Below are positions 1 to 64,000 of a DNA stretch of 64,000 nucleotides, in pieces. The DNA is taken from positions 7,650 through 71,649 of the forward strand of contig JAZKJG010000001.1 of assembly GCA_040384445.1 (NCBI GenBank). Reading direction: 5' to 3'. How positions within the stretch are numbered: the stretch's first letter is position 1; each line of letters starts with the position of its first letter. Origin of the DNA: Patescibacteria group bacterium (GTDB taxonomy: Bacteria > Patescibacteriota > Minisyncoccia > Phycocordibacterales > CAIZLB01). A model generated the notes under the pieces. That model was not told where the DNA came from and ran no database searches. It saw nothing but the letters and a program-made list of their open reading frames with translations. Position numbers and translations under genes: made by a program.

Positions 1-2433
1 CTTGATGATTTCGTGACTCTGATAATGCAAATTGCAGATCTATCACATAAGCCTGATGCAGAAATTGATGACGTAGATCACCTAGGTGCTCGACGTGTTA
101 AATTCGTGGGAGAACAACTACAACAGAAAGTTCGACTTGGACTCCTGCAGATCAAGAAAAACATTCAGAACCGAATGTCGACTATTGAAACTGAAGTAAG
201 TCAGCCTATGCAAATGATTGCACCTCGACCACTACAGGCTCGAGTGAAAGAATATTTTAGTACGAACCAGCTTTCACAGTTCATGTCACAGGAAAACATC
301 CTTGCTGAGCTAGAGCATCTTCGAATTGTTACAACTCTTGGACAAGGAGGACTTACTCGAGAACGAGCTGGAGTTGAAGTTCGAGACGTTCACTCATCTC
401 ACTATGGACGAGTATGTCCGATCCATACACCTGAAGGACAAAACATTGGACTTGTGCTTCACCTTGCTGCCTATGCAAAAGTAAACCACTTCGGTATGAT
501 CGAAACTCCTTACGTAACAGTAAAGAACGGAAAGATCACAAAAGAAGTGAAGTATTACGATGCTCTACAGGAAGAAGGGTTTAAAATCGCCCATGCTGCG
601 ATTAACTATGATAAAGATGGAAATATTACAGATGAAATGGTTGAAGTTCGACTAAAAGGAGACCCTATTGTTGTACACAAATCAGAGATCGACCTTATTG
701 ACGTTGCTCCAGAACAACCGTTCTCTATTTCAACTTCTATGATTCCGTTCGTAAACCACGACGATGCCAACCGATCACTCATGGGATCAAACATGCAGAA
801 GCAGGCTACGCCTTGTATCGTTCCAGAAGCAGCATATGTTGCAACAGGTATCGAAGATACGGCGGCTCGAGATACAGGACGAGTTATTCTTGCACCAGAA
901 GATGGAGAAATTACACAAGTTGATGCTTCAGGAATCACAATTACTGGAAAGCGAGAAACAAAAATCCAGCTTGCAGTATTTAACAAAACAAACCAGTTTA
1001 CAGCTTTCCACCAGCGACCAACAGTTTCTCTTGGACAGAAGGTAAAACGAGGTGATGTTCTTGCTGATACATCTACATCTGTAGAAGGACAAGCAGCACT
1101 TGGACAAAATATTTTGATTGCATTCCTTGCATGGAGTGGAGCAAACTACGAAGATGCGATTATTATTTCAGAAAATCTTGTAAAAGAATCTAAATTTACA
1201 ACAATTCACATCGAAGAGTTTGTAATCAACGTTCGAGATACAAAACTAGGGCCCGAAGTCACAACTCACGATATTCCAAATGTATCAGAAGGTAAATTAA
1301 AAGACCTTGATGCAGAAGGTATTGTACGAATCGGGGCTGAAGTTCGACCTGGAGATATTCTGGTTGGAAAAATTACACCAAAAACAGAAACTCAACTTAC
1401 ACCTGAAGAGCGACTTCTACGTTCAATCTTCGGAGATCGAGCTCGAGATGTAAAAGATACATCAAAGCGTCTTGAAAATGGAAAGCGAGGACGAGTTATT
1501 GGAGTAAAAACATTTTCACGAGAACGAGGAGATAAACTTGAATCAGGAATCATTAAACGAATCTACATCGAAGTTGCACTTCTACGAAATGTGTCAGTTG
1601 GAGATAAGTTAGCTGGACGACACGGAAACAAAGGAGTTATCTCAAGAGTTCTTCCGGTTGAAGATATGCCGTACATGGCTGACGGAACACCTGTTGATAT
1701 GATTCTAACTCCTCTTGGAGTTCCATCACGTATGAACCTTGGACAGATTCTTGAACTACACCTTGGGCTTGCAGCTGCAAAACTTGGGTATCAAGCAATC
1801 GTTCCTGCCTTCATGGGACCTACAACAGAAGAGGTTCAAGATGAGCTAGAAAAAGCTGGATACAATCGATCAGGAAAAATGAAATTGTTTGACGGACGAA
1901 CAGGTGATGCATTTGCACAAGATGTTTCAGTTGGATATATGTACATGCTTAAACTTCACCATATGGTTGAAGATAAAATCCACGCGCGATCAACAGGACC
2001 ATACTCACTTATCACTCAGCAACCACTTGGAGGTAAAGCTCAAGGAGGAGGACAGAGATTTGGAGAAATGGAAGTGTGGGCACTTGCTGGTTATGGAGCA
2101 TCATATACGCTTCGAGAAATGCTCACTATTAAATCAGATGATATTGTTGGACGATCTGCAGCCTACGATGCGATTGTAAAAGGAGAGAGATTGAGTGATC
2201 CAAATACACCTGCTTCATTTAACGTACTTCTATCAAACCTACGAGGTCTATGTATAGATGTTGGATTTGACAATGCAGACGGAGTTGAGTTAGATATCGG
2301 ACTCGATGTTGGTCACGATGGAACAGAACAAAATACTCGAGTCGCAGCAGTTGTTCATGAAGATGCGCTTGATGAAGAAGATGAGGATGCAATTACAGAA
2401 GATCTAGGAGATGCTGTTGAAGCAGAACTCTAA
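1..2433 (+). CDS. rpoB: DNA-directed RNA polymerase subunit beta, C-terminal ~810 aa. The 5' end lies upstream of the window (frame open from nt 1).
   Basis: Translation carries conserved RpoB C-terminal blocks (GRHGNKGVISRV, HMVEDKIHARSTGPYSLITQQPLGGKAQ, GGQRFGEMEVWAL). An acidic C-terminal tail follows. rpoC is immediately downstream. Confidence 0.95.
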   Translation, partial: LDDFVTLIMQIADLSHKPDAEIDDVDHLGARRVKFVGEQLQQKVRLGLLQIKKNIQNRMSTIETEVSQPMQMIAPRPLQARVKEYFSTNQLSQFMSQENILAELEHLRIVTTLGQGGLTRERAGVEVRDVHSSHYGRVCPIHTPEGQNIGLVLHLAAYAKVNHFGMIETPYVTVKNGKITKEVKYYDALQEEGFKIAHAAINYDKDGNITDEMVEVRLKGDPIVVHKSEIDLIDVAPEQPFSISTSMIPFVNHDDANRSLMGSNMQKQATPCIVPEAAYVATGIEDTAARDTGRVILAPEDGEITQVDASGITITGKRETKIQLAVFNKTNQFTAFHQRPTVSLGQKVKRGDVLADTSTSVEGQAALGQNILIAFLAWSGANYEDAIIISENLVKESKFTTIHIEEFVINVRDTKLGPEVTTHDIPNVSEGKLKDLDAEGIVRIGAEVRPGDILVGKITPKTETQLTPEERLLRSIFGDRARDVKDTSKRLENGKRGRVIGVKTFSRERGDKLESGIIKRIYIEVALLRNVSVGDKLAGRHGNKGVISRVLPVEDMPYMADGTPVDMILTPLGVPSRMNLGQILELHLGLAAAKLGYQAIVPAFMGPTTEEVQDELEKAGYNRSGKMKLFDGRTGDAFAQDVSVGYMYMLKLHHMVEDKIHARSTGPYSLITQQPLGGKAQGGGQRFGEMEVWALAGYGASYTLREMLTIKSDDIVGRSAAYDAIVKGERLSDPNTPASFNVLLSNLRGLCIDVGFDNADGVELDIGLDVGHDGTEQNTRVAAVVHEDALDEEDEDAITEDLGDAVEAEL

Positions 2434-2469
2434 TCTAACTATTAATCTCTATTAACGTACAACGAATAT

Positions 2470-5400
2470 ATGTTTCAAAATAAAACAATAAAACCAAAAT
2501 CTTCAATCGACGATCTCGATTCAGTATTTATTCGACTCGCATCACCAGAGAAAATTCGAAGTTGGTCACGAGGAGAAGTAAAGCGACCAGAAACAATGAA
2601 CTATAGAACAGGCCGATCAGAGCGTGATGGTCTTTTCTGTGAAAAAATCTTTGGTGCTGAAAAAGATTATGAATGTTACTGTGGAAAATACAAAGGAATC
2701 CGATACAAAGGAATTGTGTGTGAAAAATGTGGAGTAGAAATCACACGATCAATTGTACGACGAGAGCGAATGGGTCACATTGAACTTTGTGTTCCTGTGT
2801 CACATATCTGGTATTTGAAAAACATGCCTTCAAGAATTGCAACAATTCTAGGGATGAATTCAGGTGATGTTGAAAAAGTTGTGTACTTTGCAGGTTACCT
2901 TGTTACAAAAGTTGATGAAAAAGAAAAAGGGAAACTACACAAAGAACTAGATGATGAGTTTAAAACAAAAATGAAGCAGCTTGTTGATGAAAAAACAAAA
3001 GAAGCTCTTCAAAATCTGATGACTGCTACAAAGCAAGAACTTGATCTTATTCAAATTGGAAAAGTGCTTGATGAAAATCAATATCACAAATTCTCATATA
3101 AGTTCGGTGCTGCTTTTGAAGCTATGATCGGAGGAGAAGCTATTTACAATATTCTTAAAGGACTTGATCTTGATCATTTATATACAAAACTAAATGCTGA
3201 TCTTGAAAAAGCTGGTGCGGCTGACAAAGAAAAAATTATTCGACGACTTGGATTTGTAAACGGAATGCGAAAAGCTGACGTTCGACCAGAATGGGCGTTT
3301 ATTAAAGCGCTTCCAGTTATTCCTGCTGCACTTCGACCTATGGTTGCACTTGATGGAGGGCGACAAGCAACATCAGATGTAAACGACTTGTACCGACGAG
3401 TTATTAACCGAAACAATCGACTTAAAAAACTACACGAGATCAAGGCTCCAGACGTAATTCTACGAAACGAGAAACGAATTCTACAGGAAGCTGTTGACGC
3501 TCTTCTGGATAACTCAATGAAGGGAAATGGTGCTGCATTTTCAGGAATCAACCCTGCACAAAAGCGACCTCTAAAATCTATCGCAGATAACCTAAAAGGA
3601 AAGCGAGGTTTGTTCCGACAAAACCTACTTGGAAAACGAGTAGACTACTCAGGACGATCTGTTATTGTTGTAGGTCCAAATCTTAAACTTAACCAATGTG
3701 GACTTCCAAAACACATGGCGCTTGAGTTGTTTAAACCATTCGTAATTGGAGAAATTCTAAAACGAGAATTGGCATTTAACATTCGAGGAGCAAGTAGAAT
3801 GATTGAAGATCAATCAGAAGAAGTGTGGGGAATTCTAGAAAAAGTAATTGTTGGAAAATATGTGCTTCTAAACCGAGCCCCAACTCTTCACCGACTTTCT
3901 GTACAGGCATTCCAGCCAATTCTTATTGAAGGAAATGCGATCCAAGTTCACCCACTTGTATGTTCACCGTTTAACGCCGACTTCGACGGAGATGCGATGG
4001 CCGTTCATGTTCCACTTTCAGAAGAAGCGCAGTATGAAGCTCGAACAATTATGGCATCAGACCGAAACGTTCTTAAGCCAGGAACTGGAGATGCAACTGT
4101 AACTAACAAAATGCTCGACATTGTTCTTGGTTCTTTCTGGGCAACAAAAATTGTTTCAAAAGAGATTGGTGCAGATAAATATTTTGAGTCACCAATGGCA
4201 GCGATCACAGCTCTTGATCATGCTGTAATTGGATATCGAGCGCCAATTAAAGTTCTTGCTCCAACAGGAACTACAAAGTACGCAGAATTTGATGGTAAAT
4301 TATTTGACACAACAGTTGGACGAATTCTATTTAACCAACTTCTACCAGAAACATATCCGTATATTAACCGAGAGGTTAACAAAAATGTGATGAACTCTCT
4401 GATTGATGAACTTATTTTGATCGAAGGAAAAGATAATGTTGCACCACTTATTGATGCAATCAAACAATTTGGATTTGATTTCGCTACAAAGTCAGGAATC
4501 ACATGGAGTATGTCAGATATTGTTATTCCAGAAACAAAATATCCAGTTCTTGATGCGGCTCAGGCAACATCAGATAAGATTATGGAAGCATATCAGCAAG
4601 GATTGCTTTCAGAAGAAGAGAAACATATGAAAATTGTTCGACTATGGCAAGGTGCACAGGCTGATATTGAAAAATTAATTCCTGCAACACTTGATCCAGA
4701 GGGTTCAGTAAACGACATGGTGCTTTCAGGAGCTCGAGGATCACTTGGTAACATTAACCAGATGGTTGGAATGAAAGGACTTATTGCGACAGCTCAAGGA
4801 TCTACAATTGAGCTTCCAATTCGATCTTCATTTAAGGAAGGACTTACACCGATTGAATACTTTATCTCAACTCACGGAGCTCGAAAAGGTATGACTGACA
4901 CGGCTCTTAACACCGCTAAAGCAGGGTACCTAACACGAAAGCTATTCGTACTTGCACAAAGTGTGATGGTAACAGAAATTGATTGTAAAACGAAAGATTC
5001 TATCATCATGACAAAGGCGACTGCGTCAGGAATTCAGACAAACTTCTCAAAAAATCTATTTAGTCGAACTATCGCAAAAGATATCGAGACAAAAGATGGT
5101 GTTGTTCTATTCAAAAAAGGACATATTATTACAAAAGCTGATGCAATTGTAATTGAAAAAGCAGGGATTGAAGAGGTGTCTGTACGATCACCACTTGGAT
5201 GTAAAACACATAGAGGAGTTTGTTCACATTGTTACGGAGCCGACCTCTCAACTGGATCACTTATCGATCTTGGAGAGTCAGTAGGAACAATTGCTGCACA
5301 AGCGATTGGAGAGCCTGGAACACAGTTGACGATGAGAACATTCCACGCCGGAGGAGTTGCGACAGCTGCTGGAGACATCACTGCCGGACTTCCACGAGTT

Positions 5401-6159
5401 GAAGAATTGTTTGAAAACCGAACACCTAAAAATGCAGCAGCTATTGCATCAACAGATGGAATGGTTACAGCTGTTATTGAAAAAGGACATGAAAAAATTA
5501 TCAAAGTACTTTCTGACATTCCATCAAAGAATGCTAAGAAAGGAAGTGAAGTAGAATATTCATTCCACCCTGCCAGAATTGTGTATGTAAAAGTTGGACA
5601 GCATGTATCAAAAGGGCAAATCATGACTGATGGATCAGCGGATGTTGATGCATTGTTTGAGTATGCTGGAAAAGATGTTGCGCAAGCATATATCATTACT
5701 GAAGTTAAGAAAATTTACGAGCTTCAGGGAGATAACCTTTCTCGAAAACATATCGAAATTATCGTTCGAGAAATGTTTAACCGAGTGAAGGTTACAAATA
5801 AAGGAGACAGTATTTTCTCAGAAGGGGATATTGTTGAATCATTTGAATTCTTGATGGCAAATGAACAGCTTGAGATTAACGGAACGCTTCATGCGAAAGG
5901 TAAACATGTAATCATGGGAACTATGGAAGCGTCATTGAACCGACAATCATTCCTTGCAGCTGCATCATTCCAAAATGTAAACAGAATCCTCGTGAACGCC
6001 TCTCTAAAGGGTAACCATGACCCGCTGTATGGTATTATGGAAAATACTTTGATCGGACGTCTTATTCCAGTTGGAACAGGATTCAAGGGAAGTCAGAAGA
6101 GTGAGGCGATCGAAGTGTTACAGGCAGAAATTGCTGCAAACTACGAAGAGCGAGAATAG
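2470..6159 (+). CDS. rpoC: DNA-directed RNA polymerase subunit beta' (1229 aa)
   Basis: N-terminal zinc-binding CysX motifs (CEKIFGAEKDYECYCGKYKG...CEKCGVEI), NADFDGD catalytic motif and conserved SGARG, GEPGTQLTMRTFH blocks. Canonical rpoB-rpoC order. Confidence 0.96.
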   Translation: MFQNKTIKPKSSIDDLDSVFIRLASPEKIRSWSRGEVKRPETMNYRTGRSERDGLFCEKIFGAEKDYECYCGKYKGIRYKGIVCEKCGVEITRSIVRRERMGHIELCVPVSHIWYLKNMPSRIATILGMNSGDVEKVVYFAGYLVTKVDEKEKGKLHKELDDEFKTKMKQLVDEKTKEALQNLMTATKQELDLIQIGKVLDENQYHKFSYKFGAAFEAMIGGEAIYNILKGLDLDHLYTKLNADLEKAGAADKEKIIRRLGFVNGMRKADVRPEWAFIKALPVIPAALRPMVALDGGRQATSDVNDLYRRVINRNNRLKKLHEIKAPDVILRNEKRILQEAVDALLDNSMKGNGAAFSGINPAQKRPLKSIADNLKGKRGLFRQNLLGKRVDYSGRSVIVVGPNLKLNQCGLPKHMALELFKPFVIGEILKRELAFNIRGASRMIEDQSEEVWGILEKVIVGKYVLLNRAPTLHRLSVQAFQPILIEGNAIQVHPLVCSPFNADFDGDAMAVHVPLSEEAQYEARTIMASDRNVLKPGTGDATVTNKMLDIVLGSFWATKIVSKEIGADKYFESPMAAITALDHAVIGYRAPIKVLAPTGTTKYAEFDGKLFDTTVGRILFNQLLPETYPYINREVNKNVMNSLIDELILIEGKDNVAPLIDAIKQFGFDFATKSGITWSMSDIVIPETKYPVLDAAQATSDKIMEAYQQGLLSEEEKHMKIVRLWQGAQADIEKLIPATLDPEGSVNDMVLSGARGSLGNINQMVGMKGLIATAQGSTIELPIRSSFKEGLTPIEYFISTHGARKGMTDTALNTAKAGYLTRKLFVLAQSVMVTEIDCKTKDSIIMTKATASGIQTNFSKNLFSRTIAKDIETKDGVVLFKKGHIITKADAIVIEKAGIEEVSVRSPLGCKTHRGVCSHCYGADLSTGSLIDLGESVGTIAAQAIGEPGTQLTMRTFHAGGVATAAGDITAGLPRVEELFENRTPKNAAAIASTDGMVTAVIEKGHEKIIKVLSDIPSKNAKKGSEVEYSFHPARIVYVKVGQHVSKGQIMTDGSADVDALFEYAGKDVAQAYIITEVKKIYELQGDNLSRKHIEIIVREMFNRVKVTNKGDSIFSEGDIVESFEFLMANEQLEINGTLHAKGKHVIMGTMEASLNRQSFLAAASFQNVNRILVNASLKGNHDPLYGIMENTLIGRLIPVGTGFKGSQKSEAIEVLQAEIAANYEERE

Positions 6160-6186
6160 TACGAACTTTAACGTCTACGCGAAATA

Positions 6187-6260
6187 ACTTTCGCTGCGGC
6201 AGGATGTGACTCATGTATGTGGGTTATATGCTGCTGTAGCGAAAGTTTTTAGCTTTTTAG
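6187..6260 (+). terminator. Candidate intrinsic terminator after rpoC
   Basis: Inverted repeat aactttcgctgcggcag (6187-6203) / ctgctgtagcgaaagtt (6231-6247) around a ~27-nt loop, followed by tttttagcttttt. Confidence 0.45.
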
Positions 6261-6275
6261 CACAGATACAGCATC

Positions 6276-6911
6276 TTGAACTTTAAGACCATAGAACACA
6301 ACGGTATGCCCAGTAGAGCACAGAGAATGATTGCATTTACCCAGCTTTTACACTTTTTTGAAAACGAAGTGATGGAGGAGAGGCTTTCAATGTCGGGAGC
6401 GACGACTGCTATTCAGAATTGGATGAAAGACAATGCGAAACCCTGGTGGGAACTTGAAAAACTCTACCCCGATTGGGTGATAAGTCTTCAAAATTCTGAA
6501 CTAGTTAAGAATGCAAAACTATATATTCCGAGCAAAGAAACCCTTTGGAGGAAGGATCCTTGGCACGAGGATGATGTTGTCCCATTTCTTGAGGCGAGTG
6601 GTAATGCGGAAATGCTGGGAAAGTTAGTACATTTACATCTTGAAGAAAGGAAATTATTGCGCTTAACCCCGAGTCTGGAGGATCTAGAATATTATGAAAA
6701 AGATGAACCAAAACATCGGTGGAAAGTTTGGGATAGAGTGGGTCTGTGGGTATTTGCATGGAAAGCTGCCTGCAAAAATAAACACGGACATGTCTATGTT
6801 AAAGGTATCAGATTTGATCCTAAGACTGGCAAATCTGAATGCAAATGGGTTGCACTAAAGAATATTTATAAACACCCATTCAAAGTCCTTCTTCGCAAAG
6901 AAAACACGTAA
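6276..6911 (+). CDS. Hypothetical protein (211 aa if the TTG start is used; the first in-frame ATG is at 6306)
   Basis: Uninterrupted ORF. A hairpin+T-tract terminator follows at 6931-6974. No recognisable family. Confidence 0.45.
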   Translation: MNFKTIEHNGMPSRAQRMIAFTQLLHFFENEVMEERLSMSGATTAIQNWMKDNAKPWWELEKLYPDWVISLQNSELVKNAKLYIPSKETLWRKDPWHEDDVVPFLEASGNAEMLGKLVHLHLEERKLLRLTPSLEDLEYYEKDEPKHRWKVWDRVGLWVFAWKAACKNKHGHVYVKGIRFDPKTGKSECKWVALKNIYKHPFKVLLRKENT

Positions 6912-6930
6912 AAAAATCGCAAAAAAACGG

Positions 6931-6974
6931 CCCATTTCATGAAAATTGAGATGGGTTTTTTCATTTATTTTTTT
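6931..6974 (+). terminator. Intrinsic terminator (hairpin cccatttca/tgagatggg + T-run)
   Basis: 9-bp stem with one mismatch, 7-nt loop, followed by ttttttcatttattttttt. Confidence 0.55.
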
Positions 6975-7077
6975 ACAAAATGCAAGTTTTTTAAAATGTG
7001 TATAACTTTTAAAAAAACCTTATCCACATTATGTATTTTTGTTTGTTTAAATATAAAAAAAGACATATAATATATAC

Positions 7078-7530
7078 ATGAACGAAACATTTGAAAACAA
7101 ACCAAAAGCTAAGAAAACTTTTACAAAATTAATACTATTACTCATCTCATACGTTATCATCGGCTTCATTGTTTGGAAGCTCGCAACCAAGCAAGTTGGA
7201 GACCCAGTAAAGCTTCAGGAGCAGGCACAAAAAGAGCTCACAACAATTGTTGAAAATGTCGGAAAGATTATGATCATCCCAAGTGACGAAACTCCACAGG
7301 TAGCAATCATCCAGGACGTAGACTCACTGAAGAAAGCACAAGACTTCTTCAAAGATGCGCAGAACGGAGACAAGATTCTAGTTTACACAAAAGCACGTAA
7401 AGCAATCATTTATCGAGATACAACAAATCAAATCGTAAACGTAGCACTGAACATTGGTCCAGTGACTGACGAAACAAACTCAGCTCCAATTCAGCAACAG
7501 CCAACATCAACAACAACATCAGAAAGATAG
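7078..7530 (+). CDS. Hypothetical membrane-anchored protein (N-terminal TM helix, 150 aa)
   Basis: ORF with N-terminal hydrophobic helix LILLLISYVIIGFIVW and a Thr-rich C-terminus. Preceded by AT-rich region with tataat-like box at ~7062. Directly upstream of the giant gene. Confidence 0.5.
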   Translation: MNETFENKPKAKKTFTKLILLLISYVIIGFIVWKLATKQVGDPVKLQEQAQKELTTIVENVGKIMIIPSDETPQVAIIQDVDSLKKAQDFFKDAQNGDKILVYTKARKAIIYRDTTNQIVNVALNIGPVTDETNSAPIQQQPTSTTTSER

Positions 7531-7574
7531 TCAGATAGATTAGGTCGAAGTACATTTGTAAAAGTTATCAATAA

Positions 7575-10500
7575 ATGAAGTTTCCATTTCTCACAAAGAA
7601 ATTAAGTCCAATTGCATTCCTACTTATCATCGGAATGTTTTTTGGCGTATATGGAAACCTGTTTGCCGCTCCTGCAACAGGGTCACTTGGCTTCCAAGGA
7701 CAGTTGTTCAACAACGGAACTGCAGTGACTGGATCTGTAAATGCAACCTTTACATTTTACGATGCGGCAATCGGTGGAAGTGCTCAAGGGTCTACAATCT
7801 TAAAAACGGTAACTGTTGCAAACGGATATTTCGGAACTCAGTTCACAGAATCTGATACAACAGGAATTGATTTTAATCAAGAGCTGTTTATTGAAGTTGT
7901 GGTAAATGGAACAGCGCTTACTCCACGATCTTCAGTGAACTCTGTACCAGTTGCACGTAAGGCATTTGGAACATTTGCATATTCAAGTGCTCCTGCTGTT
8001 GGCGAAGCTGGATCACTGTACTTCAACACAACTTCTGACACTCTTCTTGTTTCTGATGGGACTTCATGGGTGCCAGCTGGAACTGCATCAAGTACTACCC
8101 AGTGGACTACAAACGGAAGTGATTTATATTTCACAACTGGAAATGTAGGAATCGGAACGTCAACACCTGCTGATAAGCTTTCTGTGGTTGGAACTGTTCG
8201 AGCAACATCATTTGTTGGAGACGGATCACAGTTGACTGGAATTCCTGTACTTTCAACATCAAGTGTTCGAAGTATGTTTTCATCAACTGCAACGGGGTTA
8301 ACATACACAGCTGGAACTGGAGTATTCTCACTTGCTGCAGGTTATGTGATTCCACTCACTGCCTCAACAACAGAATGGGCAGCTGCAGCCGCTTCTACAA
8401 CCGCGATGACTCCTGCATATTTCCGAGGACTTGTTTCAAACTCAGTTGCTGGATTAACATACAACCCTACAACTGGAGCAACAACTTTGACAGCTGGATA
8501 CAACATCCCACTTACTGCTTCAACAACTGAGTGGGCATCAGCTGCAGCTTCAACTTCTCCATCTGCAATCAGAGGTTTGTTTTCAAATGGAGCCACTGGA
8601 CTAACATACAACTCATCAACTGGAGCAACATCACTTGCTGCAGGTTATGTAATTCCTCTTTCCGCTTCAACTACAGAATGGGCAGCAGCTTCAGCGTCAA
8701 CTACAGCGATGACACCAAGTTACTTCCGAGGGTTACTTTCAGCAACAGGTCCAATCTCATACAACTCAAGTACTGGTGCATTTACATTCTCAACATCATC
8801 ACTTGGACTCACAACAACAAATATTGCTGAAGGTTCAAATCAATACTTCACTGACGCTCGAGCTCGATCTGCACTTTCAGAATCTGTAACTGGTCTTGAG
8901 TATGCAACAAGTACCGGAATTTTTTCTCTGACTTCTGGATATGTAATTCCAACAACTGCATCAACTTCAGAGTGGGCATCTGCTGCGGCATCAACTACAG
9001 CGATGACACCAAGTTACTTCCGAGGTCTTCTTTCAAACTCAGCAGCGGGTCTTGCATACAACTCATCAACTGGTGCAACAACTCTGACAGCTGGATACAA
9101 TATTCCGCTTACGGCTTCAACGACAGAGTGGTCACAAGCATACGCATCAACTGCTCCATCAGTAATTCGTGGACTATTCTCAAATTCAACAACAGGATTA
9201 ACATATAACTCTTCTACTGGAGCTACTTCACTCACTGCTGGATATGTAATCTCATTAACGGCTTCAACTACAGAATGGGCTACTGCATATGCTTCAACAA
9301 CAGCTCAAACTCCTGCATATTTCCGAGGTCTTCTTTCAAACTCAGTTGCAGGACTAACATACAACTCATCAACTGGTGCAACAACACTCACTGCTGGATA
9401 CAATATTCCGCTTAGTGCATCATCATCTGAATGGGCACTTGCATACGCGTCAACTTCTGCAATGACTCCCGTATATACTCGTGGTCTGTTCTCAAACTCA
9501 ACTACTGGACTTACATACAACTCTGGAACTGGTGCGACATCTTTGACAGCGGGATATGTAATCCCACTTGTCGCATCGACAACAGAATGGGCAGCATCAT
9601 CAGCTTCAACTTCTCCATCTGCAATCAGAGGTTTGTTTTCAAATGGAGCGACTGGGTTAACATACAACTCATCAACCGGAGCAACATCATTCACAGCCGG
9701 ATACTCAATCCCTCTCACGGCTTCATCAACTGAATGGTCATCATTCTTTAACACTCCATCAACTCGTATCACTGCTGGATCAAATTTATCATGGGCAGGA
9801 AATACTCTTAACGCTGCACTTTCATTCTCAACATCTTCAATTAACTATTTACGAAATGTAAGTGGTGGTCTTGAAACTGCAACGTCAACTGATTTCCTAC
9901 GAGCTGCATATTTTACAGCAACAGGAACAACTGCATCTACATTTACAAATGCATCTTCAACAAACTTAACTATCACAGGAAGTTTGTATAATTCATCTTT
10001 GTCAAATGGATGCCTTGAAGTGTCTGGAGGTTTGGTTACTTCAACAGGATCAAACTGTGGAGTTGGAAGTGGAGGAATTACATCTTTGAACGGACAAACA
10101 AACTCATCACAATCATTTGCAACTTCTTCAACTGCTGGAACATTTGGATTCGGCTTTTCTTCAGCAGGTGGAATTCATACACTAAATATTTCTCTTGCAT
10201 CAAGTACAAATACTGGGCTATTAAGTGCTTCAGATTGGACAACTTTTAATAACAAGCAAGGCGTGCTTTCATTTGGAAACTTAACATCAAGTGCAACTGG
10301 ATTGAGTGTGACTGGTGGAACTGGTGCTGTAGTTGGAGCTGGTGCAGCAGTAACATTAGCAGCTGGTTATAGTATTCCTCTTTCAGCCTCAACTACAGAA
10401 TGGTCAGTAGCATACGCGTCAACAACAGCTCTGACTCCTGCATATTTCCGAGCATTGTTGTCTAACTCTGCAACTGGATTAACATATAACTCTGGAACAG

Positions 10501-13500
10501 GAGCAACAAGTTTGACAGCCGGTTATGTAATTCCACTTGTTGCATCAACAACTGAATGGGCTGCAGTTGCTGCATCAACAACTCCATCAGCAATTCGAGG
10601 ACTATTCTCTAACTCTGCAACTGGATTAACATACAACTCAAGTACTGGAGCAACATCATTCACTGCAGGTTACTCGATACCTCTCACGGCTTCATCAACT
10701 GAATGGTCATCATTCTTCAACACTCCATCAACACGAATCACTGCTGGATCAAATTTATCATGGGCAGGAAATACATTGAATGCAAATATTTCAACATCAT
10801 CAATTAACTATCTACGACTTGTAAGTGGTGGTCTTGAAATTTCTACATCAACTGACTTTATTCGTGCAGCATATTTCACAGCAACAAGTACGACAGTTTC
10901 AACATTTGCAGGAGCTGTTGCAATCGGAACAACAACTTCTCTTGCTAAATTTGATGTGAATGCAGGTAGTGCACTGCATGCTAATGCGTTTAATATTTAC
11001 GGAGTTTCAACATTGGGTATAGGTTCAGTATTTGGTCGTATATCAAACACAAACACCACAGGAAGAACTTTATTTTCACTCGGAGAAACATCAGGAGATA
11101 CATCAACTCCATTTTACATCCAACGATATGGTTCAACTCATGCAACCACTCCGAACTTGGTTGAGATTGGAATTGCTACTGCAACAGGCGATATGGCGTT
11201 TCTTACTAATTCTGTAGAGAGATTGCGTGTTACTTCATCTGGAAATGTTGGAATTGGTTCTTCAACTCCATCAGCAACTCTTGGTGTTGCAGGATCACTT
11301 AACGTAACTGGAGCATTCCGAGCAAACGGTGACGCAGGAACTTCAGGACAAATCTTCCAATCAACTGGATCTGGAGCATCATGGATTTCTACATCAACGC
11401 TTAACATTCTTGGTACTACAACAATCCGAACATTGTTCTCATCAACTGCAACAGGTCTGACATATACTTCAGGAACTGGAGTGTTCTCACTTACTGCTGG
11501 ATATGTAATTCCACTCACTGCATCATCATCTGAGTGGGCACTCGCATACGCATCGACTTCGGCAATGACTCCGACATATACTCGTGGTCTGTTCTCAAAC
11601 TCAACTACTGGACTTACATACAACTCTGGAACTGGTGCAACATCTTTGACGGCGGGATATGTGATTCCACTTGTTGCATCGACTACAGAATGGGCAGCAT
11701 CATCAGCTTCAACTTCTCCTTCTGTAATTCGAAGTTTGTTCTCTAACTCTGCAGCAGGTCTTACGTACAGCTCAACAACAGGAGCAACAACTCTCACAGC
11801 TGGATACTCAATACCTCTTACTGCATCATCAACTGAATGGTCATCATTCTTTAACACTCCATCAACAAGAATTACTGCTGGAAATAATCTTTCATGGACT
11901 GGTAATACGTTGAATGCAAGTTTCTCAACATCAAGTGTAAACTATGTACGAATCGTAAGTGGTGGTCTTGAAACTGCAACGTCAACTGATTTTTTACGAG
12001 CTGCATACTTTACTGCAACTTCAACTACAGGTACTTCTACATTTGCAGGACTTGTAGGAATCGGAACAACTACACCGTCTGCCACTCTTGGAGTAAATGG
12101 ATCTATCAATGTTACAGGTGCATTCCGAGCAAACGGTGACGCAGGAACTTCAGGACAAATCTTCCAATCAACTGGATCTGGAGCATCATGGATTTCTACA
12201 TCAACGCTTAACATTCTTGGTACTACAACAATCCGAACATTGTTCTCATCAACTGCAACAGGTCTGACATATACTTCAGGAACTGGAGTGTTCTCACTTA
12301 CTGCTGGATATGTCATTCCTCTTACTGCATCAACTACTGAATGGGCTACTGCATATGCTTCTACAACAGCACTGACTCCAGCATATTTCCGAGGTCTTCT
12401 TTCTAACTCTGCAACAGGTCTTACATACAACTCAACGACTGGCGCCACTTCATTTACGGCTGGATACTCAATACCACTCACTGCATCATCAACAGAATGG
12501 TCATCATTCTTCAACACTCCATCAACTCGAATTACAGCTGGATCAAACCTCACATGGTCTGGAAATACATTGAATGCAAACATTTCAACATCATCTATCA
12601 ACTATCTACGACTTGTAAGTGGAGGATTAGAGACTTCTACTTCAACAGATTTCTTGAGAGCTGCATTCTTTACAGCAACTTCAACTACAGCAACATCGAC
12701 GTTTGCAGGTTATGTTGGAGTTGGAACATCTAGTCCTCTTGCAAAGCTTCATGTATTCGGAGGCACTGCTTCTCCGCAAGTAGTAGTGGATAGTGGAAGT
12801 CAAAATTTGGATTTATATGCAGCAGCAACAACAAGTAACATAGATTTTTCAAGTATACTTTTATTTAGATCAAAGACGTTTGCAAACAGAGGTACAAACA
12901 CAGGAGCTGTTGAATATGGTCGGTTTGATGCAAGTGGTAACTTCCAAGTTGGTACATCAACCGCATTAGGTCGTGTAAATATTCAAGGTGTAAACTCATC
13001 ACCAACAAACGCTGCATTGAGTGTATATAATAGTACAGGAACAAACTTGTTGAATGTGATGAATGGTGGAAATGTTGGAATTGGTTCTTCAACTCCATCA
13101 GCCACTCTTGGTGTTGCAGGATCACTTAACGTAACTGGAGCATTCCGAGCAAACGGTGACGCAGGAACTTCAGGACAAATCTTCCAATCAACTGGATCTG
13201 GAGCATCATGGATTTCTACATCAACGCTTAACATTCTTGGTACTACAACAATCCGAACATTGTTCTCATCAACTGCAACAGGTCTGACATACACATCAGG
13301 AACTGGAGTATTCTCACTTACTGCAGGATATGTGATCCCACTTGTTGCATCATCATCTGAGTGGTCACTCGCATACGCATCGACTTCTGCAATGACTCCG
13401 ACATATACTCGTGGTCTGTTCTCTAACTCAACTACTGGACTTACGTACAACTCTGGAACCGGTGCAACATCTTTGACAGCCGGATATGTGATCCCACTTA

Positions 13501-16500
13501 TTGCTTCAACAACACAATGGGCTACTGCATACGCTTCAACAACAGCACTTACTCCTGCATACTTCCGAGGGTTACTCTCTAACTCTGCAACTGGGTTAAC
13601 ATACAACTCAACAACAGGAGCAACATCATTCACTGCTGGATACTCAATACCTCTTACTGCATCATCAACTGAATGGTCATCATTCTTTAACACTCCATCA
13701 ACAAGAATTACAGCTGGATCAAATCTCACATGGTCTGGAAATACGTTGAATGCAAATATTTCAACATCATCAATCAACTACCTGCGACTGGTAAGTGGAG
13801 GTCTGGAAACTGCAACGTCAACAAACTTCTTGAGAGCTGCATATTTCACAGCGACAAGTACAACAGGAACGAGTACATTTGCAGGAGCTGTTGCAATCGG
13901 AACAACCACATCACCGTATAAACTTGCGGTTATTGGAGATTCGTATTTTTCAGGAAATATAAATGCATTTAGTTATGGTGCAGATGCGTATCATATTTTA
14001 GGTAGTAATCAGCACAATACAGTAACCATAAAGAAAGGTACTGGCTACGGTTCAGGTATTCATTTTGAAGATGGGTCTTCAAACCTATGGGATATATCAA
14101 CAGACAGTAGTAATAATTTTAGTATTTTTAACTACAGCCCTAGTGCAACAGCATTTGCAATAAATAAATCTAATAACTATGTAGGAATTGGAACTTCAAC
14201 TCCAATCTTCGCGTTGGATGTAGTTGGTGCAGCTGGGACTGTTATTCGAGCAAACAGTTCTGGCTCAACATATATTGATGCGAATACTGGAAGTGCTAGT
14301 TCAAATGGTGGATTTTCATTCAGTGCACTTGGAAGTAACAAATGGTTACTCTACAGAGATGGTGATGATGACTCTGTAAATTTTTTCAGTAATACTTTGG
14401 CTCAATCAGTACTAACTATGAATGCTGCTGGAAACGTAGGAATCGGAACAACAACCCCAACAGAAAAACTTTCTATAGCTGGAGCTCTTAATTTAACTGG
14501 CGCATTCAAATCAAACGGAAACGCAGGAACTCTAGGACAAGTATTACAAACAACTGGAACTGGAGTACAGTGGGTTGCAACATCATCACTTGGAATATCA
14601 GGCGGATCACTCTCAGGTGGAACTGATGGATATCTTGCACGATGGACAAGTGCGTCAACACTCAGTTCAGGACTATTCCTAGACAATGGAACAGTGGCAG
14701 GAATCAATGCGACATCTTCATCATATACATTTAATGTAAAAGGAAACTCAGGAGTAAATCCATTTAACGTCGCATCATCAACAGGTACGTCAATGTTTGC
14801 GATTGCAAATAACGGAAGAGTCACTGTGTACGGTGATATTGAAACAGATGATGATATATCAAACACCTTTCTTGGTGTCGGTGCCGGCAAGGGTTCAGTT
14901 CTAGATGGTGGTAGTAACACTGCAGTTGGTAGTGATGCTTTGTACACAAATACAGGAAGTTTTGGAGGTTACGGCTATGACAACACTGCGCTTGGTGCAT
15001 ATTCTCTCTACAGTCTCAATGCTGTAAGCGGAGGAAGTGGCTATGCAAACGTTGCTGTTGGTGTAAAGGCACTTTGGTTAAATGTACTTGGATCAGAAAA
15101 TGTTGCTTTGGGTACAAAAGCTCTTGAGGATATGACAGATGGCTATGGAAACATTGCGATCGGAAACAATGCTGGTAATAATCAAACACTTGGATCATAT
15201 AATATCGTTATCGGTAATGTTGTAAGTCTTGCAAGTACTACTGGAAGTAATCAACTTAATATCGGTAATCTTTTGTTTGGTACAGACTTGGGTACAGGAG
15301 GTGGAATTAGTACAGGAAATATTGGGATTGGGACAAATGCTCCTGCATACAGGCTCGACGTCAATGGTACAGGAAGATTTGTTAGAAGTAGTGTAGACGG
15401 TGCTTTGGTACTTGATAACTCGACGTCAGATGCTAATTCTATCCTGTTTCAAACTGCAGCATCAAATAAATGGTCTACTTACCTAAGTGGGAATGATTTA
15501 AGATTCTATGATTATAGTGGGAATGCTGACAGGCTTACTCTTAAATCAGGAGGTAATGTTGGAATTGGTACAACAACCCCAACAGAAAGGCTTTCAATCG
15601 CAGGTGCACTTAATCTCACAGGTGCATTTAAAGCAAATGGTGATGCAGGATCGGTAGGATATGTCATGATCTCACAAGGAACAAGTACTGCACCGATCTG
15701 GGTTGCAACTTCATCACTTGGATTAAGTGGTGGTGCAGGAGTTGGAACAATAAACTCTGGAACAGCTGGTCAAGTTGCGTTTTATGCAGGAAGTGGAACT
15801 ACAGTTTCTGGAACTTCAACACTATTCTTTAGTGCAGGAAATATTGGAATCGGAACTACAACTCCAGGATACAGACTTACTGTTGATGGAGATGTTTGGC
15901 TTGGAACCACAACACTTGCAAATGGTAATCTTGTTATAGGTAAGGATGGTTCTGTTACATCTCGAGGTCAAGCAGGATCAGTATTCTTAGGATTAGATGC
16001 AGGAAATGGGGCAACTTCTTCAAACAGCTCAAATTTCTTTGGTATATCTGCGGGTCAAAATGCAGCATATGCATCATACTCAAACTTCTTTGGTGAAGAA
16101 GCGGGATATGGTGCAACATATGCAACAAACTCAAACTTCTTCGGAGACTCTGCAGGATACGATGCAACAAACGCCGAAAGTGCAAACTTCTTTGGAAATG
16201 AAGCAGGGGTCAATGCAACTAACGCATTATTCTCAAACTTCTTTGGTGCAGCAGCAGGTTATGGTGCAACTGACGCAGCAAACTCAAACTTCTTTGGTAG
16301 ACAAGCCGGGTCTTATGCAACAGATGCATACAATGCTAACTTTTTTGGAGATTTCGCTGGTAGTGGTGCAACATATGCAACAAACTCAAACTTCTTCGGA
16401 GACTCTGCGGGATACGATGCAACATATGCTTACAATTCAAACTTCTTTGGTGAGCAAGCTGGATATGATGCAGAAAATGCATATGACTCAAACTTTCTTG

Positions 16501-19500
16501 GAAGTAGTGCGGGAGCTTATGCAGACAATGCATCATCATCAAACTTCATTGGAAATGATGCAGGAGCATATTCTATCAACGCAGCCTTCTCAAACTTCTT
16601 AGGGCAAAGCGCAGGGTACGATGCTGATAATGCATTTAACTCAAACTTCATCGGACGAGTTACAGGGTATCAAGCAACAAATGCGCGTGACTCAAACTTC
16701 ATGGGATATGGTGCGGGACAGAGTTCGACAAACGCCGCATTCTCAAACTTCTTTGGAAATAATGCAGGAGGAAATGCTCCAAATGCATCATACTCAAACT
16801 TCCTAGGAGTTAGTGCAGGAGGAAATGCAACAAACGCCGCAAACTCTAACTTTATTGGATATAGTGCAGGAGCAAGTGCTACAAACGCACCTTTCTCAAA
16901 CTTCATTGGATACAATGCAGGAAATAGTGCAACAAACGCATCAACTTCAAACTTTATTGGATATAACGCTGGTAACGCCGCAACAAACGCCGCCTTCTCA
17001 AACTTTATTGGAAATAATGCAGGATATGGTGCAACAAATGCTAATTTCTCGAACATGCAAGGATATAACGCTGGGTATGCTGCGACAGGCGCAGTTGCTT
17101 CAAACTTCTTTGGTTTATCAGCTGGAAGTTATGCAACAGGAGCACATAACGCAAACTTCATTGGAAATAGTGCAGGAGGTTCTGCAACATATGCAGCGTA
17201 TGGAAACTTCATTGGAGCAAACGCAGGAGTAAATGCAACAAATGGAGAATTCTCAACCTTCATTGGATATAACGCCGGTAATGCTGCAACAAACGCATCT
17301 TCATCAGTGTTTATTGGGTATGCAGCAGGACAATCAGCAACAAATGCAAGACAATCAAACTTCATTGGTAATGGTTCAGGTTATCTTGCAACAAATGCAA
17401 CATTGTCAAACTTCTTTGGAATCAATGCGGGAAATAGTGCAACAAACGCTTCGTCATCAAACTTCATAGGTTACGGAACAGGAGCAAGTGCAACAAATGC
17501 CGCATTCTCAAACTTTAGTGGACAAGATGCAGGAGCAAGTGCAACAAATGCATCATACTCAAACTTCTTTGGATCACAGGCTGGTCAACTTGCAACAAAC
17601 GCAGTGAATGCAAACTTCTTTGGACGACAAACAGGATTCCTCGCAACTGACGCGTATGATTCAAACTTCATAGGATATGGTGCTGGATATCTTGCTACAT
17701 ACGCATCATCGTCAAACTTCTTAGGAAGATCAGCAGGATCAGGAGCAACAAACGCTGCTTTCTCAAACTTCATTGGAAATAGTGCAGGAAATAGTGCAAC
17801 GGATGCTATATACTCAAACTTCTTTGGTGTTAATGCAGGAATTTTTGCCACTGGAGCTTCTAACTCAAACTTTATGGGATATAGTGCTGGACATACTGCA
17901 ACAAATGCATATCTTTCAAACTTCCTTGGAAGAGCTGCTGGATCTGGGGCAACATATGCAGCATATTCAAACTTCCTTGGATATAACGCAGGGTTAAATG
18001 CAACAAACGCTGAGTACTCTAACTTTATCGGTAACTCAGCTGGAGAAACTGCCACAAATGCATCTACTTCAAACTTCATTGGAAATAACGCTGGAAAACA
18101 AGCAACGAATGCGTTACTTTCAAACTTTATTGGAAATAGTGCCGGTTACCTTGCAACAAACGCTGCTCTTTCAAACTTTATTGGTAATGGAGCGGGAAAT
18201 AGTGCACCAAACGCAGCGATCTCAAACTTTATTGGATATAACGCAGGAAACGATGCAGACAACGCATCATCATCAAACTTCATCGGATTCCAGGCAGGTA
18301 TGCAGGCAACAAATGCATCATCATCAAACATTATAGGAACATATGCAGGATATCAATCAACTAACGCAGCATACTCAAACTTCATAGGATATGGAGCAGG
18401 ACAGTATGCGACAAATGCGCGTAACTCAAACTTTATCGGACTTGGAGCTGGAGGTGGAGGTGTAGGATCATATGATTCAAACTTCTTTGGTGTGAACGCA
18501 GGATCAAATACAAATTCATATAGATCAAACTTTATTGGATATAATGCAGGAACAGATTCACTAAATGCAACATCATCAAACTTCTTTGGAGAGTATGCTG
18601 GATATGATTCAGACAATGCTGCAAAATCAAACTTCATCGGACATTTTGCTGGGTATAATGCAACAAACGCAACTCGATCAAACTTCATTGGAGAACTTGC
18701 TGGGTTCCAAGCAACTAATGCAATCGACTCAAGCTTCATTGGTCGTCAGGCAGGAGAATATGCAACGAATGCTTCATCTTCAGTGTTTATCGGTCGAACT
18801 GCAGGTGCAAGTGCTGTCAACGCCGCCTTCTCAACATTCATCGGTAATGCAGCAGGAGATAGTGCAACCGGCGCTGATAATGCAATATTCATTGGTAATG
18901 CTCCAGGTTACGCTGCAACAAATACTTCAGATGTAATATTCTTAGGTCGAGCAACAGGACAGTATGCATACAATGCAAGTAACTCATTCTTTGCAGGATA
19001 TGCTGCTGGATACGGTGCAACAAACGCATCAATGATGAATGTTATCGGGTGGAATGCTGGAAATGGAGCTACAGATGCAACATTCTCAAACTTCATGGGA
19101 TACTCTGCAGGGTATGGTGCAACAAACGTATCGTTCTCAAACTTCTTCGGCGCAACTGCTGGATATGGAGCAACATATGCTTCACAATCAAACTTCTTTG
19201 GACAATACGCCGGGCAAAATGCTGTCAATGCAGGTGCTTCAAACTTCTTTGGAGGTGGAGCTGGAGATGGGGCTACAGATGCCGCGAGTTCAAACTTCTT
19301 TGGATTTAATGCAGGAGCATTGGCAACAGATGCATCATTCTCAAACTTCTTAGGACAGTATGCAGGAAAAGATGCAACATATGCTTCACTTTCAAACTTT
19401 ATAGGATTCAGTGCTGGAGAAGATGCAACAAACGCAACTCAATCAATCTTCATTGGGTCAAATGCAGGAAAAAATGCAGCGTTTGCAAACAGCTCTATAT

Positions 19501-21308
19501 TTATTGGGCAAGATGCTGGTTATAACGATACTGTAGATAACTCTTCGAACTATAAATCTTCGATCTTGATTGGAGATTATACATCAACTGGAGGTTTCTC
19601 AAACTCAATTGCTATTGGTCAAGGTACAAAAAACAGTGCGACTGAACAATTAAACTTAGGAGGATTGATTTATGGTTTGGGAATACGGGCAACAACAACA
19701 CCAACAGCGACACCTGTAGTTGGTGGTAAAGTTGGAATTGGAACTTCAACCCCGTCAACAACACTGGATGTATGGGGTAACTTCCAAGTTGGAACTTCTT
19801 CAACACCACTTATATTCGCAAACACTGCAACCGGACGACTTGGAGTTGGAACAAGTGCTCCAGGAGCGTTGCTTGATGTTGGAGGCATAGGAGCATCACC
19901 AACAGGATTCCCTGATATGGTTGCTGGATTTAGAGGAACTGCAAATAACTACATGACTGTTGAGATGCAGAACATAAGTGTTGGAGGAAGTGCAGCAACT
20001 GTATTGTTCCTAAGTGGAATTGGAGGAAGTAATGCAATATCTTTAGGTCAGTATGGTGCAGGAAATTCTGGCTTTACAGGAGGTATTAACAACTATGATG
20101 TATCATTCTTGACTGCTGTAGGTAGTCTTGCTCTGGGTTCAGGGGCTTCAAAAAACATACTGTTCAATATTGGAACAACAGAAGCGGCGCGATTTAACAC
20201 AAGTGGATTCTTAGGTTTAGGAACATCAACTCCATCAACAAGACTTGATGTATGGGGTAATTTCCAAGTTGGAACATCTTCAAATCCAATCATTTTCGCA
20301 AACAGTGGAACTGGACGACTTGGAGTTGGATCATCAACACCGATTGCAATGCTCGCAGTTAAAGGTACTGCAGGTGTAAACCCATTTGTTGTTGCTTCAT
20401 CAACTAACACTCAGATGTTTACGATTACACAAGCTGGAAGTGTGGGAATCGGAAGTTCAACACCAATCGCAACATTCTCACTTACAGGAGTTGGAGGAAC
20501 AAACCCAATCATGATTGCATCATCAACAAATGCCAATATGTTAAGTCTTACACAAACAGGTAGACTTGGGGTTGGTACTTCGAGTCCAGTGCAAAGTTTG
20601 GCTGTTGTAGGAACAATACATTCAACAGTCTTGAACGGAGGTGCAACAACTCTTTCAGTTGATGCAAACGGAAACATTATCAGAACTCCGTCTGATGCAA
20701 CTTTAAAAACACAAGTTGAAACATTAACAAATGCACTTGATAAAGTAAAACAACTTCGAGGTGTGAGTTACCGATGGATTGATACAGAAAGATTTGGTTC
20801 TGATCAAGATATAGGTTTGATTGCACAAGAAGTCGAAACTGTTGTTCCTGAAGTTGTAAAATCAGGAGGAGCATATAAGTCAGTTAACTATCCAAACCTT
20901 GTTGCACTATTAATAGAGGCAATGAAAGAGTTGAATACAAAAGTTGAAAAAATTGCAGCATGGTTTGGAGGAGATCGATTCGATGTACAAGGAGATATTT
21001 GTGTAGACGATGTATGTGTGACGAAAGAGCAATTCAAAGCAATGTTGATCCAAGCACAAAATGGAGGTTCAGGATCATCATACACACCACCAACTCCGGA
21101 TCCTACTCCAACACCTGATCCAACACCAGAACCTACAGATGGAGGAAGTGGTAGTGATGGAGAAGGGACTCCACCGTCTACTGAAGAAACTCCTGCACCA
21201 ACACCAACTCCGACACCTGAGTCAACTCCAGAGCCAACGCCTGAACCTGTTCCAGAACCATCACCAACACCGGCGCCTGAGCCTGCACCTACAGTGGCAG
21301 CAGAATAG
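7575..21308 (+). CDS. Giant secreted repeat protein (4577 aa). Signal peptide. Phage-tail-fibre-like modules. C-terminal intramolecular-chaperone/peptidase S74-like domain. Pro/Thr-rich tail.
   Basis: Single uninterrupted 13.7-kb ORF. N-terminal signal peptide (KLSPIAFLLIIGMFFGVYGNLFAAPA). Repeated VGIGTSTP...KL.V.G motifs. ~48-aa TASTTEW repeats. ~70 copies of a 17-aa SNF(F/I)G..AG..ATNA repeat. C-terminal SDATLKTQV...LRGVSYRW...GLIAQEVETVVPEVV...VNYPNLVALLIEAMKEL block. Confidence 0.9.
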   Translation: MKFPFLTKKLSPIAFLLIIGMFFGVYGNLFAAPATGSLGFQGQLFNNGTAVTGSVNATFTFYDAAIGGSAQGSTILKTVTVANGYFGTQFTESDTTGIDFNQELFIEVVVNGTALTPRSSVNSVPVARKAFGTFAYSSAPAVGEAGSLYFNTTSDTLLVSDGTSWVPAGTASSTTQWTTNGSDLYFTTGNVGIGTSTPADKLSVVGTVRATSFVGDGSQLTGIPVLSTSSVRSMFSSTATGLTYTAGTGVFSLAAGYVIPLTASTTEWAAAAASTTAMTPAYFRGLVSNSVAGLTYNPTTGATTLTAGYNIPLTASTTEWASAAASTSPSAIRGLFSNGATGLTYNSSTGATSLAAGYVIPLSASTTEWAAASASTTAMTPSYFRGLLSATGPISYNSSTGAFTFSTSSLGLTTTNIAEGSNQYFTDARARSALSESVTGLEYATSTGIFSLTSGYVIPTTASTSEWASAAASTTAMTPSYFRGLLSNSAAGLAYNSSTGATTLTAGYNIPLTASTTEWSQAYASTAPSVIRGLFSNSTTGLTYNSSTGATSLTAGYVISLTASTTEWATAYASTTAQTPAYFRGLLSNSVAGLTYNSSTGATTLTAGYNIPLSASSSEWALAYASTSAMTPVYTRGLFSNSTTGLTYNSGTGATSLTAGYVIPLVASTTEWAASSASTSPSAIRGLFSNGATGLTYNSSTGATSFTAGYSIPLTASSTEWSSFFNTPSTRITAGSNLSWAGNTLNAALSFSTSSINYLRNVSGGLETATSTDFLRAAYFTATGTTASTFTNASSTNLTITGSLYNSSLSNGCLEVSGGLVTSTGSNCGVGSGGITSLNGQTNSSQSFATSSTAGTFGFGFSSAGGIHTLNISLASSTNTGLLSASDWTTFNNKQGVLSFGNLTSSATGLSVTGGTGAVVGAGAAVTLAAGYSIPLSASTTEWSVAYASTTALTPAYFRALLSNSATGLTYNSGTGATSLTAGYVIPLVASTTEWAAVAASTTPSAIRGLFSNSATGLTYNSSTGATSFTAGYSIPLTASSTEWSSFFNTPSTRITAGSNLSWAGNTLNANISTSSINYLRLVSGGLEISTSTDFIRAAYFTATSTTVSTFAGAVAIGTTTSLAKFDVNAGSALHANAFNIYGVSTLGIGSVFGRISNTNTTGRTLFSLGETSGDTSTPFYIQRYGSTHATTPNLVEIGIATATGDMAFLTNSVERLRVTSSGNVGIGSSTPSATLGVAGSLNVTGAFRANGDAGTSGQIFQSTGSGASWISTSTLNILGTTTIRTLFSSTATGLTYTSGTGVFSLTAGYVIPLTASSSEWALAYASTSAMTPTYTRGLFSNSTTGLTYNSGTGATSLTAGYVIPLVASTTEWAASSASTSPSVIRSLFSNSAAGLTYSSTTGATTLTAGYSIPLTASSTEWSSFFNTPSTRITAGNNLSWTGNTLNASFSTSSVNYVRIVSGGLETATSTDFLRAAYFTATSTTGTSTFAGLVGIGTTTPSATLGVNGSINVTGAFRANGDAGTSGQIFQSTGSGASWISTSTLNILGTTTIRTLFSSTATGLTYTSGTGVFSLTAGYVIPLTASTTEWATAYASTTALTPAYFRGLLSNSATGLTYNSTTGATSFTAGYSIPLTASSTEWSSFFNTPSTRITAGSNLTWSGNTLNANISTSSINYLRLVSGGLETSTSTDFLRAAFFTATSTTATSTFAGYVGVGTSSPLAKLHVFGGTASPQVVVDSGSQNLDLYAAATTSNIDFSSILLFRSKTFANRGTNTGAVEYGRFDASGNFQVGTSTALGRVNIQGVNSSPTNAALSVYNSTGTNLLNVMNGGNVGIGSSTPSATLGVAGSLNVTGAFRANGDAGTSGQIFQSTGSGASWISTSTLNILGTTTIRTLFSSTATGLTYTSGTGVFSLTAGYVIPLVASSSEWSLAYASTSAMTPTYTRGLFSNSTTGLTYNSGTGATSLTAGYVIPLIASTTQWATAYASTTALTPAYFRGLLSNSATGLTYNSTTGATSFTAGYSIPLTASSTEWSSFFNTPSTRITAGSNLTWSGNTLNANISTSSINYLRLVSGGLETATSTNFLRAAYFTATSTTGTSTFAGAVAIGTTTSPYKLAVIGDSYFSGNINAFSYGADAYHILGSNQHNTVTIKKGTGYGSGIHFEDGSSNLWDISTDSSNNFSIFNYSPSATAFAINKSNNYVGIGTSTPIFALDVVGAAGTVIRANSSGSTYIDANTGSASSNGGFSFSALGSNKWLLYRDGDDDSVNFFSNTLAQSVLTMNAAGNVGIGTTTPTEKLSIAGALNLTGAFKSNGNAGTLGQVLQTTGTGVQWVATSSLGISGGSLSGGTDGYLARWTSASTLSSGLFLDNGTVAGINATSSSYTFNVKGNSGVNPFNVASSTGTSMFAIANNGRVTVYGDIETDDDISNTFLGVGAGKGSVLDGGSNTAVGSDALYTNTGSFGGYGYDNTALGAYSLYSLNAVSGGSGYANVAVGVKALWLNVLGSENVALGTKALEDMTDGYGNIAIGNNAGNNQTLGSYNIVIGNVVSLASTTGSNQLNIGNLLFGTDLGTGGGISTGNIGIGTNAPAYRLDVNGTGRFVRSSVDGALVLDNSTSDANSILFQTAASNKWSTYLSGNDLRFYDYSGNADRLTLKSGGNVGIGTTTPTERLSIAGALNLTGAFKANGDAGSVGYVMISQGTSTAPIWVATSSLGLSGGAGVGTINSGTAGQVAFYAGSGTTVSGTSTLFFSAGNIGIGTTTPGYRLTVDGDVWLGTTTLANGNLVIGKDGSVTSRGQAGSVFLGLDAGNGATSSNSSNFFGISAGQNAAYASYSNFFGEEAGYGATYATNSNFFGDSAGYDATNAESANFFGNEAGVNATNALFSNFFGAAAGYGATDAANSNFFGRQAGSYATDAYNANFFGDFAGSGATYATNSNFFGDSAGYDATYAYNSNFFGEQAGYDAENAYDSNFLGSSAGAYADNASSSNFIGNDAGAYSINAAFSNFLGQSAGYDADNAFNSNFIGRVTGYQATNARDSNFMGYGAGQSSTNAAFSNFFGNNAGGNAPNASYSNFLGVSAGGNATNAANSNFIGYSAGASATNAPFSNFIGYNAGNSATNASTSNFIGYNAGNAATNAAFSNFIGNNAGYGATNANFSNMQGYNAGYAATGAVASNFFGLSAGSYATGAHNANFIGNSAGGSATYAAYGNFIGANAGVNATNGEFSTFIGYNAGNAATNASSSVFIGYAAGQSATNARQSNFIGNGSGYLATNATLSNFFGINAGNSATNASSSNFIGYGTGASATNAAFSNFSGQDAGASATNASYSNFFGSQAGQLATNAVNANFFGRQTGFLATDAYDSNFIGYGAGYLATYASSSNFLGRSAGSGATNAAFSNFIGNSAGNSATDAIYSNFFGVNAGIFATGASNSNFMGYSAGHTATNAYLSNFLGRAAGSGATYAAYSNFLGYNAGLNATNAEYSNFIGNSAGETATNASTSNFIGNNAGKQATNALLSNFIGNSAGYLATNAALSNFIGNGAGNSAPNAAISNFIGYNAGNDADNASSSNFIGFQAGMQATNASSSNIIGTYAGYQSTNAAYSNFIGYGAGQYATNARNSNFIGLGAGGGGVGSYDSNFFGVNAGSNTNSYRSNFIGYNAGTDSLNATSSNFFGEYAGYDSDNAAKSNFIGHFAGYNATNATRSNFIGELAGFQATNAIDSSFIGRQAGEYATNASSSVFIGRTAGASAVNAAFSTFIGNAAGDSATGADNAIFIGNAPGYAATNTSDVIFLGRATGQYAYNASNSFFAGYAAGYGATNASMMNVIGWNAGNGATDATFSNFMGYSAGYGATNVSFSNFFGATAGYGATYASQSNFFGQYAGQNAVNAGASNFFGGGAGDGATDAASSNFFGFNAGALATDASFSNFLGQYAGKDATYASLSNFIGFSAGEDATNATQSIFIGSNAGKNAAFANSSIFIGQDAGYNDTVDNSSNYKSSILIGDYTSTGGFSNSIAIGQGTKNSATEQLNLGGLIYGLGIRATTTPTATPVVGGKVGIGTSTPSTTLDVWGNFQVGTSSTPLIFANTATGRLGVGTSAPGALLDVGGIGASPTGFPDMVAGFRGTANNYMTVEMQNISVGGSAATVLFLSGIGGSNAISLGQYGAGNSGFTGGINNYDVSFLTAVGSLALGSGASKNILFNIGTTEAARFNTSGFLGLGTSTPSTRLDVWGNFQVGTSSNPIIFANSGTGRLGVGSSTPIAMLAVKGTAGVNPFVVASSTNTQMFTITQAGSVGIGSSTPIATFSLTGVGGTNPIMIASSTNANMLSLTQTGRLGVGTSSPVQSLAVVGTIHSTVLNGGATTLSVDANGNIIRTPSDATLKTQVETLTNALDKVKQLRGVSYRWIDTERFGSDQDIGLIAQEVETVVPEVVKSGGAYKSVNYPNLVALLIEAMKELNTKVEKIAAWFGGDRFDVQGDICVDDVCVTKEQFKAMLIQAQNGGSGSSYTPPTPDPTPTPDPTPEPTDGGSGSDGEGTPPSTEETPAPTPTPTPESTPEPTPEPVPEPSPTPAPEPAPTVAAE
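8340..9760 (+). repeat. Intragenic tandem ~48-aa (~144-bp) repeats: IPLTASTTEW.A.AST......RGL.SN...GLTYNS.TGAT.LTAGY
   Basis: Direct reading of translation. Approximately 10 consecutive units. Additional dispersed copies at ~10380-10720, 11500-11860, 12300-12500, 13320-13700. Confidence 0.85.
11237..11700 (+). repeat. Long near-identical intragenic direct repeat, copy A (>95% nt identity to 13070-13510; partial copy at 12107-12310)
   Basis: By eye, the stretch ggaaatgttggaattggttcttcaactccatcagc...ggatatgt and the following ~200 nt recur almost base-for-base. Confidence 0.8.
13070..13510 (+). repeat. Long near-identical intragenic direct repeat, copy B
   Basis: See copy A. Only a handful of substitutions over >400 nt. 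Confidence 0.8.
16030..19520 (+). repeat. Array of ~70 degenerate 17-aa (51-bp) repeats SNF(F/I)G..AG..ATNA.. (coding, inside the giant gene)
   Basis: Strict 17-residue periodicity in translation with invariant N-F-x-G ... A-G ... A-T/x-N/x-A positions. Spurious ORFs in all other frames show the same periodicity. Confidence 0.9.
20688..20965 (+). other. Intramolecular chaperone / peptidase S74-like autoprocessing domain (protein domain inside giant gene 1)
   Basis: The motifs TPSDATLKTQVE, LRGVSYRWID, IGLIAQEVETVVPEVV and VNYPNLVALLIEAMKEL match hallmark blocks of the C-terminal chaperone domain of phage endosialidase/tail-spike proteins (SD.RLK.N cleavage motif; here SDATLK). Confidence 0.7.
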
Positions 21309-21318
21309 TATAAATTAC

Positions 21319-21348
21319 TTGCTATATCATTGAACTAATTGATATAAT
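21319..21348 (+). promoter_or_regulatory. Candidate sigma70-like promoter (ttgcta-18-tataat) for the WxL-like cassette
   Basis: ttgcta at 21319-21324, 18-nt spacer, tataat at 21343-21348, ~30 nt upstream of the 21379 start. Confidence 0.35.
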
Positions 21349-21378
21349 ATAAAAACAAACAAATAATAAAAAACATTC

Positions 21379-22029
21379 ATGACACCCTTACTTAAAAAAA
21401 GCATTACTTCATTTGTTTCAATTACACTATGTACTTTGAGTATATTTATAATCGCAGAACCTGCGATTATAAGTGCGGTTACAGATGATGTAGTTGTCAA
21501 CTTGACTGTTGATTCTGGGATCGCGATTACATCTCCTACCGATGTAACACTTGGATCATCTAACATGGGTGTGTCAGTAAACAGTGCTATTGGAACAGCT
21601 GTGTGGAACGTTAAAACAAACGATCCGGATGGATATTTGTTAACTATTAAAAATGCCTCAACTTCTCCAGCACTAAAGGGAGCTGGTGGAATTGGAAATT
21701 TTGCTGATTACACAGAAGCAGTTGCGAACACTCCTGAACTCTGGGCAGTGGATGCATCAACATATCAGTTTGGTTACTCAGTGAGGGGAACAGATGTGAA
21801 CACTGGTACATATGGATCAGGTGCAGATTGCGGAACAGGTAACACACCAAGTGGAACACTTAAGTATCGACATGCTTCAACAACTGCCATCACAGCAGCT
21901 ACGCGCTCGTCTACAACCACTACGGCTGGAATTGATACAACTGCTTGTTTCGCCGCAGGGCAGAACGGTGTGTATGCAGCCGCAGGTTCATATAGTGCTA
22001 CAATTACAGCAACAGCTACAACACTCTAG
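21379..22029 (+). CDS. Secreted WxL-domain-like surface protein (216 aa)
   Basis: Signal peptide. N-terminal NLTVDSG...VTLG segment (like the LSLDSVP..FDFG block of WxL proteins). WNVKTNDPDGYLLTIK (like V.DNRG..GW.L.V). C-terminal GSYSATITATATTL (like the ..Y.G.ITW.L.. tail). Paralogue of 23075-23824. Confidence 0.6.
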   Translation: MTPLLKKSITSFVSITLCTLSIFIIAEPAIISAVTDDVVVNLTVDSGIAITSPTDVTLGSSNMGVSVNSAIGTAVWNVKTNDPDGYLLTIKNASTSPALKGAGGIGNFADYTEAVANTPELWAVDASTYQFGYSVRGTDVNTGTYGSGADCGTGNTPSGTLKYRHASTTAITAATRSSTTTTAGIDTTACFAAGQNGVYAAAGSYSATITATATTL

Positions 22030-22077
22030 GAAGTGTGCAAGTAAACTGTATATTTCTAAATTTAATCCCAAGATAAT

Positions 22078-23046
22078 ATGAGTCACGTAACGCACATGCT
22101 AAAAAAAAATATTATCAGAGGATTGCTCCTGTGTATAATCATTTTCTCGTCCCAGGCACATGCTGAGGTTGTGAGAACACAACTCAATGTAGATGATACA
22201 AATGACTTTGTTGTTGAACCTGGAAAAACTGAAATATACTTAAATCCTGGGGAATCAATTAAGAAAAGTGTTTCAATAACAAATAGACAAAATAAAAAAG
22301 TTTCGTACTCGATTAAGATCGAAGATTTTGTTGGAACAGAAGACCCAAATAATCCAATTAAACTATTAGGAGAGGAGGCTGGACCGTATTCTCTTAAAAA
22401 TCTTGTAGTTCCTGAATTGGCAGAGTTTACTTTAAATTTTGGGGAACGAATTGTTATACCAATAGAAGTAAATATACCCGTAACAGCAGAACCTCGTGGA
22501 TATTACGGGGCAATAGTTGTATCTAATCAACCAGAAATCGACGATCAAGTTTCAGGGAACTCTGGAGCAGAGGGAAAAACTAGACTCATTTCTAGAATTG
22601 GTTCGCTTTTGCTTGTGAGAGTGAATGGGTTAGGGGAGGAATCAGGAAAGCTTGAAGATTTAAAACTGTTAGGACCTTCAAAATTATTTTATGAAAAAAA
22701 ACCAGCAGGGTTTGAAATATTGTTTAGAAATGATGGAAATGTGCACCTTGTCCCAAGTGGAAAAATTTCTATCACGAATATTATAGGAAAAAAAGTTGCA
22801 GAGCTTCCTGTTGATGCATATTTTGCACTTCCGGATTCTTTGCGATACAGAGAAATCCAGTGGCAAGAAGGATTTGGATTTGGAAGATATAAAGCTAATC
22901 TTTCATTGTATAGGGGGTATGGAAATCAATTCGATGAAGATTCGGTTGTGTTCTGGGTTTTGCCTTGGAAATTATTACTTGCAATATTTGTTATAATTTG
23001 TTTTATATATTATATTTCAAGGAAATTTGAATTTAAAAGAAAGTAA
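22078..23046 (+). CDS. DUF916/DUF3324-like (CscA-like) cell-surface protein, signal peptide + C-terminal TM anchor with basic tail (322 aa)
   Basis: Signal peptide LLLCIIIFSSQAHA. Beta-rich body. C-terminal WVLPWKLLLAIFVIICFIYYISRKFEFKRK anchor. Position between two WxL-like genes matches the csc-type cluster layout. Confidence 0.5.
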   Translation: MSHVTHMLKKNIIRGLLLCIIIFSSQAHAEVVRTQLNVDDTNDFVVEPGKTEIYLNPGESIKKSVSITNRQNKKVSYSIKIEDFVGTEDPNNPIKLLGEEAGPYSLKNLVVPELAEFTLNFGERIVIPIEVNIPVTAEPRGYYGAIVVSNQPEIDDQVSGNSGAEGKTRLISRIGSLLLVRVNGLGEESGKLEDLKLLGPSKLFYEKKPAGFEILFRNDGNVHLVPSGKISITNIIGKKVAELPVDAYFALPDSLRYREIQWQEGFGFGRYKANLSLYRGYGNQFDEDSVVFWVLPWKLLLAIFVIICFIYYISRKFEFKRK

Positions 23047-23074
23047 TTTTGAATTTGTAACATATTAATAATCC

Positions 23075-23824
23075 ATGACACATCGTCATTTTCACAGTTT
23101 CATAATGATACTTCTGACTTTTGTTCCTATCTATGCAATAGGACAAGTGATGCAGAGTACTGTGTACAAGATTGAATCTGACAGTATTAATTTTGGAGGA
23201 GGAAATTCATCAAGTACAAGCTATAGTCTAGAAGATACCTTGGGTGAAATTGCTTCAGGGTATAGTTCGAGTTCTTCTTATGTGATGAATGCAGGCTATC
23301 AACACATGAATGAGTCCACATACATAACTCTAAGTGCTTTGAGCGATTTAAATCTTGGAACAATTGGAGGGTTCGTAGGAGGTGTTGCAACAGGAACTCA
23401 TTCGTGGGTGGTTACTACAAATAACCCTGAAGGATACACACTCACCGCCAAAGCATCAACAGCGCCAGCTCTCACATCTGGTGCGGCATCTTTTGGTGAC
23501 TACGTTCCCGCTGGACCTGACCCTGATCTAAACTTTACAGTTTCTGCAACGAGTTCAAAGTTCGGATTTTCACCTGAAGGTGTGGATGTTGTGCAAAGAT
23601 TTAAGGATAATGGATCGTCATGTAATGCAGGAACATCAAACACAACCGATGCATGTTGGGATGGATTTTCAACTACAACAAAATCTGTATCATTAAGAAA
23701 TTCAAGTAATTTACCATCAGGTTCAACAACGACTATAAAATACCGTGCAGAAATCGGAGCCTCATATTTTCAGGATGCAGGTGATTATTCTGCAATTATA
23801 ACAATTACCGCGCTTGCACTATAA
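23075..23824 (+). CDS. Secreted WxL-domain-like surface protein, second paralogue (249 aa)
   Basis: Signal peptide. ITLSALSDLNLGTIGG. WVVTTNNPEGYTLTAK. C-terminal GDYSAIITITALAL. Alignable with 21379-22029 over the full length. Confidence 0.6.
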   Translation: MTHRHFHSFIMILLTFVPIYAIGQVMQSTVYKIESDSINFGGGNSSSTSYSLEDTLGEIASGYSSSSSYVMNAGYQHMNESTYITLSALSDLNLGTIGGFVGGVATGTHSWVVTTNNPEGYTLTAKASTAPALTSGAASFGDYVPAGPDPDLNFTVSATSSKFGFSPEGVDVVQRFKDNGSSCNAGTSNTTDACWDGFSTTTKSVSLRNSSNLPSGSTTTIKYRAEIGASYFQDAGDYSAIITITALAL

Positions 23825-25182
23825 TGAAAAAAAATGTATTCACGCATGTAAAAATCTTAACTTTAACTAGTATGTGTGTTATGGGTTTAGGTTTGCATGC
23901 GGATATAGATGTTAATTTAATGGTCGAAGGTTGCAATAATGATACTGTGTGTGAAATTCAGTACGGTGAAAGTTTTAATTCATGTCCAAACGATTGTGCC
24001 TATGTTGCGCCAACATCAACTCCTCCAACGCCAGTCACTCCACTGCCATCTGCTGATTCTTCTGGAATACTATTTGGAACTAAGGGTGACACAACATTGC
24101 GATTTGAAAATGTTCATATTACGCACGGACTTGATTCTGCTGTTTTAACATGGAATACGACACGTCCCACTAAGTCATCAATCAGTTGGGGACTGACAGA
24201 TGATTACGCTGAAGGTGTGCTGTCGGAAATTGAATTCATCAAAACACATTCATCAAAAATTAATAATATTATTCCAGGAAAAATATATGTATTTAAAATT
24301 ACGGCAGTAGATGCAGACGGAGTTTATGTAACATATTCTGGAAACTTTTTACTTAAAAAAGAAACCCCTGTACTCTTGCCACTAAACGTTGCTGATTTTA
24401 GAATTTTTACTGCTCCAACAGGAATTGGACTCAGGTGGAATAATGTAAGTGATTTAGAATATGAATATGTACGAATTATTAGGTCCACAACAGGATATCC
24501 TCATAATCCATCAGATGGAAAAGTTGTATATGAGGGTAAGGGACAAAGCTTTGTAGATATAAATGTGCTTGAGGGGGTAAGATATTATTATGCTGCGTTT
24601 GTTCGAAATCAATCCTCACAATATTCTTCAGGAGTTTTAAGGACAGTAATAAAATATAAAAACGGAATCACTCCACTTGATTCTGATGTTGGTTTTCCAT
24701 TTGAAAATGATAATCAGATAGATACTGCAATTCCGTCAAATGTATTCCAACTCACACATCAAGATATAGATTTTATTCAAAATAATACAAAGATCTCTTT
24801 CATATCTTCAGTCGTCCCTGTAAATTCAAGTATTCCGCTAATTGTAAGTGTTCCTAAATTTAATAATTCAGTAGTGTTTTTGACAATGACCTCAAGTGAT
24901 CAGACATATTTATTTGCATACAATGTTAGCGATGATAGATTAGAGGTGCAAATTCCATCCTTGCACACAGATAATTCTATTGAATATTTTCTGTATATAT
25001 TAAATGATGGTACTTTCTATAAGCTTAATCAAGGAACATTCGACCTGTCTCCATCTGTCGATTATACCGACACGAGAAATGGCAAAAAAAGAGCTCAAAA
25101 CCTTAAAGATTTTCTTATAATTATACCTATTGCTGTTTTTTTGATTGCGATTAAATTGATTTATAGAATTTTTAAAAAATAA
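23824..25182 (+). CDS. Surface protein with Cys-rich N-terminal module, Pro/Thr linker, two FN3-like domains and C-terminal TM anchor (452 aa)
   Basis: Signal peptide. CNNDTVCEIQYGESFNSCPNDC. PTSTPPTPVTPLP linker. Two ~90-aa segments with FN3-like W..T and Y.Y.A patterns. Terminal FLIIIPIAVFLIAIKLIYRIFKK. Confidence 0.6.
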   Translation: MKKNVFTHVKILTLTSMCVMGLGLHADIDVNLMVEGCNNDTVCEIQYGESFNSCPNDCAYVAPTSTPPTPVTPLPSADSSGILFGTKGDTTLRFENVHITHGLDSAVLTWNTTRPTKSSISWGLTDDYAEGVLSEIEFIKTHSSKINNIIPGKIYVFKITAVDADGVYVTYSGNFLLKKETPVLLPLNVADFRIFTAPTGIGLRWNNVSDLEYEYVRIIRSTTGYPHNPSDGKVVYEGKGQSFVDINVLEGVRYYYAAFVRNQSSQYSSGVLRTVIKYKNGITPLDSDVGFPFENDNQIDTAIPSNVFQLTHQDIDFIQNNTKISFISSVVPVNSSIPLIVSVPKFNNSVVFLTMTSSDQTYLFAYNVSDDRLEVQIPSLHTDNSIEYFLYILNDGTFYKLNQGTFDLSPSVDYTDTRNGKKRAQNLKDFLIIIPIAVFLIAIKLIYRIFKK

Positions 25183-25191
25183 GCACATTTC

Positions 25192-25226
25192 ACGAAATAA
25201 TTGTTGATAATTGTTTCGTTTTTTCG
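25192..25226 (+). terminator. Intrinsic terminator (12-bp hairpin acgaaataattg/taattgtttcgt + tttttcg)
   Basis: Stem with two G-U pairs, 4-nt loop, followed by T-run. Sits between the cassette and giant gene 2. Confidence 0.5.
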
Positions 25227-25270
25227 TAATTAAAATCTACTGTCTATGATATAATATAACTATATTTCGT

Positions 25271-28200
25271 ATGGGTACATTTATCATAAAGCACGTTCAG
25301 AAAAACTGTAAAAAGTTTTTAAAAACTTTCCTTATCTTAGGATTGTTTTTAATGTGTTTTACTGCATATAGTGTGGTATATGCTGCGTTTAATCCTCAGA
25401 TAAATTACCAGGGAAAACTTACAGATGCTTCAGGTAACCCTGTTGCAAATGGAACATACAATATTGAATTTAAATTGTATACAGTTTCAAGTGGTGGAAG
25501 TCCTATTTGGACAGAAACAAGAACTGGAGGAGATAAGGTTACAATTACAAATGGACTGTTCAGTGTGATGCTTGGAAGTGTAAATTCAATTTCAGGAATT
25601 GATTTTAATCAACCATTATATCTAGGGGTAAATATTGGAGGAACAGGTTCACCATCTTATGACGGTGAAATGACTCCTCGAAAAACTTTCGGTACTGTAC
25701 CTGCATCATTTGTTGCACAGACACTTGAAGGATATCGAGCGATTCAATTTTTGCGAAGTGATGTTATAAATTCAACAAGTACAGGAGCTACGTTTTTAAA
25801 ACTTGAGCAAGCTGGAGCTGGAGCGATTGCAGAATTTATTGGAAATACTTCATCAACAATTCTTGGAATATATTCTGCAGGAGGTGGAGCTGTTGGAATT
25901 GGAACAACAACTCCAACAGAGAAGCTTACTATTGCAAATGGAAATTTGTTACTACAAGGAGAATACGGTGTGAAATGGACAGGAGGTTCTCAACTGTACG
26001 AACAAACTGTTGCAGGGGCTGGAGTTGATAGAATGATTTATCGACCTAATGGAGATCGATTTGATGTTATCGATGAAGCCGGTTCAACGTTCATGGCATC
26101 ATTCAATGTAAGTAATATACAGTTGTTTACTGCAGGTGTTTCAAGATTGTTTATTGATTCTTCAGGAAACCTTGGTATTGGAACTACGACCCAAACAGAA
26201 AAACTCACAATCGCAGGAAACATCAACCTCACCGGTGCATTCAAATCAAACGGAAACGCCGGAACACTGGGACAAGTATTACAAACAACAGGAACTGGGG
26301 TGCAATGGGTTGCAACATCAACTCTTGGAATATCAGGCGGATCACTCTCAGGTGGAACTAATGGGTATCTATCACGATGGACAAGTTCCTCAACTTTGAG
26401 TACGGGATTATTTCTAGACAATGGAACTGTAGCGGGAATTAACGCAACATCTTCATCATACACATTTAATGTAAAAGGATCAGGAGCGCTCGGTGCCTTC
26501 AATGTTGCGTCGTCGACTGGTACTTCGCTCCTCAACGTGAGGGCGAATGGGTATGTAGGAATCGGAACAAACGCTGCTGCATATCAGCTGGATGTAAAAG
26601 CTGATACTTCTGGCATTACTAACGTACTGAACCTAAGTAGTTCTATGACAGGGGCTGGAGATGGTACAGGAATTCTATTCTCTAGTTCTGAGGGAAGTCT
26701 ACATGCGCGTATACGAACCAGTGCCTATACAGGTACAACAGCAGGTTTAATATTCGAAGTAACCCCTTCAACTGATACCTTAACTGAAGCACTGCGTATC
26801 ACAGATACTGGAAATGTAGGAATCGGAACAACAACTCCATCTGCAAAACTAGATGTATGGGGAAATTTGAAAGTAGGAACATCATCAACACCAATTTTGT
26901 TTGCAAACACAGCAACAGGAAAAGTTGGTATTGGAACAGTATCGCCAGCGCATACATTAGATTTGGGAGGAGTAAGTCCGACTTTAAATGTTGGGTTATA
27001 CGGAGGGGGAGGTGCTGCAACTATTCGTATGTTGGGGGAAGCATTGTTTAGTTTCTCTGGTGGAACAGTCGGATCAACTATTGCAATAGGCTCTGCTGAT
27101 ACTTCTGTTGATTTTGACCTTGCGTTCCATGCAGGAGGATCGAACAGAATGTATATAGATGGGGCGACTGGTAATGTTGGAATCGGAACAACAACATCAG
27201 TAGAACTTCTCACAATTGCAGGAAATCTCAACCTCACAGGTGCACTCAAATCAAACGGAAATGCAGGAACTCTCGGACAAATATTACAAACAACAGGAAC
27301 CGGAGTACAATGGGTTGCTACATCATCATTAGGTATTTCAGGTGGAGGAGGATCGGGAACTGTAAACTCTGGACTTCTTGGTCAAGTTGCTTTTTATAGT
27401 GCAAATGGAACAGCGGTTTCAGGAACTTCAACATTGTTTATCACTGGTGAAAAGATTGGAGTTGGAACAACGACTGTAACAGAAAAATTAGTAGTCGATG
27501 GAAATGCTCTTATTACAGGATTACTAAAAGGTGGTACTTCTGCAAATATTAATTTAAATGGACTGTCTAATAACGGTGTAGATTTTAACTATTTAAATGG
27601 AGGTATATTTCGTACTGCAGAAACAAGTATTGCAGGAACAAATGATATATTCTTCCAAGGAGTTCCTGCTACTACTGCTGGATATACCTATCTTGAAGCA
27701 TGGCAATCTGCTGGTTTGATTTTAGGAACGGGAAATTCAACTGCAATTATTTTCAAACCAAACAGAACTGAATACATGCGACTTACTGGAACTGGTGATT
27801 TGGGAATTGGGACATCTACTCCAATTGCAAAACTTGCAGTTACAGGAACAGGAACAACAACAGGTAAAGCTTTCGTTGTTGCAAACTCAAACAATACTCC
27901 GATATTCACAATGCTTGATAATGGAAATATTGGAAATGGTGTAGGCGCTGACCCTGTATCATGGGATTTCCATATACAAAGAACTGGAAATTTGTACGCA
28001 ACCCTACAAAGTTCAACAGGACATTCTACCCTTCGTCTTGTGAGTGCCACAGGGTTGAGCCCCACTCTTCATTTTGGTGACGGGTCAAGTAATCGATGGG
28101 ACGTTGTTTCAAATGGTTCAAACTCAGGAAACCTTGAGTTTAATTCATATTCTGTAGGAAATGTAATGAGTCTAGGTTTGACAACTGGACTTGTAGGAAT

Positions 28201-31200
28201 CGGAACATCTACTCCATCCGCAAAACTGGATGTATGGGGAAATTTGAAGGTAGGTACATCATCAACTCCAACATTGTTTGTAAACACTGCAACAGGAAAA
28301 GTTGGTATTGGATCTTCAACTCCGGTAAGTAAACTTTCTGTTGTGGCATCATCAGGGGTAGCTGTGACATTTGAAAATACAGCAACATGGTCAGGTTCAG
28401 AGTTTGCACTTGATGTAAAAGGTTACTCAAACTTAAGTGGACTCAGGATTAATGCAGCTGACGGAATTAATGCACTCTACAACGGGGCAAATACAACTCT
28501 GGGATTTACAAATAATCAAGGGTATCCAATTACGTTTTCATCATGGAATGGCACAGTAACTGAATTGATGAGAATTGATACAACAAGTGGGAAGATTGGA
28601 ATTGGAACTTCAACAGCAACGGAAATTCTTTCTGTCGCAGGAAATATCAACCTCACCGGTTCATTCAAATCTAACGGAAACGCAGGAACTCTTGGACAAG
28701 TGTTACAAACAACTGGAACAGGAGTACAGTGGGTTGCAACATCATCACTTGGAATAACGGGTGGAGGTATATCAGGAACTGTAAACTCAGGGCTGCTCGG
28801 TCAAGTTGCTTTTTATGATGCCAACGGAACAGTGGTTTCAGGAACTTCAACATTATTTATTACTGGAGAAAAACTTGGTATAGGAACTACAACTCCTGGA
28901 TACAAACTGACTGTTGACGGAGATGTGTGGCTTGGAACTACGACTCTTGCAAATGGTAATCTTGTTATTGGTAAGGATGGCTCTGTTGCATCACGAGGCA
29001 TGCTCCACTCTATTTTCCTTGGGAAAGATTCTGGAACATCTACAGCTGCTACTGGTAATTCAAACTTCTTCGGAAATGGTGCAGGACAATATGCAACAAA
29101 CGCAGATAACTCAAACTTCTTTGGATCTGGAGCAGGAGAATCTGCTACTGAAGCAGCAGGATCAAACTTCTTTGGGGCAGTGGCAGGAAGTGGAGCAACA
29201 TATGCAGCAGGATCAAACTTCTTCGGAGCTGGAGCTGGATTCTCTGCAACAGAAGCTGCATACTCAAACTTCTTCGGAGAAAATACAGGAAGTTTTGCGA
29301 CATATGCTGACAACTCAAACTTCTTTGGTGCCGCTGCAGGAAACAATGCAACAAATGCATCATCATCAAACTTCTTTGGTGCTGCCGCTGGAGACAGTGC
29401 TACAAATGCTTTCAATTCAAACTTCTTTGGAAGATTAGCTGGAGCCGGCGCAGCTAATGCAGCAAACTCAAACTTTGTGGGTTATAACGCTGGAAATAAT
29501 TCAACCAACGCTGCACTCTCAAACTTCATTGGATACAATGCTGGTAACGATGCAACAAACGCATCGTCATCAAACTTCATCGGATTCCTTGCTGGAATGC
29601 AGGCGACAAATGCATCATCATCAAACATTTTTGGATCATATGCAGGTTACCAATCAACGAATGCTGCCTACTCAAACTTCATCGGATATGGTGCAGGACA
29701 GTACGCAACAAATGCACGTAACTCTAACTTCCTAGGACTAGGAGCTGGAGGAGGAGCTGCAGGTGCATATGATTCAAACTTCTTTGGTGTGAACGCAGGA
29801 TCAAATACAAATGCATTTAGATCAAACTTTATGGGATATGAAGCAGGAAGTACTGCAACAAACGCAACCTACTCAAACTTCACTGGATATTATGCTGGAT
29901 ATGGTGCAACCAATGCAAATGACTCTAACTTTATCGGTAGAAATGCGGGATACAATGCAACAAACGCATCAACAACTAACTTCATAGGATATAATGCAGG
30001 ACAAAACGCAACGAATGCAAACTTATCAAACTATATTGGGTACTATGCAGGAAATGGAGCAACAAACGCTTCAAACGTGAATGCACTTGGTGCATATGCA
30101 GGTCAAAATGCAACGAATGCCTCAAACTCATTCTTCGTAGGATATCAAGCAGGAAATAATGCAACAAATGCAAACATGGTAACTGCTATTGGATATCTTG
30201 CAGGATCTGGTGCATCTGATGCCATATTCTCAAACTTCTTTGGATATGGAGCCGGACAAAACGCAACAAACACATCAAACTCAAACTTCTTTGGAGCTAG
30301 TGCAGGGTCAGGAGCTTCACAAGTTTCAAACTCAAACTTCTTTGGGGTAAGTGCAGGTAGTGCTGCAGTAGGTGCAAGTGCATCAAACTTCTTTGGATCT
30401 GGAGCAGGACAAAACGCAACTAACGCAGTATCTTCTAACTTCTTTGGATTTTCAACAGGATCTGGTGCAACCAATGCAATATTCTCTAACTTCTTCGGAC
30501 AATATGCAGGTCAAAATGCAACGAATGCTTCGTACTCAAATTTCTTCGGATTCAATTCGGGATATGGAGCAACTACTGCCCAGAACTCAACATTTATGGG
30601 TCCACAAGCGGGATATCAGGCTGCTAATGCTAATAATGCAATATTCCTAGGGCAAAACTCAGGATACAATGATACGGTAAATAACTCAACCAACTGGAAG
30701 TCTTCAATCCTTATTGGAGATTACACATCAACTGGAGGTTTCTCAAACTCAATCGCTATCGGTCAAGGTACAAAAAACAGTGCAACAGAGCAATTAAACT
30801 TAGGGGGCTTGATTTATGGACTGGGAATACGAGCAACAACAACACCAACTGCCACTCCTGTTTCTGGAGGTCTTGTAGGTATTGGAACTTCAACTCCAGG
30901 AACTATACTTACAATTGTTGCAGATGCTTCTGTTGATAGTGGTTTGTCGGTTATCGGTAACAATAATGGTTTCTTCGAAGGTAATATTCAAAACTTAAGT
31001 TCAGGAGTAAATGCCTCATCTGATTGGGTGGCAACAGCAAATAACGGAGATGATACCATTCATTACATTGATATGGGAATCAACGGTAGTGGAGGAGGAG
31101 CTGCACCATTTACAGGTGCTAACCAGGCGTACCTGTATTCTGTAAGTGATACACTCAACATTGGAGCATTAGGAACCGGAAATACTGTTAACTTCTATAC

Positions 31201-32719
31201 AACTGGTGGAACTTCTCCAGTAGAGAGAATGCGGATTGATAGTTTTGGAAATATTGGAATTGGAACCACAACTGTTCCTGCTTCACTATCATTGGCGAGC
31301 GCAACAACAACTGGTGATGCAATCTCAGTTCATGGACCATTAGGAACGAAACTTTTCAGTGTAAAACTTATTGCTCAAAACTTCGGAGGGCTTGTTGAAT
31401 CAGGAGCATTTATGGGTAACAACTCATTTTTTGCAGAAGAGTTTAACGTAGATACTGCGCTTATCAGTGCTGACAGTGCAGCGATTGGAGATAACGGAGG
31501 TATGTATTTTGATACAACATCTGTTACGTCAACATATTCAGCTACAGACTTCATTGGTGGATACGGAAGACTTGTGGCAAGTACCACAACGGGTGTTGGT
31601 GGATTGATTGGTTTTGGAAATGCTCAGAACAACCTTAGTTTAATGTTCTCTAAAGCAAACTTACCTGTTGTACAGATGAAAGTGAGAACAAATATTAACA
31701 ACACAACAAACGATACTTTTTGGGGGCTTATGGACCAGGCTACTGCTCCAACTGCGAACGACACGGCTCCAGCAAACGGTATATATTTCTGGAATAACAA
31801 CGCAGCAGGAGGATGGCAAGGGGTTGTGCGAAGTGGAGGTGCAAACGTAGGTACAGTAACTTGTCCAGGTGCTATCAGTACTACACAGTTTGCAATAGGA
31901 AGAATTCAGGTAGAAAGTACTTCAACCGTACGATTTTTGATTGATAACGATATTACAACTGACGGAGTTAATATGGTGGATTGTGGAACTGTGACAGGGG
32001 CAAACCCTTCTGCAGCTCTTGGAATCGCACTGTATAATATTCATACAGAAAACACTGCGACAGCAAGAAATATTGATATTGATTATATGCGAGTGTGGCA
32101 AGATGATGCGTCAACATCCTCAGATGAATCACTTGCAGGAGATGTTTCTTCAACTCCAGAAAAACTTACACAGTTCCTAGATAATGGATATCTTGTAGAC
32201 GGACTTGAATTAATGGGCAGAATTCAATCTGAAGATCAAAAAAATGTACTGGAAATTATTACGGATAAGGTGAAGAAAAATATGGAAATAGTTTCGGAAT
32301 TTGTGGCGCTTCGAGTTGTGGCAATGCGAGGATATTTTGAGGAGGTATTTACAAAGAAAATCCACACTGAAAAAATGTGTCTGAAGAAATCAGATGGTTC
32401 TGAGTATTGTGTAAATGGAGATGAGTTGCAATCAATCATGGAAGGAAAGGGTGTGGTGGTATCACCAACAACGAACCAGCCTGAAAATGTAGCCCCTACC
32501 TCTACGTCAACTTCAGATTCAGTGAGTGGTGGGGCAGCAACAAATACTGCTAACGAAGATCCTGATAGTTCCTCACCAACGGTGCAAGAGACTGAACAGC
32601 TCCCTCCTCCATCTGAAACTGTTCAGGAGCCTGCGTTTGAGCCCGAACCAGCACCAGCATCAACACCTGAACCTACTCCAACTTCGACACCAGAAGCTGC
32701 CCCTGCTCCAACAGAGTAG
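25271..32719 (+). CDS. Giant secreted repeat protein 2 (2482 aa), paralogous modules to giant gene 1, distinct C-terminal domain, Pro/Thr/Glu-rich tail
   Basis: Uninterrupted 7.4-kb ORF. Signal peptide/TM. The N-terminal domain is alignable with gene 1 (IDFNQ.L...V..G......PR..FGT). Segments 26190-26510 and 30700-30880 are ~90% identical at nt level to 14440-14790 and 19560-19740. ~32 copies of the 17-aa repeat. No SD.RLK-type chaperone block. Confidence 0.9.
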   Translation: MGTFIIKHVQKNCKKFLKTFLILGLFLMCFTAYSVVYAAFNPQINYQGKLTDASGNPVANGTYNIEFKLYTVSSGGSPIWTETRTGGDKVTITNGLFSVMLGSVNSISGIDFNQPLYLGVNIGGTGSPSYDGEMTPRKTFGTVPASFVAQTLEGYRAIQFLRSDVINSTSTGATFLKLEQAGAGAIAEFIGNTSSTILGIYSAGGGAVGIGTTTPTEKLTIANGNLLLQGEYGVKWTGGSQLYEQTVAGAGVDRMIYRPNGDRFDVIDEAGSTFMASFNVSNIQLFTAGVSRLFIDSSGNLGIGTTTQTEKLTIAGNINLTGAFKSNGNAGTLGQVLQTTGTGVQWVATSTLGISGGSLSGGTNGYLSRWTSSSTLSTGLFLDNGTVAGINATSSSYTFNVKGSGALGAFNVASSTGTSLLNVRANGYVGIGTNAAAYQLDVKADTSGITNVLNLSSSMTGAGDGTGILFSSSEGSLHARIRTSAYTGTTAGLIFEVTPSTDTLTEALRITDTGNVGIGTTTPSAKLDVWGNLKVGTSSTPILFANTATGKVGIGTVSPAHTLDLGGVSPTLNVGLYGGGGAATIRMLGEALFSFSGGTVGSTIAIGSADTSVDFDLAFHAGGSNRMYIDGATGNVGIGTTTSVELLTIAGNLNLTGALKSNGNAGTLGQILQTTGTGVQWVATSSLGISGGGGSGTVNSGLLGQVAFYSANGTAVSGTSTLFITGEKIGVGTTTVTEKLVVDGNALITGLLKGGTSANINLNGLSNNGVDFNYLNGGIFRTAETSIAGTNDIFFQGVPATTAGYTYLEAWQSAGLILGTGNSTAIIFKPNRTEYMRLTGTGDLGIGTSTPIAKLAVTGTGTTTGKAFVVANSNNTPIFTMLDNGNIGNGVGADPVSWDFHIQRTGNLYATLQSSTGHSTLRLVSATGLSPTLHFGDGSSNRWDVVSNGSNSGNLEFNSYSVGNVMSLGLTTGLVGIGTSTPSAKLDVWGNLKVGTSSTPTLFVNTATGKVGIGSSTPVSKLSVVASSGVAVTFENTATWSGSEFALDVKGYSNLSGLRINAADGINALYNGANTTLGFTNNQGYPITFSSWNGTVTELMRIDTTSGKIGIGTSTATEILSVAGNINLTGSFKSNGNAGTLGQVLQTTGTGVQWVATSSLGITGGGISGTVNSGLLGQVAFYDANGTVVSGTSTLFITGEKLGIGTTTPGYKLTVDGDVWLGTTTLANGNLVIGKDGSVASRGMLHSIFLGKDSGTSTAATGNSNFFGNGAGQYATNADNSNFFGSGAGESATEAAGSNFFGAVAGSGATYAAGSNFFGAGAGFSATEAAYSNFFGENTGSFATYADNSNFFGAAAGNNATNASSSNFFGAAAGDSATNAFNSNFFGRLAGAGAANAANSNFVGYNAGNNSTNAALSNFIGYNAGNDATNASSSNFIGFLAGMQATNASSSNIFGSYAGYQSTNAAYSNFIGYGAGQYATNARNSNFLGLGAGGGAAGAYDSNFFGVNAGSNTNAFRSNFMGYEAGSTATNATYSNFTGYYAGYGATNANDSNFIGRNAGYNATNASTTNFIGYNAGQNATNANLSNYIGYYAGNGATNASNVNALGAYAGQNATNASNSFFVGYQAGNNATNANMVTAIGYLAGSGASDAIFSNFFGYGAGQNATNTSNSNFFGASAGSGASQVSNSNFFGVSAGSAAVGASASNFFGSGAGQNATNAVSSNFFGFSTGSGATNAIFSNFFGQYAGQNATNASYSNFFGFNSGYGATTAQNSTFMGPQAGYQAANANNAIFLGQNSGYNDTVNNSTNWKSSILIGDYTSTGGFSNSIAIGQGTKNSATEQLNLGGLIYGLGIRATTTPTATPVSGGLVGIGTSTPGTILTIVADASVDSGLSVIGNNNGFFEGNIQNLSSGVNASSDWVATANNGDDTIHYIDMGINGSGGGAAPFTGANQAYLYSVSDTLNIGALGTGNTVNFYTTGGTSPVERMRIDSFGNIGIGTTTVPASLSLASATTTGDAISVHGPLGTKLFSVKLIAQNFGGLVESGAFMGNNSFFAEEFNVDTALISADSAAIGDNGGMYFDTTSVTSTYSATDFIGGYGRLVASTTTGVGGLIGFGNAQNNLSLMFSKANLPVVQMKVRTNINNTTNDTFWGLMDQATAPTANDTAPANGIYFWNNNAAGGWQGVVRSGGANVGTVTCPGAISTTQFAIGRIQVESTSTVRFLIDNDITTDGVNMVDCGTVTGANPSAALGIALYNIHTENTATARNIDIDYMRVWQDDASTSSDESLAGDVSSTPEKLTQFLDNGYLVDGLELMGRIQSEDQKNVLEIITDKVKKNMEIVSEFVALRVVAMRGYFEEVFTKKIHTEKMCLKKSDGSEYCVNGDELQSIMEGKGVVVSPTTNQPENVAPTSTSTSDSVSGGAATNTANEDPDSSSPTVQETEQLPPPSETVQEPAFEPEPAPASTPEPTPTSTPEAAPAPTE
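29060..30670 (+). repeat. Array of ~32 17-aa (51-bp) SNFFG..AG..ATNA repeats inside giant gene 2
   Basis: Same periodic motif as 16030-19520. Confidence 0.9.
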
Positions 32720-32724
32720 TGGAG

Positions 32725-32920
32725 AAATATGGGTGGTATGGTAAAATATAAGGGTCTCCTAATAGTCGGCTTAGACCTTTCTTATCGGGGAGTCTACCGT
32801 AGTTAAAGAAACCGTGGTTTCTTTCTCGCGACACCCACCTAGCTTAAACACTAGGTCCGACTACTTGGGAGGCTTTATCAATACTTACTTTATGTTATAT
32901 TAAGTACTGATAAAGCCTAT
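32725..32920 (+). ncRNA. Candidate structured RNA / cis-regulatory leader of unknown class upstream of the VanZ-like gene
   Basis: GC content (~47%) is above local background. Perfect hairpin aaagaaacc-gtg-ggtttcttt (32806-32826). Hairpin cctag-cttaaaca-ctagg. Long-range complementarity ctcctaatagtcggc (32756-32770) with gtccgactacttgggag (32864-32880). 16-bp hairpin ggctttatcaatactt / aagtactgataaagcc ending 3 nt before the ATG at 32921. Confidence 0.35.
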
Positions 32921-33331
32921 ATGACACCAGAGATATATTCATGGAAAAAACCATTTTTTAGCGCAGCAGCATGTTTATTTGTGCTATTGATATTGAACGA
33001 TGTTGCAGTTCAACTTGCTTTATATTGGGGATACAAATGGCTTGATATACCATTTCATTTCATTGGAGGATTTGGAGTAGGTTTGGCAAGTATTGGACTA
33101 CTACGGATCGCATTTCCAGGTGAAAAATATATAAATAGTCCTCAGCTTTTATATACTGTACTTCTTACATTGTTTGTTGGTGCTTCATGGGAAGCAGTAG
33201 AAACGTATTATGACGTGTCTGTTCTCTTTGGTGGAAATTTCTGGTTTGATACATATAAAGATTTGCTTATGGATACACTTGGTGGGATACTTAGCTACAT
33301 ATGTTTCCATCCGCGCAAAAAAAATCTGTAA
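32921..33331 (+). CDS. VanZ-like family small membrane protein (136 aa)
   Basis: Four predicted TM helices. C-terminal WEAVE...DTYKDLLMDTLGGILSY matches the VanZ E..Q...R...D.LaNtlGa.lG motif pattern. Confidence 0.5.
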   Translation: MTPEIYSWKKPFFSAAACLFVLLILNDVAVQLALYWGYKWLDIPFHFIGGFGVGLASIGLLRIAFPGEKYINSPQLLYTVLLTLFVGASWEAVETYYDVSVLFGGNFWFDTYKDLLMDTLGGILSYICFHPRKKNL

Positions 33332-34728
33332 ATACAGAGACACAAGAATCAGCCGAAATTACATTTTGTGGAGGAGTGTCCTCAGTAACAGGAGCAAATT
33401 TTCTGCTCAATATTAAAAAACAAGGTACTCAAAAAAAGATACTTGTAGATTGTGGTATGGAACAGGGAAGTGAGAAAGCAAAGATTTATAATGCATCTCC
33501 ATTTATATTTGATCCAAAAGAAATCGAAATACTTCTTGTAACTCATGCACATATGGATCATATTGGACTCATTCCAAAACTTGTTCGACATGGCTTCAGA
33601 GGTGTTATATATAGTACTCCTGAGACCCGAGACTTGTGTGTGTTTATGCTTGATGATGCACTAAAATTAGTTACCCAAGAAGCAGAAGAACATCATGTTG
33701 ATCCTCTCTATGAGGCAGAAGATTTAAAGCTTGCATTTACACTGTGGAAAACAATCCCATACCATACTGAGTTTAGTTTAGGTGATGATGTGAATGTGTA
33801 TCTCAAAGATGCAGGTCATGTCCTCGGGTCATCAATGTTCGAGATTCGTGTACCTTTAAACGGTATCACGCGTAAGTTTTTGTTTACAGGTGATCTTGGA
33901 AATAGTCCATGTCCGATTTTAAAAGATACTGAATCAATAGAAGGAGTTGACTATGTTGTTATGGAAAGTGTGTACGGCGATAGAAATCATGAAGATAAAG
34001 CGGAGCGACTGCAGAAATTGCAAATGAATATCGAAGATATTATCGAACGAAACGGAGTGTTGCTTATCCCATCATTTTCTCTCGAAAAAACACAAGAGGT
34101 ACTTTTTGAAATAAATAAATTATTCGAAGATGGACATGTCCGAGAGATTCCTGTATATCTCGATTCACCACTCGCAAGTAAGCTGCTCCCTATTTATAAA
34201 AAATATACAAAAGATTATAATAAAGAAGCAACAGACAGAAGAATGAAAGGTGATGATATTTTAAATTTTAAAACACTTAAAATTATCGGGAGTGCAGAAG
34301 AATCAAAGGCAATAAAGTTTTCTAAAAATCCAAAGATTATTATGGCAGGTTCAGGTATGTCTACTGGAGGAAGAATTATGCACCACGAATTAAATTATCT
34401 TGATGATGACAATACGATTATCTTATTCATGGGATTTCAGGCGCTTGGAACCTTAGGACGTCAGATTCGGGATGGTGAAAAAAACGTACGAATATATAAT
34501 CATGATGTACATATTCGGGCTGAGATTCGTACAATTGACGGGTATTCAGGGCACAAGGATTCTGATAACCTTCAGGAGTTTGTTTCTACTGCTGCTGATA
34601 CTGTGAAAAAAATCTTTGTAACTATGGGTGAGACAAAATCAGCGCTCTTCTTAGTACAGCGCCTCAGAGACTATCAGGGACTTGATGCGATGCATCCTGA
34701 ACAAGGTCAGACAATTGTGCTACATTAA
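33301..34728 (+). CDS. MBL-fold metallo-hydrolase, beta-CASP ribonuclease family (475 aa)
   Basis: [17 protein letters not shown]...ILVDCGM motif 1. HAHMDHIG (HxHxDH) motif 2. Length and C-terminal domain consistent with beta-CASP RNases. The start overlaps the preceding gene by 31 nt, so a later start is possible. Confidence 0.8.
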
Positions 34729-34736
34729 TATCGTAC

Positions 34737-35612
34737 ATGACCCCTGCTCAGATACAATCAAGAATAGATGAAATAGAGCTTGCAATGCTTGAGAGTGATT
34801 TTTGGGTGGATAGCATAAAGGCTCAAGGGATCATGAAAGAATTGCAACAACTGAAAGCAGATCTTGTTGCTGGAGATTTTTCTCAAGTTGATGCAATCGT
34901 GAGTATTATATCTGGTGCAGGAGGTGACGATGCAGAAGATTTTGTAGGAATGCTTTTTTCAATGTATCAAAAGTTTTGTCAGAAAAATGGATGGGGGATG
35001 AGTATACTTCATGATCAACCTAATACTCTTGGAGGATATAAACAAATCATGTTTGAAATAAAAGGCAGGGGATCATATGGAATATTAAAAAATGAATCAG
35101 GTGTTCATCGACTTGTGCGAACATCTCCGTTTAATTCAAAAGGATTACGCCATACTTCTTTTGCACTTGTTGAAGTAGTTCCAAAACTTGACAAGGTGCT
35201 TGACGATTTCAAGTTGGATGAAAGTGAATTAGATATCACAACTCAGAAAGCTGGAGGCCCTGGAGGACAAAACGTAAACAAAAGAGAAACGGCAGTGCGT
35301 ATTGTTCATAAGCCAACAGGTATTTCTGTTCATGTTACAACTGAACGAGCACAAGCACAAAACAAAGAAAAGGCACTTCATATTATCCAAGCAAAACTTT
35401 TGAAAAAAAGAGATGATGATATGAAAGCAAAAGAAAAAGGATTGTCGACTACTGCGCATATTCAAATTGAGTGGGGATCACAGATTAGATCGTATGTGTT
35501 GCATCCATACAAGATGGTGAAAGATCATAGAACAGAATATGAGACAAGTTCGGTGGATGATGTTCTTGAGGGTGATATTGAAGGATTTTTGGAGGCTGAG
35601 AAGGGGTTGTAA
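34737..35612 (+). CDS. prfB: Peptide chain release factor 2 (short form, 291 aa, no frameshift site visible)
   Basis: SPF tripeptide ([10 protein letters not shown]) and GGQ motif ([10 protein letters not shown]). The start lies 8 nt after the upstream stop, so no room for a frameshifted leader. Confidence 0.85.
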
Positions 35613-35623
35613 AATAAAAAACA

Positions 35624-35648
35624 CCTCACCTGGATTGAACAGGTGAGG
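35624..35648. terminator. Bidirectional intrinsic terminator between convergent prfB and the 35663-36214 gene
   Basis: Perfect 9-bp stem cctcacctg/caggtgagg, 7-nt loop. A-run upstream (T-run on minus strand) and T-rich tract downstream. Confidence 0.6.
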
Positions 35649-35662
35649 GAAGTTTGATTTTG

Positions 35663-36214
35663 TCATTTGCCTGACAACACTTTATCAAAGAGTCCGGCAA
35701 GATTACCAATGGCAGGTTGAGGAGCAGGTGGTTCGACAATAATTACTTTTACTTGTGTTACTACGAACTCAGGAAGTGTTGCTGCAATCTGATTTCTCAG
35801 TCGAGCTATCTGCATGATCCCTGCTTCCTTATGTTCGGAAGATGCTTTTCTGTGGGCAAACTCATCTTTGGATTCAAAGTTGGCTTCGGCTTTGAACCAG
35901 GAATATTTTCTTTTTTCTTTTTTACCAAGCTCGAAAGGCTCTCCGTTCTGTTGAGGAATAAATCCTCTGAGAAAACTTTTTGTCAAAGCTTGTACTGCTT
36001 CTCGTTCATTTCCGCCTTGTTTGAACAGTTCGGACAAGTGCATGCTGTGTGGTCCAATACCGACGGCAACAGTTGCAACGCAGGGGAAACAGAAGGCTAA
36101 AATAAGCATGTCTTGTGTGGCATCGTACCCACGAGGAATATGAATATCCTTTTCCAGTCCATTACGTAACCAGTAAATCAAATCTGGGCGACCACTAATT
36201 AGTTTTGATTCCAT
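35663..36214 (-). CDS. Hypothetical protein (183 aa), no family recognised
   Basis: ORF with protein-like composition. Terminator hairpin downstream on the minus strand. Preceded by a long structured leader ending in its own terminator. Confidence 0.5.
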   Translation of the reverse strand: MESKLISGRPDLIYWLRNGLEKDIHIPRGYDATQDMLILAFCFPCVATVAVGIGPHSMHLSELFKQGGNEREAVQALTKSFLRGFIPQQNGEPFELGKKEKRKYSWFKAEANFESKDEFAHRKASSEHKEAGIMQIARLRNQIAATLPEFVVTQVKVIIVEPPAPQPAIGNLAGLFDKVLSGK

Positions 36215-36302
36215 ACAAAGTTCTTTCTATTGTTGAGTTGAATTGACTATTTGTATAATACTATTAATTACTATATTTGTCAAATTTAATAATGAATATG
36301 GC

Positions 36303-36341
36303 AAAATAAAAAACCCGCAGCCCTGGTGAGAAGGCTGCGGG
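36303..36341 (-). terminator. Intrinsic terminator on the minus strand (9-bp GC-rich stem cccgcagcc/ggctgcggg + U-tract)
   Basis: On the minus strand the hairpin is followed by ttttttatttt (plus-strand aaaataaaaaa at 36304-36313). Confidence 0.7.
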
Positions 36342-36636
36342 TAAACTATTTCGAGTACATGCCTGTAAAGGTTGTCGTTTACTTTAGTTTATTGGGAAAA
36401 TGTGCAAGGTTTACGGTGATGAATCTTCATCGGGCGCAGTATCGATTGAGGCGATCAGGGGTCCCAAAACCACCTCCCCTCTTATTTGTAGTCGTAGACG
36501 TGGTTGTGGGTGTATCCGGGTAGAAAATTACCCGATGGCGTTGACGCAGACGATTGGATGTCATAGTCGTATTGGCTATATGGAAATGGAGACTGTCAGA
36601 GTCGACCGTGCAAGAAACAAGGTTCTCGTAAGCTCC
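36303..36636 (-). ncRNA. Candidate ~330-nt minus-strand leader RNA / riboregulator or stand-alone ncRNA (class unknown)
   Basis: Bounded by a consensus promoter (36644-36672) and a strong intrinsic terminator (36303-36341). GC ~48% versus ~38% background. Multiple local hairpins, for example aucggguaauuuucuacccggau. Confidence 0.4.
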
Positions 36637-36643
36637 ATCCGTC

Positions 36644-36672
36644 AGTATATGACCCTGCAATCCGTATGTCAA
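36644..36672 (-). promoter_or_regulatory. sigma70-type promoter on the minus strand: TTGACA-17 nt-TATACT
   Basis: Reverse complement of 36644-36672 reads ttgaca tacggattgcagggtca tatact. Perfect -35, 17-nt spacer, 5/6 -10. Confidence 0.6.
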
Positions 36673-36708
36673 CTATTTTCTATAAATAGCAAACGATACA
36701 ATATATCC

Positions 36709-38412
36709 ATGCAACCCCACAAAACAAAAAACAAGGTACTGAGTACTAAGAGTAGAAAATATATTTTTGTCATCGGTGGGGTAATGTCGGGAGTTGGAAA
36801 AGGAATCGCTACAAGTTCTATTGGTCTCATTTTAAAGTCTAAAGGTTATAAAATAAATTTAATAAAAGCTGACCCATACCTCAACGTCGATGCGGGAACT
36901 ATGAATCCCACAGAACACGGTGAGGTTTTTGTTATGCAGAACGGACTTGAGACTGATCAGGATATGGGAAACTATGAACGTTTTTTAAATGAAGATATTA
37001 GTCAGTTGAACTATATGACAAGTGGAATGGTATATAAGTCGGTGATCGATAGAGAACGGGCGCTCGGATACGGAGGAAAATGTGTAGAAGCAATTCCACA
37101 TGTTCGAGATGAAATTATTTCTCGATTTGAAAAAACAGCAAACGAACACGATAGTGATATTACGCTTGTTGAGATTGGGGGAACTATTGGTGACTATCAA
37201 AACGTGATGTTTATGGAAGCGGCACGAACCATGAAAATTCAACACCCAAAAGATGTGATTGTGATTGTTGTATCGTATGTTCCAATTCCAGGAACAATAG
37301 GTGAGATGAAATCAAAGCCAACCCAAAATGCTATTCGACAGTTAAATGGATATGGTTTGCATGCTGATTTTGTGATTGCACGAAGTGAAGTACCACTGGA
37401 CGAAAAACGAAAAGAAAAAATTGCAGTATCATGCAACGTTCCTCAGCAAAATGTAATCTCTGCACCAGACATTAAAAGTATTTATGATGTGCCAATAAAC
37501 TTTGAAAAAGATAAAATTGCAGATGCTCTCCTTGAGAGTTTGTATATGGATGCTTCTAAGGTAGGAAAAGCTGCTCGGGAAAAAGGTGCAGAGCTATGGA
37601 AAGGCTGGAATTCATTTGTGAAAAAAGTACATGCAAAAAGAACTAAGACTGTTCGTATTGCGATGATTGGAAAATACTTTGATAGCGGTGACTTTACGTT
37701 GTCTGACTCCTATCTATCTGTTATAGAGGCACTTAAGACTGCTGCAGCACACGCTGGAGCACAGATTGAGATAGAGTGGATTGACAGTAAGAAGATTGAG
37801 AAAGGAACGGTTAAATTATCTGAAGTATTTAAACGATGTGGAGGATTAATTGTTCCTGGAGGATTCGGTACGACTGGTGTTGAAGGGATTCTTTCGGCAA
37901 TTCAGTATGTTCGAGAGAAGAAAATTCCATTCCTTGGGATTTGTTATGGAATGCAACTTGCGGTTATCGAATATGCACGAACAGTTTGCAAATTAAAAGG
38001 AGCACATACAACAGAGATTGAAAAAACTGCAGCACATAAAATTGTAGATATTATGGAATCTCAGAAAAGTAATTTAACACAGTTCGTTATGGGAGGAAGT
38101 ATGAGGCTTGGTTCGTATACATGTAAATTAGCGAAGGGAAGTTTGTGTGAAAAATTATATAAATCAAATTCTGTAATTGAAAGACATAGGCATCGATATG
38201 AAGTTAATAATGAATATGTTCCACAGTTGGAGAAGGCGGGGTTGGTATTTTCTGGAACTTCACCGGACGGAAAGTTGATGGAGATGATTGAGTTGCCTAC
38301 AAGTAAACATCCGTATTTTACTGCGACTCAAGCACATCCTGAGTTTCGTTCAAGACCAGTAGGTAGTCATCCGCTTTTTGATGGGTTGATTAAGGCGGTG
38401 ATGGGGAGATAA
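36709..38412 (+). CDS. pyrG: CTP synthase (567 aa; start chosen at the ATG matching the conserved N-terminus, not the upstream in-frame ATG at 36400)
   Basis: The KYIFVIGGVMSGVGKGI P-loop-like N-terminus typical of PyrG. C-terminal glutamine amidotransferase block LGICYGMQ with catalytic Cys and HPEF. Confidence 0.9.
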   Translation: MQPHKTKNKVLSTKSRKYIFVIGGVMSGVGKGIATSSIGLILKSKGYKINLIKADPYLNVDAGTMNPTEHGEVFVMQNGLETDQDMGNYERFLNEDISQLNYMTSGMVYKSVIDRERALGYGGKCVEAIPHVRDEIISRFEKTANEHDSDITLVEIGGTIGDYQNVMFMEAARTMKIQHPKDVIVIVVSYVPIPGTIGEMKSKPTQNAIRQLNGYGLHADFVIARSEVPLDEKRKEKIAVSCNVPQQNVISAPDIKSIYDVPINFEKDKIADALLESLYMDASKVGKAAREKGAELWKGWNSFVKKVHAKRTKTVRIAMIGKYFDSGDFTLSDSYLSVIEALKTAAAHAGAQIEIEWIDSKKIEKGTVKLSEVFKRCGGLIVPGGFGTTGVEGILSAIQYVREKKIPFLGICYGMQLAVIEYARTVCKLKGAHTTEIEKTAAHKIVDIMESQKSNLTQFVMGGSMRLGSYTCKLAKGSLCEKLYKSNSVIERHRHRYEVNNEYVPQLEKAGLVFSGTSPDGKLMEMIELPTSKHPYFTATQAHPEFRSRPVGSHPLFDGLIKAVMGR

Positions 38413-38428
38413 ATGATATACTAATTCG

Positions 38429-39151
38429 ATGAATCCTAAAATAAAATATTCTTTGATTACTCTTTTAATTATTATTGTGATCACTTTATCATTCGGGATA
38501 ATTCGAATGTACTTGTTAGTTAAGAAAACAAAAGTTCTCATAAAAAATGCAGTACCATATGAACGATCACTTCCAGAAAGTGATATGAAAATTCTAGTTC
38601 TGGGAGATAGTACAGCATATGGAACGGGATCTCTAAAAAATTCTGAAACAACTGCAGGGAGGCTGGGAGAATTATTTCCACAAGCGGATGTAAAGACTAT
38701 TGTTGAAAATGGACTAAAGCTCGAAGGGTTATTGGAGAAAGTAAGTAGTATTGATCCGAATGAAAAGTATTCTATTATTCTTATTCAAATTGGAGCGAAT
38801 GATATTATTCGACTTACGAATATGAAAGATATAGAAGCTCGTATTGACACGCTTGTTGACAAACTAAGTAAGCAAACCAAGAAGCTTATTTTTATGCATT
38901 CAGGAAATGTGGGTGACTCAGAATTTTTCCCATCTTATGTTCAACCAATTCTTACGAGTAGATCTAATAAGGTTCGAGAAATATATATAAAGACTGCAGA
39001 AAAGCATAACGCATTTTATGTTGATGTAATTGGATCAGATATTCCAAAGATTATAGAAGTTGATCCAAGTAAATATTATGCGAATGATTTACTGCATTTA
39101 TCAGGTGAAGGGTATGGGTTATGGTTTGATGAGATTAGAAAGGGGTTATAA
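38429..39151 (+). CDS. SGNH/GDSL-family hydrolase with N-terminal TM anchor (240 aa)
   Basis: LVLGDSTAYGTG (GDS block I). IQIGANDI (block III). NDLLHLSGEG (D..H block V). Confidence 0.7.
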   Translation: MNPKIKYSLITLLIIIVITLSFGIIRMYLLVKKTKVLIKNAVPYERSLPESDMKILVLGDSTAYGTGSLKNSETTAGRLGELFPQADVKTIVENGLKLEGLLEKVSSIDPNEKYSIILIQIGANDIIRLTNMKDIEARIDTLVDKLSKQTKKLIFMHSGNVGDSEFFPSYVQPILTSRSNKVREIYIKTAEKHNAFYVDVIGSDIPKIIEVDPSKYYANDLLHLSGEGYGLWFDEIRKGL

Positions 39152-39166
39152 TGCTATACTAAACCT

Positions 39167-39568
39167 ATGAAAAAAGGATTCCACACAAACATAGAAAAAG
39201 ACACTATTGAAAATAGTAATTTTAGAAAAGTACTCTACACTGCGAAACATATGCAGTTAGTGTTAATGTCTTTAAAACCAAACGAAGATATTGGTTCTGA
39301 AGTTCATCCTGACAATGATCAATTTTTCCGATTTGATAAAGGAGAAGGAAAGGTGATTGTAGGTGAGACAGAGTATCTTGTAAAAGATGGAGATACTGTT
39401 ATTGTTCCAGCAGGAACTGAACATAATGTGATTAACACATCATCTGATGAGGATTTAAAATTATATACGATATATACACCATCGCATCATAAAGATGGAA
39501 TTGTCCGAGCGACGAAGCAAGAGGCGATGGACAACGAGGAAGATTTTGATGGAGTGACCACGGAGTAA
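39167..39568 (+). CDS. Cupin-domain protein (133 aa)
   Basis: G.EVHPDNDQFF...GEG....GE.EY.VKDGDTVIVPAGTEHNV two-motif cupin signature. Confidence 0.65.
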   Translation: MKKGFHTNIEKDTIENSNFRKVLYTAKHMQLVLMSLKPNEDIGSEVHPDNDQFFRFDKGEGKVIVGETEYLVKDGDTVIVPAGTEHNVINTSSDEDLKLYTIYTPSHHKDGIVRATKQEAMDNEEDFDGVTTE

Positions 39569-39575
39569 AAGAAAA

Positions 39576-39612
39576 GCCCTCACAAGATGTAAAGTCCGTG
39601 AGGGCTTTTCTT
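39576..39612. terminator. Bidirectional intrinsic terminator between convergent genes
   Basis: gccctcac / gtgagggc 8-bp stem with T-runs on both strands. Confidence 0.5.
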
Positions 39613-39628
39613 GTGAGGGCAGTGGAAC

Positions 39629-39970
39629 CTATTTTTTATCCCAAGCTCGTGCGAAAACAACGACATTGCTGTAGTGGAGTCCGTAAGGAGAATCGATATT
39701 CCAGCAAATGTTGTTCTCAGCAATGCTCTGAATGGCGGACTTGAAATTTTCGCTTTCAGGGTTATTTTGTGAGATTTGATACTCACACCATTTCCGAGCT
39801 TTTTGCTTGCACTCATGGCTGATCTCCATTCGTGTGCTGCCGTTTTCGGAAACAAGCACGGTGACTTCCTGGTTCCTTTTGGCGGTTGCTGCTCCTGCCC
39901 TGAAGGCAAAGAGTCCAGAAATAATAATTCCCAAAGCAAATAGTAAACAGTAAATATCCATTTTCTTCAT
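39629..39970 (-). CDS. Small secreted hypothetical protein (113 aa)
   Basis: Clear signal peptide MKKMDIYCLLFALGIIISGLFAFRAGAATA. Preferred over the overlapping out-of-frame ORF 39580-39939. Confidence 0.5.
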   Translation of the reverse strand: MKKMDIYCLLFALGIIISGLFAFRAGAATAKRNQEVTVLVSENGSTRMEISHECKQKARKWCEYQISQNNPESENFKSAIQSIAENNICWNIDSPYGLHYSNVVVFARAWDKK

Positions 39971-40050
39971 GATTGAATGTTGTATACAAATTGTTTGTGA
40001 TCCTTGTACATTATATCATAAACAACACAAAAGTCAACTATAACTCAACC

Positions 40051-40081
40051 AAAAAACCCGAGGGTGCAACTCGGGTTTTTT
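40051..40081. terminator. Bidirectional intrinsic terminator (acccgag-ggtgcaa-ctcgggt flanked by A-run and T-run)
   Basis: Directly downstream of the minus-strand gene ending at 40102. Confidence 0.6.
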
Positions 40082-40101
40082 AGTATCTATCTCAACATTA
40101 A

Positions 40102-41010
40102 TTAAAATGGAGAGTAGATAACGTATTCTGCAGAAGTCTGAACATTTCCACTTACATCAGTTGATTGTAAGATAAGAAATCTTGGAGTTGTTGAAGCTAA
40201 TAGAGGTAAATCAAATGAATGATTTGTCTGTAGTGTTGATGAACTCATGTTTGGAGACGTATTTACATTGAGTGAACTTGTTCCATAGAATAGTTTTGAT
40301 GTTGCAGGCTCATTTGTTTTCCATGAGATCTTCAATAGGTTTGAAGTGATTGCAGTCATGATGTTACTAATCACTGGAGCAGTTGTATCACTTGAAGTAG
40401 ATGTTGTGAATGAGTTAACTCCAGATAGAGTTACATTTCCAGAACTATCTCGAACAGCAAGTACTACGTAGTATGTTGTGTTTGGAATTAGATTTCGTAG
40501 TACTACTGAACCGTTAGTTCGTACTCCTACTTCATCTACCATACTCATACTTCCGTTTGTACTGTATACACTGTTAAGCATTCCTCCTGTTGAGGTTGTA
40601 GTTGCTTTTACAAGTACTGGTGTAGTTGTTCCGTAAAATACAACACCTCGAGTTTTTTCATTTGTAGTCCAGTTTGTGTCAGCTCGTACACTTTGTGGAT
40701 TTACATTAAATGAGTTAATTACTGGAGCAACTGTATCAACAGTTGATGATGCGTGTGGAATATAGTTTAACTTTTTAAAGATTCCGTATGGAAGCTTACA
40801 GTTGGCAGAAATAGAGATTTCTCCTTTGTTTTCTTTCCAACCATTTTTTATAAGCTGTCCGAATGCATGGACACATGTATTGTTTTTCTTATTTTCTTTT
40901 TTGTCTTTGTCATGTTCCTTCGCGAAGCCTAGCGCAGGAGTCAGAACGAGTGCGAGCATGAAAGCTAGACTTGTTATAGTTTTTACTTTTGTATTGCGTA
41001 TTATTTTCAT
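40102..41010 (-). CDS. Secreted protein with two FN3-like domains (302 aa)
   Basis: Signal peptide. Repeated TVAPVI..F.V.P......W.T.E.T...V.YGT / TTAPVISN......L.ISWKTNEPATSKLFYGTS segments. Confidence 0.6.
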   Translation of the reverse strand: MKIIRNTKVKTITSLAFMLALVLTPALGFAKEHDKDKKENKKNNTCVHAFGQLIKNGWKENKGEISISANCKLPYGIFKKLNYIPHASSTVDTVAPVINSFNVNPQSVRADTNWTTNEKTRGVVFYGTTTPVLVKATTTSTGGMLNSVYSTNGSMSMVDEVGVRTNGSVVLRNLIPNTTYYVVLAVRDSSGNVTLSGVNSFTTSTSSDTTAPVISNIMTAITSNLLKISWKTNEPATSKLFYGTSSLNVNTSPNMSSSTLQTNHSFDLPLLASTTPRFLILQSTDVSGNVQTSAEYVIYSPF

Positions 41011-41140
41011 ATGTTTATTTTATGTAGGTATTTAGTTGATAAATAATTGCACATATCTTTGCCCTACATAGGTTATGACGGGTGGGGGTGACAACTCTTA
41101 CATGCTATGTAAGAATGAGCATATTGACACGTCTCTATAT

Positions 41141-41662
41141 ATGAAGCAACAACATATGACCCAAAAATTCATAGACCTTCACAATGCAAACTCAGATGCG
41201 CTCTTTCGCTACTGCTACTTCAGGGTGTCTGACAGGGAACAGGCTGTTGACCTAGTTCAGGAGACGTTTTTGAAGCTCTGGGATGCCTTTGTGAAGGATT
41301 CTACAGAGATTAAGAATGCCAGAGCCTTACTCTATAAAATAGCCTCAAACCTTATTATAGATTGGTATAGAAAGAAGAAGGCTGTATCCTTGGATGAACT
41401 CCTTGATTTCGAACAGACGGAAGCATATCTCAATCTTGCTGATGGATCTCACGAAATGATGGAAATTGAAAGTGATGGAAAAAAAGCGCTTCAGTACATT
41501 TCAAAACTTGAACCAACATATCAACGCGTCGTCTATCTGCGATATGTAGAAGATCTATCGCCAAAAGAAATTGCAGAAGTTGTCGGACTCTCAGTCAATG
41601 TTGTCTCGGTACGAATTAATAGAGGGATACAAGAATTAAAAAAAATATATGGATTACAATAA
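41141..41662 (+). CDS. ECF-type RNA polymerase sigma-70 family factor (start set at MKQQHMT; ORF is open from 41075)
   Basis: Region 2 (DLVQETFLKLWDAF) and region 4 HTH (YQRVVYLRYVEDLSPKEIAEVVGLSVNVVSVRINRGIQELKK). Confidence 0.8.
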   Translation: MKQQHMTQKFIDLHNANSDALFRYCYFRVSDREQAVDLVQETFLKLWDAFVKDSTEIKNARALLYKIASNLIIDWYRKKKAVSLDELLDFEQTEAYLNLADGSHEMMEIESDGKKALQYISKLEPTYQRVVYLRYVEDLSPKEIAEVVGLSVNVVSVRINRGIQELKKIYGLQ

Positions 41663-42332
41663 CCCATTTAAAAAAGGAATACATGATATTAAAAAACTTT
41701 CTCTTTCTACACATGAAAAAGAGAGTATGTTGGCTCGTTTGACGCAACATACTGTAAACAGTCCAATCAAAGAAGCGTTGAGATCAACGTGGTTTACGTT
41801 TGCATATAAACACACCTATGCTTTGGCGCTTGCTGCTGTGGTGGTTATTATTGGTGGAAATATTTCATATGCTGCAGCACAGTCGTTGCCAGGAGATTTA
41901 CTGTATCCGATTAAGATTCATGTAAATGAAAAAGTACAGGGAGTTTTGAAGATTACTCCAAAAGCTACGGCAAAATGGGAAGAAAAGAAAATAGAAAAAA
42001 GACTTGATGAAGTAAATACACTTGTTGAGAAAGGAAAATTTGATTCTGAAAAAAGAATACAGGTTGAGAAAGAGGTGAAGAAAAATGTTGATACAATTCG
42101 TAAACAAAAAAATAACTCTAAAAATGTAAACCTATCAGAAACAGTTGATGTGAAGCTGAAGAAAAATCAGCAAAACAATGAGGTAAAGATTCTTGAAGGA
42201 AAAATTCAAGACGAATTAAAATCATTCAAAAACAAGGATACAGACGAAGACAAAGAAAACAAAAAGGAAGAAAAGGTTAAGCTGAAACTTGACCGTCAGA
42301 ATCTTTTTGAGCAATCAAAGCATCAAGAGTAA
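41649..42332 (+). CDS. Putative anti-sigma factor, single-pass membrane protein with Lys-rich extracytoplasmic domain (227 aa)
   Basis: Overlaps the sigma gene by 14 nt. ~55-aa cytoplasmic N-terminus, TM helix ALALAAVVVIIGGNISYAAA, coiled-coil-like K/E-rich tail. Confidence 0.5.
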   Translation: MDYNNPFKKGIHDIKKLSLSTHEKESMLARLTQHTVNSPIKEALRSTWFTFAYKHTYALALAAVVVIIGGNISYAAAQSLPGDLLYPIKIHVNEKVQGVLKITPKATAKWEEKKIEKRLDEVNTLVEKGKFDSEKRIQVEKEVKKNVDTIRKQKNNSKNVNLSETVDVKLKKNQQNNEVKILEGKIQDELKSFKNKDTDEDKENKKEEKVKLKLDRQNLFEQSKHQE

Positions 42333-42687
42333 ATCCATCTTTTCCGTGAAGGAAAACAGCAACAGCTGCAACTGCTATTCCAAAGTCTCGCACGCCGGTG
42401 GCATCAAATCCTACAATATATACAATCTCGAACATATGAAGTGCAAGCAGTAGTGCTGCCGTCCGTGTCCAAAATCCAAGTAGTAGTGCAGTACCAAAGA
42501 CGATTTCAAAGATACCATTTAAAAGCACAAGCGTCTCTGCATTTATCTTACTTAGATTCACGATACTTTCAGGTACATACAATACCCACTGTACCTGATC
42601 TGAAACCTGACTATATCCAAACCAGAGGAATACAAGTGATATTCCGATTCTAAGTATTGTTGGTGCGAGATATGCAAATTTATTCAT
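42277..42687 (-). CDS. DoxX-family membrane protein (136 aa)
   Basis: LRIGISLVFLWFGYSQV N-terminal DoxX signature. Four TM helices. Confidence 0.7.
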   Translation of the reverse strand: MNKFAYLAPTILRIGISLVFLWFGYSQVSDQVQWVLYVPESIVNLSKINAETLVLLNGIFEIVFGTALLLGFWTRTAALLLALHMFEIVYIVGFDATGVRDFGIAVAAVAVFLHGKDGFTLDALIAQKDSDGQVSA

Positions 42688-42707
42688 ATCTACATTCTAC
42701 CATACTG

Positions 42708-43574
42708 CTAAAACAAACTTCCAGGAAAATTTGGAGAAATAAAAGCGGATCCATCAGCTCGAACAAGAATATACTCAAAAGACACTGAACCTTTTAGTTT
42801 TTCCGGATCAGTAAAAAAGAGGGCGGTTGTTAATCCGTCAGCGAGCATGGTTGAATCTGCAACAACCCAGATCGCAATAATATCTCTTGGAGATTCTTGA
42901 GTTTCTGGATTGATAATGTGATGATACTTATTCCATGCTCGTCGATTACCTGAAGAACCACAAATACTACAATTTAAAATTTCTGCAATCCCTATGGCCT
43001 GTTCTGGATTTTCCGGGTGTTCTAATCCTACGCGAATTGCTTCGCCTCGGTGATGCATATCTCCTCCAGCATCCACTGTAAAATCTTGAATACCAGCAGC
43101 CATTATCATTTCACTTACAACATCTACAATATATCCTTTTCCGAGTGCCCCAAAATCAAGTTGAATCGGAACAAATGTTGTGAGTGTATTTGTTTCGTCA
43201 TCATATTTCATAACATTATCCCACAACAGAGTTGGTTGAATAATTTCTTTCGGAGTGAGGGAATACTCTGGATCATATCCAGTATCTACAAGTGTCTGAC
43301 CGATAAGCGGTGTAACTTTTCCATCTGAAAGATCATACAGTTTTCTGTACATGCCAAAAAGTATTTTTCCGTCTGGGGGAAATTGATAGATACCAGCCTC
43401 ATCTGAAATTTGTGTTACGAGCGAATCTTTTCTAAATCGTGAGTATTGAGATTCAAACAGTTCGATTCGCCCACGTATTGCAGAAAAAATACTGGAAGTA
43501 TCAGGTGTACTCTCAGTATCTTTAATGTCTATCTGCCAAGTTGTGCCAATCGCTTTGAATGTTTGGCTTGGCAT
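42708..43574 (-). CDS. apbE: FAD:protein FMN transferase (ApbE family), 288 aa
   Basis: Family-typical length and blocks: TTWQI (N-terminal beta-strand), GALGKGYIVD, DAGGDM. Confidence 0.8.
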   Translation of the reverse strand: MPSQTFKAIGTTWQIDIKDTESTPDTSSIFSAIRGRIELFESQYSRFRKDSLVTQISDEAGIYQFPPDGKILFGMYRKLYDLSDGKVTPLIGQTLVDTGYDPEYSLTPKEIIQPTLLWDNVMKYDDETNTLTTFVPIQLDFGALGKGYIVDVVSEMIMAAGIQDFTVDAGGDMHHRGEAIRVGLEHPENPEQAIGIAEILNCSICGSSGNRRAWNKYHHIINPETQESPRDIIAIWVVADSTMLADGLTTALFFTDPEKLKGSVSFEYILVRADGSAFISPNFPGSLF

Positions 43575-43579
43575 ATGAA

Positions 43580-44089
43580 CTATATTCGCTGTGCGTCGTC
43601 TTTAATTTTTCCTAGTGCATCGTTGAATCCAATTGGAGTAAGTGATGAACCAGATACTTTTGTAAGTGTAAGAGATGAAATATTTTTTCCAATAACTTGA
43701 GTTCTGTATCCTGCTGCAAATTGCTCCTGCATTTTGATTGAGATTGCGTTTTCAGCAAGTCCTTTAAATGTAGCATCTGTTACAATATCATTTTCAATCA
43801 CAACAGAAACGTTTACTTGCTCTTTTCCTGCTGGAGACGTATATGTTCCTGTTGCAGAATATGTACCATTTTTAAATGCGGTAACCGCTGTTGAAGTTCC
43901 TGTAGTGGTTGTAGTAGTAATAGTGGTTGTTGCAGCTCCAGTTGAATTCTCGTCTTGGGTTACAGGTGGTAACTCGTCTTTTTTACCGTTCAGTGCTAAT
44001 GCAACAGCTCCTGCTGCAAGTCCAAGAAAGATAAGGAAGCCAATAATTGATTTTGTGTTTGAATTTGATGTGTTTTCCATATTTTTCAT
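43580..44089 (-). CDS. FMN-binding domain protein, membrane-anchored with Thr-rich linker (start set at MKNMENT)
   Basis: N-terminal TM. TTTITTTTTTGT linker. C-terminal ~100 aa resembling NqrC/RnfG-type FMN-binding domains (candidate flavinylation threonines in YSATGTYTSPAG). Adjacent to apbE. Confidence 0.55.
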   Translation of the reverse strand: MKNMENTSNSNTKSIIGFLIFLGLAAGAVALALNGKKDELPPVTQDENSTGAATTTITTTTTTGTSTAVTAFKNGTYSATGTYTSPAGKEQVNVSVVIENDIVTDATFKGLAENAISIKMQEQFAAGYRTQVIGKNISSLTLTKVSGSSLTPIGFNDALGKIKDDAQRI

Positions 44090-44139
44090 TATACGCACAT
44101 ATACTACTTTTTTCAAACAATTAGGGGTATACTGTATAC

Positions 44140-44703
44140 ATGCAAACAACAAACACAAACAAAATAGCTATTGCGGTTATATTAATAGTTTTAATTGGTC
44201 TAGTGGTGTATGTAGGTACAAAATCTGATGGTGTGACAAATACTGATGGAACAGCTACAACAACAGTAAGTACTTCAACAACTAATGGAACAAATAATTC
44301 AAAGGGTGGTGTTACAGCAAAACCAGGACAAATTATTACAGTTACACCAAAACAAAACCCTCTTGCTGGTACAAGTTGGATTTGGACAGATACAATTTTT
44401 ATGAATAAGGCAACAAACATGATTCCAGCAAAATCAAAATTTGTGATTACGTTTGGAACAGATGGAGCAGTAACAAGTTCAACTGACTGTAACTCTGTTG
44501 CAGGAAGATATGCAGTAAATAACGATAGGATGAATATCGTTTCTCTTACATCTACACTTATGGCATGTCAGGGAGCAACACTTGAAGCAGAGTATGTTAA
44601 ACAGCTTTCTCAAGTTACAAACTATACATTTGAAAGTTTGAACGAACTTGATCTTGTTGTAGCAAATGGTACATCAACAATGTCATTTACTCGACGACAG
44701 TAA
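44140..44703 (+). CDS. META-domain (HslJ-like, DUF306) protein with N-terminal TM anchor (187 aa)
   Basis: TM helix. Thr-rich linker. WIWTDT...FGTDGAV...CN..AGRY......M.I..LTSTLMAC pattern typical of META domains. Confidence 0.5.
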   Translation: MQTTNTNKIAIAVILIVLIGLVVYVGTKSDGVTNTDGTATTTVSTSTTNGTNNSKGGVTAKPGQIITVTPKQNPLAGTSWIWTDTIFMNKATNMIPAKSKFVITFGTDGAVTSSTDCNSVAGRYAVNNDRMNIVSLTSTLMACQGATLEAEYVKQLSQVTNYTFESLNELDLVVANGTSTMSFTRRQ

Positions 44704-44784
44704 TTTTAAAGTCTTATAAATTCTTTAAAACCTCACTCTGGAACACCCAGGGTGGGGTTTTGGTATTTATGGTACAATCGATTT

Positions 44785-46503
44785 ATGAACTTCAAAGATT
44801 TGGTAAAAACCTATAAGGGGTGGACTATTTCAATCATTCTACTCGGGTTTGTTGCAAATGTGCTTGCCTTATCAGTTCCTAAGTTTGCTGCGGAAGCAAT
44901 AGACGATGGAATGTTTTCAACATGGACACCAACACTTACTATTCTTGTAATTATTGCATGTGCGACACTCATTGTTGCTGCAATCCAGATGTATGTATCT
45001 ACATATTTATCTGAAAAAATTGCCCTAGATCTCCGAAACACTCTTATCAACAAAATATCTAAACAATCTTTCCAGTATGTTGATGAATCTACTCCTGGAA
45101 ATCTTCAGACTGTGTTTACTGCAGATGTTGATGCGGTGAAGATGGTAATCTCTCAAGGATTCGTAACACTGTTCGGTGCCGTTCTGACACTTTTAGGTAG
45201 TGCATATTTTTTGTTGACTACAAACTTTCGGCTGGGTTTGTATACGCTCGCGGTGATTCCATTTCTTGGATTAAGCTTCTTTTTAATTTTTGGAACGGTT
45301 GCAAAGCTTTTTCAAGAGGCGCAGGAAAACATGGAAAGTATATATGCGCATATTAACGAAACAGTTACAGGGTCTGGACTCATCAGAGTATTGAATGCAG
45401 GTAAAAGTGAGATCAAAAAATTTACAGCAGTAATCACAGATTCAAAACGAATTGGTATGGGAATTGTAAAAGGATTTGCAGCTCTCATACCTGCTGTTAC
45501 GTTTCTGGCAAATGTCGCTACGCTTATTATTATTTGGTTTGGGGGTCGACAGGTGATTAGTCAGACGATGACTATCGGAGATTTTAGTGCATTCTTGTCG
45601 TATTCTGCAATGTTTATTTGGCCACTTTTTGTATTGTCATTTGTAGGAACTGCGATTTCTCGAGGTGTAATTTCACTTAAAAGAATTAGTGAAGTTGTGA
45701 ATGCAAATGTAAGAGAAGAATCGGGAACATATGACGGTCCTATTAAAGGAGATATTGAATTTAAAAATGTATCACTCGTGTATAAAACTGCACTTGGGGA
45801 AGAAAAAACTGTGCTGAAAAATATTTCATTTAAAATTAAAGCTCAAACAAAAAATGCAATCGTAGGTCCAACAGCAGCAGGAAAGTCACAGCTCTTTTAT
45901 CTGATGTCAGGATTAGTGCAACCAACGAGTGGAGAAGTTTGGATTGATGGGCGACCGATGAGTGAATACAAAATAAGTAGTTTCTTAACTCATGTTGGAT
46001 TGGTCTTTCAAGATAGTATTTTATTTAACACAACGGTGCGCGAGAATGTGGCATTTACAAATGAACAAATCCACAACGATGAATCACTTCAAAAAGCCCT
46101 AGATACTGCAGAGTTATCATTGCTTATTAAAGAACTTCCTAAAGGGTTAGATACTCTCGTAAGTGAGCGTGGAACAAGTTTGTCTGGAGGACAGAAACAA
46201 CGTCTTATGCTTGCCCGAGCTCTGGCTGTAAATCCTCAAATTCTGCTTCTTGATGACTTTACTGCTCGAGTGGATCAAAGTACTGAGAAGTCTATTCTTG
46301 CAAATGTAGCAACAAACTATCCTGATGCGACACTTGTTTCTATTACGCAAAAAATTGAACCAATTAAAAACTACGAGCAAATAATTGTTCTTATGGAAGG
46401 TGAGGTTGTTGGGATTGGAACTCATGATTCGTTGCTCAACGATTCATTTGAATATAAGCAAATTTTTGAATCTCAAATGTCTACTGAAACATTAACAAAA
46501 TAA
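44785..46503 (+). CDS. ABC transporter, fused permease/ATP-binding protein (MsbA-like exporter; start set at MNFKDL, ORF open from GTG 44752)
   Basis: Six-TM N-terminal domain. Walker A GPTAAGKSQ. Signature LSGGQKQR. Walker B ILLLDD. Confidence 0.85.
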   Translation: MNFKDLVKTYKGWTISIILLGFVANVLALSVPKFAAEAIDDGMFSTWTPTLTILVIIACATLIVAAIQMYVSTYLSEKIALDLRNTLINKISKQSFQYVDESTPGNLQTVFTADVDAVKMVISQGFVTLFGAVLTLLGSAYFLLTTNFRLGLYTLAVIPFLGLSFFLIFGTVAKLFQEAQENMESIYAHINETVTGSGLIRVLNAGKSEIKKFTAVITDSKRIGMGIVKGFAALIPAVTFLANVATLIIIWFGGRQVISQTMTIGDFSAFLSYSAMFIWPLFVLSFVGTAISRGVISLKRISEVVNANVREESGTYDGPIKGDIEFKNVSLVYKTALGEEKTVLKNISFKIKAQTKNAIVGPTAAGKSQLFYLMSGLVQPTSGEVWIDGRPMSEYKISSFLTHVGLVFQDSILFNTTVRENVAFTNEQIHNDESLQKALDTAELSLLIKELPKGLDTLVSERGTSLSGGQKQRLMLARALAVNPQILLLDDFTARVDQSTEKSILANVATNYPDATLVSITQKIEPIKNYEQIIVLMEGEVVGIGTHDSLLNDSFEYKQIFESQMSTETLTK

Positions 46504-46508
46504 ATTAT

Positions 46509-48260
46509 ATGACTTCACTTACATATGTATTAGAAAAAGGAAAAAATACGAGTGCCTCACTAAAGGATTTTTATGTGTATCTTAAGGAGGACAAGGTGAA
46601 AATGATTTTCGCTTCTATCTGCATTTTCCTGAACTCAATTGTAAACATGTTGGCCCCATATCTGATCGGAAAAGCAGTTGATACATATATTTCTGTTGGT
46701 AATGAAGCAGGACTTCTTACTATTGTATATATATTAATGATTGCATTTGTATTTACTTTAATCACTGGTTACGTGCGAGAAATTCTTATAGGTCAAATTT
46801 CTCAAGGTGCATTATATAAACTTCGAGATGCTCTGTTTAAAAAACTGCAATCACTTCCAATTGCGTTTTTCAATCAAAACAAAGCTGGAGATTTGATGTC
46901 TCGAATTAACAATGATACAGATAAAATCAATCAATTTCTTTCACAAAGTGTGAGTCAGTTTATTGGTATCCTATTCACACTAGTTGGAATTCTTTGTTTT
47001 ACATTTTCAATGAATGTAAAAATGACGCTTGTAATGATGTCATCAATCGCACTTCTGTATGTAATTACATGGTTACTCACTCCATGGATTCGAAGAGAAA
47101 ACAAAAAGAGTCTTGAAGCAGTAGGAAATTTTTCTGCAACTCTGCAAGAAAACCTAACAAACTTCCGAGTTGTTGCAGCATACGGTAAGAGAGATTATTT
47201 ACAAAAAAGTTTATCAACTGCGAACGAAGGGACTTTTAAAAGCGCACTTTCATCAGGCGTAGGAAACAGAGTATTCGAGCCGATCTATGATTTCGGTGGG
47301 GCAGCTGCACTTATTGCAGTTCTGGCATATGGATTTCATTTGATATCTATTGGTGAAGTAACCATAGGTGTACTTATTGCCTTTGTTGCATATACACAAA
47401 AGTTTTATGACCCTATGCGGTATCTTGCTGCTATATTCGGTACAGTACAACTTGCTACTGCTGCATGGACCCGAGTGCAAGAAATTTTCCAGTTAAAAAA
47501 CAATTTAAAATCTCCTGAGTCGTTACCAGAGAAAGTGGATGAATATTCACAACACAAAGATTTAAGATTGGAACTTCAAGATGTATCATTTGCATATGAA
47601 GGGGGTGAATCCGTGATTGAAAACGCGAATCTGCAATTTGAAAAAGGAAAAACATACGCACTTATTGGTCCGACAGGAGGAGGAAAGTCAACGCTTGCAA
47701 GTTTGATGACTCATTTGTATGATCCAACTTCTGGAAATATTTATCTGAACGGTAAAAATATTTACATGTATACACAAGAAGAAAGAGCAAAAGAAATTAG
47801 TGTGATACTTCAGGATCCTATTCTCTTCAACGGTACGGTTGCTGAAAATATCACATATGGAAATGATGTTGAGAATTTGGAAAAAGTTCTTGAGGAAAAA
47901 GGATTTAAGGATGTTATTACTCGATTTGAAAGTGGATTAACAACATTGGTAAGCCAAAACGGTGCAGGATTAAGTATTGGACAGAAACAATTGATTTCAT
48001 TTATGCGGGCAATTCTCCGATCTCCTAAACTATTGATTCTTGATGAGGCAACTGCAAACATTGATACGGTAACTGAAGCAATGCTTAATAAGACGCTTGA
48101 GATTTTGCCTAAAGACACAACGAAAGTAATCATTGCACATCGATTAAACACCATTAAAGAGGCTGATGAGATTATGTTTGTAAATGGTCATCATGTAACT
48201 CCTGCAGGTAGTTACGAACACGCTATCTCACTTATCTCTGCTGCTAAGCGAAACAGTTAA
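46509..48260 (+). CDS. ABC transporter, fused permease/ATP-binding protein (second half of probable heterodimeric exporter)
   Basis: Six-TM domain. Walker A GPTGGGKST. Signature LSIGQKQL. Walker B LLILDEATANID. 5-nt gap from the preceding paralogue. Confidence 0.85.
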   Translation: MTSLTYVLEKGKNTSASLKDFYVYLKEDKVKMIFASICIFLNSIVNMLAPYLIGKAVDTYISVGNEAGLLTIVYILMIAFVFTLITGYVREILIGQISQGALYKLRDALFKKLQSLPIAFFNQNKAGDLMSRINNDTDKINQFLSQSVSQFIGILFTLVGILCFTFSMNVKMTLVMMSSIALLYVITWLLTPWIRRENKKSLEAVGNFSATLQENLTNFRVVAAYGKRDYLQKSLSTANEGTFKSALSSGVGNRVFEPIYDFGGAAALIAVLAYGFHLISIGEVTIGVLIAFVAYTQKFYDPMRYLAAIFGTVQLATAAWTRVQEIFQLKNNLKSPESLPEKVDEYSQHKDLRLELQDVSFAYEGGESVIENANLQFEKGKTYALIGPTGGGKSTLASLMTHLYDPTSGNIYLNGKNIYMYTQEERAKEISVILQDPILFNGTVAENITYGNDVENLEKVLEEKGFKDVITRFESGLTTLVSQNGAGLSIGQKQLISFMRAILRSPKLLILDEATANIDTVTEAMLNKTLEILPKDTTKVIIAHRLNTIKEADEIMFVNGHHVTPAGSYEHAISLISAAKRNS

Positions 48261-48261
48261 T

Positions 48262-48504
48262 ATGTATTTTGTGTATATTCTGAAGTGTAATGATGGAACG
48301 TTGTATACCGGTTCGACAAATGATATTGAGAAAAGAGTGGTTACACATAACTCAGGTGCTACTGGTGCAAAATATACAAAAGCGAGGCGCCCAGTAGAAC
48401 TTATATATCAAGAAGAATTTGAAACAAAAAGCCAGGCACTCAAAAGAGAATGGGAAATAAAAAAGTTATCTCGCCGAGATAAGCTTACGCTTTTTTCTCA
48501 ATAA
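48262..48504 (+). CDS. GIY-YIG domain protein (YhbQ/UPF0213-like, 80 aa)
   Basis: FVYILKCNDGTLYTGSTNDIEKRVVTHN GIY-YIG motif. Start 1 nt after the upstream stop. Confidence 0.75.
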   Translation: MYFVYILKCNDGTLYTGSTNDIEKRVVTHNSGATGAKYTKARRPVELIYQEEFETKSQALKREWEIKKLSRRDKLTLFSQ

Positions 48505-49066
48505 TTCTCATACCCCAAGGTGATGATTCTGGAAGCCGTTCTTTCCTTGAAAGTCTAAATTGATAGAGTGAAAATATAATTGTGACAAGGGTGGCGATAC
48601 CTTTGTAGACAACCCAGTCTTCTGCGGTTAAATTAATTCGTGCTATTTCATTTGCAACTGTTAATATGGTGAACAAAATTGCCCATCTATATGTGAGCAT
48701 TCTCCAGCCAGCATCTGTCATTGCAAATAGTCCCCGAAAAAGAGGTTGTAAAAGTGATTTTTGAAAGGCGAGTCCTATAAATAAAACTGCTGCAAATATT
48801 CCATTGTATAACGTATCTTTAATGATTATAAAAAATGGATTATTAAGAATAATGGTAAGTAATCCAAATCCAATAACACTCACTCCAACAATGAGTGGGA
48901 ACCATGCAAGCTCTCTTCGTTCTAAAAAGGCAATAATAAGCGAGAGAGATGTGAGTACTACAAAAATAAGAACCGCTGTCATAAAACTCAGTAATTCTGA
49001 GGTGATCAGGAATACGATAATTGGCCCAAATTCGATACTGAGGTTTAAGAATAGTTTTTTTAACAT
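48485..49066 (-). CDS. YciB/IspZ-family inner-membrane (septation protein A-like) protein (start set at MLKKLF)
   Basis: Five TM helices. The NNPFFIIIKDTLYNGIFAAVLFIGLAFQKSLLQPLFRG...W..L...WA.LF...TVANEI region aligns by eye with E. coli YciB. Confidence 0.55.
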   Translation of the reverse strand: MLKKLFLNLSIEFGPIIVFLITSELLSFMTAVLIFVVLTSLSLIIAFLERRELAWFPLIVGVSVIGFGLLTIILNNPFFIIIKDTLYNGIFAAVLFIGLAFQKSLLQPLFRGLFAMTDAGWRMLTYRWAILFTILTVANEIARINLTAEDWVVYKGIATLVTIIFSLYQFRLSRKERLPESSPWGMRIIEKKA

Positions 49067-49314
49067 GCTGTAAGTATATATGATTGAACGTGAATGTGTA
49101 GTATAATAACAATGGTGCAACTTATTAACATAATCATATAAAAAATATTATGCTTACAACAATCGCAACAATATTATTAATCCTATGGCTACTAGGTGTA
49201 GTTGGAGTGTACACAATCGGTAACTTCATCCACATCCTATTGGTTGTAGCAATTGTTATGTTTCTTATCAGAGTTATCCAGGGTCGAAACCCTATCCAAT
49301 AATCCCTTACATAT

Positions 49315-49611
49315 ATGATCATCTTTCTTGTTGTCGGTCTTATCCTCGGCGCACTTAGTGTAGTGTTCGCATTGCAAAATGTTGTGCCAATCACTGTCAC
49401 TTTCTTTGTTTGGCAAATGGAAGGTTCTCTTGCTTTAATTCTTCTGTTAGCTGTTCTCATGGGTGTTATCATCTGTGGGATGCTCAGTATTCCAGAAATG
49501 ATTCGGAATCACTTGAGATTTAAAGCATTGAAAAAAGAACTTGCAGCAGTAAAAGCAGAAAAAGACAGAGTGATAATTCATGACACAGATATTATTCCAC
49601 CTTTAATATAG
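49315..49611 (+). CDS. LapA-domain (DUF1049) small membrane protein (98 aa)
   Basis: Two TM helices with FALQNVVPITVTF signature, followed by a charged coiled tail (LKKELAAVKAEKDR). Confidence 0.55.
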   Translation: MIIFLVVGLILGALSVVFALQNVVPITVTFFVWQMEGSLALILLLAVLMGVIICGMLSIPEMIRNHLRFKALKKELAAVKAEKDRVIIHDTDIIPPLI

Positions 49612-49679
49612 GTTGAATGTATACGTATAAAACACCAGCAGAGTTTAATCTCACTGGTGTTTTATATTTATATAATAAA

Positions 49680-50456
49680 TCAGAAACATTTATTCTGCTT
49701 AACTCGTTCGAGCGCAAGTATAAGTATGATTGCTACAACCCATACAGAAGAGAATACAAGGAATGCTGATGAGCCATTGTCGATCGTCAGATACACATTA
49801 AATGCCCAATGAATAAGACAGGCTAATACTATTCCAAACCAAATATACGCTTCTTTTTTCCAAAATGATTTACAAAACGAGAGTCCGATGCAGACAGAAA
49901 GTGCTCCTGAAGATGCAACATGGAGCACACTTGAACCAATAAATCGCATATATCCTGTAATAATAGATTCAAGTGTTGCACCAGCAAGAAGGGGTTGTAT
50001 AAGATATAGTGTGTTTTCCATTGCAGCAAATCCAACAGCTGCAGTCATAAGATAAATAAACCCATCAATCGGTTCATCAAATATTTTTGTTTTAAATGCA
50101 ATCACATATGCTGCGCCAAATTTTGTGACTTCTTCTATGATTACAAAAATAAGTGTCAGAAGATGATTGTTTCCGAGTTGGTGCTCAAAATCAGTTACAC
50201 CAATTGACGTGGCTTTTCCAATAAGAAAGACTGCAATACTCTTTTGTAGAAGGTATGAAATAAATACAGCAAGCATCCCCAGAAGAAATACTTTTACAAT
50301 TACCACTCGTGGTTCTTTATGTTCGTGTTTTTCATGCATCCAAAACCAAAGCCAAAAAAGTGCAGGTACAAATCCACCAAGTAGTGCATATACAAAAACA
50401 GTTATTGTTTGTGGGGAAGAAGAAAGTATATGCAGAAGGATCTCGTGTGCATTCAT
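49680..50456 (-). CDS. PrsW-like intramembrane metalloprotease family protein (258 aa)
   Basis: Multi-TM. EEVTK (EExxK). FAAMEN (FxxxE). HWAFN (HxxxN). Confidence 0.55.
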   Translation of the reverse strand: MNAHEILLHILSSSPQTITVFVYALLGGFVPALFWLWFWMHEKHEHKEPRVVIVKVFLLGMLAVFISYLLQKSIAVFLIGKATSIGVTDFEHQLGNNHLLTLIFVIIEEVTKFGAAYVIAFKTKIFDEPIDGFIYLMTAAVGFAAMENTLYLIQPLLAGATLESIITGYMRFIGSSVLHVASSGALSVCIGLSFCKSFWKKEAYIWFGIVLACLIHWAFNVYLTIDNGSSAFLVFSSVWVVAIILILALERVKQNKCF

Positions 50457-50463
50457 ATATCAG

Positions 50464-51687
50464 CTAGTATACCTCATCTATTCGCCATCCTCCACGTGCG
50501 ACGAGTGAATCCAAATCTGTAACGAAGCTTTTTTGTTGTAGTAATCCTTGAATACCTGCTAATCCGATCATGATTGCATTATCTGTTGCTAGATCAAACT
50601 CGGGTTTAAAGCAGAATACATCGTTTGATACACACCATGAATCAATAGTTTCTCGGATATATGTATTGGCAATAACACCTCCAGCCACGATAAGAGTTTT
50701 TGTTTCTGGTTTTAATGTGTATGCAAAATTTAATTTTCGAGCCAAGACTTCCACCACAGATTCTTCAAATTCGTAGCAAATGAGATTTAAAATTTCTTCT
50801 GATATTTCCTGAACTTTTTTAATATCTCTTACTAAGTACAAGACTGCGGTTTTTAATCCTGAAAATGAAAAATCGAGATTCTGGCTATGGATCATTGGGC
50901 GAGGGAGTTTAATATTGTATTTCTCACACAGTTTCGTAGCCTTTTCTTTTGTGTATACATCTCGAATTACTTTCGCATGCCAACTGATTGCAGGGCCACC
51001 AGGATATGGAAGATTTAAAATCCGTGCAGCTTTATCATATGCTTCTCCAACCGCATCGTCTCGAGTTTTTCCGATCACTTCGTATGTTCCCCAATTTTCT
51101 ATTGCCACAACCTCTGTGTGACCTCCAGATATAAGAAGTGCAAGAGCAGGGAATACGATGTCTGATTTTTCTGCAAGAAGCACTGATGCTATATGACCCT
51201 CCATATGATTCACTGGTAGGATTGATAAATCCCAAAGGATTGATAAAAATTTTGTAAATGAAATTCCAACCCAGAGCGCAGGTTCAAGTCCAGGCCCTGC
51301 AGTTACAACAAGTGCATCGATGTGTGGTTTAGAGTATAAAATACTATTCTCATTTTCTAATTCCTTTTTACAAATTTCTTGTAGTTCGGTTTCTCTATCT
51401 AAATGTTTGATAGCTTCTTGAATTTTTTCAACACTCAAAGAAATTTTAGAATATGCAACATTTTTCTTTGCTATGGTCTCAGTCACCACATTTCCCAAAA
51501 GATGCATGAGGTTATGACCATGTTCACGTTTCGCAAGCATAGGGAATACTCCACCATATGGAGCGTGGGCATCAATCTGACTATGTAAGGCGTTTGCAAG
51601 GGAAATGTACTTGTTCGTATCAGAATACTGTACAAATGCTACTCCCGTTTCATCACAGCTTGTTTCTATGGCTAGAACCGTTTTCAT
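50464..51687 (-). CDS. tsaD: tRNA N6-adenosine threonylcarbamoyltransferase TsaD (407 aa, with ~40-60 aa of insertions)
   Basis: MKTVLAIETSCDETGVAFV N-terminus. VNHMEGH metal site. VAGGVIAN and FKPEFDLATDNAIMIG C-terminal blocks. Confidence 0.88.
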   Translation of the reverse strand: MKTVLAIETSCDETGVAFVQYSDTNKYISLANALHSQIDAHAPYGGVFPMLAKREHGHNLMHLLGNVVTETIAKKNVAYSKISLSVEKIQEAIKHLDRETELQEICKKELENENSILYSKPHIDALVVTAGPGLEPALWVGISFTKFLSILWDLSILPVNHMEGHIASVLLAEKSDIVFPALALLISGGHTEVVAIENWGTYEVIGKTRDDAVGEAYDKAARILNLPYPGGPAISWHAKVIRDVYTKEKATKLCEKYNIKLPRPMIHSQNLDFSFSGLKTAVLYLVRDIKKVQEISEEILNLICYEFEESVVEVLARKLNFAYTLKPETKTLIVAGGVIANTYIRETIDSWCVSNDVFCFKPEFDLATDNAIMIGLAGIQGLLQQKSFVTDLDSLVARGGWRIDEVY

Positions 51688-51780
51688 GTTGTTTATACTG
51701 ACACATTAAGTGGGGTATGTAAATTGCACGTATAATTGTCAACAGTGACGTTTTCAAGAATTATAACGTATACTTATGAT

Positions 51781-52764
51781 ATGAAAAAAACAATACAAGT
51801 GTTAGCTTTTGCAGTTGTTGCAATCGTAGCACCACATATACACGCTGGAGTTGTTGAAAATAAAGTTGTAACTCTTTTATCTCAGACTCTTATTAATGAA
51901 ACTGTAGACTCTGCAGTTTCATTTGATATTGGGGTAAATGCAAAAACCACAACAACACAAGTAGGTGAAAAAACTAAGACAGAAAACATGTCAGGATCTG
52001 CAAATTTTGTTGCTATAAGTAACGTTGCAACAAAATTAAGCCAGGTAAAAGGAAATATTTCTTTAAAAGCACCTCAATTACCACAAGCCATATCTCTACC
52101 GTTACAAGTGATTAGTCAAGAAGATTCCACAAACAAGGCAACTGTATATTTTTTAATGTACCCCGAGTATTCTGTAATTGCAAAAATGTTTTTAGGTACT
52201 GATGCACTAGATAAAATATCAGGTAAATGGATTAAGGTAAGTTCTGGAGAATTTTTCAATCAAACAAAATCTTCACCTGAAAAAGATAGTGCTCGAGCAA
52301 AATATAAATCAGTGTGGAATAATACTACATGGTTTACGGCAAAGTCACTGAAAAATGGTAATGTGACAACATATACGATTAAGCCAAATCCAGCAGTTCT
52401 CTATGCAAAATTAGAAAAATCAGGTGCATTTACTACTAGTTCATATACAACACCTGCAGAAAAAGCTAAGAAAAAGGCTGCAATACTTTCTATGCTTCGA
52501 AATGCAGTGATTCAGCTAGATGAAAAAGATGGGAAACTGGCAGGATATAGAGTTACGTTCTCAATTACTGACAAAAACACATCATCGACGTATAATAGTA
52601 AAAATAAAAAAGTAGCTGTAACTGATACTACATTTGCAAATGTAACAATCAAAGGCGCTTTACTTCCAAATCAAATCATTACACTTCCTGCAGCATCAGA
52701 TACACTTACTCAAGAAGCTCTTGAAAATTTGATGTCAAGTCCATCGACAATAAGAGGCTATTAA
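51781..52764 (+). CDS. Secreted hypothetical protein (start set at MKKTIQVLAF signal peptide; ORF open from 51736)
   Basis: Signal peptide. Thr/Lys-rich beta-type composition. No family recognised. Confidence 0.5.
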   Translation: MKKTIQVLAFAVVAIVAPHIHAGVVENKVVTLLSQTLINETVDSAVSFDIGVNAKTTTTQVGEKTKTENMSGSANFVAISNVATKLSQVKGNISLKAPQLPQAISLPLQVISQEDSTNKATVYFLMYPEYSVIAKMFLGTDALDKISGKWIKVSSGEFFNQTKSSPEKDSARAKYKSVWNNTTWFTAKSLKNGNVTTYTIKPNPAVLYAKLEKSGAFTTSSYTTPAEKAKKKAAILSMLRNAVIQLDEKDGKLAGYRVTFSITDKNTSSTYNSKNKKVAVTDTTFANVTIKGALLPNQIITLPAASDTLTQEALENLMSSPSTIRGY

Positions 52765-52887
52765 TAGCCATATACAAAAAAACACCTTTTCTTATGTATA
52801 TATTTGTACATACAAGAATAAGATTACATATCTTTGATATGGTCTTAAAATTAAGAAGGTGTTTATATTTTTTAATCTATGAAAGTT

Positions 52888-53745
52888 TTAACTTGGGTAA
52901 AACATCATAGTGGGTCGGTCAGAAAAGAAACAAGGGTGATAGCTTCCTGACCATCGAGGGTGGTACATAAATCTTGAGAGTAGGATTTGCTGGATTGACT
53001 TGGTTTGTTTCAGGATCTGCTCTAATAAATAGATCTTAAAACCAAATCGATATGCTGAAGCGTTCACAACGCCAAACTCTAGAGAAGTTTCTTTTCTGTA
53101 TACAAACTTCTGTTCAAACTCTGCAAATTCCTTCAAATTCATTCGGGAACTGAACTTTTCTTGCGTTATTTGTTCGCAAAATAAATCCAAATCGAAGTGA
53201 GTTAAAAAAATCGCATTGCTGAGTGCAAGATCATGCTTCAAATTGATCGGTTCCTCATCACCAAAATCGTTTTCGGGTAGGGGATCTTTTTTGATAGGGA
53301 AATCAGATAGGGTTGTAACTAAATCTTTTCCAGAAAAAATAAGATCTACAAATACTGAATATGGATTATCTAATATTTGAGAGTAAATCTCTGGAAGCTT
53401 ACTTTTAGCAGGCTTAAAGTTAAGTGCTTTTTCAATCAACTCAAGCTGATAATGCTGCATATCAATTGACGGGCAAATGCATGGTAATATTGATAGTTGT
53501 TCAACCGCTTTTGTGAAAGCAGGAGAGCTCTTATCATATTTCTGCCGTGGCCGCTTTTTTTCTTGGAGTTTGTACCTCAGGAGTATATTTACTGGATGGT
53601 GAGGTTCAAAATGATCCAGCAGTAGATTAAGTTGATGAATTTGAAACTTTCGCTCCCATTCTAATTCCTTAGTCTGTTCTTTTAATTGCTTTTGGGCACG
53701 CCTCAAACTATTTAGCATGCGTTTAGGTGGCAATCTTCGTTTCAT
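52888..53745 (-). CDS. Hypothetical protein (285 aa)
   Basis: Long ORF, basic N-terminus, no recognisable motifs. Divergent from gyrA. Confidence 0.4.
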   Translation of the reverse strand: MKRRLPPKRMLNSLRRAQKQLKEQTKELEWERKFQIHQLNLLLDHFEPHHPVNILLRYKLQEKKRPRQKYDKSSPAFTKAVEQLSILPCICPSIDMQHYQLELIEKALNFKPAKSKLPEIYSQILDNPYSVFVDLIFSGKDLVTTLSDFPIKKDPLPENDFGDEEPINLKHDLALSNAIFLTHFDLDLFCEQITQEKFSSRMNLKEFAEFEQKFVYRKETSLEFGVVNASAYRFGFKIYLLEQILKQTKSIQQILLSRFMYHPRWSGSYHPCFFSDRPTMMFYPS

Positions 53746-53910
53746 TGTAATGTTCTATACGTTGTTGGTGGCAGGGAAACTGTTTCCATGCACAAAGCAA
53801 GATTACAACAATATATTTAATATGTCAAATATTTCAATACTATATAATGTCACATATTTATACAAACTCAAGTCTAACCATCATCAAAATATGTTATACT
53901 TACGTCCATT

Positions 53911-56394
53911 ATGGCAAAAAGCAAAGCATCCAACCCAGCAGAAGAACCTGAAATTGTAGTACCAGCCCACATAAACGTTATCCCAAGAGGAATTGTAGAA
54001 GAGATGCAAGAGTCATATATTGACTACGCCATGTCAGTTATTACTGAGCGTGCACTTCCAGATATCCGAGATGGTCTAAAGCCAGTACAGAGAAGAATTC
54101 TTTTCGCCATGCATAAGATGGGACTTGTCCCAACAGCAAAGTTTAAGAAAAGTGCAACAGTGATCGGAGAAACTATGGGTAACTACCACCCACACGGTGA
54201 TGCTGCTATTTATCAAACTATGGTAAATATGGTGCAGGACTTTAGTATGAGATATCCTCTGATTTGGGGACAGGGTAACTTCGGAAACATTGACGGGTAT
54301 CCAGCTGCTGCACACCGATATACTGAGTCACGAATGGCAAAAATCGCTCCATTCATGCTAGCTGATATTGAAAAGAATACAGTAGATTTTCGCCCAAACT
54401 ATGATGGAACAAAGCGAGAGCCGACCGTTCTTCCGACAGTTATTCCAAACATGCTTCTGAACGGAACTCTAGGTATTGCTGTAGGTATGGCAACAAACAT
54501 TCCTCCTCATAACTTGGGAGAGATTGTTGACGCCACAAACCATCTTATTGATAATCCAGAAGCAACAACTTCTGATCTCTTGGAGTTTGTAAAAGGACCT
54601 GATTTTCCAACAGGAGGGATTATTTTTGATAAAAAAGCGATTGAGATAGCAGAGACTCATGGAAAAGGTGGAGTTGTTATGCGAGGTGAGGCTGAGATTG
54701 TTGAAGAGAAAGCAGGACAAGCCAAGATTGTGATTACGTCTATTCCGTATCGAGTGAACAAAGCATCACTTATCGAAAGTGTGGCTGATCTTGTGCGAGA
54801 CAAAAAACTTGAAGGGATCAAGGATATTCGAGATGAATCAACAACTGATATTCGAATTGTAATTGATTTGAAAAATGGAGCATATCCACAAAATATTTTA
54901 AACTTCCTATACAAACATACTCAGCTCGAGTCTACGTTCCACTACAATATTGTTGCGCTTGTAGACGGTGCACCTCAGACATTGTCATTGCGATCATCAC
55001 TTGATCATTTTATTACACACAGAAAATCAGTTATTAAACGAAGAACAGAGTTTGATTTACTAAAAGCCAAAGATAGAGCACATATTTTAGAGGGTCTTAA
55101 AAAGGCACTCGATCATATTGATGAGATTATTGCTCTTATCAAGAGAAGTAAAGATACTCCTACTGCACATACAAACTTGATGAAAGAGTTTAAGTTTTCT
55201 GATAGACAGTCTACTGCTATTCTTGAAATGAAACTTCAGCGACTTGCATCCCTAGAGCGAAAGAAGATTGAGGATGAACTTAAAGCTGTACAGGCTCTTA
55301 TTAAAGATCTTGAAGATATTCTTAAGAATCCAAAACGAGTTATTACAATTATTAAAGATGAGTTATCGGACATTAAAGCAAAATTTGGTGATGCGCGCCG
55401 AACCCGAGTTGTTGCCCATGGTATCCAAAACTTCTCTATTGAAGATGTGATTGCGGATGAAGAAAGTGTGCTCGTACTTACATCGGGTGGATATATTAAA
55501 CGAACAAATCCAGACGAGTACAAGAAGCAACGACGTGGAGGGGTTGGAGTGGTTGATGTAGATGTAAAAGAAGAGGATTTTATTACGCATCTTGTTTCTG
55601 CAACGATGCATAACGATCTTCTGTTCTTTACAGACAAAGGAAAAGCGTACCAGATCAAAATGTATGATATTCCAGAAGGTAAACGAGCTACGCGAGGTAA
55701 GTCTATTCAAAACTTCCTTTCACTTTCACAGGATGAGAAGGTAACCTCTATTCTTCCAATGCCAAAAGAAGTGAAGAAAGGAAGTGATCTATCTCTGATG
55801 TTGATTACAAAAGATGGAGTTGGAAAACGAGTTGGAATTGACAGTTTCAAAGATGTACGAAGAAGTGGAATTATTTCTATAAGTCTTGATGCAGGGGATC
55901 AACTTATTTCAGCGTCTTTTGTAGAACCAAAAGATACTGTGATTCTTGTATCATCGGATGCGCAGTCTATCCGATTCTCAGTCGAAGAAGTACGAGAAAT
56001 GGGACGAGCAGCAGGAGGTGTGCGAGCAATGAAGCTTGATAAGGGTGCATATATAGTAGGTGCAATCCCTGTAAAAGCTGGAAGCAAAGATGAAGCAGAG
56101 CTTCTTACTGTATCTACAAAAGGATACGGAAAGAAAACTTCTCTTGATGAATATAAAGTACAAGGGCGAGGAGGATCAGGAATTAAAACATTTAAAGTAA
56201 CAGAAAAAACTGGAGATCTTATTGCAGCACAGGTTGTAACTGAAGAGATTGAAGAAGTGGTAGCTATTTCAAAGAAGAGTCAGGTGATTCGATGTGAACT
56301 TAAAGAGATTCCAAATCTAGGACGTGATACACAAGGTGTACGAATTATGAAGCTTCGAGAAGGTGATTCACTTGCATCAGTTGTTGGAGTTTAA
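53911..56394 (+). CDS. gyrA: DNA gyrase subunit A (827 aa)
   Basis: RALPDIRDGLKPVQRRIL. AAHRYTESRM active-site Tyr region. GyrA-box-like QRRGG.G near the C-terminal beta-pinwheel repeats. Confidence 0.95.
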   Translation: MAKSKASNPAEEPEIVVPAHINVIPRGIVEEMQESYIDYAMSVITERALPDIRDGLKPVQRRILFAMHKMGLVPTAKFKKSATVIGETMGNYHPHGDAAIYQTMVNMVQDFSMRYPLIWGQGNFGNIDGYPAAAHRYTESRMAKIAPFMLADIEKNTVDFRPNYDGTKREPTVLPTVIPNMLLNGTLGIAVGMATNIPPHNLGEIVDATNHLIDNPEATTSDLLEFVKGPDFPTGGIIFDKKAIEIAETHGKGGVVMRGEAEIVEEKAGQAKIVITSIPYRVNKASLIESVADLVRDKKLEGIKDIRDESTTDIRIVIDLKNGAYPQNILNFLYKHTQLESTFHYNIVALVDGAPQTLSLRSSLDHFITHRKSVIKRRTEFDLLKAKDRAHILEGLKKALDHIDEIIALIKRSKDTPTAHTNLMKEFKFSDRQSTAILEMKLQRLASLERKKIEDELKAVQALIKDLEDILKNPKRVITIIKDELSDIKAKFGDARRTRVVAHGIQNFSIEDVIADEESVLVLTSGGYIKRTNPDEYKKQRRGGVGVVDVDVKEEDFITHLVSATMHNDLLFFTDKGKAYQIKMYDIPEGKRATRGKSIQNFLSLSQDEKVTSILPMPKEVKKGSDLSLMLITKDGVGKRVGIDSFKDVRRSGIISISLDAGDQLISASFVEPKDTVILVSSDAQSIRFSVEEVREMGRAAGGVRAMKLDKGAYIVGAIPVKAGSKDEAELLTVSTKGYGKKTSLDEYKVQGRGGSGIKTFKVTEKTGDLIAAQVVTEEIEEVVAISKKSQVIRCELKEIPNLGRDTQGVRIMKLREGDSLASVVGV

Positions 56395-56421
56395 GGGTAG
56401 AAACGTTATACTATAATCAAT

Positions 56422-57765
56422 ATGAGCATCACAAAAGACCTGAATATATTTCAACTTGTCACCATGGCTATATTTTTAGTTATCGGTGCAATTGGAATCG
56501 TATTATTTGCAACGAGTAAGGCAGGTATTGGTTCAAAAGGATATAAAGCAGAAGTGTGGGGAGTACTTCCAAAATCTGTCATCGATACTTCTCTCGATTC
56601 ATATAGAATTCAAGGGATTGATCCAAACTTCACGTATACAGAATTTCCTGAAGTTGGGTTTGGTCAAGCGATACTTCAAGCGGTTGCTGAAGGTCGAGGA
56701 CCTGATGCGATTATTTTCCCTGACACTATGTATTTTGGTCAGGTAAATAAGCTCGTTACAATTCCTTCAGAAACAATTTCTGCAAAAACATTTGAAGAGA
56801 CATATATTGATGCTGGAAGAAAATTTGGTGTTGTTGGAGGAATTAAAGCTTTTCCACTTGTAGTAGATCCGATTGTAATGTATTACAACCGAGACATGTT
56901 TACATCGGCTGGAATTCTAATTCCACCAAAGACATGGAAAGAAGTGAGTGATCTTACAAACAAAATTGCGCGAAAACGAGATGATGGAGTTCTAGATCGA
57001 GCTTTTGTGGCGCTTGGAGAATATTCGAACATAAATCATGCCAAGGAAATTATATATACTCTACTTTCACAAGCTGGTGTTCGAATGAGTTTTTATGATG
57101 CTGGAATTAGCTCGTATAGTTCTGGTATTACAAAATCACAACAATCTGAGCTCGAGGCTGGTGCTATCTCTGCATCAGAAAAAACTCGTTCAGTGCTTTC
57201 GTATTACACTGAATTTGCAAACCCCTTGAAATCTACATATTCATGGAATAGATCTTTTTCTTCATCTAGAGATGCATTTCTTGCGCAAAACTTAGCTGTG
57301 TACTTTGGTCCAGGAAGTGAAGTCGAATACATGAGAAGTCGAAACCCAAATCTTAACTTCGCTATTGCTCCAGTTCCGCAAGAGAATTCTGATTTTAAAT
57401 CAGTACACGGAAAAACATACGCACTTGGGTTTTTGATTACATCAAAAAATGTAAAAGGTGCATATGACGAGGTGACAAAATTCTTTACTGCAGATCCTAT
57501 GATGGAGGGGTTGGCAAATGCAATGAGAATTGCTCCTGCAAAACGATCTCTTATTATCACTTCAAAATCAGCTCTAAACAGTGCAGATCTTGGTGTGATC
57601 TATGATTCAGCCGTATACGCAGGCACATGGATGGATCCAAATCCTGCTGCGTCAGATGATATTTTGACAACCCTCATCGAGGCAATCACAAGTGGTAAGC
57701 AAACTATTTCAGAGTCTATACAAGACGCCTCAGATAGATTGGATCGATTATATAACCCACAATAG
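56422..57765 (+). CDS. Extracellular solute-binding protein (family-1-like), N-terminal TM anchor (447 aa)
   Basis: TM helix. GPDAIIFPD. PLVVDPIVMYYNRDMFTSAGILIPPKTWKEV (MalE-like block). No adjacent permease/ATPase genes. Confidence 0.6.
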   Translation: MSITKDLNIFQLVTMAIFLVIGAIGIVLFATSKAGIGSKGYKAEVWGVLPKSVIDTSLDSYRIQGIDPNFTYTEFPEVGFGQAILQAVAEGRGPDAIIFPDTMYFGQVNKLVTIPSETISAKTFEETYIDAGRKFGVVGGIKAFPLVVDPIVMYYNRDMFTSAGILIPPKTWKEVSDLTNKIARKRDDGVLDRAFVALGEYSNINHAKEIIYTLLSQAGVRMSFYDAGISSYSSGITKSQQSELEAGAISASEKTRSVLSYYTEFANPLKSTYSWNRSFSSSRDAFLAQNLAVYFGPGSEVEYMRSRNPNLNFAIAPVPQENSDFKSVHGKTYALGFLITSKNVKGAYDEVTKFFTADPMMEGLANAMRIAPAKRSLIITSKSALNSADLGVIYDSAVYAGTWMDPNPAASDDILTTLIEAITSGKQTISESIQDASDRLDRLYNPQ

Positions 57766-57782
57766 TGTGATATTATAAAGCT

Positions 57783-58094
57783 ATGGGAAATTTTTTAAAA
57801 CTTCAATGCTTTGGTGAGCAAGCTGGATGTGGGTGGAAAGAATTAGAGCCGTTAGTAACTGGTATCTTAAAAAATTTATTAATCATCGGAATGTTTATTG
57901 CAGCAGTTATGATTTCGTACACAGGGTGGATTTTGTTTAAAGGTATGGGCGACCCTTCTGCACGAAGTAAAGCACGAGCAAAGTTAATTAATATTGTGAT
58001 CGGACTTATTATTCTCTTTGGTGCGTACTTTATAGTAGATTTGGTATTGACACAGCTTGGGGTAAAAGGTGACTATAGAAAAATAGGTATTTAA
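57783..58094 (+). CDS. Small two-TM pilin-like protein, paralogue 1 (VirB2/TrbC-like topology)
   Basis: Helix-loop-helix: LLIIGMFIAAVMISYTGWILF / KGMGDPSARSKARAK / LINIVIGLIILFGAYFIV. Confidence 0.55.
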   Translation: MGNFLKLQCFGEQAGCGWKELEPLVTGILKNLLIIGMFIAAVMISYTGWILFKGMGDPSARSKARAKLINIVIGLIILFGAYFIVDLVLTQLGVKGDYRKIGI

Positions 58095-58115
58095 AAGCTA
58101 TAATTATATATACAT

Positions 58116-58382
58116 ATGCAAATTCCGAATCCGACAAAATTTAATGATCTGACACAAATTGTGGCAGTAGTTGTAAACGTTGTACAAATTCTTCTTATCA
58201 TGGCTACGACTCTATATCTGATCTATGCAGGTCTGATGTTTGTGACAGCACGAGGAGATTCTGCAAAGCTTACAAAAGCGCGAGACGCGTTACTTTGGGG
58301 AATGGTTGGAGCTGCACTTATTCTTGCAGCACGAGTTCTCGTGACAACATTACAAGGGACAGTTAATAGCGTATTAGGATAA
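58116..58382 (+). CDS. Small two-TM pilin-like protein, paralogue 2
   Basis: TARGDSAKLTKARDALLWGMVGAALIL loop + TM2, homologous to paralogue 1. Confidence 0.55.
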   Translation: MQIPNPTKFNDLTQIVAVVVNVVQILLIMATTLYLIYAGLMFVTARGDSAKLTKARDALLWGMVGAALILAARVLVTTLQGTVNSVLG

Positions 58383-58386
58383 TTTT

Positions 58387-58929
58387 ATGAAATATATATT
58401 TTTATTTTTACTTTTGGTTACTGCGGGAGGTGTTGGAGCACAAGGTGTTGATTATAAAGCGAATCCAAATTTTTATACAGACAATGTTGCTCAATCAAAT
58501 GCGAGCGGAGGATTGCTTAATACATCAGACAGTAATACAAGTGGAGGGCAAGTAAATACGTCTGGAGGTAATTTTAGTGGTGGGCAAATAAACACTTCGG
58601 GTGGTAACTACAGTGGTGGTCAACTTCAAGAGATAAGTAAGCCTAATCTTACAATCGTAGGAATTACAAACTGGTTTGTTCAAATTCTAAATTATATCGG
58701 TATCCTTATCTTCACTGCAGCACTTGTATGTTTCTTGTATGGAGTCTTCCTGCTTATGTTTGTTCATGGTGCGAGTGACGAATCTCGATCAAAAGGTAAA
58801 AAATTTATTACATGGGGAATCGTTTCTCTGTTTGTTATGACATCGACTTGGGGACTTGTAAACATTCTACGATCTTCAATCTTTGGTTCAAGTGGGGGAA
58901 GTACCTTGTATATCCCACAACTAAAGTAG
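58387..58929 (+). CDS. Small two-TM pilin-like protein, paralogue 3, with signal peptide and Gly/Asn-rich 8-aa repeats
   Basis: Signal peptide. SGGQVNTSGGNFSGGQINTSGGNYSGGQ repeats. HGASDESRSKGKKFITWGIVSLFVMTSTWGLVNILRS. Confidence 0.55.
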   Translation: MKYIFLFLLLVTAGGVGAQGVDYKANPNFYTDNVAQSNASGGLLNTSDSNTSGGQVNTSGGNFSGGQINTSGGNYSGGQLQEISKPNLTIVGITNWFVQILNYIGILIFTAALVCFLYGVFLLMFVHGASDESRSKGKKFITWGIVSLFVMTSTWGLVNILRSSIFGSSGGSTLYIPQLK

Positions 58930-58977
58930 TATACTATATACGTATTTATTAATTAATTAAACAATCATTATTTCTAT

Positions 58978-59367
58978 ATGAAATTATTACTATCAATATT
59001 AACCTTAGCCCTTACTCCTGTTTTTGCTTTTGCACAGGGAGCAGCACCAGTAACTCGAACAGTTGATGGATTTCTAAACTACCTTATCTACATTGCAGGA
59101 CGAGCACTTCCACTTCTTATTCTAGCTGCTGTTGTTCTACTCCTTTTTGGAATCGTAAATACATTTTTCTTCCAAAGTGATGGTGAAAAGAGAAAAGAAG
59201 GAAAGTCATTTATCATATGGGGAATTGTTGCATTGTTTGTTATGGTATCAGTATGGGGACTTGTAAACATCCTACGTTCAACTTTCCAGCTTGATAATAA
59301 TAATATTCCATCAGCTCCTACTATCCCAGTACAGAACGCACCGATGGCAGTACCTACAACAAACTAA
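58978..59367 (+). CDS. Small two-TM pilin-like protein, paralogue 4, with signal peptide
   Basis: SDGEKRKEGKSFIIWGIVALFVMVSVWGLVNILRS, near-identical core to paralogue 3. Confidence 0.55.
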   Translation: MKLLLSILTLALTPVFAFAQGAAPVTRTVDGFLNYLIYIAGRALPLLILAAVVLLLFGIVNTFFFQSDGEKRKEGKSFIIWGIVALFVMVSVWGLVNILRSTFQLDNNNIPSAPTIPVQNAPMAVPTTN

Positions 59368-59438
59368 AGAATAGTTGTTGCTATAAAAACCTAACGATGA
59401 GTTAGGTTTTTTTGGTATCTGTATTATAATAAACACAT

Positions 59439-59732
59439 ATGAATTCAGCACTCGTGATTATATCTAAAATTAATCAAAATATTCTTAATCCAATTATAAT
59501 CATACTATTCGGGGTCGCGATGATTTATTTCTTGTTTGGAGTTCTAGAATATTTATGGAAATCAAAGTCAGATCCTGCTGCAATTCAAACAGGCGCAAAG
59601 CATATGGGGTGGGGATTATTCGGAATGTTCGTCATGGTTTCTGTGTTTGGGTTCTTACAGTTTATTATTAATACATTGCCGATTGATACGACAACGAAGG
59701 ATAATGTAAACAAAGTATTGCCGTTAAATTAA
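59439..59732 (+). CDS. Small two-TM pilin-like protein, paralogue 5
   Basis: KSKSDPAAIQTGAKHMGWGLFGMFVMVSVFGFLQFI core. Confidence 0.5.
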   Translation: MNSALVIISKINQNILNPIIIILFGVAMIYFLFGVLEYLWKSKSDPAAIQTGAKHMGWGLFGMFVMVSVFGFLQFIINTLPIDTTTKDNVNKVLPLN

Positions 59733-59740
59733 AAAAAGAA

Positions 59741-59776
59741 CCCCTAGCGGCTCGGGTGAGCTACTAGGGGTTTGAG
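59741..59776. terminator. Bidirectional intrinsic terminator (cccctag ... ctagggg)
   Basis: 7-bp stem. A-run upstream, T-rich downstream. Lies between convergent genes. Confidence 0.5.
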
Positions 59777-59786
59777 TTTGATGCGG

Positions 59787-60479
59787 TTAGGATTTAACCT
59801 CTGCATCCAGTCCGATTTCAGCGACTATAGGAGTGGGATCATCCTTATCTTGGATGATCCTGATACCTGAAATGTTCTTGACATCACTGAGACTGAAGGG
59901 GTGAAGTTCACCCCATTTGTTGTTCTGCCAGTCCCAAGTTCTTCCTTGGCCGTCCCCGATGTGTTTGATTCTGAGTTTTGAGGAAGGTTTCCCTTTCTCA
60001 GTGATGATCATGTCGTAAACGACCGGACCTTCACAACTCACGACCGCCCGTTTGTATTTGGCGACCGGGATCATCTGCATCTCTTCGCCATCCTTCAGGA
60101 CGTACCATCCACGCAATTCCTTGCGAGTAGGTTTAAAGATCCCGTGGGGACCACCTTCATCGCTGTAGAACATGAAGTTGAGCCCCTTGAATTCCAACCG
60201 AGGAACATTTCTGTCCTGGTAGAGACTCTTTTCGATAATAGTTGTTTTCTTGGTTTCTGTTACCGAAACGGAGCCGTCGAGGCTACGGCTGACGGTTGGG
60301 GGAGGTGTGGGGGTGGAAGGTGTTTCGGGTTCGAGGTTGACGTTTGTTACTGTAGTGCTTTGAGGAACTGGTTGCGACAGGATCCTCAATTGTCTTTCGG
60401 TATGACAACTTTTGACTTTGAGTGCAAAGAAGATAAACACAGCAAAGGCCATTACGGCACCAATTCTTATTTTAGTCAT
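59787..60479 (-). CDS. Hypothetical membrane-anchored protein (230 aa)
   Basis: N-terminal TM. Pro/Thr linker. Globular C-terminal domain. No family recognised. Confidence 0.45.
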   Translation of the reverse strand: MTKIRIGAVMAFAVFIFFALKVKSCHTERQLRILSQPVPQSTTVTNVNLEPETPSTPTPPPTVSRSLDGSVSVTETKKTTIIEKSLYQDRNVPRLEFKGLNFMFYSDEGGPHGIFKPTRKELRGWYVLKDGEEMQMIPVAKYKRAVVSCEGPVVYDMIITEKGKPSSKLRIKHIGDGQGRTWDWQNNKWGELHPFSLSDVKNISGIRIIQDKDDPTPIVAEIGLDAEVKS

Positions 60480-60577
60480 ATGTGTAGCTTTCTGGTAAAG
60501 GACTCGTTCATGATTTCTCCTGCTTCCATCATGGAAGTAGTCTCACAAACATGTATATATTATACCATTATTAAGGT

Positions 60578-60641
60578 AAAAAAGCAAGTATAATAAAATC
60601 CCGCAAGGAAACCCTTATTTATAGGGTAAATCCTTGCGGGA
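60578..60641 (-). terminator. Intrinsic terminator on the minus strand (11-bp stem tcccgcaagga/tccttgcggga with nested hairpin, then U-tract)
   Basis: Immediately downstream (minus sense) of the stop at 60658. The rc shows ttttattatacttgctttttt after the stem. Confidence 0.6.
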
Positions 60642-60657
60642 ATGATGTAGTAGGCTG

Positions 60658-62061
60658 TTATTTTCTATCCTTCTTCGAACTGTCGATATTGAGGAATGTT
60701 CCTGAGGCAGCCTTACCTGCAAGTTCAATTGTCTGACGAGTTCCTTCCTTACGTTCAACCTGTTCCTTGGCTTCTTTCATTGAAATCATATCATCACCTT
60801 TGAGTTCTGTCGGTGTGCCGATCATGTTGAGATCCTTCCACGTTTCCAGGATCTTTTCATTGGTGTTTTTGAGATCAATACGTTCGGTCTCTTCGTCGAT
60901 TATCTGAGCCGCTTTCCTCTGCATTGCCCGAACGATATCCGGATACTCGTTTTCTATGTCTTTAACTCGGATATCAAGAAGATCGAAGCCTAGATTGTTG
61001 AGTAACGTATGCGCACTCTCTGGACCTCTTTCATCCATTATTTCTTTAGAGAGTGTGTCTGTGGCTGCCTTTAAGATATCAATGTTGGGGAAGCGTTTAA
61101 CTTCATTTCCATCTTTATCCAATTTAACCTTTTCAATCTCGTCTAGTACAGGCATCTGCACAAAACGGAAGATGACAGCATTAATTGCAGCAACAACTCG
61201 TCTCTCTTTGTCTCCTGCGAGTTTCAAGTATGCACGTGTGCTGTTAGGGCGATACTCGAACGAAACGTCAAACTTAGCTCTGAAGCCATTACCTTCAACG
61301 ATGAATGGTTCACGCTTGCCATCTTTTCCAAGCAAGCCAATTGTAACATTTTCCTTTTGAAATGGGACTGTTAAAATTTCCGTCCCAATCCATTTCGGCA
61401 GCCCAAGACAGGTAAAGCCATGGTGAATATCATCGAATATAGGCTTTCCGAAATAAAGAATTACTCCTCTAAAGTTAAGCCCGATAGTTGTTGAATCAAA
61501 GCTATCCCAGACAGAATAGACTACTCCAAGCAACAGAATCAAGTCGAAGGCAGATTTGAAAAATCCACTTCCGCCAAGAGGGATGTAGAGCAGTGTATTC
61601 AGAATTGTCCAGATAACATATGTTCCAACTGTATGGAAAGAAATGAAGAATATGAATCGGCATAAGTTGCTCTCAGTATTTGACAACCGAGGTCCAACAA
61701 GTTCCGAAGGCATACCTTTATCTCCTTTAATTTCGACTGCTGGTTTTTTAAGCCAAGCATATATCCCCCAAGTTCCCAAGAGAACCAAGGTTGTAATGAT
61801 AAGCGGTGTTGCAATTGTTTCCGGATTCAGATTAATCTGGTCCCTAGGAAGCACTGTGCTATTCAGCCACATGATTCCTAGAACAGAGAGCAGGGTTGTG
61901 ATAGGGATTATCCAGAAGAAAATCAACCGATGCATCCTTCCTCTCCTGACTCTCTCATTCTCGATCTGCAGATGCAGTTCTTTAGATATTACTCTTTCCA
62001 TAACGGTATAGGTGTTGGGTTTGGTGTTAAAGATCCAAGGAAGTCTCTCTTCCTTACCCAT
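60658..62061 (-). CDS. SPFH/band-7 domain membrane protein (467 aa)
   Basis: N-terminal multi-TM region, then SPFH-like core (FDVSFEYRP...ERRVVAAINAVIFRFV...LLDIRVKDIENEYPDIVRAMQRKAAQIIDEE) and a coiled-coil tail. Confidence 0.6.
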   Translation of the reverse strand: MGKEERLPWIFNTKPNTYTVMERVISKELHLQIENERVRRGRMHRLIFFWIIPITTLLSVLGIMWLNSTVLPRDQINLNPETIATPLIITTLVLLGTWGIYAWLKKPAVEIKGDKGMPSELVGPRLSNTESNLCRFIFFISFHTVGTYVIWTILNTLLYIPLGGSGFFKSAFDLILLLGVVYSVWDSFDSTTIGLNFRGVILYFGKPIFDDIHHGFTCLGLPKWIGTEILTVPFQKENVTIGLLGKDGKREPFIVEGNGFRAKFDVSFEYRPNSTRAYLKLAGDKERRVVAAINAVIFRFVQMPVLDEIEKVKLDKDGNEVKRFPNIDILKAATDTLSKEIMDERGPESAHTLLNNLGFDLLDIRVKDIENEYPDIVRAMQRKAAQIIDEETERIDLKNTNEKILETWKDLNMIGTPTELKGDDMISMKEAKEQVERKEGTRQTIELAGKAASGTFLNIDSSKKDRK

Positions 62062-62095
62062 GTATTATACCTTATTTTACCCTAAAAATCAACCC

Positions 62096-63643
62096 CTAGT
62101 GTGACAAATGCTTCAATCGTCTTGCTGGTGCTCGTAGAAGCCCAAATATAGCCTTCTTAAGGCTAAAATGAGGCATAGCTGCTCTCATAAACGGTACAAA
62201 CACTCCAATACTAAACAGAGCCCATGCAGTGTTATTTACCACTGATGCTGACAAACCTTCTCTCATTACGGCCACTGTAAATCCAACCACGAACAATACT
62301 ATGTAAGAAATATGAGGAAGAATGAGTAATGGAAAATTTCCCTTGATAGCAGTCTTTGATGTTACTGAAAATGTATTTTTTGTCCCAGTTATAGCTGCCC
62401 ATAGTGCTTGAAAATGAATCCAGAATCCACTCATTGCAAATGAAAGTGCGATAAATGTAAATTGAAAGTTAGATGTGACCGACAGGTTGTACACAGAAAG
62501 TAAAATGTATGGAAGGAAAATCACAGCCAAAAGCATTGAAGAAATTTCAATTGGTATCAATCCTGTAAATAGAAAAACAATCGGCAATAGTATATTGATT
62601 GCAACAACAATTCCTGAAAGGAAAAAAGTTACTGCAGAAAGGTATTGAATCTTTTGAGCCAAAGTTAACCCTTTTCTCATGATCACGTTGTATTTAAAAA
62701 TTACGTCGAGTGCTCCTCGAGCCCATCTGAATTGTTGTTTTGTGTATGATAGAAAATCTTCTGGCGCTAAACCTTCAGCAAGAACTTCAGGAAGATAAAA
62801 TGAATTCCATCCTTTTTCATGAATGAACATTCCTGTTGCAAAATCTTCCGCAATACTTTCGGTACACATTCCTCCAACTTGTGAGAGTGCTTCTCGTGAG
62901 ATCACCATATTTGTTCCACACATTGTTGCGGCGTTCAGTCTGTTTTTTCCTCGACAGATTGGACCGTAAAATAATTCTTGTTGTTCCCATGCTGCACGAG
63001 TCACACGATTTACATACGCGTTTTTATAGTACTGAGGTGTTTGTACAAATCCCATATTTTGATCTACAAAATACGGCATAGTTTTTTCAAGGAAGTCTGG
63101 ATATGGAACATGATCTGCATCAAAAATTACAATGTATGGCGCTTTGGTTTGTCCAATTGCATTGTTAATGTTTCCAGCTTTTGCACCACCGTTCTCTTGT
63201 CGTGTAAAACATGTAACCCTAAGCTCTTTTCCGAGCGCTTCGATTTCTTGCCAGTTATCTTTACCTGCCACGAATCCATCATTTAAAATATACACTGTAT
63301 GATTCGGATAGTGCATATCTCGTGCCGCCGTTACTGTGGTTCGAACGATGTCAGTAGGCTCTCCTGCAACTGTAATAAACACATCAACGTGAGGAGTAAA
63401 TTCTGCATGTACTCGAACAGCATGTTTCATATCCCAAACTGTATATAGATATGTAAGAGCCTGCCATGTGTGAAAAACTTCACCTACAATTACAAGGGTA
63501 AAGAGGAATGCATTTCCAGGACTAAAGAGAAAAGTAATAGCGGCAAAATAGATGAGAGATGCAGCACCTGTAATCAAGATCAGTATTTTTGAAGAATACT
63601 CAGCTAGAAAAGTTTTTCGAGATGGAGATGATGTGTATGTCAT
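62096..63643 (-). CDS. Processive family-2 glycosyltransferase, cellulose/chitin-synthase-like (515 aa)
   Basis: N-terminal TM. YILNDG and IVIFDADH D-motifs. QQFRWARG (QxxRW) motif. C-terminal multi-TM channel-like region. Confidence 0.8.
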   Translation of the reverse strand: MTYTSSPSRKTFLAEYSSKILILITGAASLIYFAAITFLFSPGNAFLFTLVIVGEVFHTWQALTYLYTVWDMKHAVRVHAEFTPHVDVFITVAGEPTDIVRTTVTAARDMHYPNHTVYILNDGFVAGKDNWQEIEALGKELRVTCFTRQENGGAKAGNINNAIGQTKAPYIVIFDADHVPYPDFLEKTMPYFVDQNMGFVQTPQYYKNAYVNRVTRAAWEQQELFYGPICRGKNRLNAATMCGTNMVISREALSQVGGMCTESIAEDFATGMFIHEKGWNSFYLPEVLAEGLAPEDFLSYTKQQFRWARGALDVIFKYNVIMRKGLTLAQKIQYLSAVTFFLSGIVVAINILLPIVFLFTGLIPIEISSMLLAVIFLPYILLSVYNLSVTSNFQFTFIALSFAMSGFWIHFQALWAAITGTKNTFSVTSKTAIKGNFPLLILPHISYIVLFVVGFTVAVMREGLSASVVNNTAWALFSIGVFVPFMRAAMPHFSLKKAIFGLLRAPARRLKHLSH

Positions 63644-64000
63644 ATGTTTTTTACTTTATATACATAAAGGTTTAAATGAGGAGAAAAGTTTTTTACTTCA
63701 ATTCTTTCATATGTATTGTCTAAGTATTCTTGAATATTTTTCTCGTATCCTTGATCATATCCAAGAAGAACGTAAAATCGTGCATAATCTTTTGACCACG
63801 CTGTAAAAGTATCAATCATGTATTGTTCCGAAAAATCAGGAACTTTTTTTATATCTTCAAATCTTTTCCAAATAGGGAATGTCATCAACTGAGTATCTCC
63901 TTTGTAGTAATATTCAACTGGGTAAGTGATAAACGGAGCGCTCACAATAAATGCATCGTTCGCCTTGGCATGTTCTGCCACATACTCAGCAGCACCTCTA
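63640..64000 (-). CDS. Hypothetical protein, partial (5' end beyond the window), probably co-transcribed with the glycosyltransferase
   Basis: ORF open to the window edge. Overlaps the GT2 start by 4 nt. Confidence 0.35.
   Translation of the reverse strand, partial: RGAAEYVAEHAKANDAFIVSAPFITYPVEYYYKGDTQLMTFPIWKRFEDIKKVPDFSEQYMIDTFTAWSKDYARFYVLLGYDQGYEKNIQEYLDNTYERIEVKNFSPHLNLYVYKVKNI

Follow-up and report, generated by a model that had tools for sequence, protein, structure and literature searches.

A giant tail-fibre-like protein of Patescibacteria with a predicted lectin-like domain in its distal end

Fibres, pili and lectins comparable to the locus

Phage tail fibres and tailspikes that carry a C-terminal Peptidase_S74 (S74) domain, such as the endosialidase/K1F proteins and the T5 L-shaped fibre, have a conserved N-terminal end, then a long β-rich shaft made of repeats, then distal modules that can be exchanged. 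This plan is also found in giant protein 2 (P2), a protein of 2482 aa encoded at positions 25271..32719 (+ strand) of the window, i.e., the whole 64-kb stretch of patescibacterial DNA analysed here. The S74 core of these fibres is missing from P2, although the stretch that usually comes after it has been retained. P2 also differs from phage fibres by its predicted signal peptide, by its location on a cellular chromosome with no phage genes nearby, and by its length, which far exceeds that of most of them. Trimeric autotransporter adhesins (YadA-like) are long repetitive fibres as well, and the short Gly/Ala/Asn-rich repeats recall those of the YadA head; some relatives carry PF05658. Nevertheless, Pfam searches revealed neither a YadA anchor nor any outer-membrane β-barrel domain in P2, and an outer membrane is generally regarded as absent from CPR bacteria.

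Two types of gene clusters resemble the surroundings of P2. The Pam system of CPR bacteria comprises a PapD-like two-domain chaperone with a C-terminal transmembrane (TM) segment, pilin-like genes and a tail-fibre-like neighbour, all of which have counterparts at the P2 locus. Troman et al. 2026 (bioRxiv 10.64898/2026.03.03.709456) reported that a "tail fibre-like protein" co-localises with the CPR Pam pilus operon, the fibre protein and its ends lying outside their analysis. The WxL clusters of Firmicutes encode a small WxL protein, a large WxL protein with host-binding domains and WxLIP, which consists of DUF916, DUF3324 and a TM segment (Hassan et al. 2023, PMC10599100). In such loci, small β-proteins and a large host-binding protein accompany an Ig-like, membrane-anchored chaperone or holder, and the same idea is recognisable at the P2 locus. 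No WxL domain or motif was detected in P1 or P2, the two giant proteins encoded there, and Pfam yielded no match to DUF916 or DUF3324. Finally, the L-type lectins (ERGIC-53/LMAN1, VIP36, Emp46/47) and the SO2946-like β-sandwich share the fold predicted for aa 2026-2285 of P2.

We consider it probable, if not strongly so, that P2 is a Sec-exported, phage-tail-fibre-like fibrous surface adhesin of Patescibacteria/CPR with a lectin-like variable distal end.

Architecture of P2 and comparison with P1

The P2 gene was delineated from the list of open reading frames and its translation. An identical protein (P0245) is on record as a cluster representative in a public library, and an independent Logan contig (L014) shows the same C-terminal part, so that the open reading frame proposed in a preliminary description of this DNA is real. 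Direct reading of aa 1-38 (25271..25384, + strand like every feature below) points to a signal peptide or signal anchor: a basic n-region precedes a 20-aa hydrophobic core and the sequence VYA|AF, at which cleavage is putative. The same features are present in P1 and in the orthologues. The conserved N-terminal domain that follows (INYQGKL...WTETR...NGLFSV; aa ~39-160; 25385..25750) was recognised by BLASTP against P1 and by comparison of fibre genes, across which it is the most conserved part. The stalk (aa ~161-1242; 25751..28996) is made of "GIGT"-bounded modules, as defined by PHROG match, module HMM and motif positions. Applied to the stalk, the module HMM shows that C-terminal motifs recur, and the block KSNGNAGTLGQ(V/I)LQTTGTGVQWVATS is present there in three copies, two exact and one variant. 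Most of the stalk (aa 241-1240) matches the PHROG tail fiber families 18345 (E 4.7e-34) and 9942 (E 7.9e-34).

Beyond the stalk lies an array of ~33 units of a 17-aa repeat, read in register as SNFFGxxAGxxATNAxx (aa 1243-1809; 28997..30697), then a junction or cap block in common with P1 (aa 1810-1879; 30698..30907) at whose 3' end homology breaks off. P2 terminates in a low-complexity Pro/Thr/Ser/Glu tail of 88 aa (aa 2395-2482; 32453..32716), recognised by its composition (P 20%, T 17%, S 14%, E 12%) and presumed to be disordered. Six Cys residues lie outside the signal-peptide-like N-terminus, all of them in close pairs. A Pfam search of the whole protein returned zero matches, and no LPXTG, WxL, S-layer-homology or membrane-anchor domain was found in P2.

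The paralogue P1 (giant protein 1, 4577 aa; 7575..21308, from the list of open reading frames) carries a Peptidase_S74 intramolecular chaperone domain at aa 4373-4429 (20691..20861; Pfam PF13884, E 9e-17), which starts with S4373-D-A-T-L-K4378 and thus displays the canonical Ser with Lys at +5. The last 250 aa of P1 (aa 4328-4577) match 46 PHROG families, most of those listed being tail-fibre or baseplate families. In P2, PF13884 was detected neither in the whole protein at E<=0.1 nor in sub-regions at E<=10, in agreement with the preliminary description, according to which P2 lacks the autochaperone. A cryptic S74 domain in P2 was also considered and rejected, since nothing appeared at E<=10 and the "SDESLA" sequence located after module B (see below) has no Lys at +5.

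The preliminary description had also recognised that both giants share the N-terminal domain, two sequence blocks and the 17-aa array, which BLASTP and exact block matches bear out. P2 aa 1249-1882 align with P1 aa 3382-4066 at 64% identity, P2 aa 949-1798 with P1 aa 2530-3388 at 50%, and the N-termini (P2 aa 4-221, P1 aa 5-204) at 29% (E 4e-8). An exact KSNGNAGTLGQVLQTTGTGVQWVATS block is present at aa 2312 of P1, and P2 has it twice (aa 325 and 1133), while the NSIAIGQGTKNSATEQLNLGGLIYGLGI block is exact in both giants (P1 aa 4010, P2 aa 1826). The arrays count ~33 units in P2 versus ~70 in P1, with 64-74% nucleotide identity between them, and the 83-aa tail of P1 is analogous to that of P2. 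Yet the giants should not be regarded as one shaft with two tips, as P1 contains ~2,000 aa of additional repeats that P2 lacks.

The similarity between both genes ends at a sharp DNA breakpoint at position ~30910, right after GIGTSTP. Just upstream, aa 1810-1859 of P2 (50 aa) are 100% identical to P1 at the protein level while 15 of the 150 nucleotides differ, all synonymously. Such synonymous-only changes point to old purifying selection rather than to a recent exchange of cassettes. The 15 synonymous differences in the 50 identical codons also led us to reject a recent conversion of one giant gene by the other at this junction.

The distal end of P2 and the module-B family

The P2-specific region extends from aa 1880 to aa 2394 (515 aa), and only aa ~2026-2340 are without counterpart in P1 or in the rest of the window. 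The preliminary description had proposed a distinct C-terminal region of ~550 aa. Its central part is indeed unique in the window, but the first ~130 and the last ~55 aa have counterparts in P1, and the stretch quoted for it, LAGDVSS...CVNGDELQSIMEGKG, covers just aa 2288-2394 (107 aa). The low-complexity tail described beyond it is real. We divided the region into modules A, B, C1 and C2. Module A (aa 1880-2012; 30908..31306) is a widespread fibre stalk module of ~130 aa, with more than 100 matches in CPR and Bacteroidota proteins annotated as "tail fiber domain-containing", which often hold 2-3 copies each; a weak full-length counterpart is present in P1 (aa 4114-4226).

At the sequence level, modules B and C had no match in Pfam, NCBIfam, PHROG or PDB, and module B resembles no characterised lectin; fold comparison alone was informative. 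Module B (aa 2026-2285, ~260 aa; 31346..32125) was modelled by AF2 as an all-β sandwich, with pLDDT 74-94 over aa ~2054-2280, and assigned with Foldseek to the ConA-like, L-type-lectin-like β-sandwiches. Matches in PDB include ERGIC-53, SO2946, VIP36, Emp46/47 and legume lectins (E 1e-8 to 1e-6), with a Foldseek probability of 1.00 and a target-normalised TM of 0.5-0.63 for ERGIC-53, VIP36, Emp47p and the legume lectins. In BFVD, phage proteins were matched at E 7e-12 and weaker, including proteins annotated as ConA-like, "SO2946-like C-terminal domain" and "Major tropism determinant N-terminal domain-containing" (E 1e-11 to 1e-10). Identity to the L-type lectins is only 10-17%, and the metal and sugar ligands of module B are putative. 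Unlike these lectins, the module-B family possesses a conserved Cys pair (C2198 and C2238 in P2, from the family alignment), predicted to form a disulfide, and a C-terminal motif of the form DxDYxRVWQDD (DIDYMRVWQDD in P2). On the strength of the model, module B can confidently be predicted to be a genuine folded domain, neither disordered nor a degenerate repeat. Of the two features that would have spoken against the preliminary description, disorder or degenerate repetition, only the last 88 aa show any sign, in contrast to aa 1880-2394.

The most likely target of this lectin-like domain would be a glycan, or else some other ligand exposed on the surface of host cells or of a substrate. The ConA-like lectin/glucanase superfamily also includes glycoside hydrolases, some GH43 accessory domains are found among the fold matches, and S74-bearing phage proteins are often depolymerases; module B might accordingly be a ConA-like "glucanase", e.g., a GH16-type depolymerase digesting host surface polysaccharide in the manner of a tailspike. 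We regard this as very unlikely, as none of the 61 columns that are invariant in the alignment of the family is a Glu, the sequence lacks an ExDxxE-type motif, the top fold matches are lectins or carbohydrate-recognition domains rather than GH16 or GH7, and the GH43 matches correspond to the non-catalytic β-sandwich.

Module C1 (aa 2286-2340; 32126..32290) comprises a conserved continuation of module B, LTQFLDNGYLVDGLEL, and the first part of a predicted helical neck. It is also found behind module B in P0001, P0002/L003 and L001. Its AF2 model is helical but of low confidence, as is the model of module C overall. Module C2 (aa 2341-2394; 32291..32452), a "post-chaperone" tail module defined by homology to post-S74 segments, is made of a helix, a Cys hairpin (C2370, C2380) and a short helix. 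With the sequence behind the S74 domain of P0124 it shares 52% identity, and its motif recurs in the post-S74 segment of P1 as well as in P0001, P0004, L001 and P0030. A post-S74 module kept without its S74 core resembles the outcome of a deletion or replacement, as if P2 were a decaying paralogue of P1 that lost S74 and no longer folds or functions. This reading is highly improbable: the open reading frame runs uninterrupted over 2482 codons, the block in common with P1 shows synonymous change only, and the order module B, C1, Cys hairpin is kept in other genomes (L001, P0001 and P0004) at 48-71% identity.

The module-B family is a new family of 260 aa without an existing Pfam model. It is rare, with 163 cluster representatives, and the 13 module-B loci found in genomes all belong to CPR MAGs (13/13). 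Module B is always located near the C-terminus of large proteins, at a median of ~265 aa from the end, and at least five alternative C-terminal cassettes come after it in its relatives. Among 124 relatives, the cassette is H-lectin-like in 92 (~74%), a Cys hairpin in 6, a coiled coil with a β-domain in 4, S74 in 2 and another type in 22. The H-lectin-like end is supported by Pfam (PF09458) for P0005 and P0011; it is absent from P2 according to Pfam and to tblastn of four such tails against the window. Some relatives hold further carbohydrate-binding modules, namely CBM_4_9, Kelch propellers and H_lectin. Modules have thus been shuffled across the module-B family, and the modular design that the preliminary description likened to phage tail fibres holds at this scale, whereas the synonymous changes at the P1/P2 junction argue against recent swapping. 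Nor are there spare or silent cassettes in the 64-kb window, where tblastn detected none with queries taken from modules B and C, from S74 and from six foreign tails.

These relatives also bear on where binding would reside. Since most of them add an H-lectin-like domain after module B and P0030 even adds more stalk distal to it, module B is not normally the tip of the fibre. The ConA-like sandwich is moreover a very common, generic scaffold that serves structural roles too, which weighs against the lectin reading. Module B could then be a structural or oligomerisation knob, a sort of fibre "collar", with specificity residing in the terminal H-lectin-like domain of the relatives or, in P2, in further modules of the stalk. 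We judge this unlikely, given that P2 and its closest relatives, L001, P0001 and P0004, contain no other globular domain beyond module B and that the folds most similar to it are those of carbohydrate-recognition domains and of phage fibre ends. The receptor-binding tip postulated by the preliminary description retains the support of the lectin-like fold and of the matches to phage fibre and receptor-binding proteins, with the qualification that module B is subterminal.

From its N-terminus, P2 thus shows the following succession: signal peptide, N-terminal domain, long β-rich stalk, 33-unit array of the 17-aa repeat, conserved cap and variable distal end, the latter being composed of one stalk module, a lectin-like sandwich with a predicted disulfide, a helical neck that bears a Cys hairpin, and the Pro/Thr-rich tail. 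The N-terminal domain would likely be the cell-proximal attachment end. While the distal end of P1 would be matured by its self-cleaving S74 intramolecular chaperone, the lectin-like domain would give P2 a binding specificity different from that of P1. With a predicted lectin-like end in place of a self-cleaving chaperone, P2 probably acts as an adhesin of modular design that binds a host or a sugar.

Genomic neighbourhood and host recognition

P1 and P2 flank a four-gene Pam/WxL-like cluster (o216, o322, o249 and o452; 21379..25182), which was identified by NCBIfam, AF2 and synteny and is directly followed by P2. o216 is pilin-like and o249 PamT-like, the two being paralogues with 36% identity, while o452 has a signal peptide and a C-terminal TM segment. 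The AF2 model of the chaperone-like o322 (pLDDT 83) shows two β-sandwiches and a C-terminal helix (aa 297-321, TM); its best fold match is WxLIP of E. faecium (9i1y/9i25, E 2e-12), followed by the chaperone-usher chaperones CsuC, CfaA and Caf1M. The o322 sequence also matches V4686_00085 at NCBI, from a "Patescibacteria group bacterium", which assigns the DNA to a Patescibacteria MAG. The relation to the described pam genes is only distant: o249 matches the NCBIfam model CPR_pilus_PamT at E 1.6e-9 with 37.6 bits, against a curated cutoff of 240, and o216, o322 and o452 match no NCBIfam model. A kinship of the N-terminal domain of the giants with o216 and o249, as a pilin or donor-strand acceptor, was unsupported by hhalign (probability 1.6%, in a test with shallow MSA). 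A promoter and terminator scan of the 20.9-33.4 kb interval detected no more sites than in shuffled sequences and was uninformative on operon structure.

The order of the four genes is the same in L017-L021. In L017, L019 and L020, the fibre genes located downstream of the cluster encode an N-terminal domain 48-65% identical to that of P2, compared with 33-44% for the fibre genes of L002, L010 and L011. The positional orthologues from other CPR genomes end in S74, S74 plus Ig or an H-lectin-like domain. Fibre genes have another conserved neighbour, o150 (7078..7530), which codes for a small membrane-anchored protein; tblastn located its homologues immediately downstream of the module-B fibre genes of L002, L006, L007, L008, L011, L012 and L013.

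The matches of the stalk to PHROG tail-fibre families, the fold matches to phage proteins and the annotation of relatives as "tail fiber domain-containing protein" could suggest that the P2 gene, instead of coding for a protein of the cell surface, is a tail-fibre gene of phage, prophage or tailocin origin. Of all the explanations considered, this is the least credible. The wider flanks are chromosomal (rpoB/rpoC, β-CASP RNase, release factor, CTP synthase) and contain no phage structural genes, P2 has a predicted signal peptide, and chromosomal synteny with the four-gene cluster is kept in several CPR lineages. Furthermore, a search of the viral contigs of IMG/VR with two peptide patterns yielded no relative of module B.

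On the basis of synteny, P1 and P2 probably work with the Pam/WxL-like cluster. A broader proposal, which we put forward tentatively and hold to be possible but rather doubtful, is that giant fibres derived from tail fibres are the host-recognition arm of a Pam/WxL-like system, with N-terminal docking, exchangeable ends and module B as a host-range lectin. The conserved N-terminal domain would then attach the fibre to the Pam/WxL-like machinery or to the envelope, and the distal cassettes, i.e., ConA-like lectin, H-type lectin, S74-matured tip or Ig-like, would be exchangeable. A genome with two differently tipped fibres, such as the present one, would accordingly have two host or ligand specificities, and module B would represent a new, so far CPR-only lectin family setting the host range of these episymbionts.

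The P2 locus offers a concrete, testable candidate for the means by which the ultra-small, host-dependent CPR bacteria locate their hosts and stay attached to them. Flanking a chaperone–pilin cluster, of a type recently found to build CPR pili, it encodes two giants that resemble tail fibres and share their base but not their ends; one of them bears a previously unrecognised lectin-fold family. Should module B not set specificity, the 260-aa family would still be a useful annotation. If it does, the catalogue of end cassettes might be read as a host-range code of uncultured CPR lineages.

Shared modules of the two giant proteins

The chromosomal genes of the window include rpoB and rpoC (13-6159), gyrA, and genes for CTP synthase, a release factor, a β-CASP RNase and ABC transporters. 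One encoded protein is 100% identical to NCBI V4686_00085 of a 'Patescibacteria group bacterium', which marks the DNA as that of a CPR bacterium. Two giant ORFs lie on the forward strand, P1 (7575-21308, 4577 aa) and P2 (25271-32719, 2482 aa), set apart by four ORFs. The modules that a preliminary description had assigned to both proteins were all confirmed, the blocks being exact: P1 has a single KSNGNAGTLGQVLQTTGTGVQWVATS and P2 two copies, NSIAIGQGTKNSATEQLNLGGLIYGLGI matches exactly in both, and the 17-aa array (SNFFGxxAGxxATNAxx) counts ~33 units in P2 versus ~70 in P1. BLASTP aligned P2 949-1882 with P1 2530-4066 at 50-64% identity, and the N-terminal domains at 29% identity (E 4e-8). 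Codon-by-codon comparison showed P2 aa 1810-1859 to be 100% identical to P1, with 15 of the 150 nt in these 50 codons differing, all synonymously. Similarity ends abruptly right after GIGTSTP (window ~30910), which leaves aa 1880-2394 (515 aa) as the stretch specific to P2. The distinct C-terminal region of P2 is thus real but its bounds had to be redrawn, as the motif pair quoted for the whole of it spans just its last 107 aa.

As previously proposed, P2 lacks the autochaperone. Peptidase_S74 (PF13884) was detected in P1 (aa 4373-4429, E 9e-17) whereas P2 gave no Pfam match, including when its sub-regions were searched with the threshold relaxed to E<=10. The S74 part of P1 (window 20691-21056, aa 4373-4494) starts with S-D-A-T-L-K, and so has the Ser/Lys(+5) spacing known from the endosialidase chaperone, which cleaves itself. 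Cleavage there would remove the Cys hairpin and Pro/Thr tail of P1; P2 would keep both.

P1 also carries long arrays of ~45-aa 'TAGYxIPLTASTTEW...' repeats (aa ~230-2280, window ~8250-14400), which P2 lacks. GC skew is negative there (8-14 kb), and the region has several long ORFs on the opposite strand that are probably repeat artefacts. Elsewhere in the window, a DUF5667 protein follows an ECF sigma factor (41075-42332) and is probably its anti-sigma-like partner. A gene for a 136-aa membrane protein (32921-33331), which the precomputed annotation gives as DUF2238 on Logan contig L014 of identical sequence, shares ~30 nt with the beginning of the β-CASP RNase gene.

A predicted lectin-like fold in the P2-specific end

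The P2-specific end begins with module A (aa 1880-2012), a stalk module of ~130 aa shared with >100 'tail fiber domain-containing' proteins of CPR and Bacteroidota, which frequently have several copies each. A profile built from it detected a weak full-length counterpart at P1 aa 4114-4226, and its C-terminal '...RIDxxGNVGIGTTTP' motif is repeated all along both giants; module A is shaft and no new domain.

Module B (aa 2026-2285) has no sequence match in Pfam, NCBIfam, PHROG or PDB. Structure prediction, suggested earlier as a check on the P2 end, yielded a folded all-β domain (AlphaFold2, 19-sequence alignment, pLDDT 74-94). Its Foldseek matches in the PDB are SO2946 and L-type lectin carbohydrate-recognition domains, among them ERGIC-53, VIP36, Emp46/47 and legume lectins (E 1e-8 to 1e-6). 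Viral models matched at E 7e-12 to 1e-9, these being phage proteins annotated as ConA-like, 'SO2946-like C-terminal domain', 'phage tail repeat like' or 'Major tropism determinant N-terminal domain-containing'. A Cys pair (C2198 and C2238) is conserved across the family, and the family alignment contains no invariant Glu, which argues against a GH16-type enzyme.

Module C (aa 2286-2394) comprises predicted helices and a β-hairpin bearing C2370 and C2380 in a low-confidence model. In relatives its first part (LTQFLDNGYLVDGLEL) accompanies module B. The last ~55 aa show 52% identity to the post-S74 segment of the library relative P0124 and have the motif hC..D..C[VI]xxxxL in common with the post-S74 part of P1. 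Given this resemblance and the missing S74 match, P2 lacks the chaperone core and retains the segment behind it. The P2 tail (aa 2395-2482) is low-complexity Pro/Thr/Ser/Glu, as in P1. Disorder or degenerate repeat, the alternative raised earlier for the region, thus holds for no more than the final 88 residues. A short 'Cys hairpin + helix + Pro/Thr-rich tail' module closes many CPR fibre proteins irrespective of the preceding domain (P2 aa 2370-2380, P1 aa 4476-4481, CPR contig L017 13654-16647; also P0030, P0004 and P0124); it may act as an anchor, in oligomerisation or as an export signal.

Among 1.84 billion cluster representatives, a full HMMER scan detected only 163 relatives of module B (137 at E<=1e-10), nearly all within proteins of 500-3500 aa. 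The 13 GTDB genome loci bearing it are all read as CPR MAGs, Moraniibacteriota and Saccharimonadales-type. Three of these MAGs are labelled Bdellovibrionales or Gammaproteobacteria (L004, L008 and L009; their module-B fibre genes share 57-62% identity with the query). Since the remaining ten loci are labelled CPR or unclassified ('bacterium'), the three are probably CPR contigs that were mis-binned or mislabelled. Two peptide patterns found no module B in IMG/VR viral contigs. Module B is a sequence-novel domain family, found among our searches in CPR genomes only.

The median distance from module B to the C-terminus is 265 aa. An H-lectin-like β domain follows it in 92 of 124 proteins (backed by Pfam H_lectin in P0005 and P0011), a P2-type helix/Cys-hairpin tail in 6, a coiled coil and small β domain in 4, and a stalk and S74 in 2, while 22 have other or unclassified tails. 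CBM_4_9 or Kelch propellers are also present in the shafts of some relatives. Module B is thus a shuffled, subterminal module of carbohydrate-binding-rich fibres, and not necessarily the very tip. Of the receptor-binding tip suggested earlier, a predicted lectin-fold domain within a clearly modular fibre family stands, but it is subterminal and its binding role is putative.

A putative pilus-type cluster between the giants

None of the four ORFs between the giants (o216-o322-o249-o452, window 21379-25182) matches Pfam, yet their order is conserved across several CPR lineages. The o249 product matches NCBIfam CPR_pilus_PamT at E 1.6e-9, well below the curated cutoff, and o216 is its pilin-like paralogue (36% identity). 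The o322 model (pLDDT 83) is chaperone-like, with two β-sandwiches followed by a C-terminal transmembrane helix; in the PDB its fold is closest to E. faecium WxLIP (E 2e-12), followed by chaperone–usher pili chaperones and RbmA. The o452 product begins with a signal peptide and ends in a transmembrane helix. As described, the operon of the CPR Pam pilus encodes membrane-anchored PapD-like chaperones PamC/D, the tip pilin PamT and anchored PamR, and is consistently co-localised with a 'tail fibre-like protein' (10.64898/2026.03.03.709456). The o216-o452 cluster matches this architecture, with its neighbour P2 fitting the fibre-like protein, and is apparently a distant relative of the Pam operon in a patescibacterial lineage with close homologues labelled Paceibacterota or Nomurabacteria.

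CPR contigs L017-L021 carry the four genes in unchanged order (27-59% identity), and in 3 of 4 distinct contexts a ~120-aa ORF and a large fibre gene come next. The N-terminal domains of these downstream fibres are 48-65% identical to that of P2, and their ends are S74 with a Cys hairpin (L017), S74 with an Ig-like domain (L019, 4749 aa) or H-lectin-like (L020). P2 thus occupies the position of this downstream fibre gene and bears a further kind of end. At L002 and L011, more distant homologues of o322 immediately precede the module-B fibres. Just upstream of P1, o150 (7078-7530) encodes 150 aa with an N-terminal TM helix and a small domain, without family match; at 7 of the 13 module-B loci a similar small membrane protein adjoins the fibre gene, and o150 may be a dedicated accessory factor. 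The N-terminal domain of the giants gave no match to the pilin-like proteins when their profiles were compared.

Tail-fibre logic in a secreted cellular protein

The P2 shaft shares homology with two families of phage tail fibres, PHROG 18345 and 9942 (~1e-34). Together with the conserved N-terminus, the variable C-terminal cassettes and the S74 of its paralogue, this amounts to phage tail-fibre logic in a secreted cellular protein. The modular, specificity-swapping design put forward in the preliminary description is borne out as to modularity; swapping of ends is an evolutionary pattern and not a demonstrated mechanism. The 64-kb window holds no spare C-terminal cassettes of the kind that the preliminary description suggested looking for, and the conserved junction shows old, purifying-selection-type divergence, so there is no sign of active switching. 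With corrected boundaries the initial observation was essentially right, and its interpretation is partly supported.

We regard P2 as a probable tail-fibre-like modular adhesin with a predicted lectin-fold domain. Its N-terminal domain would be the cell-proximal, partner-binding end, while the lectin-like domain near the C-terminus is a putative recogniser of a surface glycan or another ligand. P2 stands next to a cluster of the recently described CPR pilus type, an interesting association. CPR episymbionts depend on host attachment, which such ligand recognition would plausibly serve.

Follow-up and report, generated by a model that had tools for sequence, protein, structure and literature searches.

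A conserved structured RNA upstream of a Lipocone-type membrane-protein gene in a Patescibacteria bacterium: a probable miniaturised 6S RNA

What kind of RNA lies between a large surface-protein gene and a small membrane-protein ORF in the genome of a Patescibacteria bacterium, and does it serve the gene that follows it or act on its own? The question was raised by an earlier note on the window (the whole stretch of 64,000 nucleotides analysed here), which had proposed a translational riboswitch or other cis-regulatory RNA, with a small ncRNA as fallback. The fallback is judged here to be right, and in our view the element probably encodes a miniaturised 6S RNA (SsrS).

The locus and its genes

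The element occurs once in the 64-kb window. It occupies the gap from the stop codon of the first to the start of the second of the following genes:
25271–32719: gene for a 2482-aa surface protein
32921–33331, forward strand: ORF from the ORF list, coding for a membrane protein of 136 aa that weak Pfam matches and an AF2 model assign to the VanZ/DUF2238 ("Lipocone") kind
33301–34728, forward strand: gene for a beta-CASP metallo-beta-lactamase ribonuclease (Pfam Beta-Casp, Lactamase_B and RMMBL)

Over the same window neither tRNA nor tmRNA genes (ARAGORN) nor any Rfam family at gathering thresholds were found, and a tRNA or tmRNA identity of the element was dismissed.

A Patescibacteria MAG encodes a protein identical (100%) to the 136-aa protein, which has 35 relatives. 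The label "VanZ-like" given to it by the earlier note receives weak support: the single sequence matches VanZ at E = 0.24 (12.5 bits, below the Pfam cut-off of 30.1), while 29 of 34 family members match VanZ (best 5.9e-4) and 23 of the 34 match DUF2238 (best 7e-5). PF09997 is listed for the family in precomputed tables. The AF2 model (pLDDT 87) has four long helices, and D42, H46, E91, E94, D110, D114 and D118 are invariant; as modelled, the protein fits the definition of the Lipocones by a four-TM membrane core in which H2–H4 bear conserved acidic and His residues. For this superfamily (VanZ, Wok/DUF2238) an action on lipid head groups has been predicted (bioRxiv 10.1101/2025.01.14.632903). 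A fold search of the PDB with the protein returned nothing at E < 1.

Across the loci compared (numbered L below), the Lipocone gene is the sole constant neighbour of the RNA. The homologous loci were fetched through the 136-aa protein, so that this association is partly an effect of ascertainment. Lipocone homologues that have no RNA upstream occur in L018, L019, L040 and L042, and loci of a second subtype (see below) often include a SLOG (LDcluster4) gene and, upstream, an ndk gene.

Genes without a leader predominate in this genome: most of those in the window carry TATAAT or TATACT about 6 nt 5' of the ATG, a Shine-Dalgarno (SD)-like motif precedes just two of the 34 window ORFs, and the relatives are alike. 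The -10 box of the 136-aa-protein gene itself is poor (GATAAA in the window, CTGAAG or TTGAAG in one subgroup of relatives). Having no usable box of its own, the gene must therefore be transcribed from the promoter of the RNA.

A covarying RNA and its homologues

The RNA and its promoter are made up of the following parts in the window:
32720–32725, forward strand: weak -35-like sequence TGGAGA
32739–32747, forward strand: extended -10 element from the promoter scan (TG at 32739–32740, TAAAAT at 32742–32747)
32754–32769, forward strand: 5' strand of P1, pairing with 32857–32873, with compensatory changes in its outer and inner parts
32770–32787, forward strand: J1/2, 18 nt, unpaired in the RNAalifold consensus, an invariant GCUUAnAC and then a U-rich tract
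32788–32836, forward strand: apical stem P2–P3, with P2 pairing GGG-A-GUC with GAC-A-CCC and P2a formed by CG:CG and AG:CU
32805–32812 with 32817–32824, forward strand: hairpin P3, AAAGAAAC/GUUUCUUU, loop CGUG
32837–32842 with 32851–32856, forward strand: hairpin P4, ACCUAG/CUAGGU, 100% paired among homologues
32857–32873, forward strand: 3' strand of P1, with a bulged C at 32864 and GGGAGG at 32867–32872
32870–32918, forward strand: hairpin P5, 17 bp plus one mismatch, A/U-rich, without a U-tract, ending 2 nt before the ATG

A TAnAAT or TAnACT box, often with TG, stands 6–7 nt before the first base of P1 in all 14 copies from the close group, and CTTGCA or CTTGAA is kept at -35 in one subgroup of relatives. 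From the spacing to the -10 box we infer a transcription start near 32753–32754, about 7 nt past the box. Counted from there to the end of P1, the RNA measures about 120 nt (ca. 32754–32873), or about 165 nt with P5.

The conserved structured RNA is real and is strongly backed by covariation. The close relatives provide 14 distinct copies of the upstream element with 67–84% DNA identity, from which RNAalifold recovered P1 to P5 unaided: 50 pairs, 24 of them with compensatory changes. Of the pair cells 96.3% are paired, against 35–47% when the partners are slid by 1–3 columns; the slid controls yield 2–6 compensatory pairs, and none of 500 shuffles reaches the observed values. Compensatory changes are found in 21 of the 35 pairs of the aptamer-sized core, namely in nine of the 11 P2a/P3 pairs and in two of the six P2 pairs among others, and P4 changes from UAG/CUA to UGA/UUA, UAA/UUA and UGG/CCA in relatives. 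P5 has 15 consensus pairs, 10 of which are compensatory, with 94% of the cells paired. P2 keeps a conserved A.A mismatch.

These results bear out much of what the earlier note had seen in the letters. The helices P1, P3, P4 and P5 are present and supported by the 14 homologues, and covariation in homologues, which the note had named as the check to be made, is there for 24 of the 50 pairs. The long-range enclosing helix, given as 13–15 bp, is P1, with 16 bp and one bulged C. A hairpin said to end 3 nt before the ATG and to sequester the start codon corresponds to P5, which does lie there (ending 2 nt before) and leaves the start codon outside. The proposed ggtgg/ccacc pseudoknot falls away: ggtgg (32733–32737) is part of the promoter spacer and not conserved, and since it precedes the -10 box it is left untranscribed. 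The claimed GC enrichment is weak, as the element (GC fraction 0.47) exceeds the downstream sequence (0.33–0.38) and not the end of the upstream gene (0.48–0.55).

The RNA is read from the forward strand, on which G.U and A.C counts, covariance-model scores and the promoter agree; the downstream gene is on the same strand. There are 26 G.U cells against five A.C cells in the alignment, and the core covariance model R1 scores 105–129 bits on the forward strand and 19–33 bits on the reverse. Folded as a single sequence, the forward strand is only modestly better than shuffles (z = -2.5, with one of 200 shuffles as good) and the reverse strand does better (z = -5.9), yet a minus-strand RNA was rejected on these three lines of evidence. 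A minus-strand T-box, to which GGUGGG bears a resemblance, was likewise rejected, having no support from Rfam.

Beyond the close group, R1 (120.8 bits on the window copy) retrieves L013 (E 1e-9) and L007 (3e-4) at full length, both lying 5' of genes for 36–38%-identical proteins. A second subtype (B) is formed by L025, L052, L012, L054, L055, L026, L009 and L008. What its members have in common is a long P1 enclosing the core GGG-A-(3-4 bp)...(3-4 bp)-A-CCC-ACC-URR-loop-YYA-GG, and the pattern GGG-A-...-A-CCC-ACC-URR...YYA-GG is found in 22 of 24 sequences. Across 22 sequences of both subtypes, the variable P2 pairs covary (GUC/GAC, GAUC/GAUC, GGCC/GGUC, GCUC/GAGC, AUCC/GGAU, UUGC/GCGA and UUCC/GGAA), and by minimum free energy alone every distant member adopts the same topology. 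A scan of viral contigs with the core pattern gave 0 hits.

The distant relatives also differ in how the RNA ends. In L007, L008, L009, L025/L052 and L026 the RNA has a TAnACT box of its own 7 nt before its start, and the downstream gene has its own extended -10 element 6–8 nt before the ATG (examples are TGATAGAAT, TGTTAGAAT and TGTATACT). The same loci and L013 carry an intrinsic terminator (GC hairpin and U-tract) at the end of the RNA; in L013 no second promoter was seen between terminator and ATG. Judged by these signals, the small-RNA gene of the terminator-type loci seems to stand alone, the gene behind it being transcribed separately, and the RNAs measure about 113–144 nt plus the terminator; these distant relatives, bounded by their own promoter and terminator, fit the small ncRNA named as fallback. 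L055 has a GC hairpin adjoining GGAG-AUG. In the leader of the window the terminator scan found no terminator-like site, so that an intrinsic terminator was rejected there, and the close relatives are also without one. P5 occupies the terminator's position in the window and the close relatives: it is A/U-rich, 15–17 bp long and without a U-tract, overlaps P1 by up to 4 nt (4 nt in the window) and ends 2–4 nt before the AUG.

Close to the downstream gene the only SD-like motif is GGGAGG (32867–32872). The 3' strand of P1 is always GGAGG-like in the close group (GGGAGG, GGGGGG, AGGAGG, CGGAGG, GAGGGG), where the motif is kept more strictly than P1 pairing alone demands, and the motif is absent in L013 and L007. 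In the folded leader GGGAGG has an unpaired probability of about 0, being paired in P1 and P5; the best consensus-compatible state combines P1 minus its four outer pairs with a full P5 (-54.8 kcal/mol).

Kinship with 6S RNA and competing explanations

In permissive Rfam scans of the relatives, 6S/SsrS (RF00013) is the sole recurrent family on the element (tRNA genes in the flanks excluded). The matches are always on the forward strand and in the same register, and all lie below the gathering score of 46.4:
L003: 25.1 bits, E 0.0013 (search of 186 nt), model positions 34–153
L006: 25.5 bits, model positions 36–151
L004: 23.5 bits, model positions 1–187
L025 (second subtype): 15.8 bits, E 0.26

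The window copy has no match to RF00013, neither at the gathering level nor at E <= 10, and is tied to 6S RNA only through its homologues (L003 and others). A cmscan hit to a known RNA had been named by the earlier note as a result that would overturn its reading; such hits exist below threshold in L003, L004, L006 and L025, and none falls on the window copy. The reciprocal search of E. coli ssrS (L056) with R1, run with its filters off, produced only a 3.9-bit fragment at 1612–1638; the test is a weak one because R1 is narrow (effective sequence number 1.12).

The alignment of L003 with RF00013 places the invariant GGGAG...CACCCACCU.G...AGGU.CAA on upper-case positions of the 6S consensus. 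[quoted passage not shown] The published account of 6S RNA gives a length of about 200 nt and a rod made up of a closing stem in which the two ends pair, a central bubble and an apical stem with irregularities (PMC8876501). The present RNA has this rod-like fold, in which P1, J1/2 with P4, and P2–P3 are each supported by covariation, and it has the sequences expected at the flanks of the bubble, i.e. GGG...CCC closing the apical stem and then ACCU.G...GG.UC.A. With RF00013 it shares the end-paired closing stem, the A/U-rich unpaired 5' bubble strand flanked by G-C pairs, the irregular apical stem, the 3' block CCCACCU.G...AGGU.CAA and, in relatives, what looks like a separate gene that has a promoter and a terminator to itself. 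It differs in its length, the distal apical arm being absent, and in the window copy by the lack of a terminator and by abutting an ORF. P4 resembles a hairpin of 5–7 bp that free B. subtilis 6S-1 RNA already has at the 3' side of its bubble (PMC8876501), a comparison drawn from the published description; natural 6S-1 has long arms. Sub-threshold 6S calls supported by synteny have a precedent, and nearly all bacteria are stated to possess a 6S RNA (PMC8414754). Our literature search found no description of 6S RNA in Patescibacteria, and brought up one paper mentioning both, whose title and abstract concern mitochondrial SRP targeting.

In E. coli the 6S gene and the gene behind it, fau, are co-transcribed. 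There ssrS ends 76 nt 5' of fau (ygfA) on the same strand, so that both genomes have a 6S or candidate 6S gene directly upstream of a same-strand protein gene. The gene concerned is different (a Lipocone membrane protein here, 5-formyl-THF cyclo-ligase there), and here the closing stem overlaps a hairpin ending 2 nt short of the AUG.

The main rival to a 6S RNA is the reading that we started from, an orphan riboswitch or other cis-regulatory leader of the Lipocone gene, which is no longer the best explanation and appears unlikely to us. A ligand or factor would stabilise the three-way junction and P1 and act as an OFF switch, hiding GGGAGG in leaders of the window type and favouring termination in the terminator-type relatives. 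Such a leader would agree well with the conserved, covarying core and its long conserved junction strand, with the presence of the same gene family downstream in both subtypes and with the full pairing of GGGAGG in the folded leader. Variable 3' modules (GGGAGG in P1 together with P5, intrinsic terminators, or the GC hairpin at GGAG-AUG of L055) and the missing second promoter of L013 also speak for it. However, no conserved antiterminator pairing was found across the terminator-type members, which offer complementarity only case by case (e.g. CCUGCC/GGCAGG in L025), and attenuation could not yield a translatable mRNA because the gene has its own leaderless promoter in most of these loci. The sole Rfam similarity is to a trans-acting RNA, the leader is missing from some of the homologous genes, SD use is rare in the genome, and the link with the gene is in part owed to how the loci were collected. 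One named class was rejected as a coincidence of names: JGI labels the protein homologues "membrane protein YjdF", and the yjdF riboswitch (RF01764) controls the B. subtilis-type yjdF, i.e. DUF2992, a soluble Lys/Arg-rich protein (PMC4793209), whereas the gene in the window is of the DUF2238/VanZ kind. The published yjdF aptamers are four-way junctions with the L2 loop UUGGUAGU, which is absent here, as is any Rfam match. A literature search for DUF2238 together with riboswitches, or for riboswitches of Patescibacteria, found nothing relevant.

Two further explanations were weighed. The RNA could be a lineage-specific small RNA that merely resembles 6S, for instance a core-polymerase binder like Ms1, or one with some other protein partner. 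Ms1 is structurally related to 6S RNA and has a different partner (PMC9130861), and this precedent, the scores that all remain below the gathering score, the undetected window copy and the near loss of the apical arm, the site of the "-35-like" region in 6S RNA of E. coli (PMC8876501), would all suit a look-alike. We nevertheless hold it to be improbable, since the shared consensus blocks sit exactly around the central bubble, the functional core of 6S RNA, and truncated 6S-1 without the -35 region still works in vitro (PMC8876501). Hardly credible is an autoregulatory target of the beta-CASP ribonuclease encoded two genes downstream, after the manner of the rne and pnp leaders. The ribonuclease gene does overlap the Lipocone gene, by 31 nt in the window, and the same pair is seen in many relatives; yet L052, L053 and L054 carry the RNA with no ribonuclease gene in the operon, and the structure is unlike a simple cleavage hairpin.

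A possible mode of action

If the element is a 6S RNA, its action may be drawn by analogy. The RNA would mimic an open promoter, with P1 as the downstream duplex, J1/2 and P4 as the bubble and P2–P3 as the upstream duplex, and would bind and sequester the sigma70-type RNA polymerase holoenzyme. On a rise of NTPs the polymerase would copy the 5' bubble strand and the 5' strand of P1, the likely template, into a short product RNA (pRNA), the synthesis of which would unzip P1 and release the enzyme. The small size is compatible with such a cycle, as truncated 6S-1 RNAs of 78–82 nt, consisting of the bubble and short arms, bind, template pRNA and are released in vitro (PMC8876501). In the window, the RNA and the Lipocone gene would be co-transcribed, as are ssrS and fau in E. 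coli.

The identification, if true, means that ultrasmall host-dependent bacteria keep a polymerase-sequestering switch between growth and stasis, and that they do so with an RNA of about 120 nt, shorter than the ca. 200 nt described and matching the truncations that suffice in vitro (PMC8876501). The joining of such an RNA to a gene with a leader, in a genome of leaderless genes, would be an unusual arrangement, and the alignment could serve as a seed for the annotation of 6S RNA across the candidate phyla radiation, where the curated Rfam threshold misses these RNAs. It would also be a caution that a single-sequence view can make a 6S RNA read like a riboswitch.

Several roles may be considered for P5. 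It replaces the terminator of the distant relatives and may be no more than a substitute for it; it may mark a processing site from which an mRNA almost without a leader results; or its function may be to bring the SD-like GGGAGG next to the AUG. The last possibility allows a bolder scheme, to which we attach little probability, of a minimal 6S RNA fused to an mRNA: copying of the closing stem into pRNA at a nutrient upshift would both free the polymerase and expose the SD borne by P1, which P5 places near the AUG, so that global control of transcription would be coupled to the translation of a lipid-remodelling gene in an otherwise leaderless genome.

Initiation sites in which a hairpin bridges SD and AUG are known from genes 38 and 25 of phage T4. 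The likeness lies in the conserved hairpin between the SD-like GGAGG and the AUG, which here would restore normal spacing. The present case differs in that the genome is mostly leaderless and that the candidate SD, GGGAGG, is itself paired in P1 and P5.

Strand and second subtype of the RNA

The structured RNA, read as a putative miniature 6S RNA, is functional on the plus strand, as favoured by all the comparative evidence from relatives, despite a folding z-score over window positions 32715-32925 (single-sequence folding against shuffles) that was much better on the minus strand (-5.9) than on the plus strand (-2.5). The region stands as a warning that single-sequence folding is an unsafe basis for strand assignment.

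A second subtype of the RNA was found in Paceibacteria-like genomes, at the following eight loci (L-numbers denote relatives' loci, fetched through the protein encoded downstream of the RNA).

Second-subtype RNAs
L025 1236-1354
L052 1031-1144
L012 227-339
L054 852-966
L055 1009-1121
L026 832-947
L009 2769-2912
L008 2727-2857

In most members the outer part of P1, the closing stem formed by both RNA ends, has 11 bp (GCGRYAGGUAY paired with GUGCCUGCCGC) and is followed by a conserved 10-nt internal loop, NNCACCUGCU. This loop repeats the 5' strand of P4, the small hairpin on the 3' side; its potential pairing partners are CAGGU in P1 and the 3' strand of P4.

Two of these loci carry extra structured sequence, about 175-235 nt long, between the RNA and the gene.

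Extra structured sequence
L012 340-515
L054 967-1200

The first element in both is CGCCCCGC-loop-GCGGGGCG, a conserved GC hairpin that no U-tract follows. L055 has this hairpin too, immediately next to GGAG-N5-AUG.

Neighbouring genes

Between subgroups of relatives the gene downstream of the RNA is conserved, but the upstream neighbour is not. In one subgroup the opposite strand carries an 81-nt tRNA gene some 650-750 nt 5' of the RNA.

tRNA genes
L003 2094-2174, minus
L005 2088-2168, minus
L039 597-677, minus
L006 1518-1598, minus

Two giant ORFs lie upstream in the window, and downstream the Lipocone gene (a VanZ/DUF2238-like membrane protein) is followed by two further genes.

Window genes
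7575-21308, giant ORF, 4577 aa
25271-32719, giant ORF, 2482 aa
33301-34728, beta-CASP/RMMBL ribonuclease gene, overlapping the Lipocone gene (32921-33331) by 31 nt
34737-35612, release-factor-2-like protein, only 291 aa

Both giant products are probably surface or adhesion proteins; the translated 2482-aa ORF holds numerous repeats of the GIGTTTP..KL and SNFFG types, and Peptidase_S74 occurs in upstream neighbours at related loci.

The Lipocone and ribonuclease genes, which overlap, are probably translationally coupled. Anti-Pycsar_Apyc1 hits are also given for relatives in precomputed tables. The ribonuclease gene sits just 3' of the putative 6S RNA. B. subtilis 6S RNAs are RNase J1 substrates, 6S-1 being matured and 6S-2 degraded (PMC10578484). 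The PCRF match of the release-factor-2-like protein starts only at profile position 92 of 194, and its N-terminal part therefore seems to be missing.

Leaderless gene starts

Leaderless genes predominate in this genome. Over the whole window an SD-like motif precedes only 2 of 34 long ORFs, and many ORFs have a TATAAT, TATACT or TACAAT box about 6 nt 5' of the ATG (examples of leaderless starts: 44140, 44785, 38429, 48485-49066 and 7078). The related loci have the same leaderless pattern.

Follow-up and report, generated by a model that had tools for sequence, protein, structure and literature searches.

A candidate gene for an independent, structured small RNA divergent from pyrG in a narrow lineage of Patescibacteria

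Long-lived bacterial sRNAs usually have both ends locked in hairpins, and those of the RoxS type carry C-rich motifs that pair with the Shine-Dalgarno (SD) sequences of mRNAs. A structured RNA also stands between a promoter and a terminator in the type III (ToxIN-like) toxin-antitoxin systems, where these elements precede a toxin of ~170-190 aa and where the ToxI-like antitoxin RNA consists of tandem direct repeats of ~35-45 nt upstream of a ToxN-family toxin. We know of no RNA described as a ribosome-directed regulator that occupies the anti-SD site. Patescibacteria (CPR) have tiny genomes; our literature searches found no paper describing a regulatory RNA, a structured RNA or an sRNA in this group, and nothing relevant on its leaderless or SD usage. 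In Bacillus subtilis, RosA is an SD-mimicking sponge of RoxS (PMC8216469). In another study, lineages devoid of SD sequences are said, few exceptions aside, still to carry a canonical anti-SD, and the anti-SD of Flavobacterium to be sequestered within the ribosome (PMC7797042).

The locus studied here lies in a 64-kb stretch of DNA, the whole of which we call the window. We propose, with a probability of about 0.7, that an independent gene located here encodes an sRNA of ~335 nt that is stable, structured and non-coding and the leader of neither neighbour, and that this RNA represents a new family confined to a narrow, Paceibacteria-like lineage of Patescibacteria. Like RoxS and RsaE, which are trans-acting sRNAs of the Firmicutes type, it is a stand-alone unit with a sigma-70-type promoter, a Rho-independent terminator, structured ends, one short conserved motif on a hairpin, a narrow taxonomic range and fast evolution elsewhere in the RNA. 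Unlike RoxS, it is about three times longer and without sequence or Rfam similarity to it; its motif is G-rich, of opposite polarity and itself SD-like, in a genome that offers almost no SD sequences as targets. As in the case of RosA, the RNA could use base pairing to titrate a partner rich in C, a functional analogy drawn with the sequences left uncompared, but no C-rich sRNA partner is visible here and the 3' tail of the 16S rRNA is the sole obvious invariant partner. The likeness to 6S RNA and Ms1, abundant RNAs which use mimicry to bind core machinery, is conceptual: a stable RNA could sit on a site universal to gene expression, putatively the anti-SD tail in place of RNA polymerase. The window RNA lacks both the 5'-3' closing helix and the central bubble of these RNAs. 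The window genome resembles those of Bacteroidetes in its lack of SD sequences, with a canonical anti-SD assumed for the clade; unlike the situation in Flavobacterium, the sequestration of the anti-SD by an RNA, as hypothesized here, would be new.

The gene is delimited on the minus strand by a promoter, TTGACA-17-TATACT (36672-36644), whose -35 hexamer (36667..36672) and -10 hexamer (36644..36649) are separated by a 17-nt spacer and match the consensus at 11/12 positions, with a predicted transcription start at about 36640-36637. The transcript would end at an intrinsic terminator (36303..36342, minus) composed of a 12-bp stem (36342-36313), 8 of whose pairs are G-C, and of TTTTTTATTTT, which runs from the stem down to 36303. 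This terminator tops the terminator-like sites listed for 30000-45000 and has the most G-C pairs among them, and its stem covaries between the window and two of the relatives described below, L003 and L002. The two elements bracket an RNA of ~335 nt, in a region whose GC content is 0.46-0.49 (36300-36600) against ~0.37 nearby. The minus strand folds at -93.8 kcal/mol (z = -3.8), a stability reached by 0/100 shuffles; the z-score of the plus strand over the same stretch is -1.35 and those obtained for the RNA strand are -3.8, -4.7 and -6.2. The folding stability is thus specific to the minus strand. An earlier note on this DNA had described the promoter, a GC-stem and U-tract terminator at 36303-36341, and a GC-enriched, hairpin-rich interior, and all of these are present as it placed them.

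By itself, the promoter match is only weakly beyond chance, since the 64 kb contain five matches of at least 11/12 for ~2 expected; TATACT is also a frequent -10 box among the apparently leaderless genes of this genome. The decisive support for an RNA gene is the conservation of the promoter, the 5' hairpin and the terminator across contigs. Indeed, six further metagenomic contigs of close relatives (L003, L002, L004, L165/L166, L174 and L171/L172) carry the same promoter-RNA-terminator unit, again divergent from pyrG, so that the sample comprises seven distinct sequences, perhaps 5-6 lineages, all from metagenome assemblies. The -35 hexamer is kept in all homologous loci, the -10 box is TATACT in L003, L002, L004 and L165 and CATACT in L171 and L174, the 5'-terminal hairpin begins at the predicted transcription start in 7/7 members, and terminators occupy the equivalent place in L004, L165, L171 and L174. 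The unit therefore has what marks a stand-alone sRNA gene: its own promoter and terminator, an intergenic position, a conserved structure and no conserved ORF.

The RNA opens with a long stem-loop, P1 (36582..36640, minus), supported by the fold and by covariation, whose base helix AUGGAG/CUCCAU covaries between lineages and whose distal part (36594-36633) is hypervariable. Between the window and the sister strain L003, P1 shows 10 differences within 40 nt, including the compensatory change UGU/GCA to UAU/AUA, and the rest of the RNA only 3 further differences over ~300 nt (two at 36572-36576 and one in the terminator). P1 is followed by the C/A-rich single-stranded linker J12, given with P1b as GUCUCCAUUUCCAUAUAGCCAAU (36571..36581, minus) and identified by its conservation: it is nearly identical in the window and L002 and C/A-rich at the equivalent position in L004, L165, L171 and L174. 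The hairpin P2 (ACGA...UCGU, 36550..36570, minus; loop motif AUGACAUCCA) shows double changes at 5/5 pairs in the hand alignment, and equivalent hairpins are recognized by inspection in L171 (GCGUC/GAUGC) and L174 (GCAU/AUGC). P3 (CGGGUA-AUUUUC-UACCCG, 36517..36534, minus) has compensatory changes at 5/6 pairs; it reads GGUAG/CUACC in L002, GGAGGC/GCCUCC in L004, GGGCAC/GUGCCC in L165 and CGGAGC/GCUUCG in L171, and is weak or absent in L174. At the other end, a 3' block (36342..36409, minus) forms nearly continuous conserved columns in the window/L002 alignment (A4) and is, with P1b-P2, one of the two best-conserved stretches between these two RNAs. It is closed by the helix AAACUA/UAGUUU (36390-36385 with 36348-36343) and encloses a small hairpin (36375-36357); a long hairpin domain just before the terminator is also found in L004, L165 and L174.

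The full-length members are too divergent to be aligned properly by MAFFT, and covariation was therefore assessed on a hand-normalised alignment of 125 columns. Over five lineages, P1-P3 present standard pairs in 96.5% of cells, against 34-42% in slid-register controls, and 13/17 pairs show changes on both sides, a count reached by 0/500 shuffles. As the proposed helices guided the manual fitting of the alignment, these statistics lean towards the structure; read in this light, the sequences show the three 5' helices to carry compensatory changes.

The RNA evolves so fast that even members sharing 82-89% identity with the window in the pyrG protein are barely alignable, and a covariance model (R1) did not recover L171 or L174. 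These two are assigned to the family by their position, promoter, P1 and P2, and L174 also by the conserved motif M discussed below. Scans with pyrG of genomes and metagenomes returned at least 160 loci, almost all at 54-61% identity, with three at 73% and one at 89%; among the matches listed, the RNA lies near pyrG only in the 89% locus, L004, and was not found near pyrG in ~165 more distant Patescibacteria. One close relative retains only a decayed remnant, and the gene is lost in the close relatives L164, L167-L170 and L173, so that the RNA must be dispensable. No repeat of the RNA occurs elsewhere in the window, and a DGR template or a second copy was rejected on this ground. A phage or plasmid origin was likewise set aside, the RNA being without similarity to phage and plasmid records; its 15- and 16-mer viral matches are due to chance and do not extend.

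The one strongly conserved sequence of the RNA is motif M, GAGGGGAGGUGG in the window (36470..36481, minus) and GAAAGGRGGUGG as a family consensus, which accounts for 9/21 invariant columns of alignment A3 within 12/125 columns. M is complementary to the canonical 16S 3' tail, which had to be assumed for the clade since a 16S gene is present in none of 175 loci; the following pairing scores hold for that assumed tail. With 15 contiguous pairs and -23.2 kcal/mol, M is the best anti-SD-pairing site among the 127,966 18-nt windows of the 64 kb. It is also the best site within the RNAs of L002, L004, L165 and L174, and in five lineages the pairing with the assumed canonical tail extends over 14-15 contiguous pairs, at -22 to -25 kcal/mol. 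The A/G changes inside M retain pairing to U. Its 12-mer pattern occurs 15 times in the 1.15 Mb of loci, 8 of them within the RNA family, and M is absent from the L171 RNA. The segment AGAGGGGAGGUGG, which the earlier note called loosely SAM-I-like, turns out to be this SD-like motif, the one invariant motif of the family, and no SAM-I element.

Within the RNA, M is predicted to be masked by one or more helices (36448..36510, minus), either through pairing of the C-rich upstream strand 36510-36500 with 36473-36463 or through CCCC...CCUC on the downstream side (36460-36448). Pairing of the GGUGG within M is predicted for all members, at a probability of 0.8-1.0, and the partner strand varies between members in sequence and even in side. 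Being predicted to be base-paired within the RNA, M may be purely structural. Matches of M to mRNA targets within the window are at chance level. The enrichment of GGAGGTG in the window first looked like SD usage, but the other 14 copies never precede a gene start and their flanks are runs of glycine codons. The genome contains almost no SD sequences, leaderless starts look common in it, and it looks largely leaderless.

The promoter of the RNA stands back to back with that of pyrG, whose -10 box TACAAT (36697-36702) and ATG (36709) occupy 36697..36711 (plus). With a -10 box just 6 nt upstream of the start at 36709, pyrG is probably leaderless, and the arrangement TA(C/G/A)AAT-N6-ATG precedes it in 10/11 loci, the exception being L173, where the gene call uses a GTG further upstream. 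The long region before pyrG in which the earlier note placed the RNA is thus no pyrG leader. Some gene callers give a 670-aa product through an in-frame N-terminal extension (36400-36708) which, apart from the translated promoter hexamers, is unconserved in relatives and which is an artefact. A role of the RNA as a base-pairing regulator of pyrG was rejected, its complementarity to the pyrG 5' end not exceeding that of shuffled controls in five genomes.

The earlier note hesitated between a leader and an independent sRNA. A cis-acting riboswitch, T-box or attenuator leader, controlling read-through into the next gene of the same strand, would explain the order promoter, structured RNA, terminator and gene in the window and L002, the co-directional genes that also follow the RNA in L174 and L171, the GC-rich, hairpin-rich character of the RNA, and the alternative pairings open to its central G-rich strand, M, with C-rich strands lying upstream or downstream. 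The gene concerned encodes, in the window, a 183-aa orphan protein (35663-36214, minus). It is indeed adjacent to the terminator, but the 88 nt that separate its start from it, which the earlier note passed over as immediate proximity, contain a separate, near-consensus promoter outside the RNA, TTGACA-17-TATTAT (36255..36283, minus), and since this promoter follows the terminator the gene does not depend on read-through. Downstream genes are not obligatory either: in L004 the RNA is flanked by pyrG on one side and, on the other, by the 3' end of prfB in convergent orientation, the 183-aa gene being absent, and in L165 its terminator is met by the end of an unrelated 184-aa gene, again convergent, so that in both no gene follows the RNA on its strand. 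The far-side neighbour is, according to the contig, the 183/179-aa gene, the prfB 3' end, the unrelated 184-aa gene or a lipoprotein gene; the downstream genes are mutually unrelated and each has its own 11-12/12 promoter past the terminator, the lipoprotein gene included. In L003 the 183-aa gene is frameshifted by a 1-nt deletion and the RNA is intact. No riboswitch or T-box signature was found: the T-box model (RF00230), which comprises the specifier loop, T-box sequence and antiterminator, gave no match in the window, at the locus (E <= 10) or in four homologues (E <= 5), nor did SAM-I (RF00162) and the other Rfam 15 riboswitch classes match the window RNA and four homologues at permissive E-values. 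The absence of a following gene in L004 and L165 and the promoter of the 183-aa gene thus argue for an independent gene; the sRNA half of the earlier alternative stands, and a leader, whether of the 183-aa gene or of the generic kind, is highly improbable. The same neighbourhood recalls ToxIN, the structured RNA and its terminator being followed in the window and L002 by a 183/179-aa orphan protein, but this protein has a promoter of its own, and the RNA is kept where the protein is missing (L004, L165) or frameshifted (L003); a ToxI-like antitoxin was rejected for want of tandem or direct repeats in the RNA and of a family match for the protein. The 183-aa protein has no match in Pfam, NCBIfam, PHROG or PADLOC and an AlphaFold model made unusable by a mean pLDDT of 37; with only 2 relatives among 5.8 billion proteins, it is no route to homologues either. 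A highly diverged housekeeping RNA (RNase P, tmRNA, SRP or 6S) missed by the standard models is extremely improbable. The length of ~335 nt, the strong promoter and the terminator would suit an RNase P RNA or a tmRNA, divergence is frequent among the RNAs of Patescibacteria, and no such RNA was found elsewhere in the 64-kb window. Rfam 15 nevertheless gave 0 matches at the gathering score over the whole window and terminator-like noise only at E <= 10 over 36100-36800 and at E <= 5 in L002, L004, L165 and L171, and ARAGORN found no tmRNA in the window, in agreement with the earlier failure to match T-box, SAM-I, tmRNA and RNase P signatures. For RNase P (RF00010/RF00011; no match at E <= 10), no fold pairs the two ends and what we take to be the conserved P4 sequences are absent by inspection of the window RNA. 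The tmRNA is further opposed by ends consisting of a terminator and a local hairpin and by a candidate tag frame unconserved between the window and L002, and 6S RNA (RF00013; no match) by a multi-domain fold with a local 5' hairpin. In addition, the RNA is absent or decayed at the locus in close relatives and evolves far faster than any universal RNA.

There are two other readings of the locus. Transcription itself might tune pyrG by promoter competition or supercoiling, the RNA being a by-product. In the window, L004 and L165, the -35 box of the RNA and the pyrG ATG are 37, 37 and 38 nt apart (counted in the sequences), which places the box beside the expected -35 position of a pyrG promoter that is weak and -35-less and faces a strong divergent one; TGTCAA (plus) is kept at this position even in the RNA-less relatives L164, L167-L169 and L175, and the RNA body diverges fast. 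A by-product would not have retained compensatory changes, strand-specific stability, an internal motif that is invariant or a strong terminator of its own, and in L171 an extra unit of ~300 nt separates the RNA promoter from pyrG; we regard it as quite unlikely. Very unlikely, in our judgement, is a small protein or a dual function, in the form of a leaderless 5' micro-ORF or of an ORF using M as a strong SD sequence. It draws on the leaderless starts that look common in this genome, on the start codon found at the predicted 5' end in 7/7 members (AUG in 4, GUG in 2, UUG in 1) and on a UUG/GUG that, in the window and L165, lies 5 nt past the core of M (GGAGG/GGGGG). The resulting peptides share no similarity, the 5' ORF lengths (14-24 codons) match chance, the 5' start codon is buried in P1 and L002 has no start codon near M. 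Furthermore, the indels that distinguish L002 from the window have lengths not divisible by three, a 2-nt insertion in the L003 RNA shifts every frame, including that of the 81-codon ORF, and this 81-aa ORF has no Pfam match. These comparisons indicate that the RNA contains no conserved ORF.

The reading that we prefer, an independent sRNA gene, can be summarized as follows. A strong sigma-70-type promoter of its own, set back to back with that of the probably leaderless pyrG, would drive transcription of the RNA as far as the intrinsic terminator; the 5' end of the RNA would be locked in P1 and its 3' end in the terminator hairpin. We infer that it acts in trans, with motif M as its likeliest functional site. 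Partly masked by a variable C-rich strand, M would pair with an invariant pyrimidine-rich partner, for which the 16S rRNA 3' tail (anti-SD region) is the best candidate. A ribosome-directed role is a speculative lead drawn from these complementarities, and the specific mechanism in which M pairs with 14-15 nt of the 16S 3' tail and occupies the anti-SD site is unlikely. In such a mechanism, GAAA would be the exposed toehold of M, the remainder being masked by the C-rich strand, and the covarying P1-P3 domain would control the exposure of M; the pairing could modulate the pool or the state of the 30S subunits, for instance of those that are idle or hibernating, or the balance between 30S-type and 70S-type initiation. 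It expects a 16S 3' tail ending in ...CACCUCCUUUC in the clade.

In conclusion, our observations correct an annotation, the wrong 670-aa pyrG call running antisense through the RNA, and bring out an oddity: motif M is the best anti-SD complement in 64 kb, yet the genome appears to have abandoned SD-led initiation. If M is functional, the RNA would address the mRNA-binding tail of the ribosome directly. More generally, a structured, strongly promoted and lineage-specific sRNA, whose transcript is deduced here from the conserved gene, would mean that uncultivated Patescibacteria possess such regulators and that these are subject to rapid turnover.

On the minus strand of the window, a -35 box TTGACA (36672-36667) and, after a 17-nt spacer, a -10 box TATACT (36649-36644), both read from the sequence, are followed about 330 nt past the promoter by an intrinsic terminator found in a terminator scan (36342-36303; ACCCGCAGCC-TTCTCA-CCAGGGCTGCGGGT, then TTTTTTATTTT). 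This terminator is the top one of the terminator-like sites returned for 30000-45000 and has the most G-C pairs among them. The GC content reaches 46-49% between promoter and terminator, versus about 37% in the surroundings, and the minus-strand RNA folds with -93.8 kcal/mol (z = -3.8; 0/100 shuffles as stable), versus z = -1.35 for the opposite strand. The promoter, the strong terminator and the GC-enriched, hairpin-rich interior that the earlier note had described are thus all confirmed. The promoter match alone is weak evidence, and its significance depends on conservation; five matches of at least 11/12 are observed in the 64 kb, where about two are expected.

Among the contigs that carry the only two relatives of the 183-aa protein encoded downstream of the terminator, and those with the most similar pyrG genes, six further distinct copies of the unit were recognized: in the sister strain of the window (L003), in L002 (183-aa homologue 55% identical), L004 (pyrG 89% identical), L165/L166 (pyrG 87%), and L171/L172 and L174 (pyrG 82%). 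In all six, TTGACA-17-TATACT (CATACT in L171 and L174) is accompanied by a hairpin that opens the predicted transcript and, 320-390 nt further on, by an intrinsic terminator. The unit is missing from the equally close relatives L164, L167, L168, L169/170 and L173; in L164, a remnant of about 100 nt with an intact -35 box and a -10 box changed from TATACT to TGTATT reads as gene decay. A search of 1.13 Mb (about 170 Patescibacteria pyrG loci) with a covariance model for the 5′ half recovered the seed members alone (46-62 bits); even when run without filters, the model did not reach L171 or L174. The window holds no second copy of the RNA or VR-like repeat, and nothing similar was found in phage, plasmid and viral collections. 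As judged from these sequences, the family is narrow and fast-evolving.

The RNA is organized, from 5′ to 3′, into a long 5′-terminal stem-loop (P1), a C/A-rich linker, a helix P2 with an AUGA-A-CCA loop motif, a helix P3 and a second linker, followed by a motif M, a helix masking M, a variable region, a hairpin domain and the terminator. In a five-lineage alignment of P1-P3, which was trimmed and registered by hand and so leans towards the proposed structure, 96.5% of the cells are standard pairs and both sides have changed in 13 of the 17 pairs; none of 500 shuffles reaches the observed pairing, and slid registers are 34-42% paired. Structural support independent of this hand alignment comes from three sources: the occurrence in L171, outside the alignment, of P1 (GUGGAG/CUCCAU), P2 (GCGUC/GAUGC) and P3 (CGGAGC/GCUUCG) in the same order, the fold z-scores of L004 (-4.7) and L165 (-6.2), and the differences between the RNAs of the window and L003, 10/14 of which lie within a distal 40-nt stretch of P1 (36594-36633) and include UGU/GCA to UAU/AUA. 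The divergence between these two strains is a mosaic over 35600-36640: it stays near 0.4% across the 183-aa gene and the larger part of the RNA, whereas prfB and the adjacent β-CASP gene differ by about 4%, chiefly at third positions of codons. This pattern suggests a recent recombination or sweep of the segment, plus a hypervariable P1 tip.

Rfam 15 gave no match at gathering score in the whole 64 kb, tRNA and rRNA included, and permissive scans of the locus and four homologous loci returned nothing meaningful, in agreement with the earlier note's failure to recognize a known RNA family; ARAGORN detected no tmRNA. That the RNA would be a diverged housekeeping RNA seems to us extremely improbable. 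A type III antitoxin array is ruled out because the RNA has no tandem or direct repeats. Elsewhere, on the plus strand of L165 (3700-3770), a tRNA (53.8 bits) lies within a called 205-aa ORF. A small protein, or a dual function, would be favoured by the predicted RNA 5′ end (36640-36638 in the window), which is a start codon in 7/7 members (AUG in four, GUG in two, UUG in one), located 4-5 nt past the -10 box. However, the ORFs so opened, of 14-24 codons (81 in L003, after a 2-nt insertion that shifts every frame of the RNA), are not conserved, nor is any other reading frame, the window and L002 differing by indels of 1 and 4 nt within the best-conserved block. We consider this reading quite unlikely; a start codon at this place catches the eye in an apparently leaderless genome but probably just reflects the RUGGRG sequence of P1.

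The surroundings of the unit bear on the alternative, raised in the earlier note beside an independent sRNA, of a riboswitch, T-box or attenuator leader. Adjacency to pyrG is their sole constant across contigs. The far-side neighbour is a 183/179-aa gene in the window (35663-36214, minus strand), L003 and L002, the 3′ end of a convergent prfB in L004, an unrelated convergent 184-aa gene in L165, and, in L174, a lipoprotein gene read in the same direction from an 11/12 promoter of its own; a 12/12 promoter occupies the corresponding place in L171. Because this neighbour varies, and because the 183-aa gene carries a 1-nt deletion (frameshift) in L003 beside an intact RNA, an obligatory leader function is excluded and any role as leader of the downstream gene is very unlikely, while the sRNA half of the earlier proposal is strengthened by the six other contigs. 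The 183-aa gene is preceded, downstream of the RNA terminator, by a second near-consensus promoter (TTGACA-17-TATTAT, 36283-36255, minus strand), whose position gives it a 5′ UTR of about 34 nt, unlike most genes in the window. A search of 5.8 billion proteins turned up just two relatives of its product, which matches no entry in Pfam, NCBIfam, PHROG or PADLOC; a single-sequence AlphaFold prediction for it was unusable. On the minus strand of L174, the 11/12 promoter after the RNA terminator leads into a lipoprotein-like ORF (MNKFISILVAILASTLFTSC...); the plus-strand ORFs placed by gene callers at L174:1404-1868 and L171:1535-2116 are probably on the wrong strand. Further along the window, prfB (34737-35612, plus strand) encodes an N-terminally truncated RF2 of 291 aa, which matches positions 108-350 of a 353-position model below the family cut-off and is kept in this form in relatives. 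The neighbouring β-CASP/MBL nuclease (33301-34728, plus strand) scores 394 bits against the NCBIfam type VII CRISPR Cas14 model (cut-off 800) and 290 bits against aCPSF1; no CRISPR-related Rfam family occurs in the window, and its synteny with prfB extends to L004, which makes a housekeeping RNase the probable identity of the protein.

On the other side, the true start of pyrG is 36709: the Pfam match begins at residue 17 of the 567-aa product, and the NCBI product (P0003) also has 567 aa. A TACAAT box (36697-36702, plus strand) lies 6 nt ahead of the ATG, and TAnAAT-N6-ATG is kept in 10 of the 11 loci listed, the exception (L173) being called with an upstream GTG start. The long pyrG upstream region of the earlier note is therefore not a pyrG leader; pyrG is probably leaderless, with a promoter back to back with that of the RNA. 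The 103-codon open frame at 36400-36708 (plus strand), in frame with the ATG, leads some pipelines to call a 670-aa CTP synthase; as this extension lies antisense to the RNA and, the translated promoter hexamers aside, lacks conservation, we regard the call as a mis-annotation. The RNA promoter could also act by competing with that of pyrG, the transcript being incidental. In favour of this, the hexamer TGTCAA (36667-36672, plus strand; the minus-strand TTGACA) precedes the pyrG ATG by about 37 nt and the pyrG -10 box by 24 nt, and recurs at the equivalent position in L004, L164, L165, L167, L168, L169, L171, L174 and L175, RNA-less relatives included. It may have its own role in pyrG expression or be a surviving divergent -35 box, and we hold promoter competition to be unlikely. 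No special complementarity of the RNA to the pyrG 5′ end was found. The RNA promoter and pyrG are set apart in L171 by an additional unit (2600-3000, minus strand; about 300 nt) that contains a short ORF of very basic composition and a terminator of its own (2625-2605); the corresponding interval in L174 (2390-2500) spans just about 120 nt.

Within the RNA, conservation is concentrated in M (36481-36470, minus strand), where 12 of the 125 alignment columns account for 9 of the 21 invariant ones. It reads GAGGGGAGGUGG in the window, GAAAGGGGGUGG in L002 and L165, GAAAGGAGGUGG in L004 and GGAAGGGGGUGG in L174, and is the reverse complement, G-U allowed, of 14-15 nt of the canonical 16S 3′ tail (GGAUCACCUCCUUUCU), assumed for this clade; the 175 loci examined contain no 16S gene. 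With this canonical tail, M is the best-pairing site among 127,966 18-nt windows of the 64 kb (-23.2 kcal/mol versus a mean of -4.0, sd 2.5), the next three lying within long ORFs, and it likewise ranks first in all four other lineages carrying it (-22 to -25 kcal/mol). Of 15 occurrences of the 12-mer pattern GRRRGGRGGTGR across 1.15 Mb of Patescibacteria loci, eight belong to the RNA family. Several GGAGGTG copies in the window sit among runs of glycine codons inside very large ORFs (4577 aa from 7575; 2482 aa from 25271). In every member, the predicted fold pairs the G-rich core of M, yet neither the sequence of the partner strand nor even the side on which it lies is constant, and the A/G differences within M all keep pairing to U. 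A fixed strand whose internal partner drifts suggests an external, invariant partner. The genome of this Patescibacteria (Paceibacteria-like) MAG looks SD-poor and largely leaderless, since a 4-mer Shine-Dalgarno-like motif precedes 3/29 long ORFs of the window, whereas a TAnnnT box, in many cases TATACT, ends 5-9 nt ahead of the ATG in 16/38, as against 6% of internal ATGs (examples at 36697-36711, 38429, 44785, 51781, 53911 and 56422 on the plus strand, and 50456 and 62061 on the minus strand).

In conclusion, the best-supported reading, to which we give a probability of about 0.7, is that the unit would be an independent gene for a stable, structured sRNA that acts in trans and belongs to a new, narrow family, a well-supported candidate on the basis of seven sequences. 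M would most likely be its functional site, which the helices around it would expose or mask and which would pair with a partner rich in pyrimidines; the 16S 3′ tail is the obvious, if doubtful, candidate for this partner. Stand-alone bacterial sRNAs are a known kind; the family is new, with no counterpart in Rfam 15 or in the phage, plasmid and viral collections covered here, and the literature searched describes no regulatory RNA in the Patescibacteria phylum. The RNA would become far more interesting if its complementarity to the anti-Shine-Dalgarno region proves functional.

Follow-up and report, generated by a model that had tools for sequence, protein, structure and literature searches.

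A five-gene array of VirB2-like PF18895 pilins coupled to an SBP-like gene in a patescibacterial genome

The 64 kb stretch of DNA analysed here (the window) carries five consecutive genes for small proteins with two hydrophobic helices, which raises the question of whether they encode pilin subunits and of what such subunits would assemble into. A first-pass annotation had taken them for a tandem set of same-strand paralogues, and both the paralogy and the coordinates hold exactly: five ORFs on the + strand run from 57783 to 59732 (Table 1), with pairwise identities of 17-37% (37% for P3 and P4). When a profile of four of the proteins was run against the 629 ORFs of the window, the omitted protein was each time the top non-training ORF (E 1.5e-4 to 7e-17; 8.7e-11 for P5 with the profile of P1-P4), against a best unrelated window ORF at E ≥ 0.002. 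The ORF at 7078-7530, with E 0.002 in this leave-one-out search, was rejected as a family member on account of its single TM helix, and no sixth array member was found among the ORFs of the 64 kb window. P4 is a 100% match to NCBI V4686_00255, from a Patescibacteria MAG.

Table 1. Window coordinates of the five pilin paralogues and of the features discussed with them.
Feature	Position	Strand	Description
gyrA	53911..56394	+	DNA_topoisoIV and DNA_gyraseA_C domains
SBP-like protein	56422..57765	+	447 aa; N-terminal membrane anchor; SBP_bac_8 and SBP_bac_1, E ~1e-13
Pilin paralogue 1 (P1)	57783..58094	+	103 aa; PF18895 27.3 bits
Pilin paralogue 2 (P2)	58116..58382	+	88 aa; PF18895 30.9 bits
Pilin paralogue 3 (P3)	58387..58929	+	180 aa; PF18895 31.5 bits on residues 93-161
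36-nt (12-aa) tandem repeat in P3	58532..58623	+	2.5 copies, Tandem Repeats Finder
Pilin paralogue 4 (P4)	58978..59367	+	129 aa; PF18895 35.1 bits
Pilin paralogue 5 (P5)	59439..59732	+	97 aa; PF18895 23.2 bits

Hydropathy bears out the common core of the proteins, as each of P1-P5 has two long hydrophobic helices with a short charged loop between them (WKSKSDP in P5). The consensus proposed for the second helix stands for part of the array, the motif WG(I/L)V..LFVM.S.WGLVN being present in P3-P5 and weaker in P1 and P2. Three signal peptides had been counted; two are seen, since only P3 and P4 carry at the N-terminus a further hydrophobic segment and a predicted cleavage site of the AxA type. 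The other three proteins have the two core helices only, and their N-termini are not extendable because of in-frame stops upstream. Alignment shows a leader on P1 and P2 orthologues of other genomes, and in the case of P2, here a bare two-helix core, the signal peptide is present in the orthologues of close relatives.

Beyond the shared core, the paralogues differ in architecture by the presence or absence of a signal peptide, by a Cys pair and by their tails. P1 carries the Cys pair (C..GCGW) ahead of TM1, and 30 of 38 first-position P1 orthologues have the motif C[GDSN][WFY]. The Cys-rich N-terminal domains of P1 orthologues are variable. In P3, a predicted signal peptide (residues 1-20) is followed by a low-complexity extension rich in G, N, S and T, by the two-helix core and by a C-terminal ..IPQLK. 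The extension holds 8 N-x-S/T sequons and a tandem repeat that had first been read as 8 aa long; its period is in fact 36 nt (75% matches, score 94), encoding SGGQ(V/I)NTSGGN(F/Y). P3 orthologues vary in length from 98 to 286 aa, and the length and repeat unit of the N-terminal extension differ from genome to genome. P4 combines a predicted signal peptide (..AFA|QG) and the two-helix core with a Pro-rich C-terminal tail; in its orthologues LFVMVSVWGLVN of the core and the TM2 motif are invariant, and nearly all of its 512 homologues are annotated with PF18895.

No Pfam-level match had been named for the array, yet the best Pfam match of all five proteins is PF18895 (T4SS_pilin), at 23-35 bits. 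The curated gathering score of this family, 26.6 bits for the whole protein, is passed by P1-P4, with P5 just under it. The match spans profile positions 5-71 of 71, and the core of about 70 residues, in which a short charged loop joins two hydrophobic helices, is present in all five proteins. Among the 115 members of 23 related arrays, every one matches PF18895 at E ≤ 0.01, 31 match TrbC/VirB2 (PF04956; E ≤ 0.01, best E 1.9e-9), 106 match NCBIfam NF045849 (best E 2.7e-11) and 6 match the pLS20_p028 family, in agreement with the VirB2/TrbC-pilin-like reading first offered. P1 is the most TrbC/VirB2-like member of the array; its PF04956 score, the best in the window, is 20.1 bits (E 7.4e-4) against a gathering score of 27.9 bits. 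Taken with orthologues reaching E 1.9e-9, this weak score indicates a superfamily relationship rather than membership. Similarly, P1 scores 38.4 bits and the other four 16-27 bits against the NF045849 equivalog cut-off of 40 bits, so that by profile score P1-P5 are relatives of the NF045849 proteins, not equivalogs. Judged by these matches, the five putative pilin genes belong to the known VirB2-like PF18895 family, and as five in a row they form an array under the definition of at least two PF18895 genes, in tandem or one gene apart, in a Patescibacteria genome. The feature is one already described for this group.

Structure comparison was less informative, as a helical hairpin is too simple for fold discrimination by Foldseek. 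An AF2 model of P4 is a helix-turn-helix of modest quality (helices 2-20, 29-65 and 69-102; mean pLDDT 72, pTM 0.38). When this model was compared with the PDB by Foldseek, no match was better than E 2; an archaeal conjugative pilus (Aeropyrum, 8dfu) came at rank 25, with E 6.6, and was not counted as evidence. A P4-orthologue profile run against all PDB sequences retrieved no solved pilin and a chance match to FliL only (E 0.11).

Secretion or pilus machinery had been expected nearby, and its absence had been set as a refuting condition; the nearby part of that condition goes against the first reading. In the 64 kb window, Pfam searches of ORFs of at least 120 aa found no VirB4, VirB6, VirB3/PrgI or coupling protein, no VirD4 or T4P ATPase was present, and none of the window ORFs was an uncharacterised polytopic protein. 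T4SS genes were likewise absent from the 3.7 kb past the right end of the window, and virB4 or other T4SS machinery from the 6-10 kb around 160 related arrays. Exact-sequence look-ups of P3 and RpoC gave no match, and those of the GT2 gene and of P4 gave a single 11.4 kb Logan contig identical to the window. Near one metagenome array (L140), the single large Walker-A ORF was rejected as VirB4 for its LexA-like C-terminus. The array is thus located outside any T4SS cluster with virB4 or virB6; the 2025 catalogue of such arrays does not require a place inside one. With no local T4SS genes, a link to a T4SS is based on homology and on other lineages rather than on local context.

What does accompany the array is a gene for a membrane-anchored protein resembling solute-binding proteins (SBP-like), and the two are tightly coupled in both search directions. 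The SBP-like gene is directly upstream of the array in 68 of 80 related genome loci, all from Patescibacteria, and in a reverse search from the SBP-like protein, all 48 metagenome loci whose sequence continues for 2.5 kb or more downstream carry 2-7 pilin ORFs there. The protein has weak MalE-like matches in the PDB, and no ABC permease or ATPase gene is found beside it. Its N-terminus looks like a plain signal anchor by sequence; a prepilin-like reading, suggested by a conserved FQ, was dropped for want of a Gly at -1. Farther upstream is gyrA (57/80 genome loci, 50/80 metagenome loci), which is context rather than a functional part, though possibly of the same transcription unit. The gaps are 27 nt from gyrA to the SBP-like gene, 17 nt from there to P1, and 21, 4, 48 and 71 nt between successive pilin ORFs, and such short gaps fit a single putative operon. 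In a scan of 53.5-60.7 kb, promoter and terminator sites were no more numerous than in shuffled sequence, so the operon structure is read from gene spacing alone.

Given the above, the locus is probably (we would say about 60%) a chromosomal module typical of Patescibacteria, here of the Paceibacteria/Parcubacteria lineage, in which an SBP-like protein is followed by five PF18895 pilins of a T4SS pilus or conduit. We infer this function by analogy with VirB2-type systems. Under this scenario, Sec/YidC would insert each pilin in the cytoplasmic membrane, with the leader removed in P3 and P4. As in VirB2 and TraA, both ends of the pilin would face outward and the Lys/Arg-rich loop would be cytoplasmic. 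Subunits would then be extracted and polymerised by a VirB4/VirB6-type T4SS, encoded elsewhere in most Patescibacteria and often near dnaA, and the product would be a heteromeric pilus-like fibre or a short conduit. The five subunit types, being non-redundant, may have roles like those of major, minor or tip subunits. Contact with the host cell in epibiotic growth would be made by variable outward extensions, namely the sequon-rich repeat of P3 and the Cys-rich N-terminal domains in orthologues of P1, together with the SBP-like partner.

The same neighbourhood lends itself to an explanation independent of a T4SS, in which the five hairpins and the anchored SBP-like protein form a surface or membrane assembly of their own that captures host-derived solutes, or, as a possible variant, a channel of small subunits fed by the SBP. 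The archaeal 'bindosome', in which sugar-binding proteins are organised by small pilin-like proteins, provides a loose analogy. The conserved partner of the array is indeed the SBP-like gene and not virB4, no VirB4-like ATPase lies in the 6-10 kb around the 160 arrays, and the SBP has no adjacent permease or ATPase of its own; uptake of host molecules has also been speculated on in a review (PMC12857230). However, the family shares homology with pilin-like proteins of conjugation, the PF18895 genes of S. epibionticum are inside a T4SS cluster that has no SBP, Patescibacteria with a T4SS often have unlinked pilin genes (PMC12102498), and the module encodes no energising component. We regard solute capture without a T4SS as unlikely, if well short of negligible. 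Rather more doubtful is a specific form of the idea, that the SBP-like protein and the five VirB2-like subunits of Paceibacteria are one dedicated nutrient-capture pilus, either T4SS-independent or using a T4SS for assembly only. Host-derived molecules would then be scavenged by means of a sugar-type binding protein that a pilin-like fibre presents or feeds. If true, this would provide the essential 'pilin arrays' of Patescibacteria, a long-standing puzzle, with a concrete, testable function.

Five diversified copies in a row had also suggested a variable repertoire, in which recent, fast-diversifying duplicates would serve as interchangeable major subunits for antigenic or host-range variation. 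The low identity between neighbours, the variable N-terminal extension of P3 and the fact that the idea has been raised for Patescibacteria (PMC12102498) are all in its favour. However, the five-gene order is kept across about 80 related genomes, where arrays have 2-7 genes and most commonly 5, and the best cross-genome match is at the same array position in 177/189 cases. In five-gene arrays P1 is first in 38/38, P5 is last in 37/38, and P2 keeps its position in 36/38. Orthologues in the close relatives L001-L007 are 37-65% identical, compared with 17-37% for paralogues within a genome, and the paralogues differ in architecture, unlike interchangeable copies. The antigenic-variation reading does not fit, as every position of the array has a conserved orthologue of its own; positional orthology largely refutes it on sequence grounds, and we consider it very improbable. 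The array is instead, as these alignments indicate, an old and fixed set of putatively distinct subunits.

That the genes encode holins, bacteriocin-immunity proteins, other small membrane effectors or type IV/Flp pilins is scarcely credible: small two-TM proteins are generic and P4 has a noise-level match to Phage_holin_2 (E 0.23), but a PHROGs search gave zero matches for the array proteins, the 25 families most often matched by the 115 members at E ≤ 0.01 include no holin or immunity family, the surrounding genes are housekeeping ones (gyrA, IF-2, RbfA, ClpB) and none is of phage or bacteriocin type, and, as first noted for the GFxxxE N-terminus, P1-P5 have no type IV/Flp prepilin motif (G|F/M xxxE) and no T4P family among their Pfam matches, with Sec-type AxA sites instead and a hydrophobic core that is a hairpin, not a single N-terminal helix.

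Returning to the T4SS pilus or conduit, few envelope systems enriched in Patescibacteria have been shown to be essential, and VirB2-like pilin arrays are one of them; the present locus leaves the overall picture of them as it is. What it adds is the fixed gene order, the lack of a virB4 neighbour and the coupling to an SBP-like gene: within one large lineage, the five distinct subunits make up a fixed set, encoded apart from virB4 and paired with an SBP-like protein, which argues against simple antigenic variation. The SBP-like protein gives the array a named partner, whose ligand and interactions are open to testing.

Among known systems, the closest are arrays already published for Patescibacteria, in which 2-11 divergent pilins of VirB2-like type are encoded in tandem (McLean 2020; Wang 2023; Quiñonero-Coronel 2025). 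The Quiñonero-Coronel catalogue lists 441 arrays, each of 2-11 pilins that share on average 25% identity; these arrays peak in abundance in Microgenomatia and Saccharimonadia, whereas the window array is of the Paceibacteria/Parcubacteria lineage. VirB4 is found in most Patescibacteria, and just 1135 of 1948 assemblies have the pilin close to virB4 (PMC12102498). In Saccharibacteria, arrays of 4-6 small Sec-targeted proteins adjoin VirB4/B6 (PMC7427843). The array described here, those of S. epibionticum, the 'Sec-secreted array' of N. lyticus TM7x and the 441 catalogued arrays are of the same family, tandem, same-strand and chromosomal, and resemble one another in that neighbours are about 25% identical and some members have a signal peptide. 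Unlike the window array, those of S. epibionticum and TM7x are near virB4/virB6: SEML1_0014-0019 of S. epibionticum are six PF18895 pilins by VirB6, and the five genes here are by gyrA and the SBP-like gene. The pilin subunits of the S. epibionticum T4SS cluster were reported to be essential, with SEML1_0017-0019 among those scored as such in the supplementary table of that study (PMC10633639). Essentiality is known for the Saccharibacterial array only. A pilus of PF18895 proteins has no observation in the literature, and reviews treat it as a possibility (PMC12857230).

Likeness to the TrbC/VirB2 conjugative pilins of diderm T4SS (A. tumefaciens VirB2, RP4 TrbC) consists of a leader, predicted here for P3 and P4, two hydrophobic helices, a basic loop and weak profile similarity. 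Diderm T4SS pilins have one subunit, whereas the window has five putatively distinct ones in a monoderm host with no adjacent VirB3-B11. The Mycoplasma ICE 'Mbov_0395 family pilin-like conjugal transfer protein' (NF045849) and pLS20_p028 are likewise small two-TM proteins, of monoderm conjugation, but are single genes in mobile elements, whereas the array here has five genes and lies among housekeeping genes of the chromosome. Finally, the VirB2 clusters of Bartonella and Anaplasma also have several VirB2-type genes in tandem (PMC12102498); a role in antigenic or host-range variation has been proposed for those paralogues, whereas the paralogues of the window are ancient and positionally fixed.

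Five consecutive plus-strand ORFs (P1-P5) form an array of pilin-like genes at exactly the coordinates reported in the first-pass annotation, with gaps of 21, 4, 48 and 71 nt from P1 to P5. Pairwise identity among the five proteins is 17-37%, with the maximum between P3 and P4. A profile built from any four of them recovered the fifth as the top non-training ORF of the 629 in the window (E 1.5e-4 to 7e-17); unrelated ORFs scored no better than E 0.002 in these leave-one-out profiles. Leave-one-out recovery and pairwise identity establish P1-P5 as true paralogues; no sixth member was found elsewhere in the window. Hydropathy bears out the helix, charged loop, helix core in all five, each having two long hydrophobic segments and a short charged loop (GDPSARSKARAK in P1, GDSAKLTKARD in P2, SDESRSKGKK in P3, SDGEKRKEGK in P4 and SDPAAIQTGAK in P5). 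Signal peptides had been assigned to three of the proteins, but a separate N-terminal one is present only in P3 (MKYIFLFLLLVTAGGVGAQG) and P4 (MKLLLSILTLALTPVFAFA, cleavage site before QG), and in-frame stops rule out an upstream extension of P1, P2 and P5. The repeat in P3, first described as 8 aa, has a real period of 12 aa. In the AF2 model of P4 (mean pLDDT 72), a signal helix is followed by a helix-turn-helix (29-65 and 69-102).

Features of the pilin-like array and of the surrounding window
Feature	Position	Strand	Description
Giant ORF	7575-21308	+	4577 aa; C-terminal Peptidase_S74 (endosialidase intramolecular chaperone) domain
Small ORF	22078-23046		C-terminal TM anchor
Small ORF	23824-25182		C-terminal TM anchor
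Giant ORF	25271-32719	+	2482 aa; no Pfam match
Release-factor-like ORF	34737-35612	+	291 aa only; PCRF match starts at profile position 92
CTP synthase	36400-38412	+	~120-aa unannotated N-terminal extension ahead of CTP_synth_N domain
gyrA	53911-56394		
SBP-like protein	56422-57765	+	447 aa; N-terminal membrane anchor and SBP_bac_1/8 (MalE-like) domain
P1	57783-58094	+	103 aa
P2	58116-58382	+	88 aa
P3	58387-58929	+	180 aa
Tandem repeat inside P3	58532-58623		2.5 copies, 75% match, period 36 nt (12 aa)
P4	58978-59367	+	129 aa
P5	59439-59732	+	97 aa
SPFH/Band-7 protein	60658-62061	-	Membrane protein 3' of the array
GT2 glycosyltransferase	62096-63643	-	

Although no Pfam-level match had been named for the array, the best Pfam match of all five proteins is PF18895, T4SS_pilin (27.3, 30.9, 31.5, 35.1 and 23.2 bits for P1 to P5; gathering score 26.6 bits), and the structural intuition of a VirB2/TrbC-like architecture was correct. 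P1 also matches TrbC/VirB2 (PF04956) at 20.1 bits. All five match a single NCBIfam family, NF045849, which represents a pilin-like conjugal transfer protein (Mbov_0395 family) found in integrative conjugative elements (ICEs) of Mycoplasma; P1 reaches 38.4 bits, short of the 40-bit cut-off. Among 115 proteins from 23 related arrays, PF18895 was matched by all 115, NF045849 by 106, TrbC by 31 (best E 1.9e-9) and the pLS20_p028 conjugation protein family by six. P4 is 100% identical to NCBI V4686_00255 from a 'Patescibacteria group bacterium' MAG (314,435 bp contig), and most of its 512 homologues are annotated as PF18895.

Related loci from species-representative genomes all belong to Patescibacteria (80/80), most being labelled Paceibacterota, Parcubacteria or Nomurabacteria, and their arrays have two to seven members, most commonly five. 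The gene order is conserved by type: across 38 five-gene arrays, 177 of 189 best cross-genome matches kept their place in the array, and orthologues in the closely related loci L001-L007 share 37-65% identity with the window proteins as compared with 17-37% for the window paralogues. The P1 type carries a Cys pair (C..GCGW) ahead of TM1 in 30 of the 38 arrays, and first-position genes of distant genomes encode extended Cys-rich domains at the N-terminus, reaching 437 aa, as though this subunit displayed an adhesin-like module. P3-type proteins (98-286 aa) have a signal peptide and a hypervariable G/N/S/D-rich extension whose length and repeat unit vary among genomes, and many, close relatives included, end in an ..IPQLK motif. 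In the P4 type, LFVMVSVWGLVN is invariant and the tail is Pro-rich, while the P5 type is leaderless and always the final gene. The signal peptide and N-terminal extension of P2 orthologues from the closest genomes (L001-L007) are missing from P2 itself; this is not an assembly error, as a separate Logan assembly of that sample gave a 100% identical sequence. Residues 38-89 of P3 contain eight N-x-S/T sequons, seven of them inside the G/N/S-rich repeat; P1, P2, P4 and P5 have none. Glycosyltransferase genes lie closely downstream on the opposite strand, one in the window and more beyond it, and P3 may be glycosylated.

P1 is directly preceded by gyrA and a gene for a solute-binding-protein-like (SBP-like) product. 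This SBP-like gene lies immediately 5' of the array in 68 of the 80 genome loci, those without it being mostly the ones with the shortest upstream sequence. In the reverse search of metagenomes from the SBP-like protein, every one of the 48 loci that extended 2.5 kb or more downstream had two to seven pilin ORFs directly following, most commonly five. The SBP-like gene is obligately linked to the pilin array in this lineage; no ABC permease or ATPase adjoins it. In 55 of the 80 loci, a gene for a 178-aa SAM-dependent methyltransferase separates gyrA from the SBP-like gene, ~1.3 kb upstream of the arrays; it is absent in the window, where gyrA and the SBP-like gene are 27 nt apart.

The window is ordinary chromosome, with rpoB/rpoC, two giant ORFs, a release factor, CTP synthase, ABC exporters, TsaD and gyrA, and housekeeping flanks recur across the 80 loci (gyrA in 57; also IF-2, RbfA, ClpB and S1). 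The giant ORFs and the TM-anchored small ORFs between them probably encode large surface proteins. The release-factor-like ORF, whose upstream neighbor ends 8 nt ahead, appears N-terminally shortened. On the 3' side of the array, the opposite strand encodes an unknown 230-aa protein, the SPFH protein and a GT2 glycosyltransferase, with PMT_2, GT2-GtrA and GH8 following in the first 3.7 kb past the window. SPFH-type genes occupy the equivalent downstream place in ~19 related loci (e.g. L050:2749-3906), forming two BLAST clusters of which one was Pfam-checked (Band_7).

Beyond the observed family, topology, fixed five-type composition and SBP-like linkage, we infer the function of the array by analogy with VirB2/TraA pilins and from the Patescibacteria literature. 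P1-P5 would insert in the membrane so that both termini lie outside and the basic loop faces inward, and a type IV secretion system (T4SS) encoded elsewhere would extract and polymerize them into a heteromeric fiber or conduit of five non-redundant subunits, with the variable extensions on its outside, perhaps together with the SBP-like protein, engaging the host. The main rival is a T4SS-independent module, that is, an SBP-associated surface or membrane assembly. Secretion or pilus machinery had been anticipated close to the array, but the window contains no VirB4, VirB6, PrgI, coupling protein or type IV pilin ATPase, nor an unannotated polytopic protein able to conceal a VirB6, and no VirB4-like ATPase was found within 6-10 kb of any of 160 genome and metagenome loci. 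Large Walker-A ORFs near these loci are limited to ClpB, ABC transporters and a single LexA-like ORF. Antigenic variation, one of the options that the first-pass annotation had proposed for the set, can largely be excluded on the basis of positional orthology among the array members. Identification as holins, immunity proteins or type IV pilins is without support. No holin or immunity family occurred at E <= 0.01 in the top 25 families by frequency for the 115 array proteins, and a PHROGs search gave no match.

PF18895 is already a named family, and Patescibacteria arrays are already published. In Saccharibacteria, four to six small Sec-targeted proteins were described in 2020 arrayed beside VirB4/B6 (PMC7427843). 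Six PF18895 genes (SEML1_0014-0019) adjoin VirB6 in S. epibionticum without an SBP neighbor, whereas the window array has an SBP-like neighbor and no VirB6. Pilin subunits of the S. epibionticum T4SS cluster were reported as essential (PMC10633639), and the accessible part of a supplementary table scores SEML1_0017-0019 as essential. A 2025 survey counted 441 arrays of 2-11 pilins each (mean identity 25%), found pilins close to virB4 in 1135 of 1948 assemblies and suggested antigenic or host-range variation (PMC12102498); a 2025 review called a pilus 'an intriguing possibility' (PMC12857230). In the literature consulted for this comparison, we did not meet strict positional orthology of five pilin types, the obligate pairing of array and anchored SBP-like protein without nearby virB4 seen in this lineage, or the broad match to the Mycoplasma ICE pilin-like family. 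That broad sequence match to NF045849 suggests that the pilins need not have been borrowed from diderm systems.
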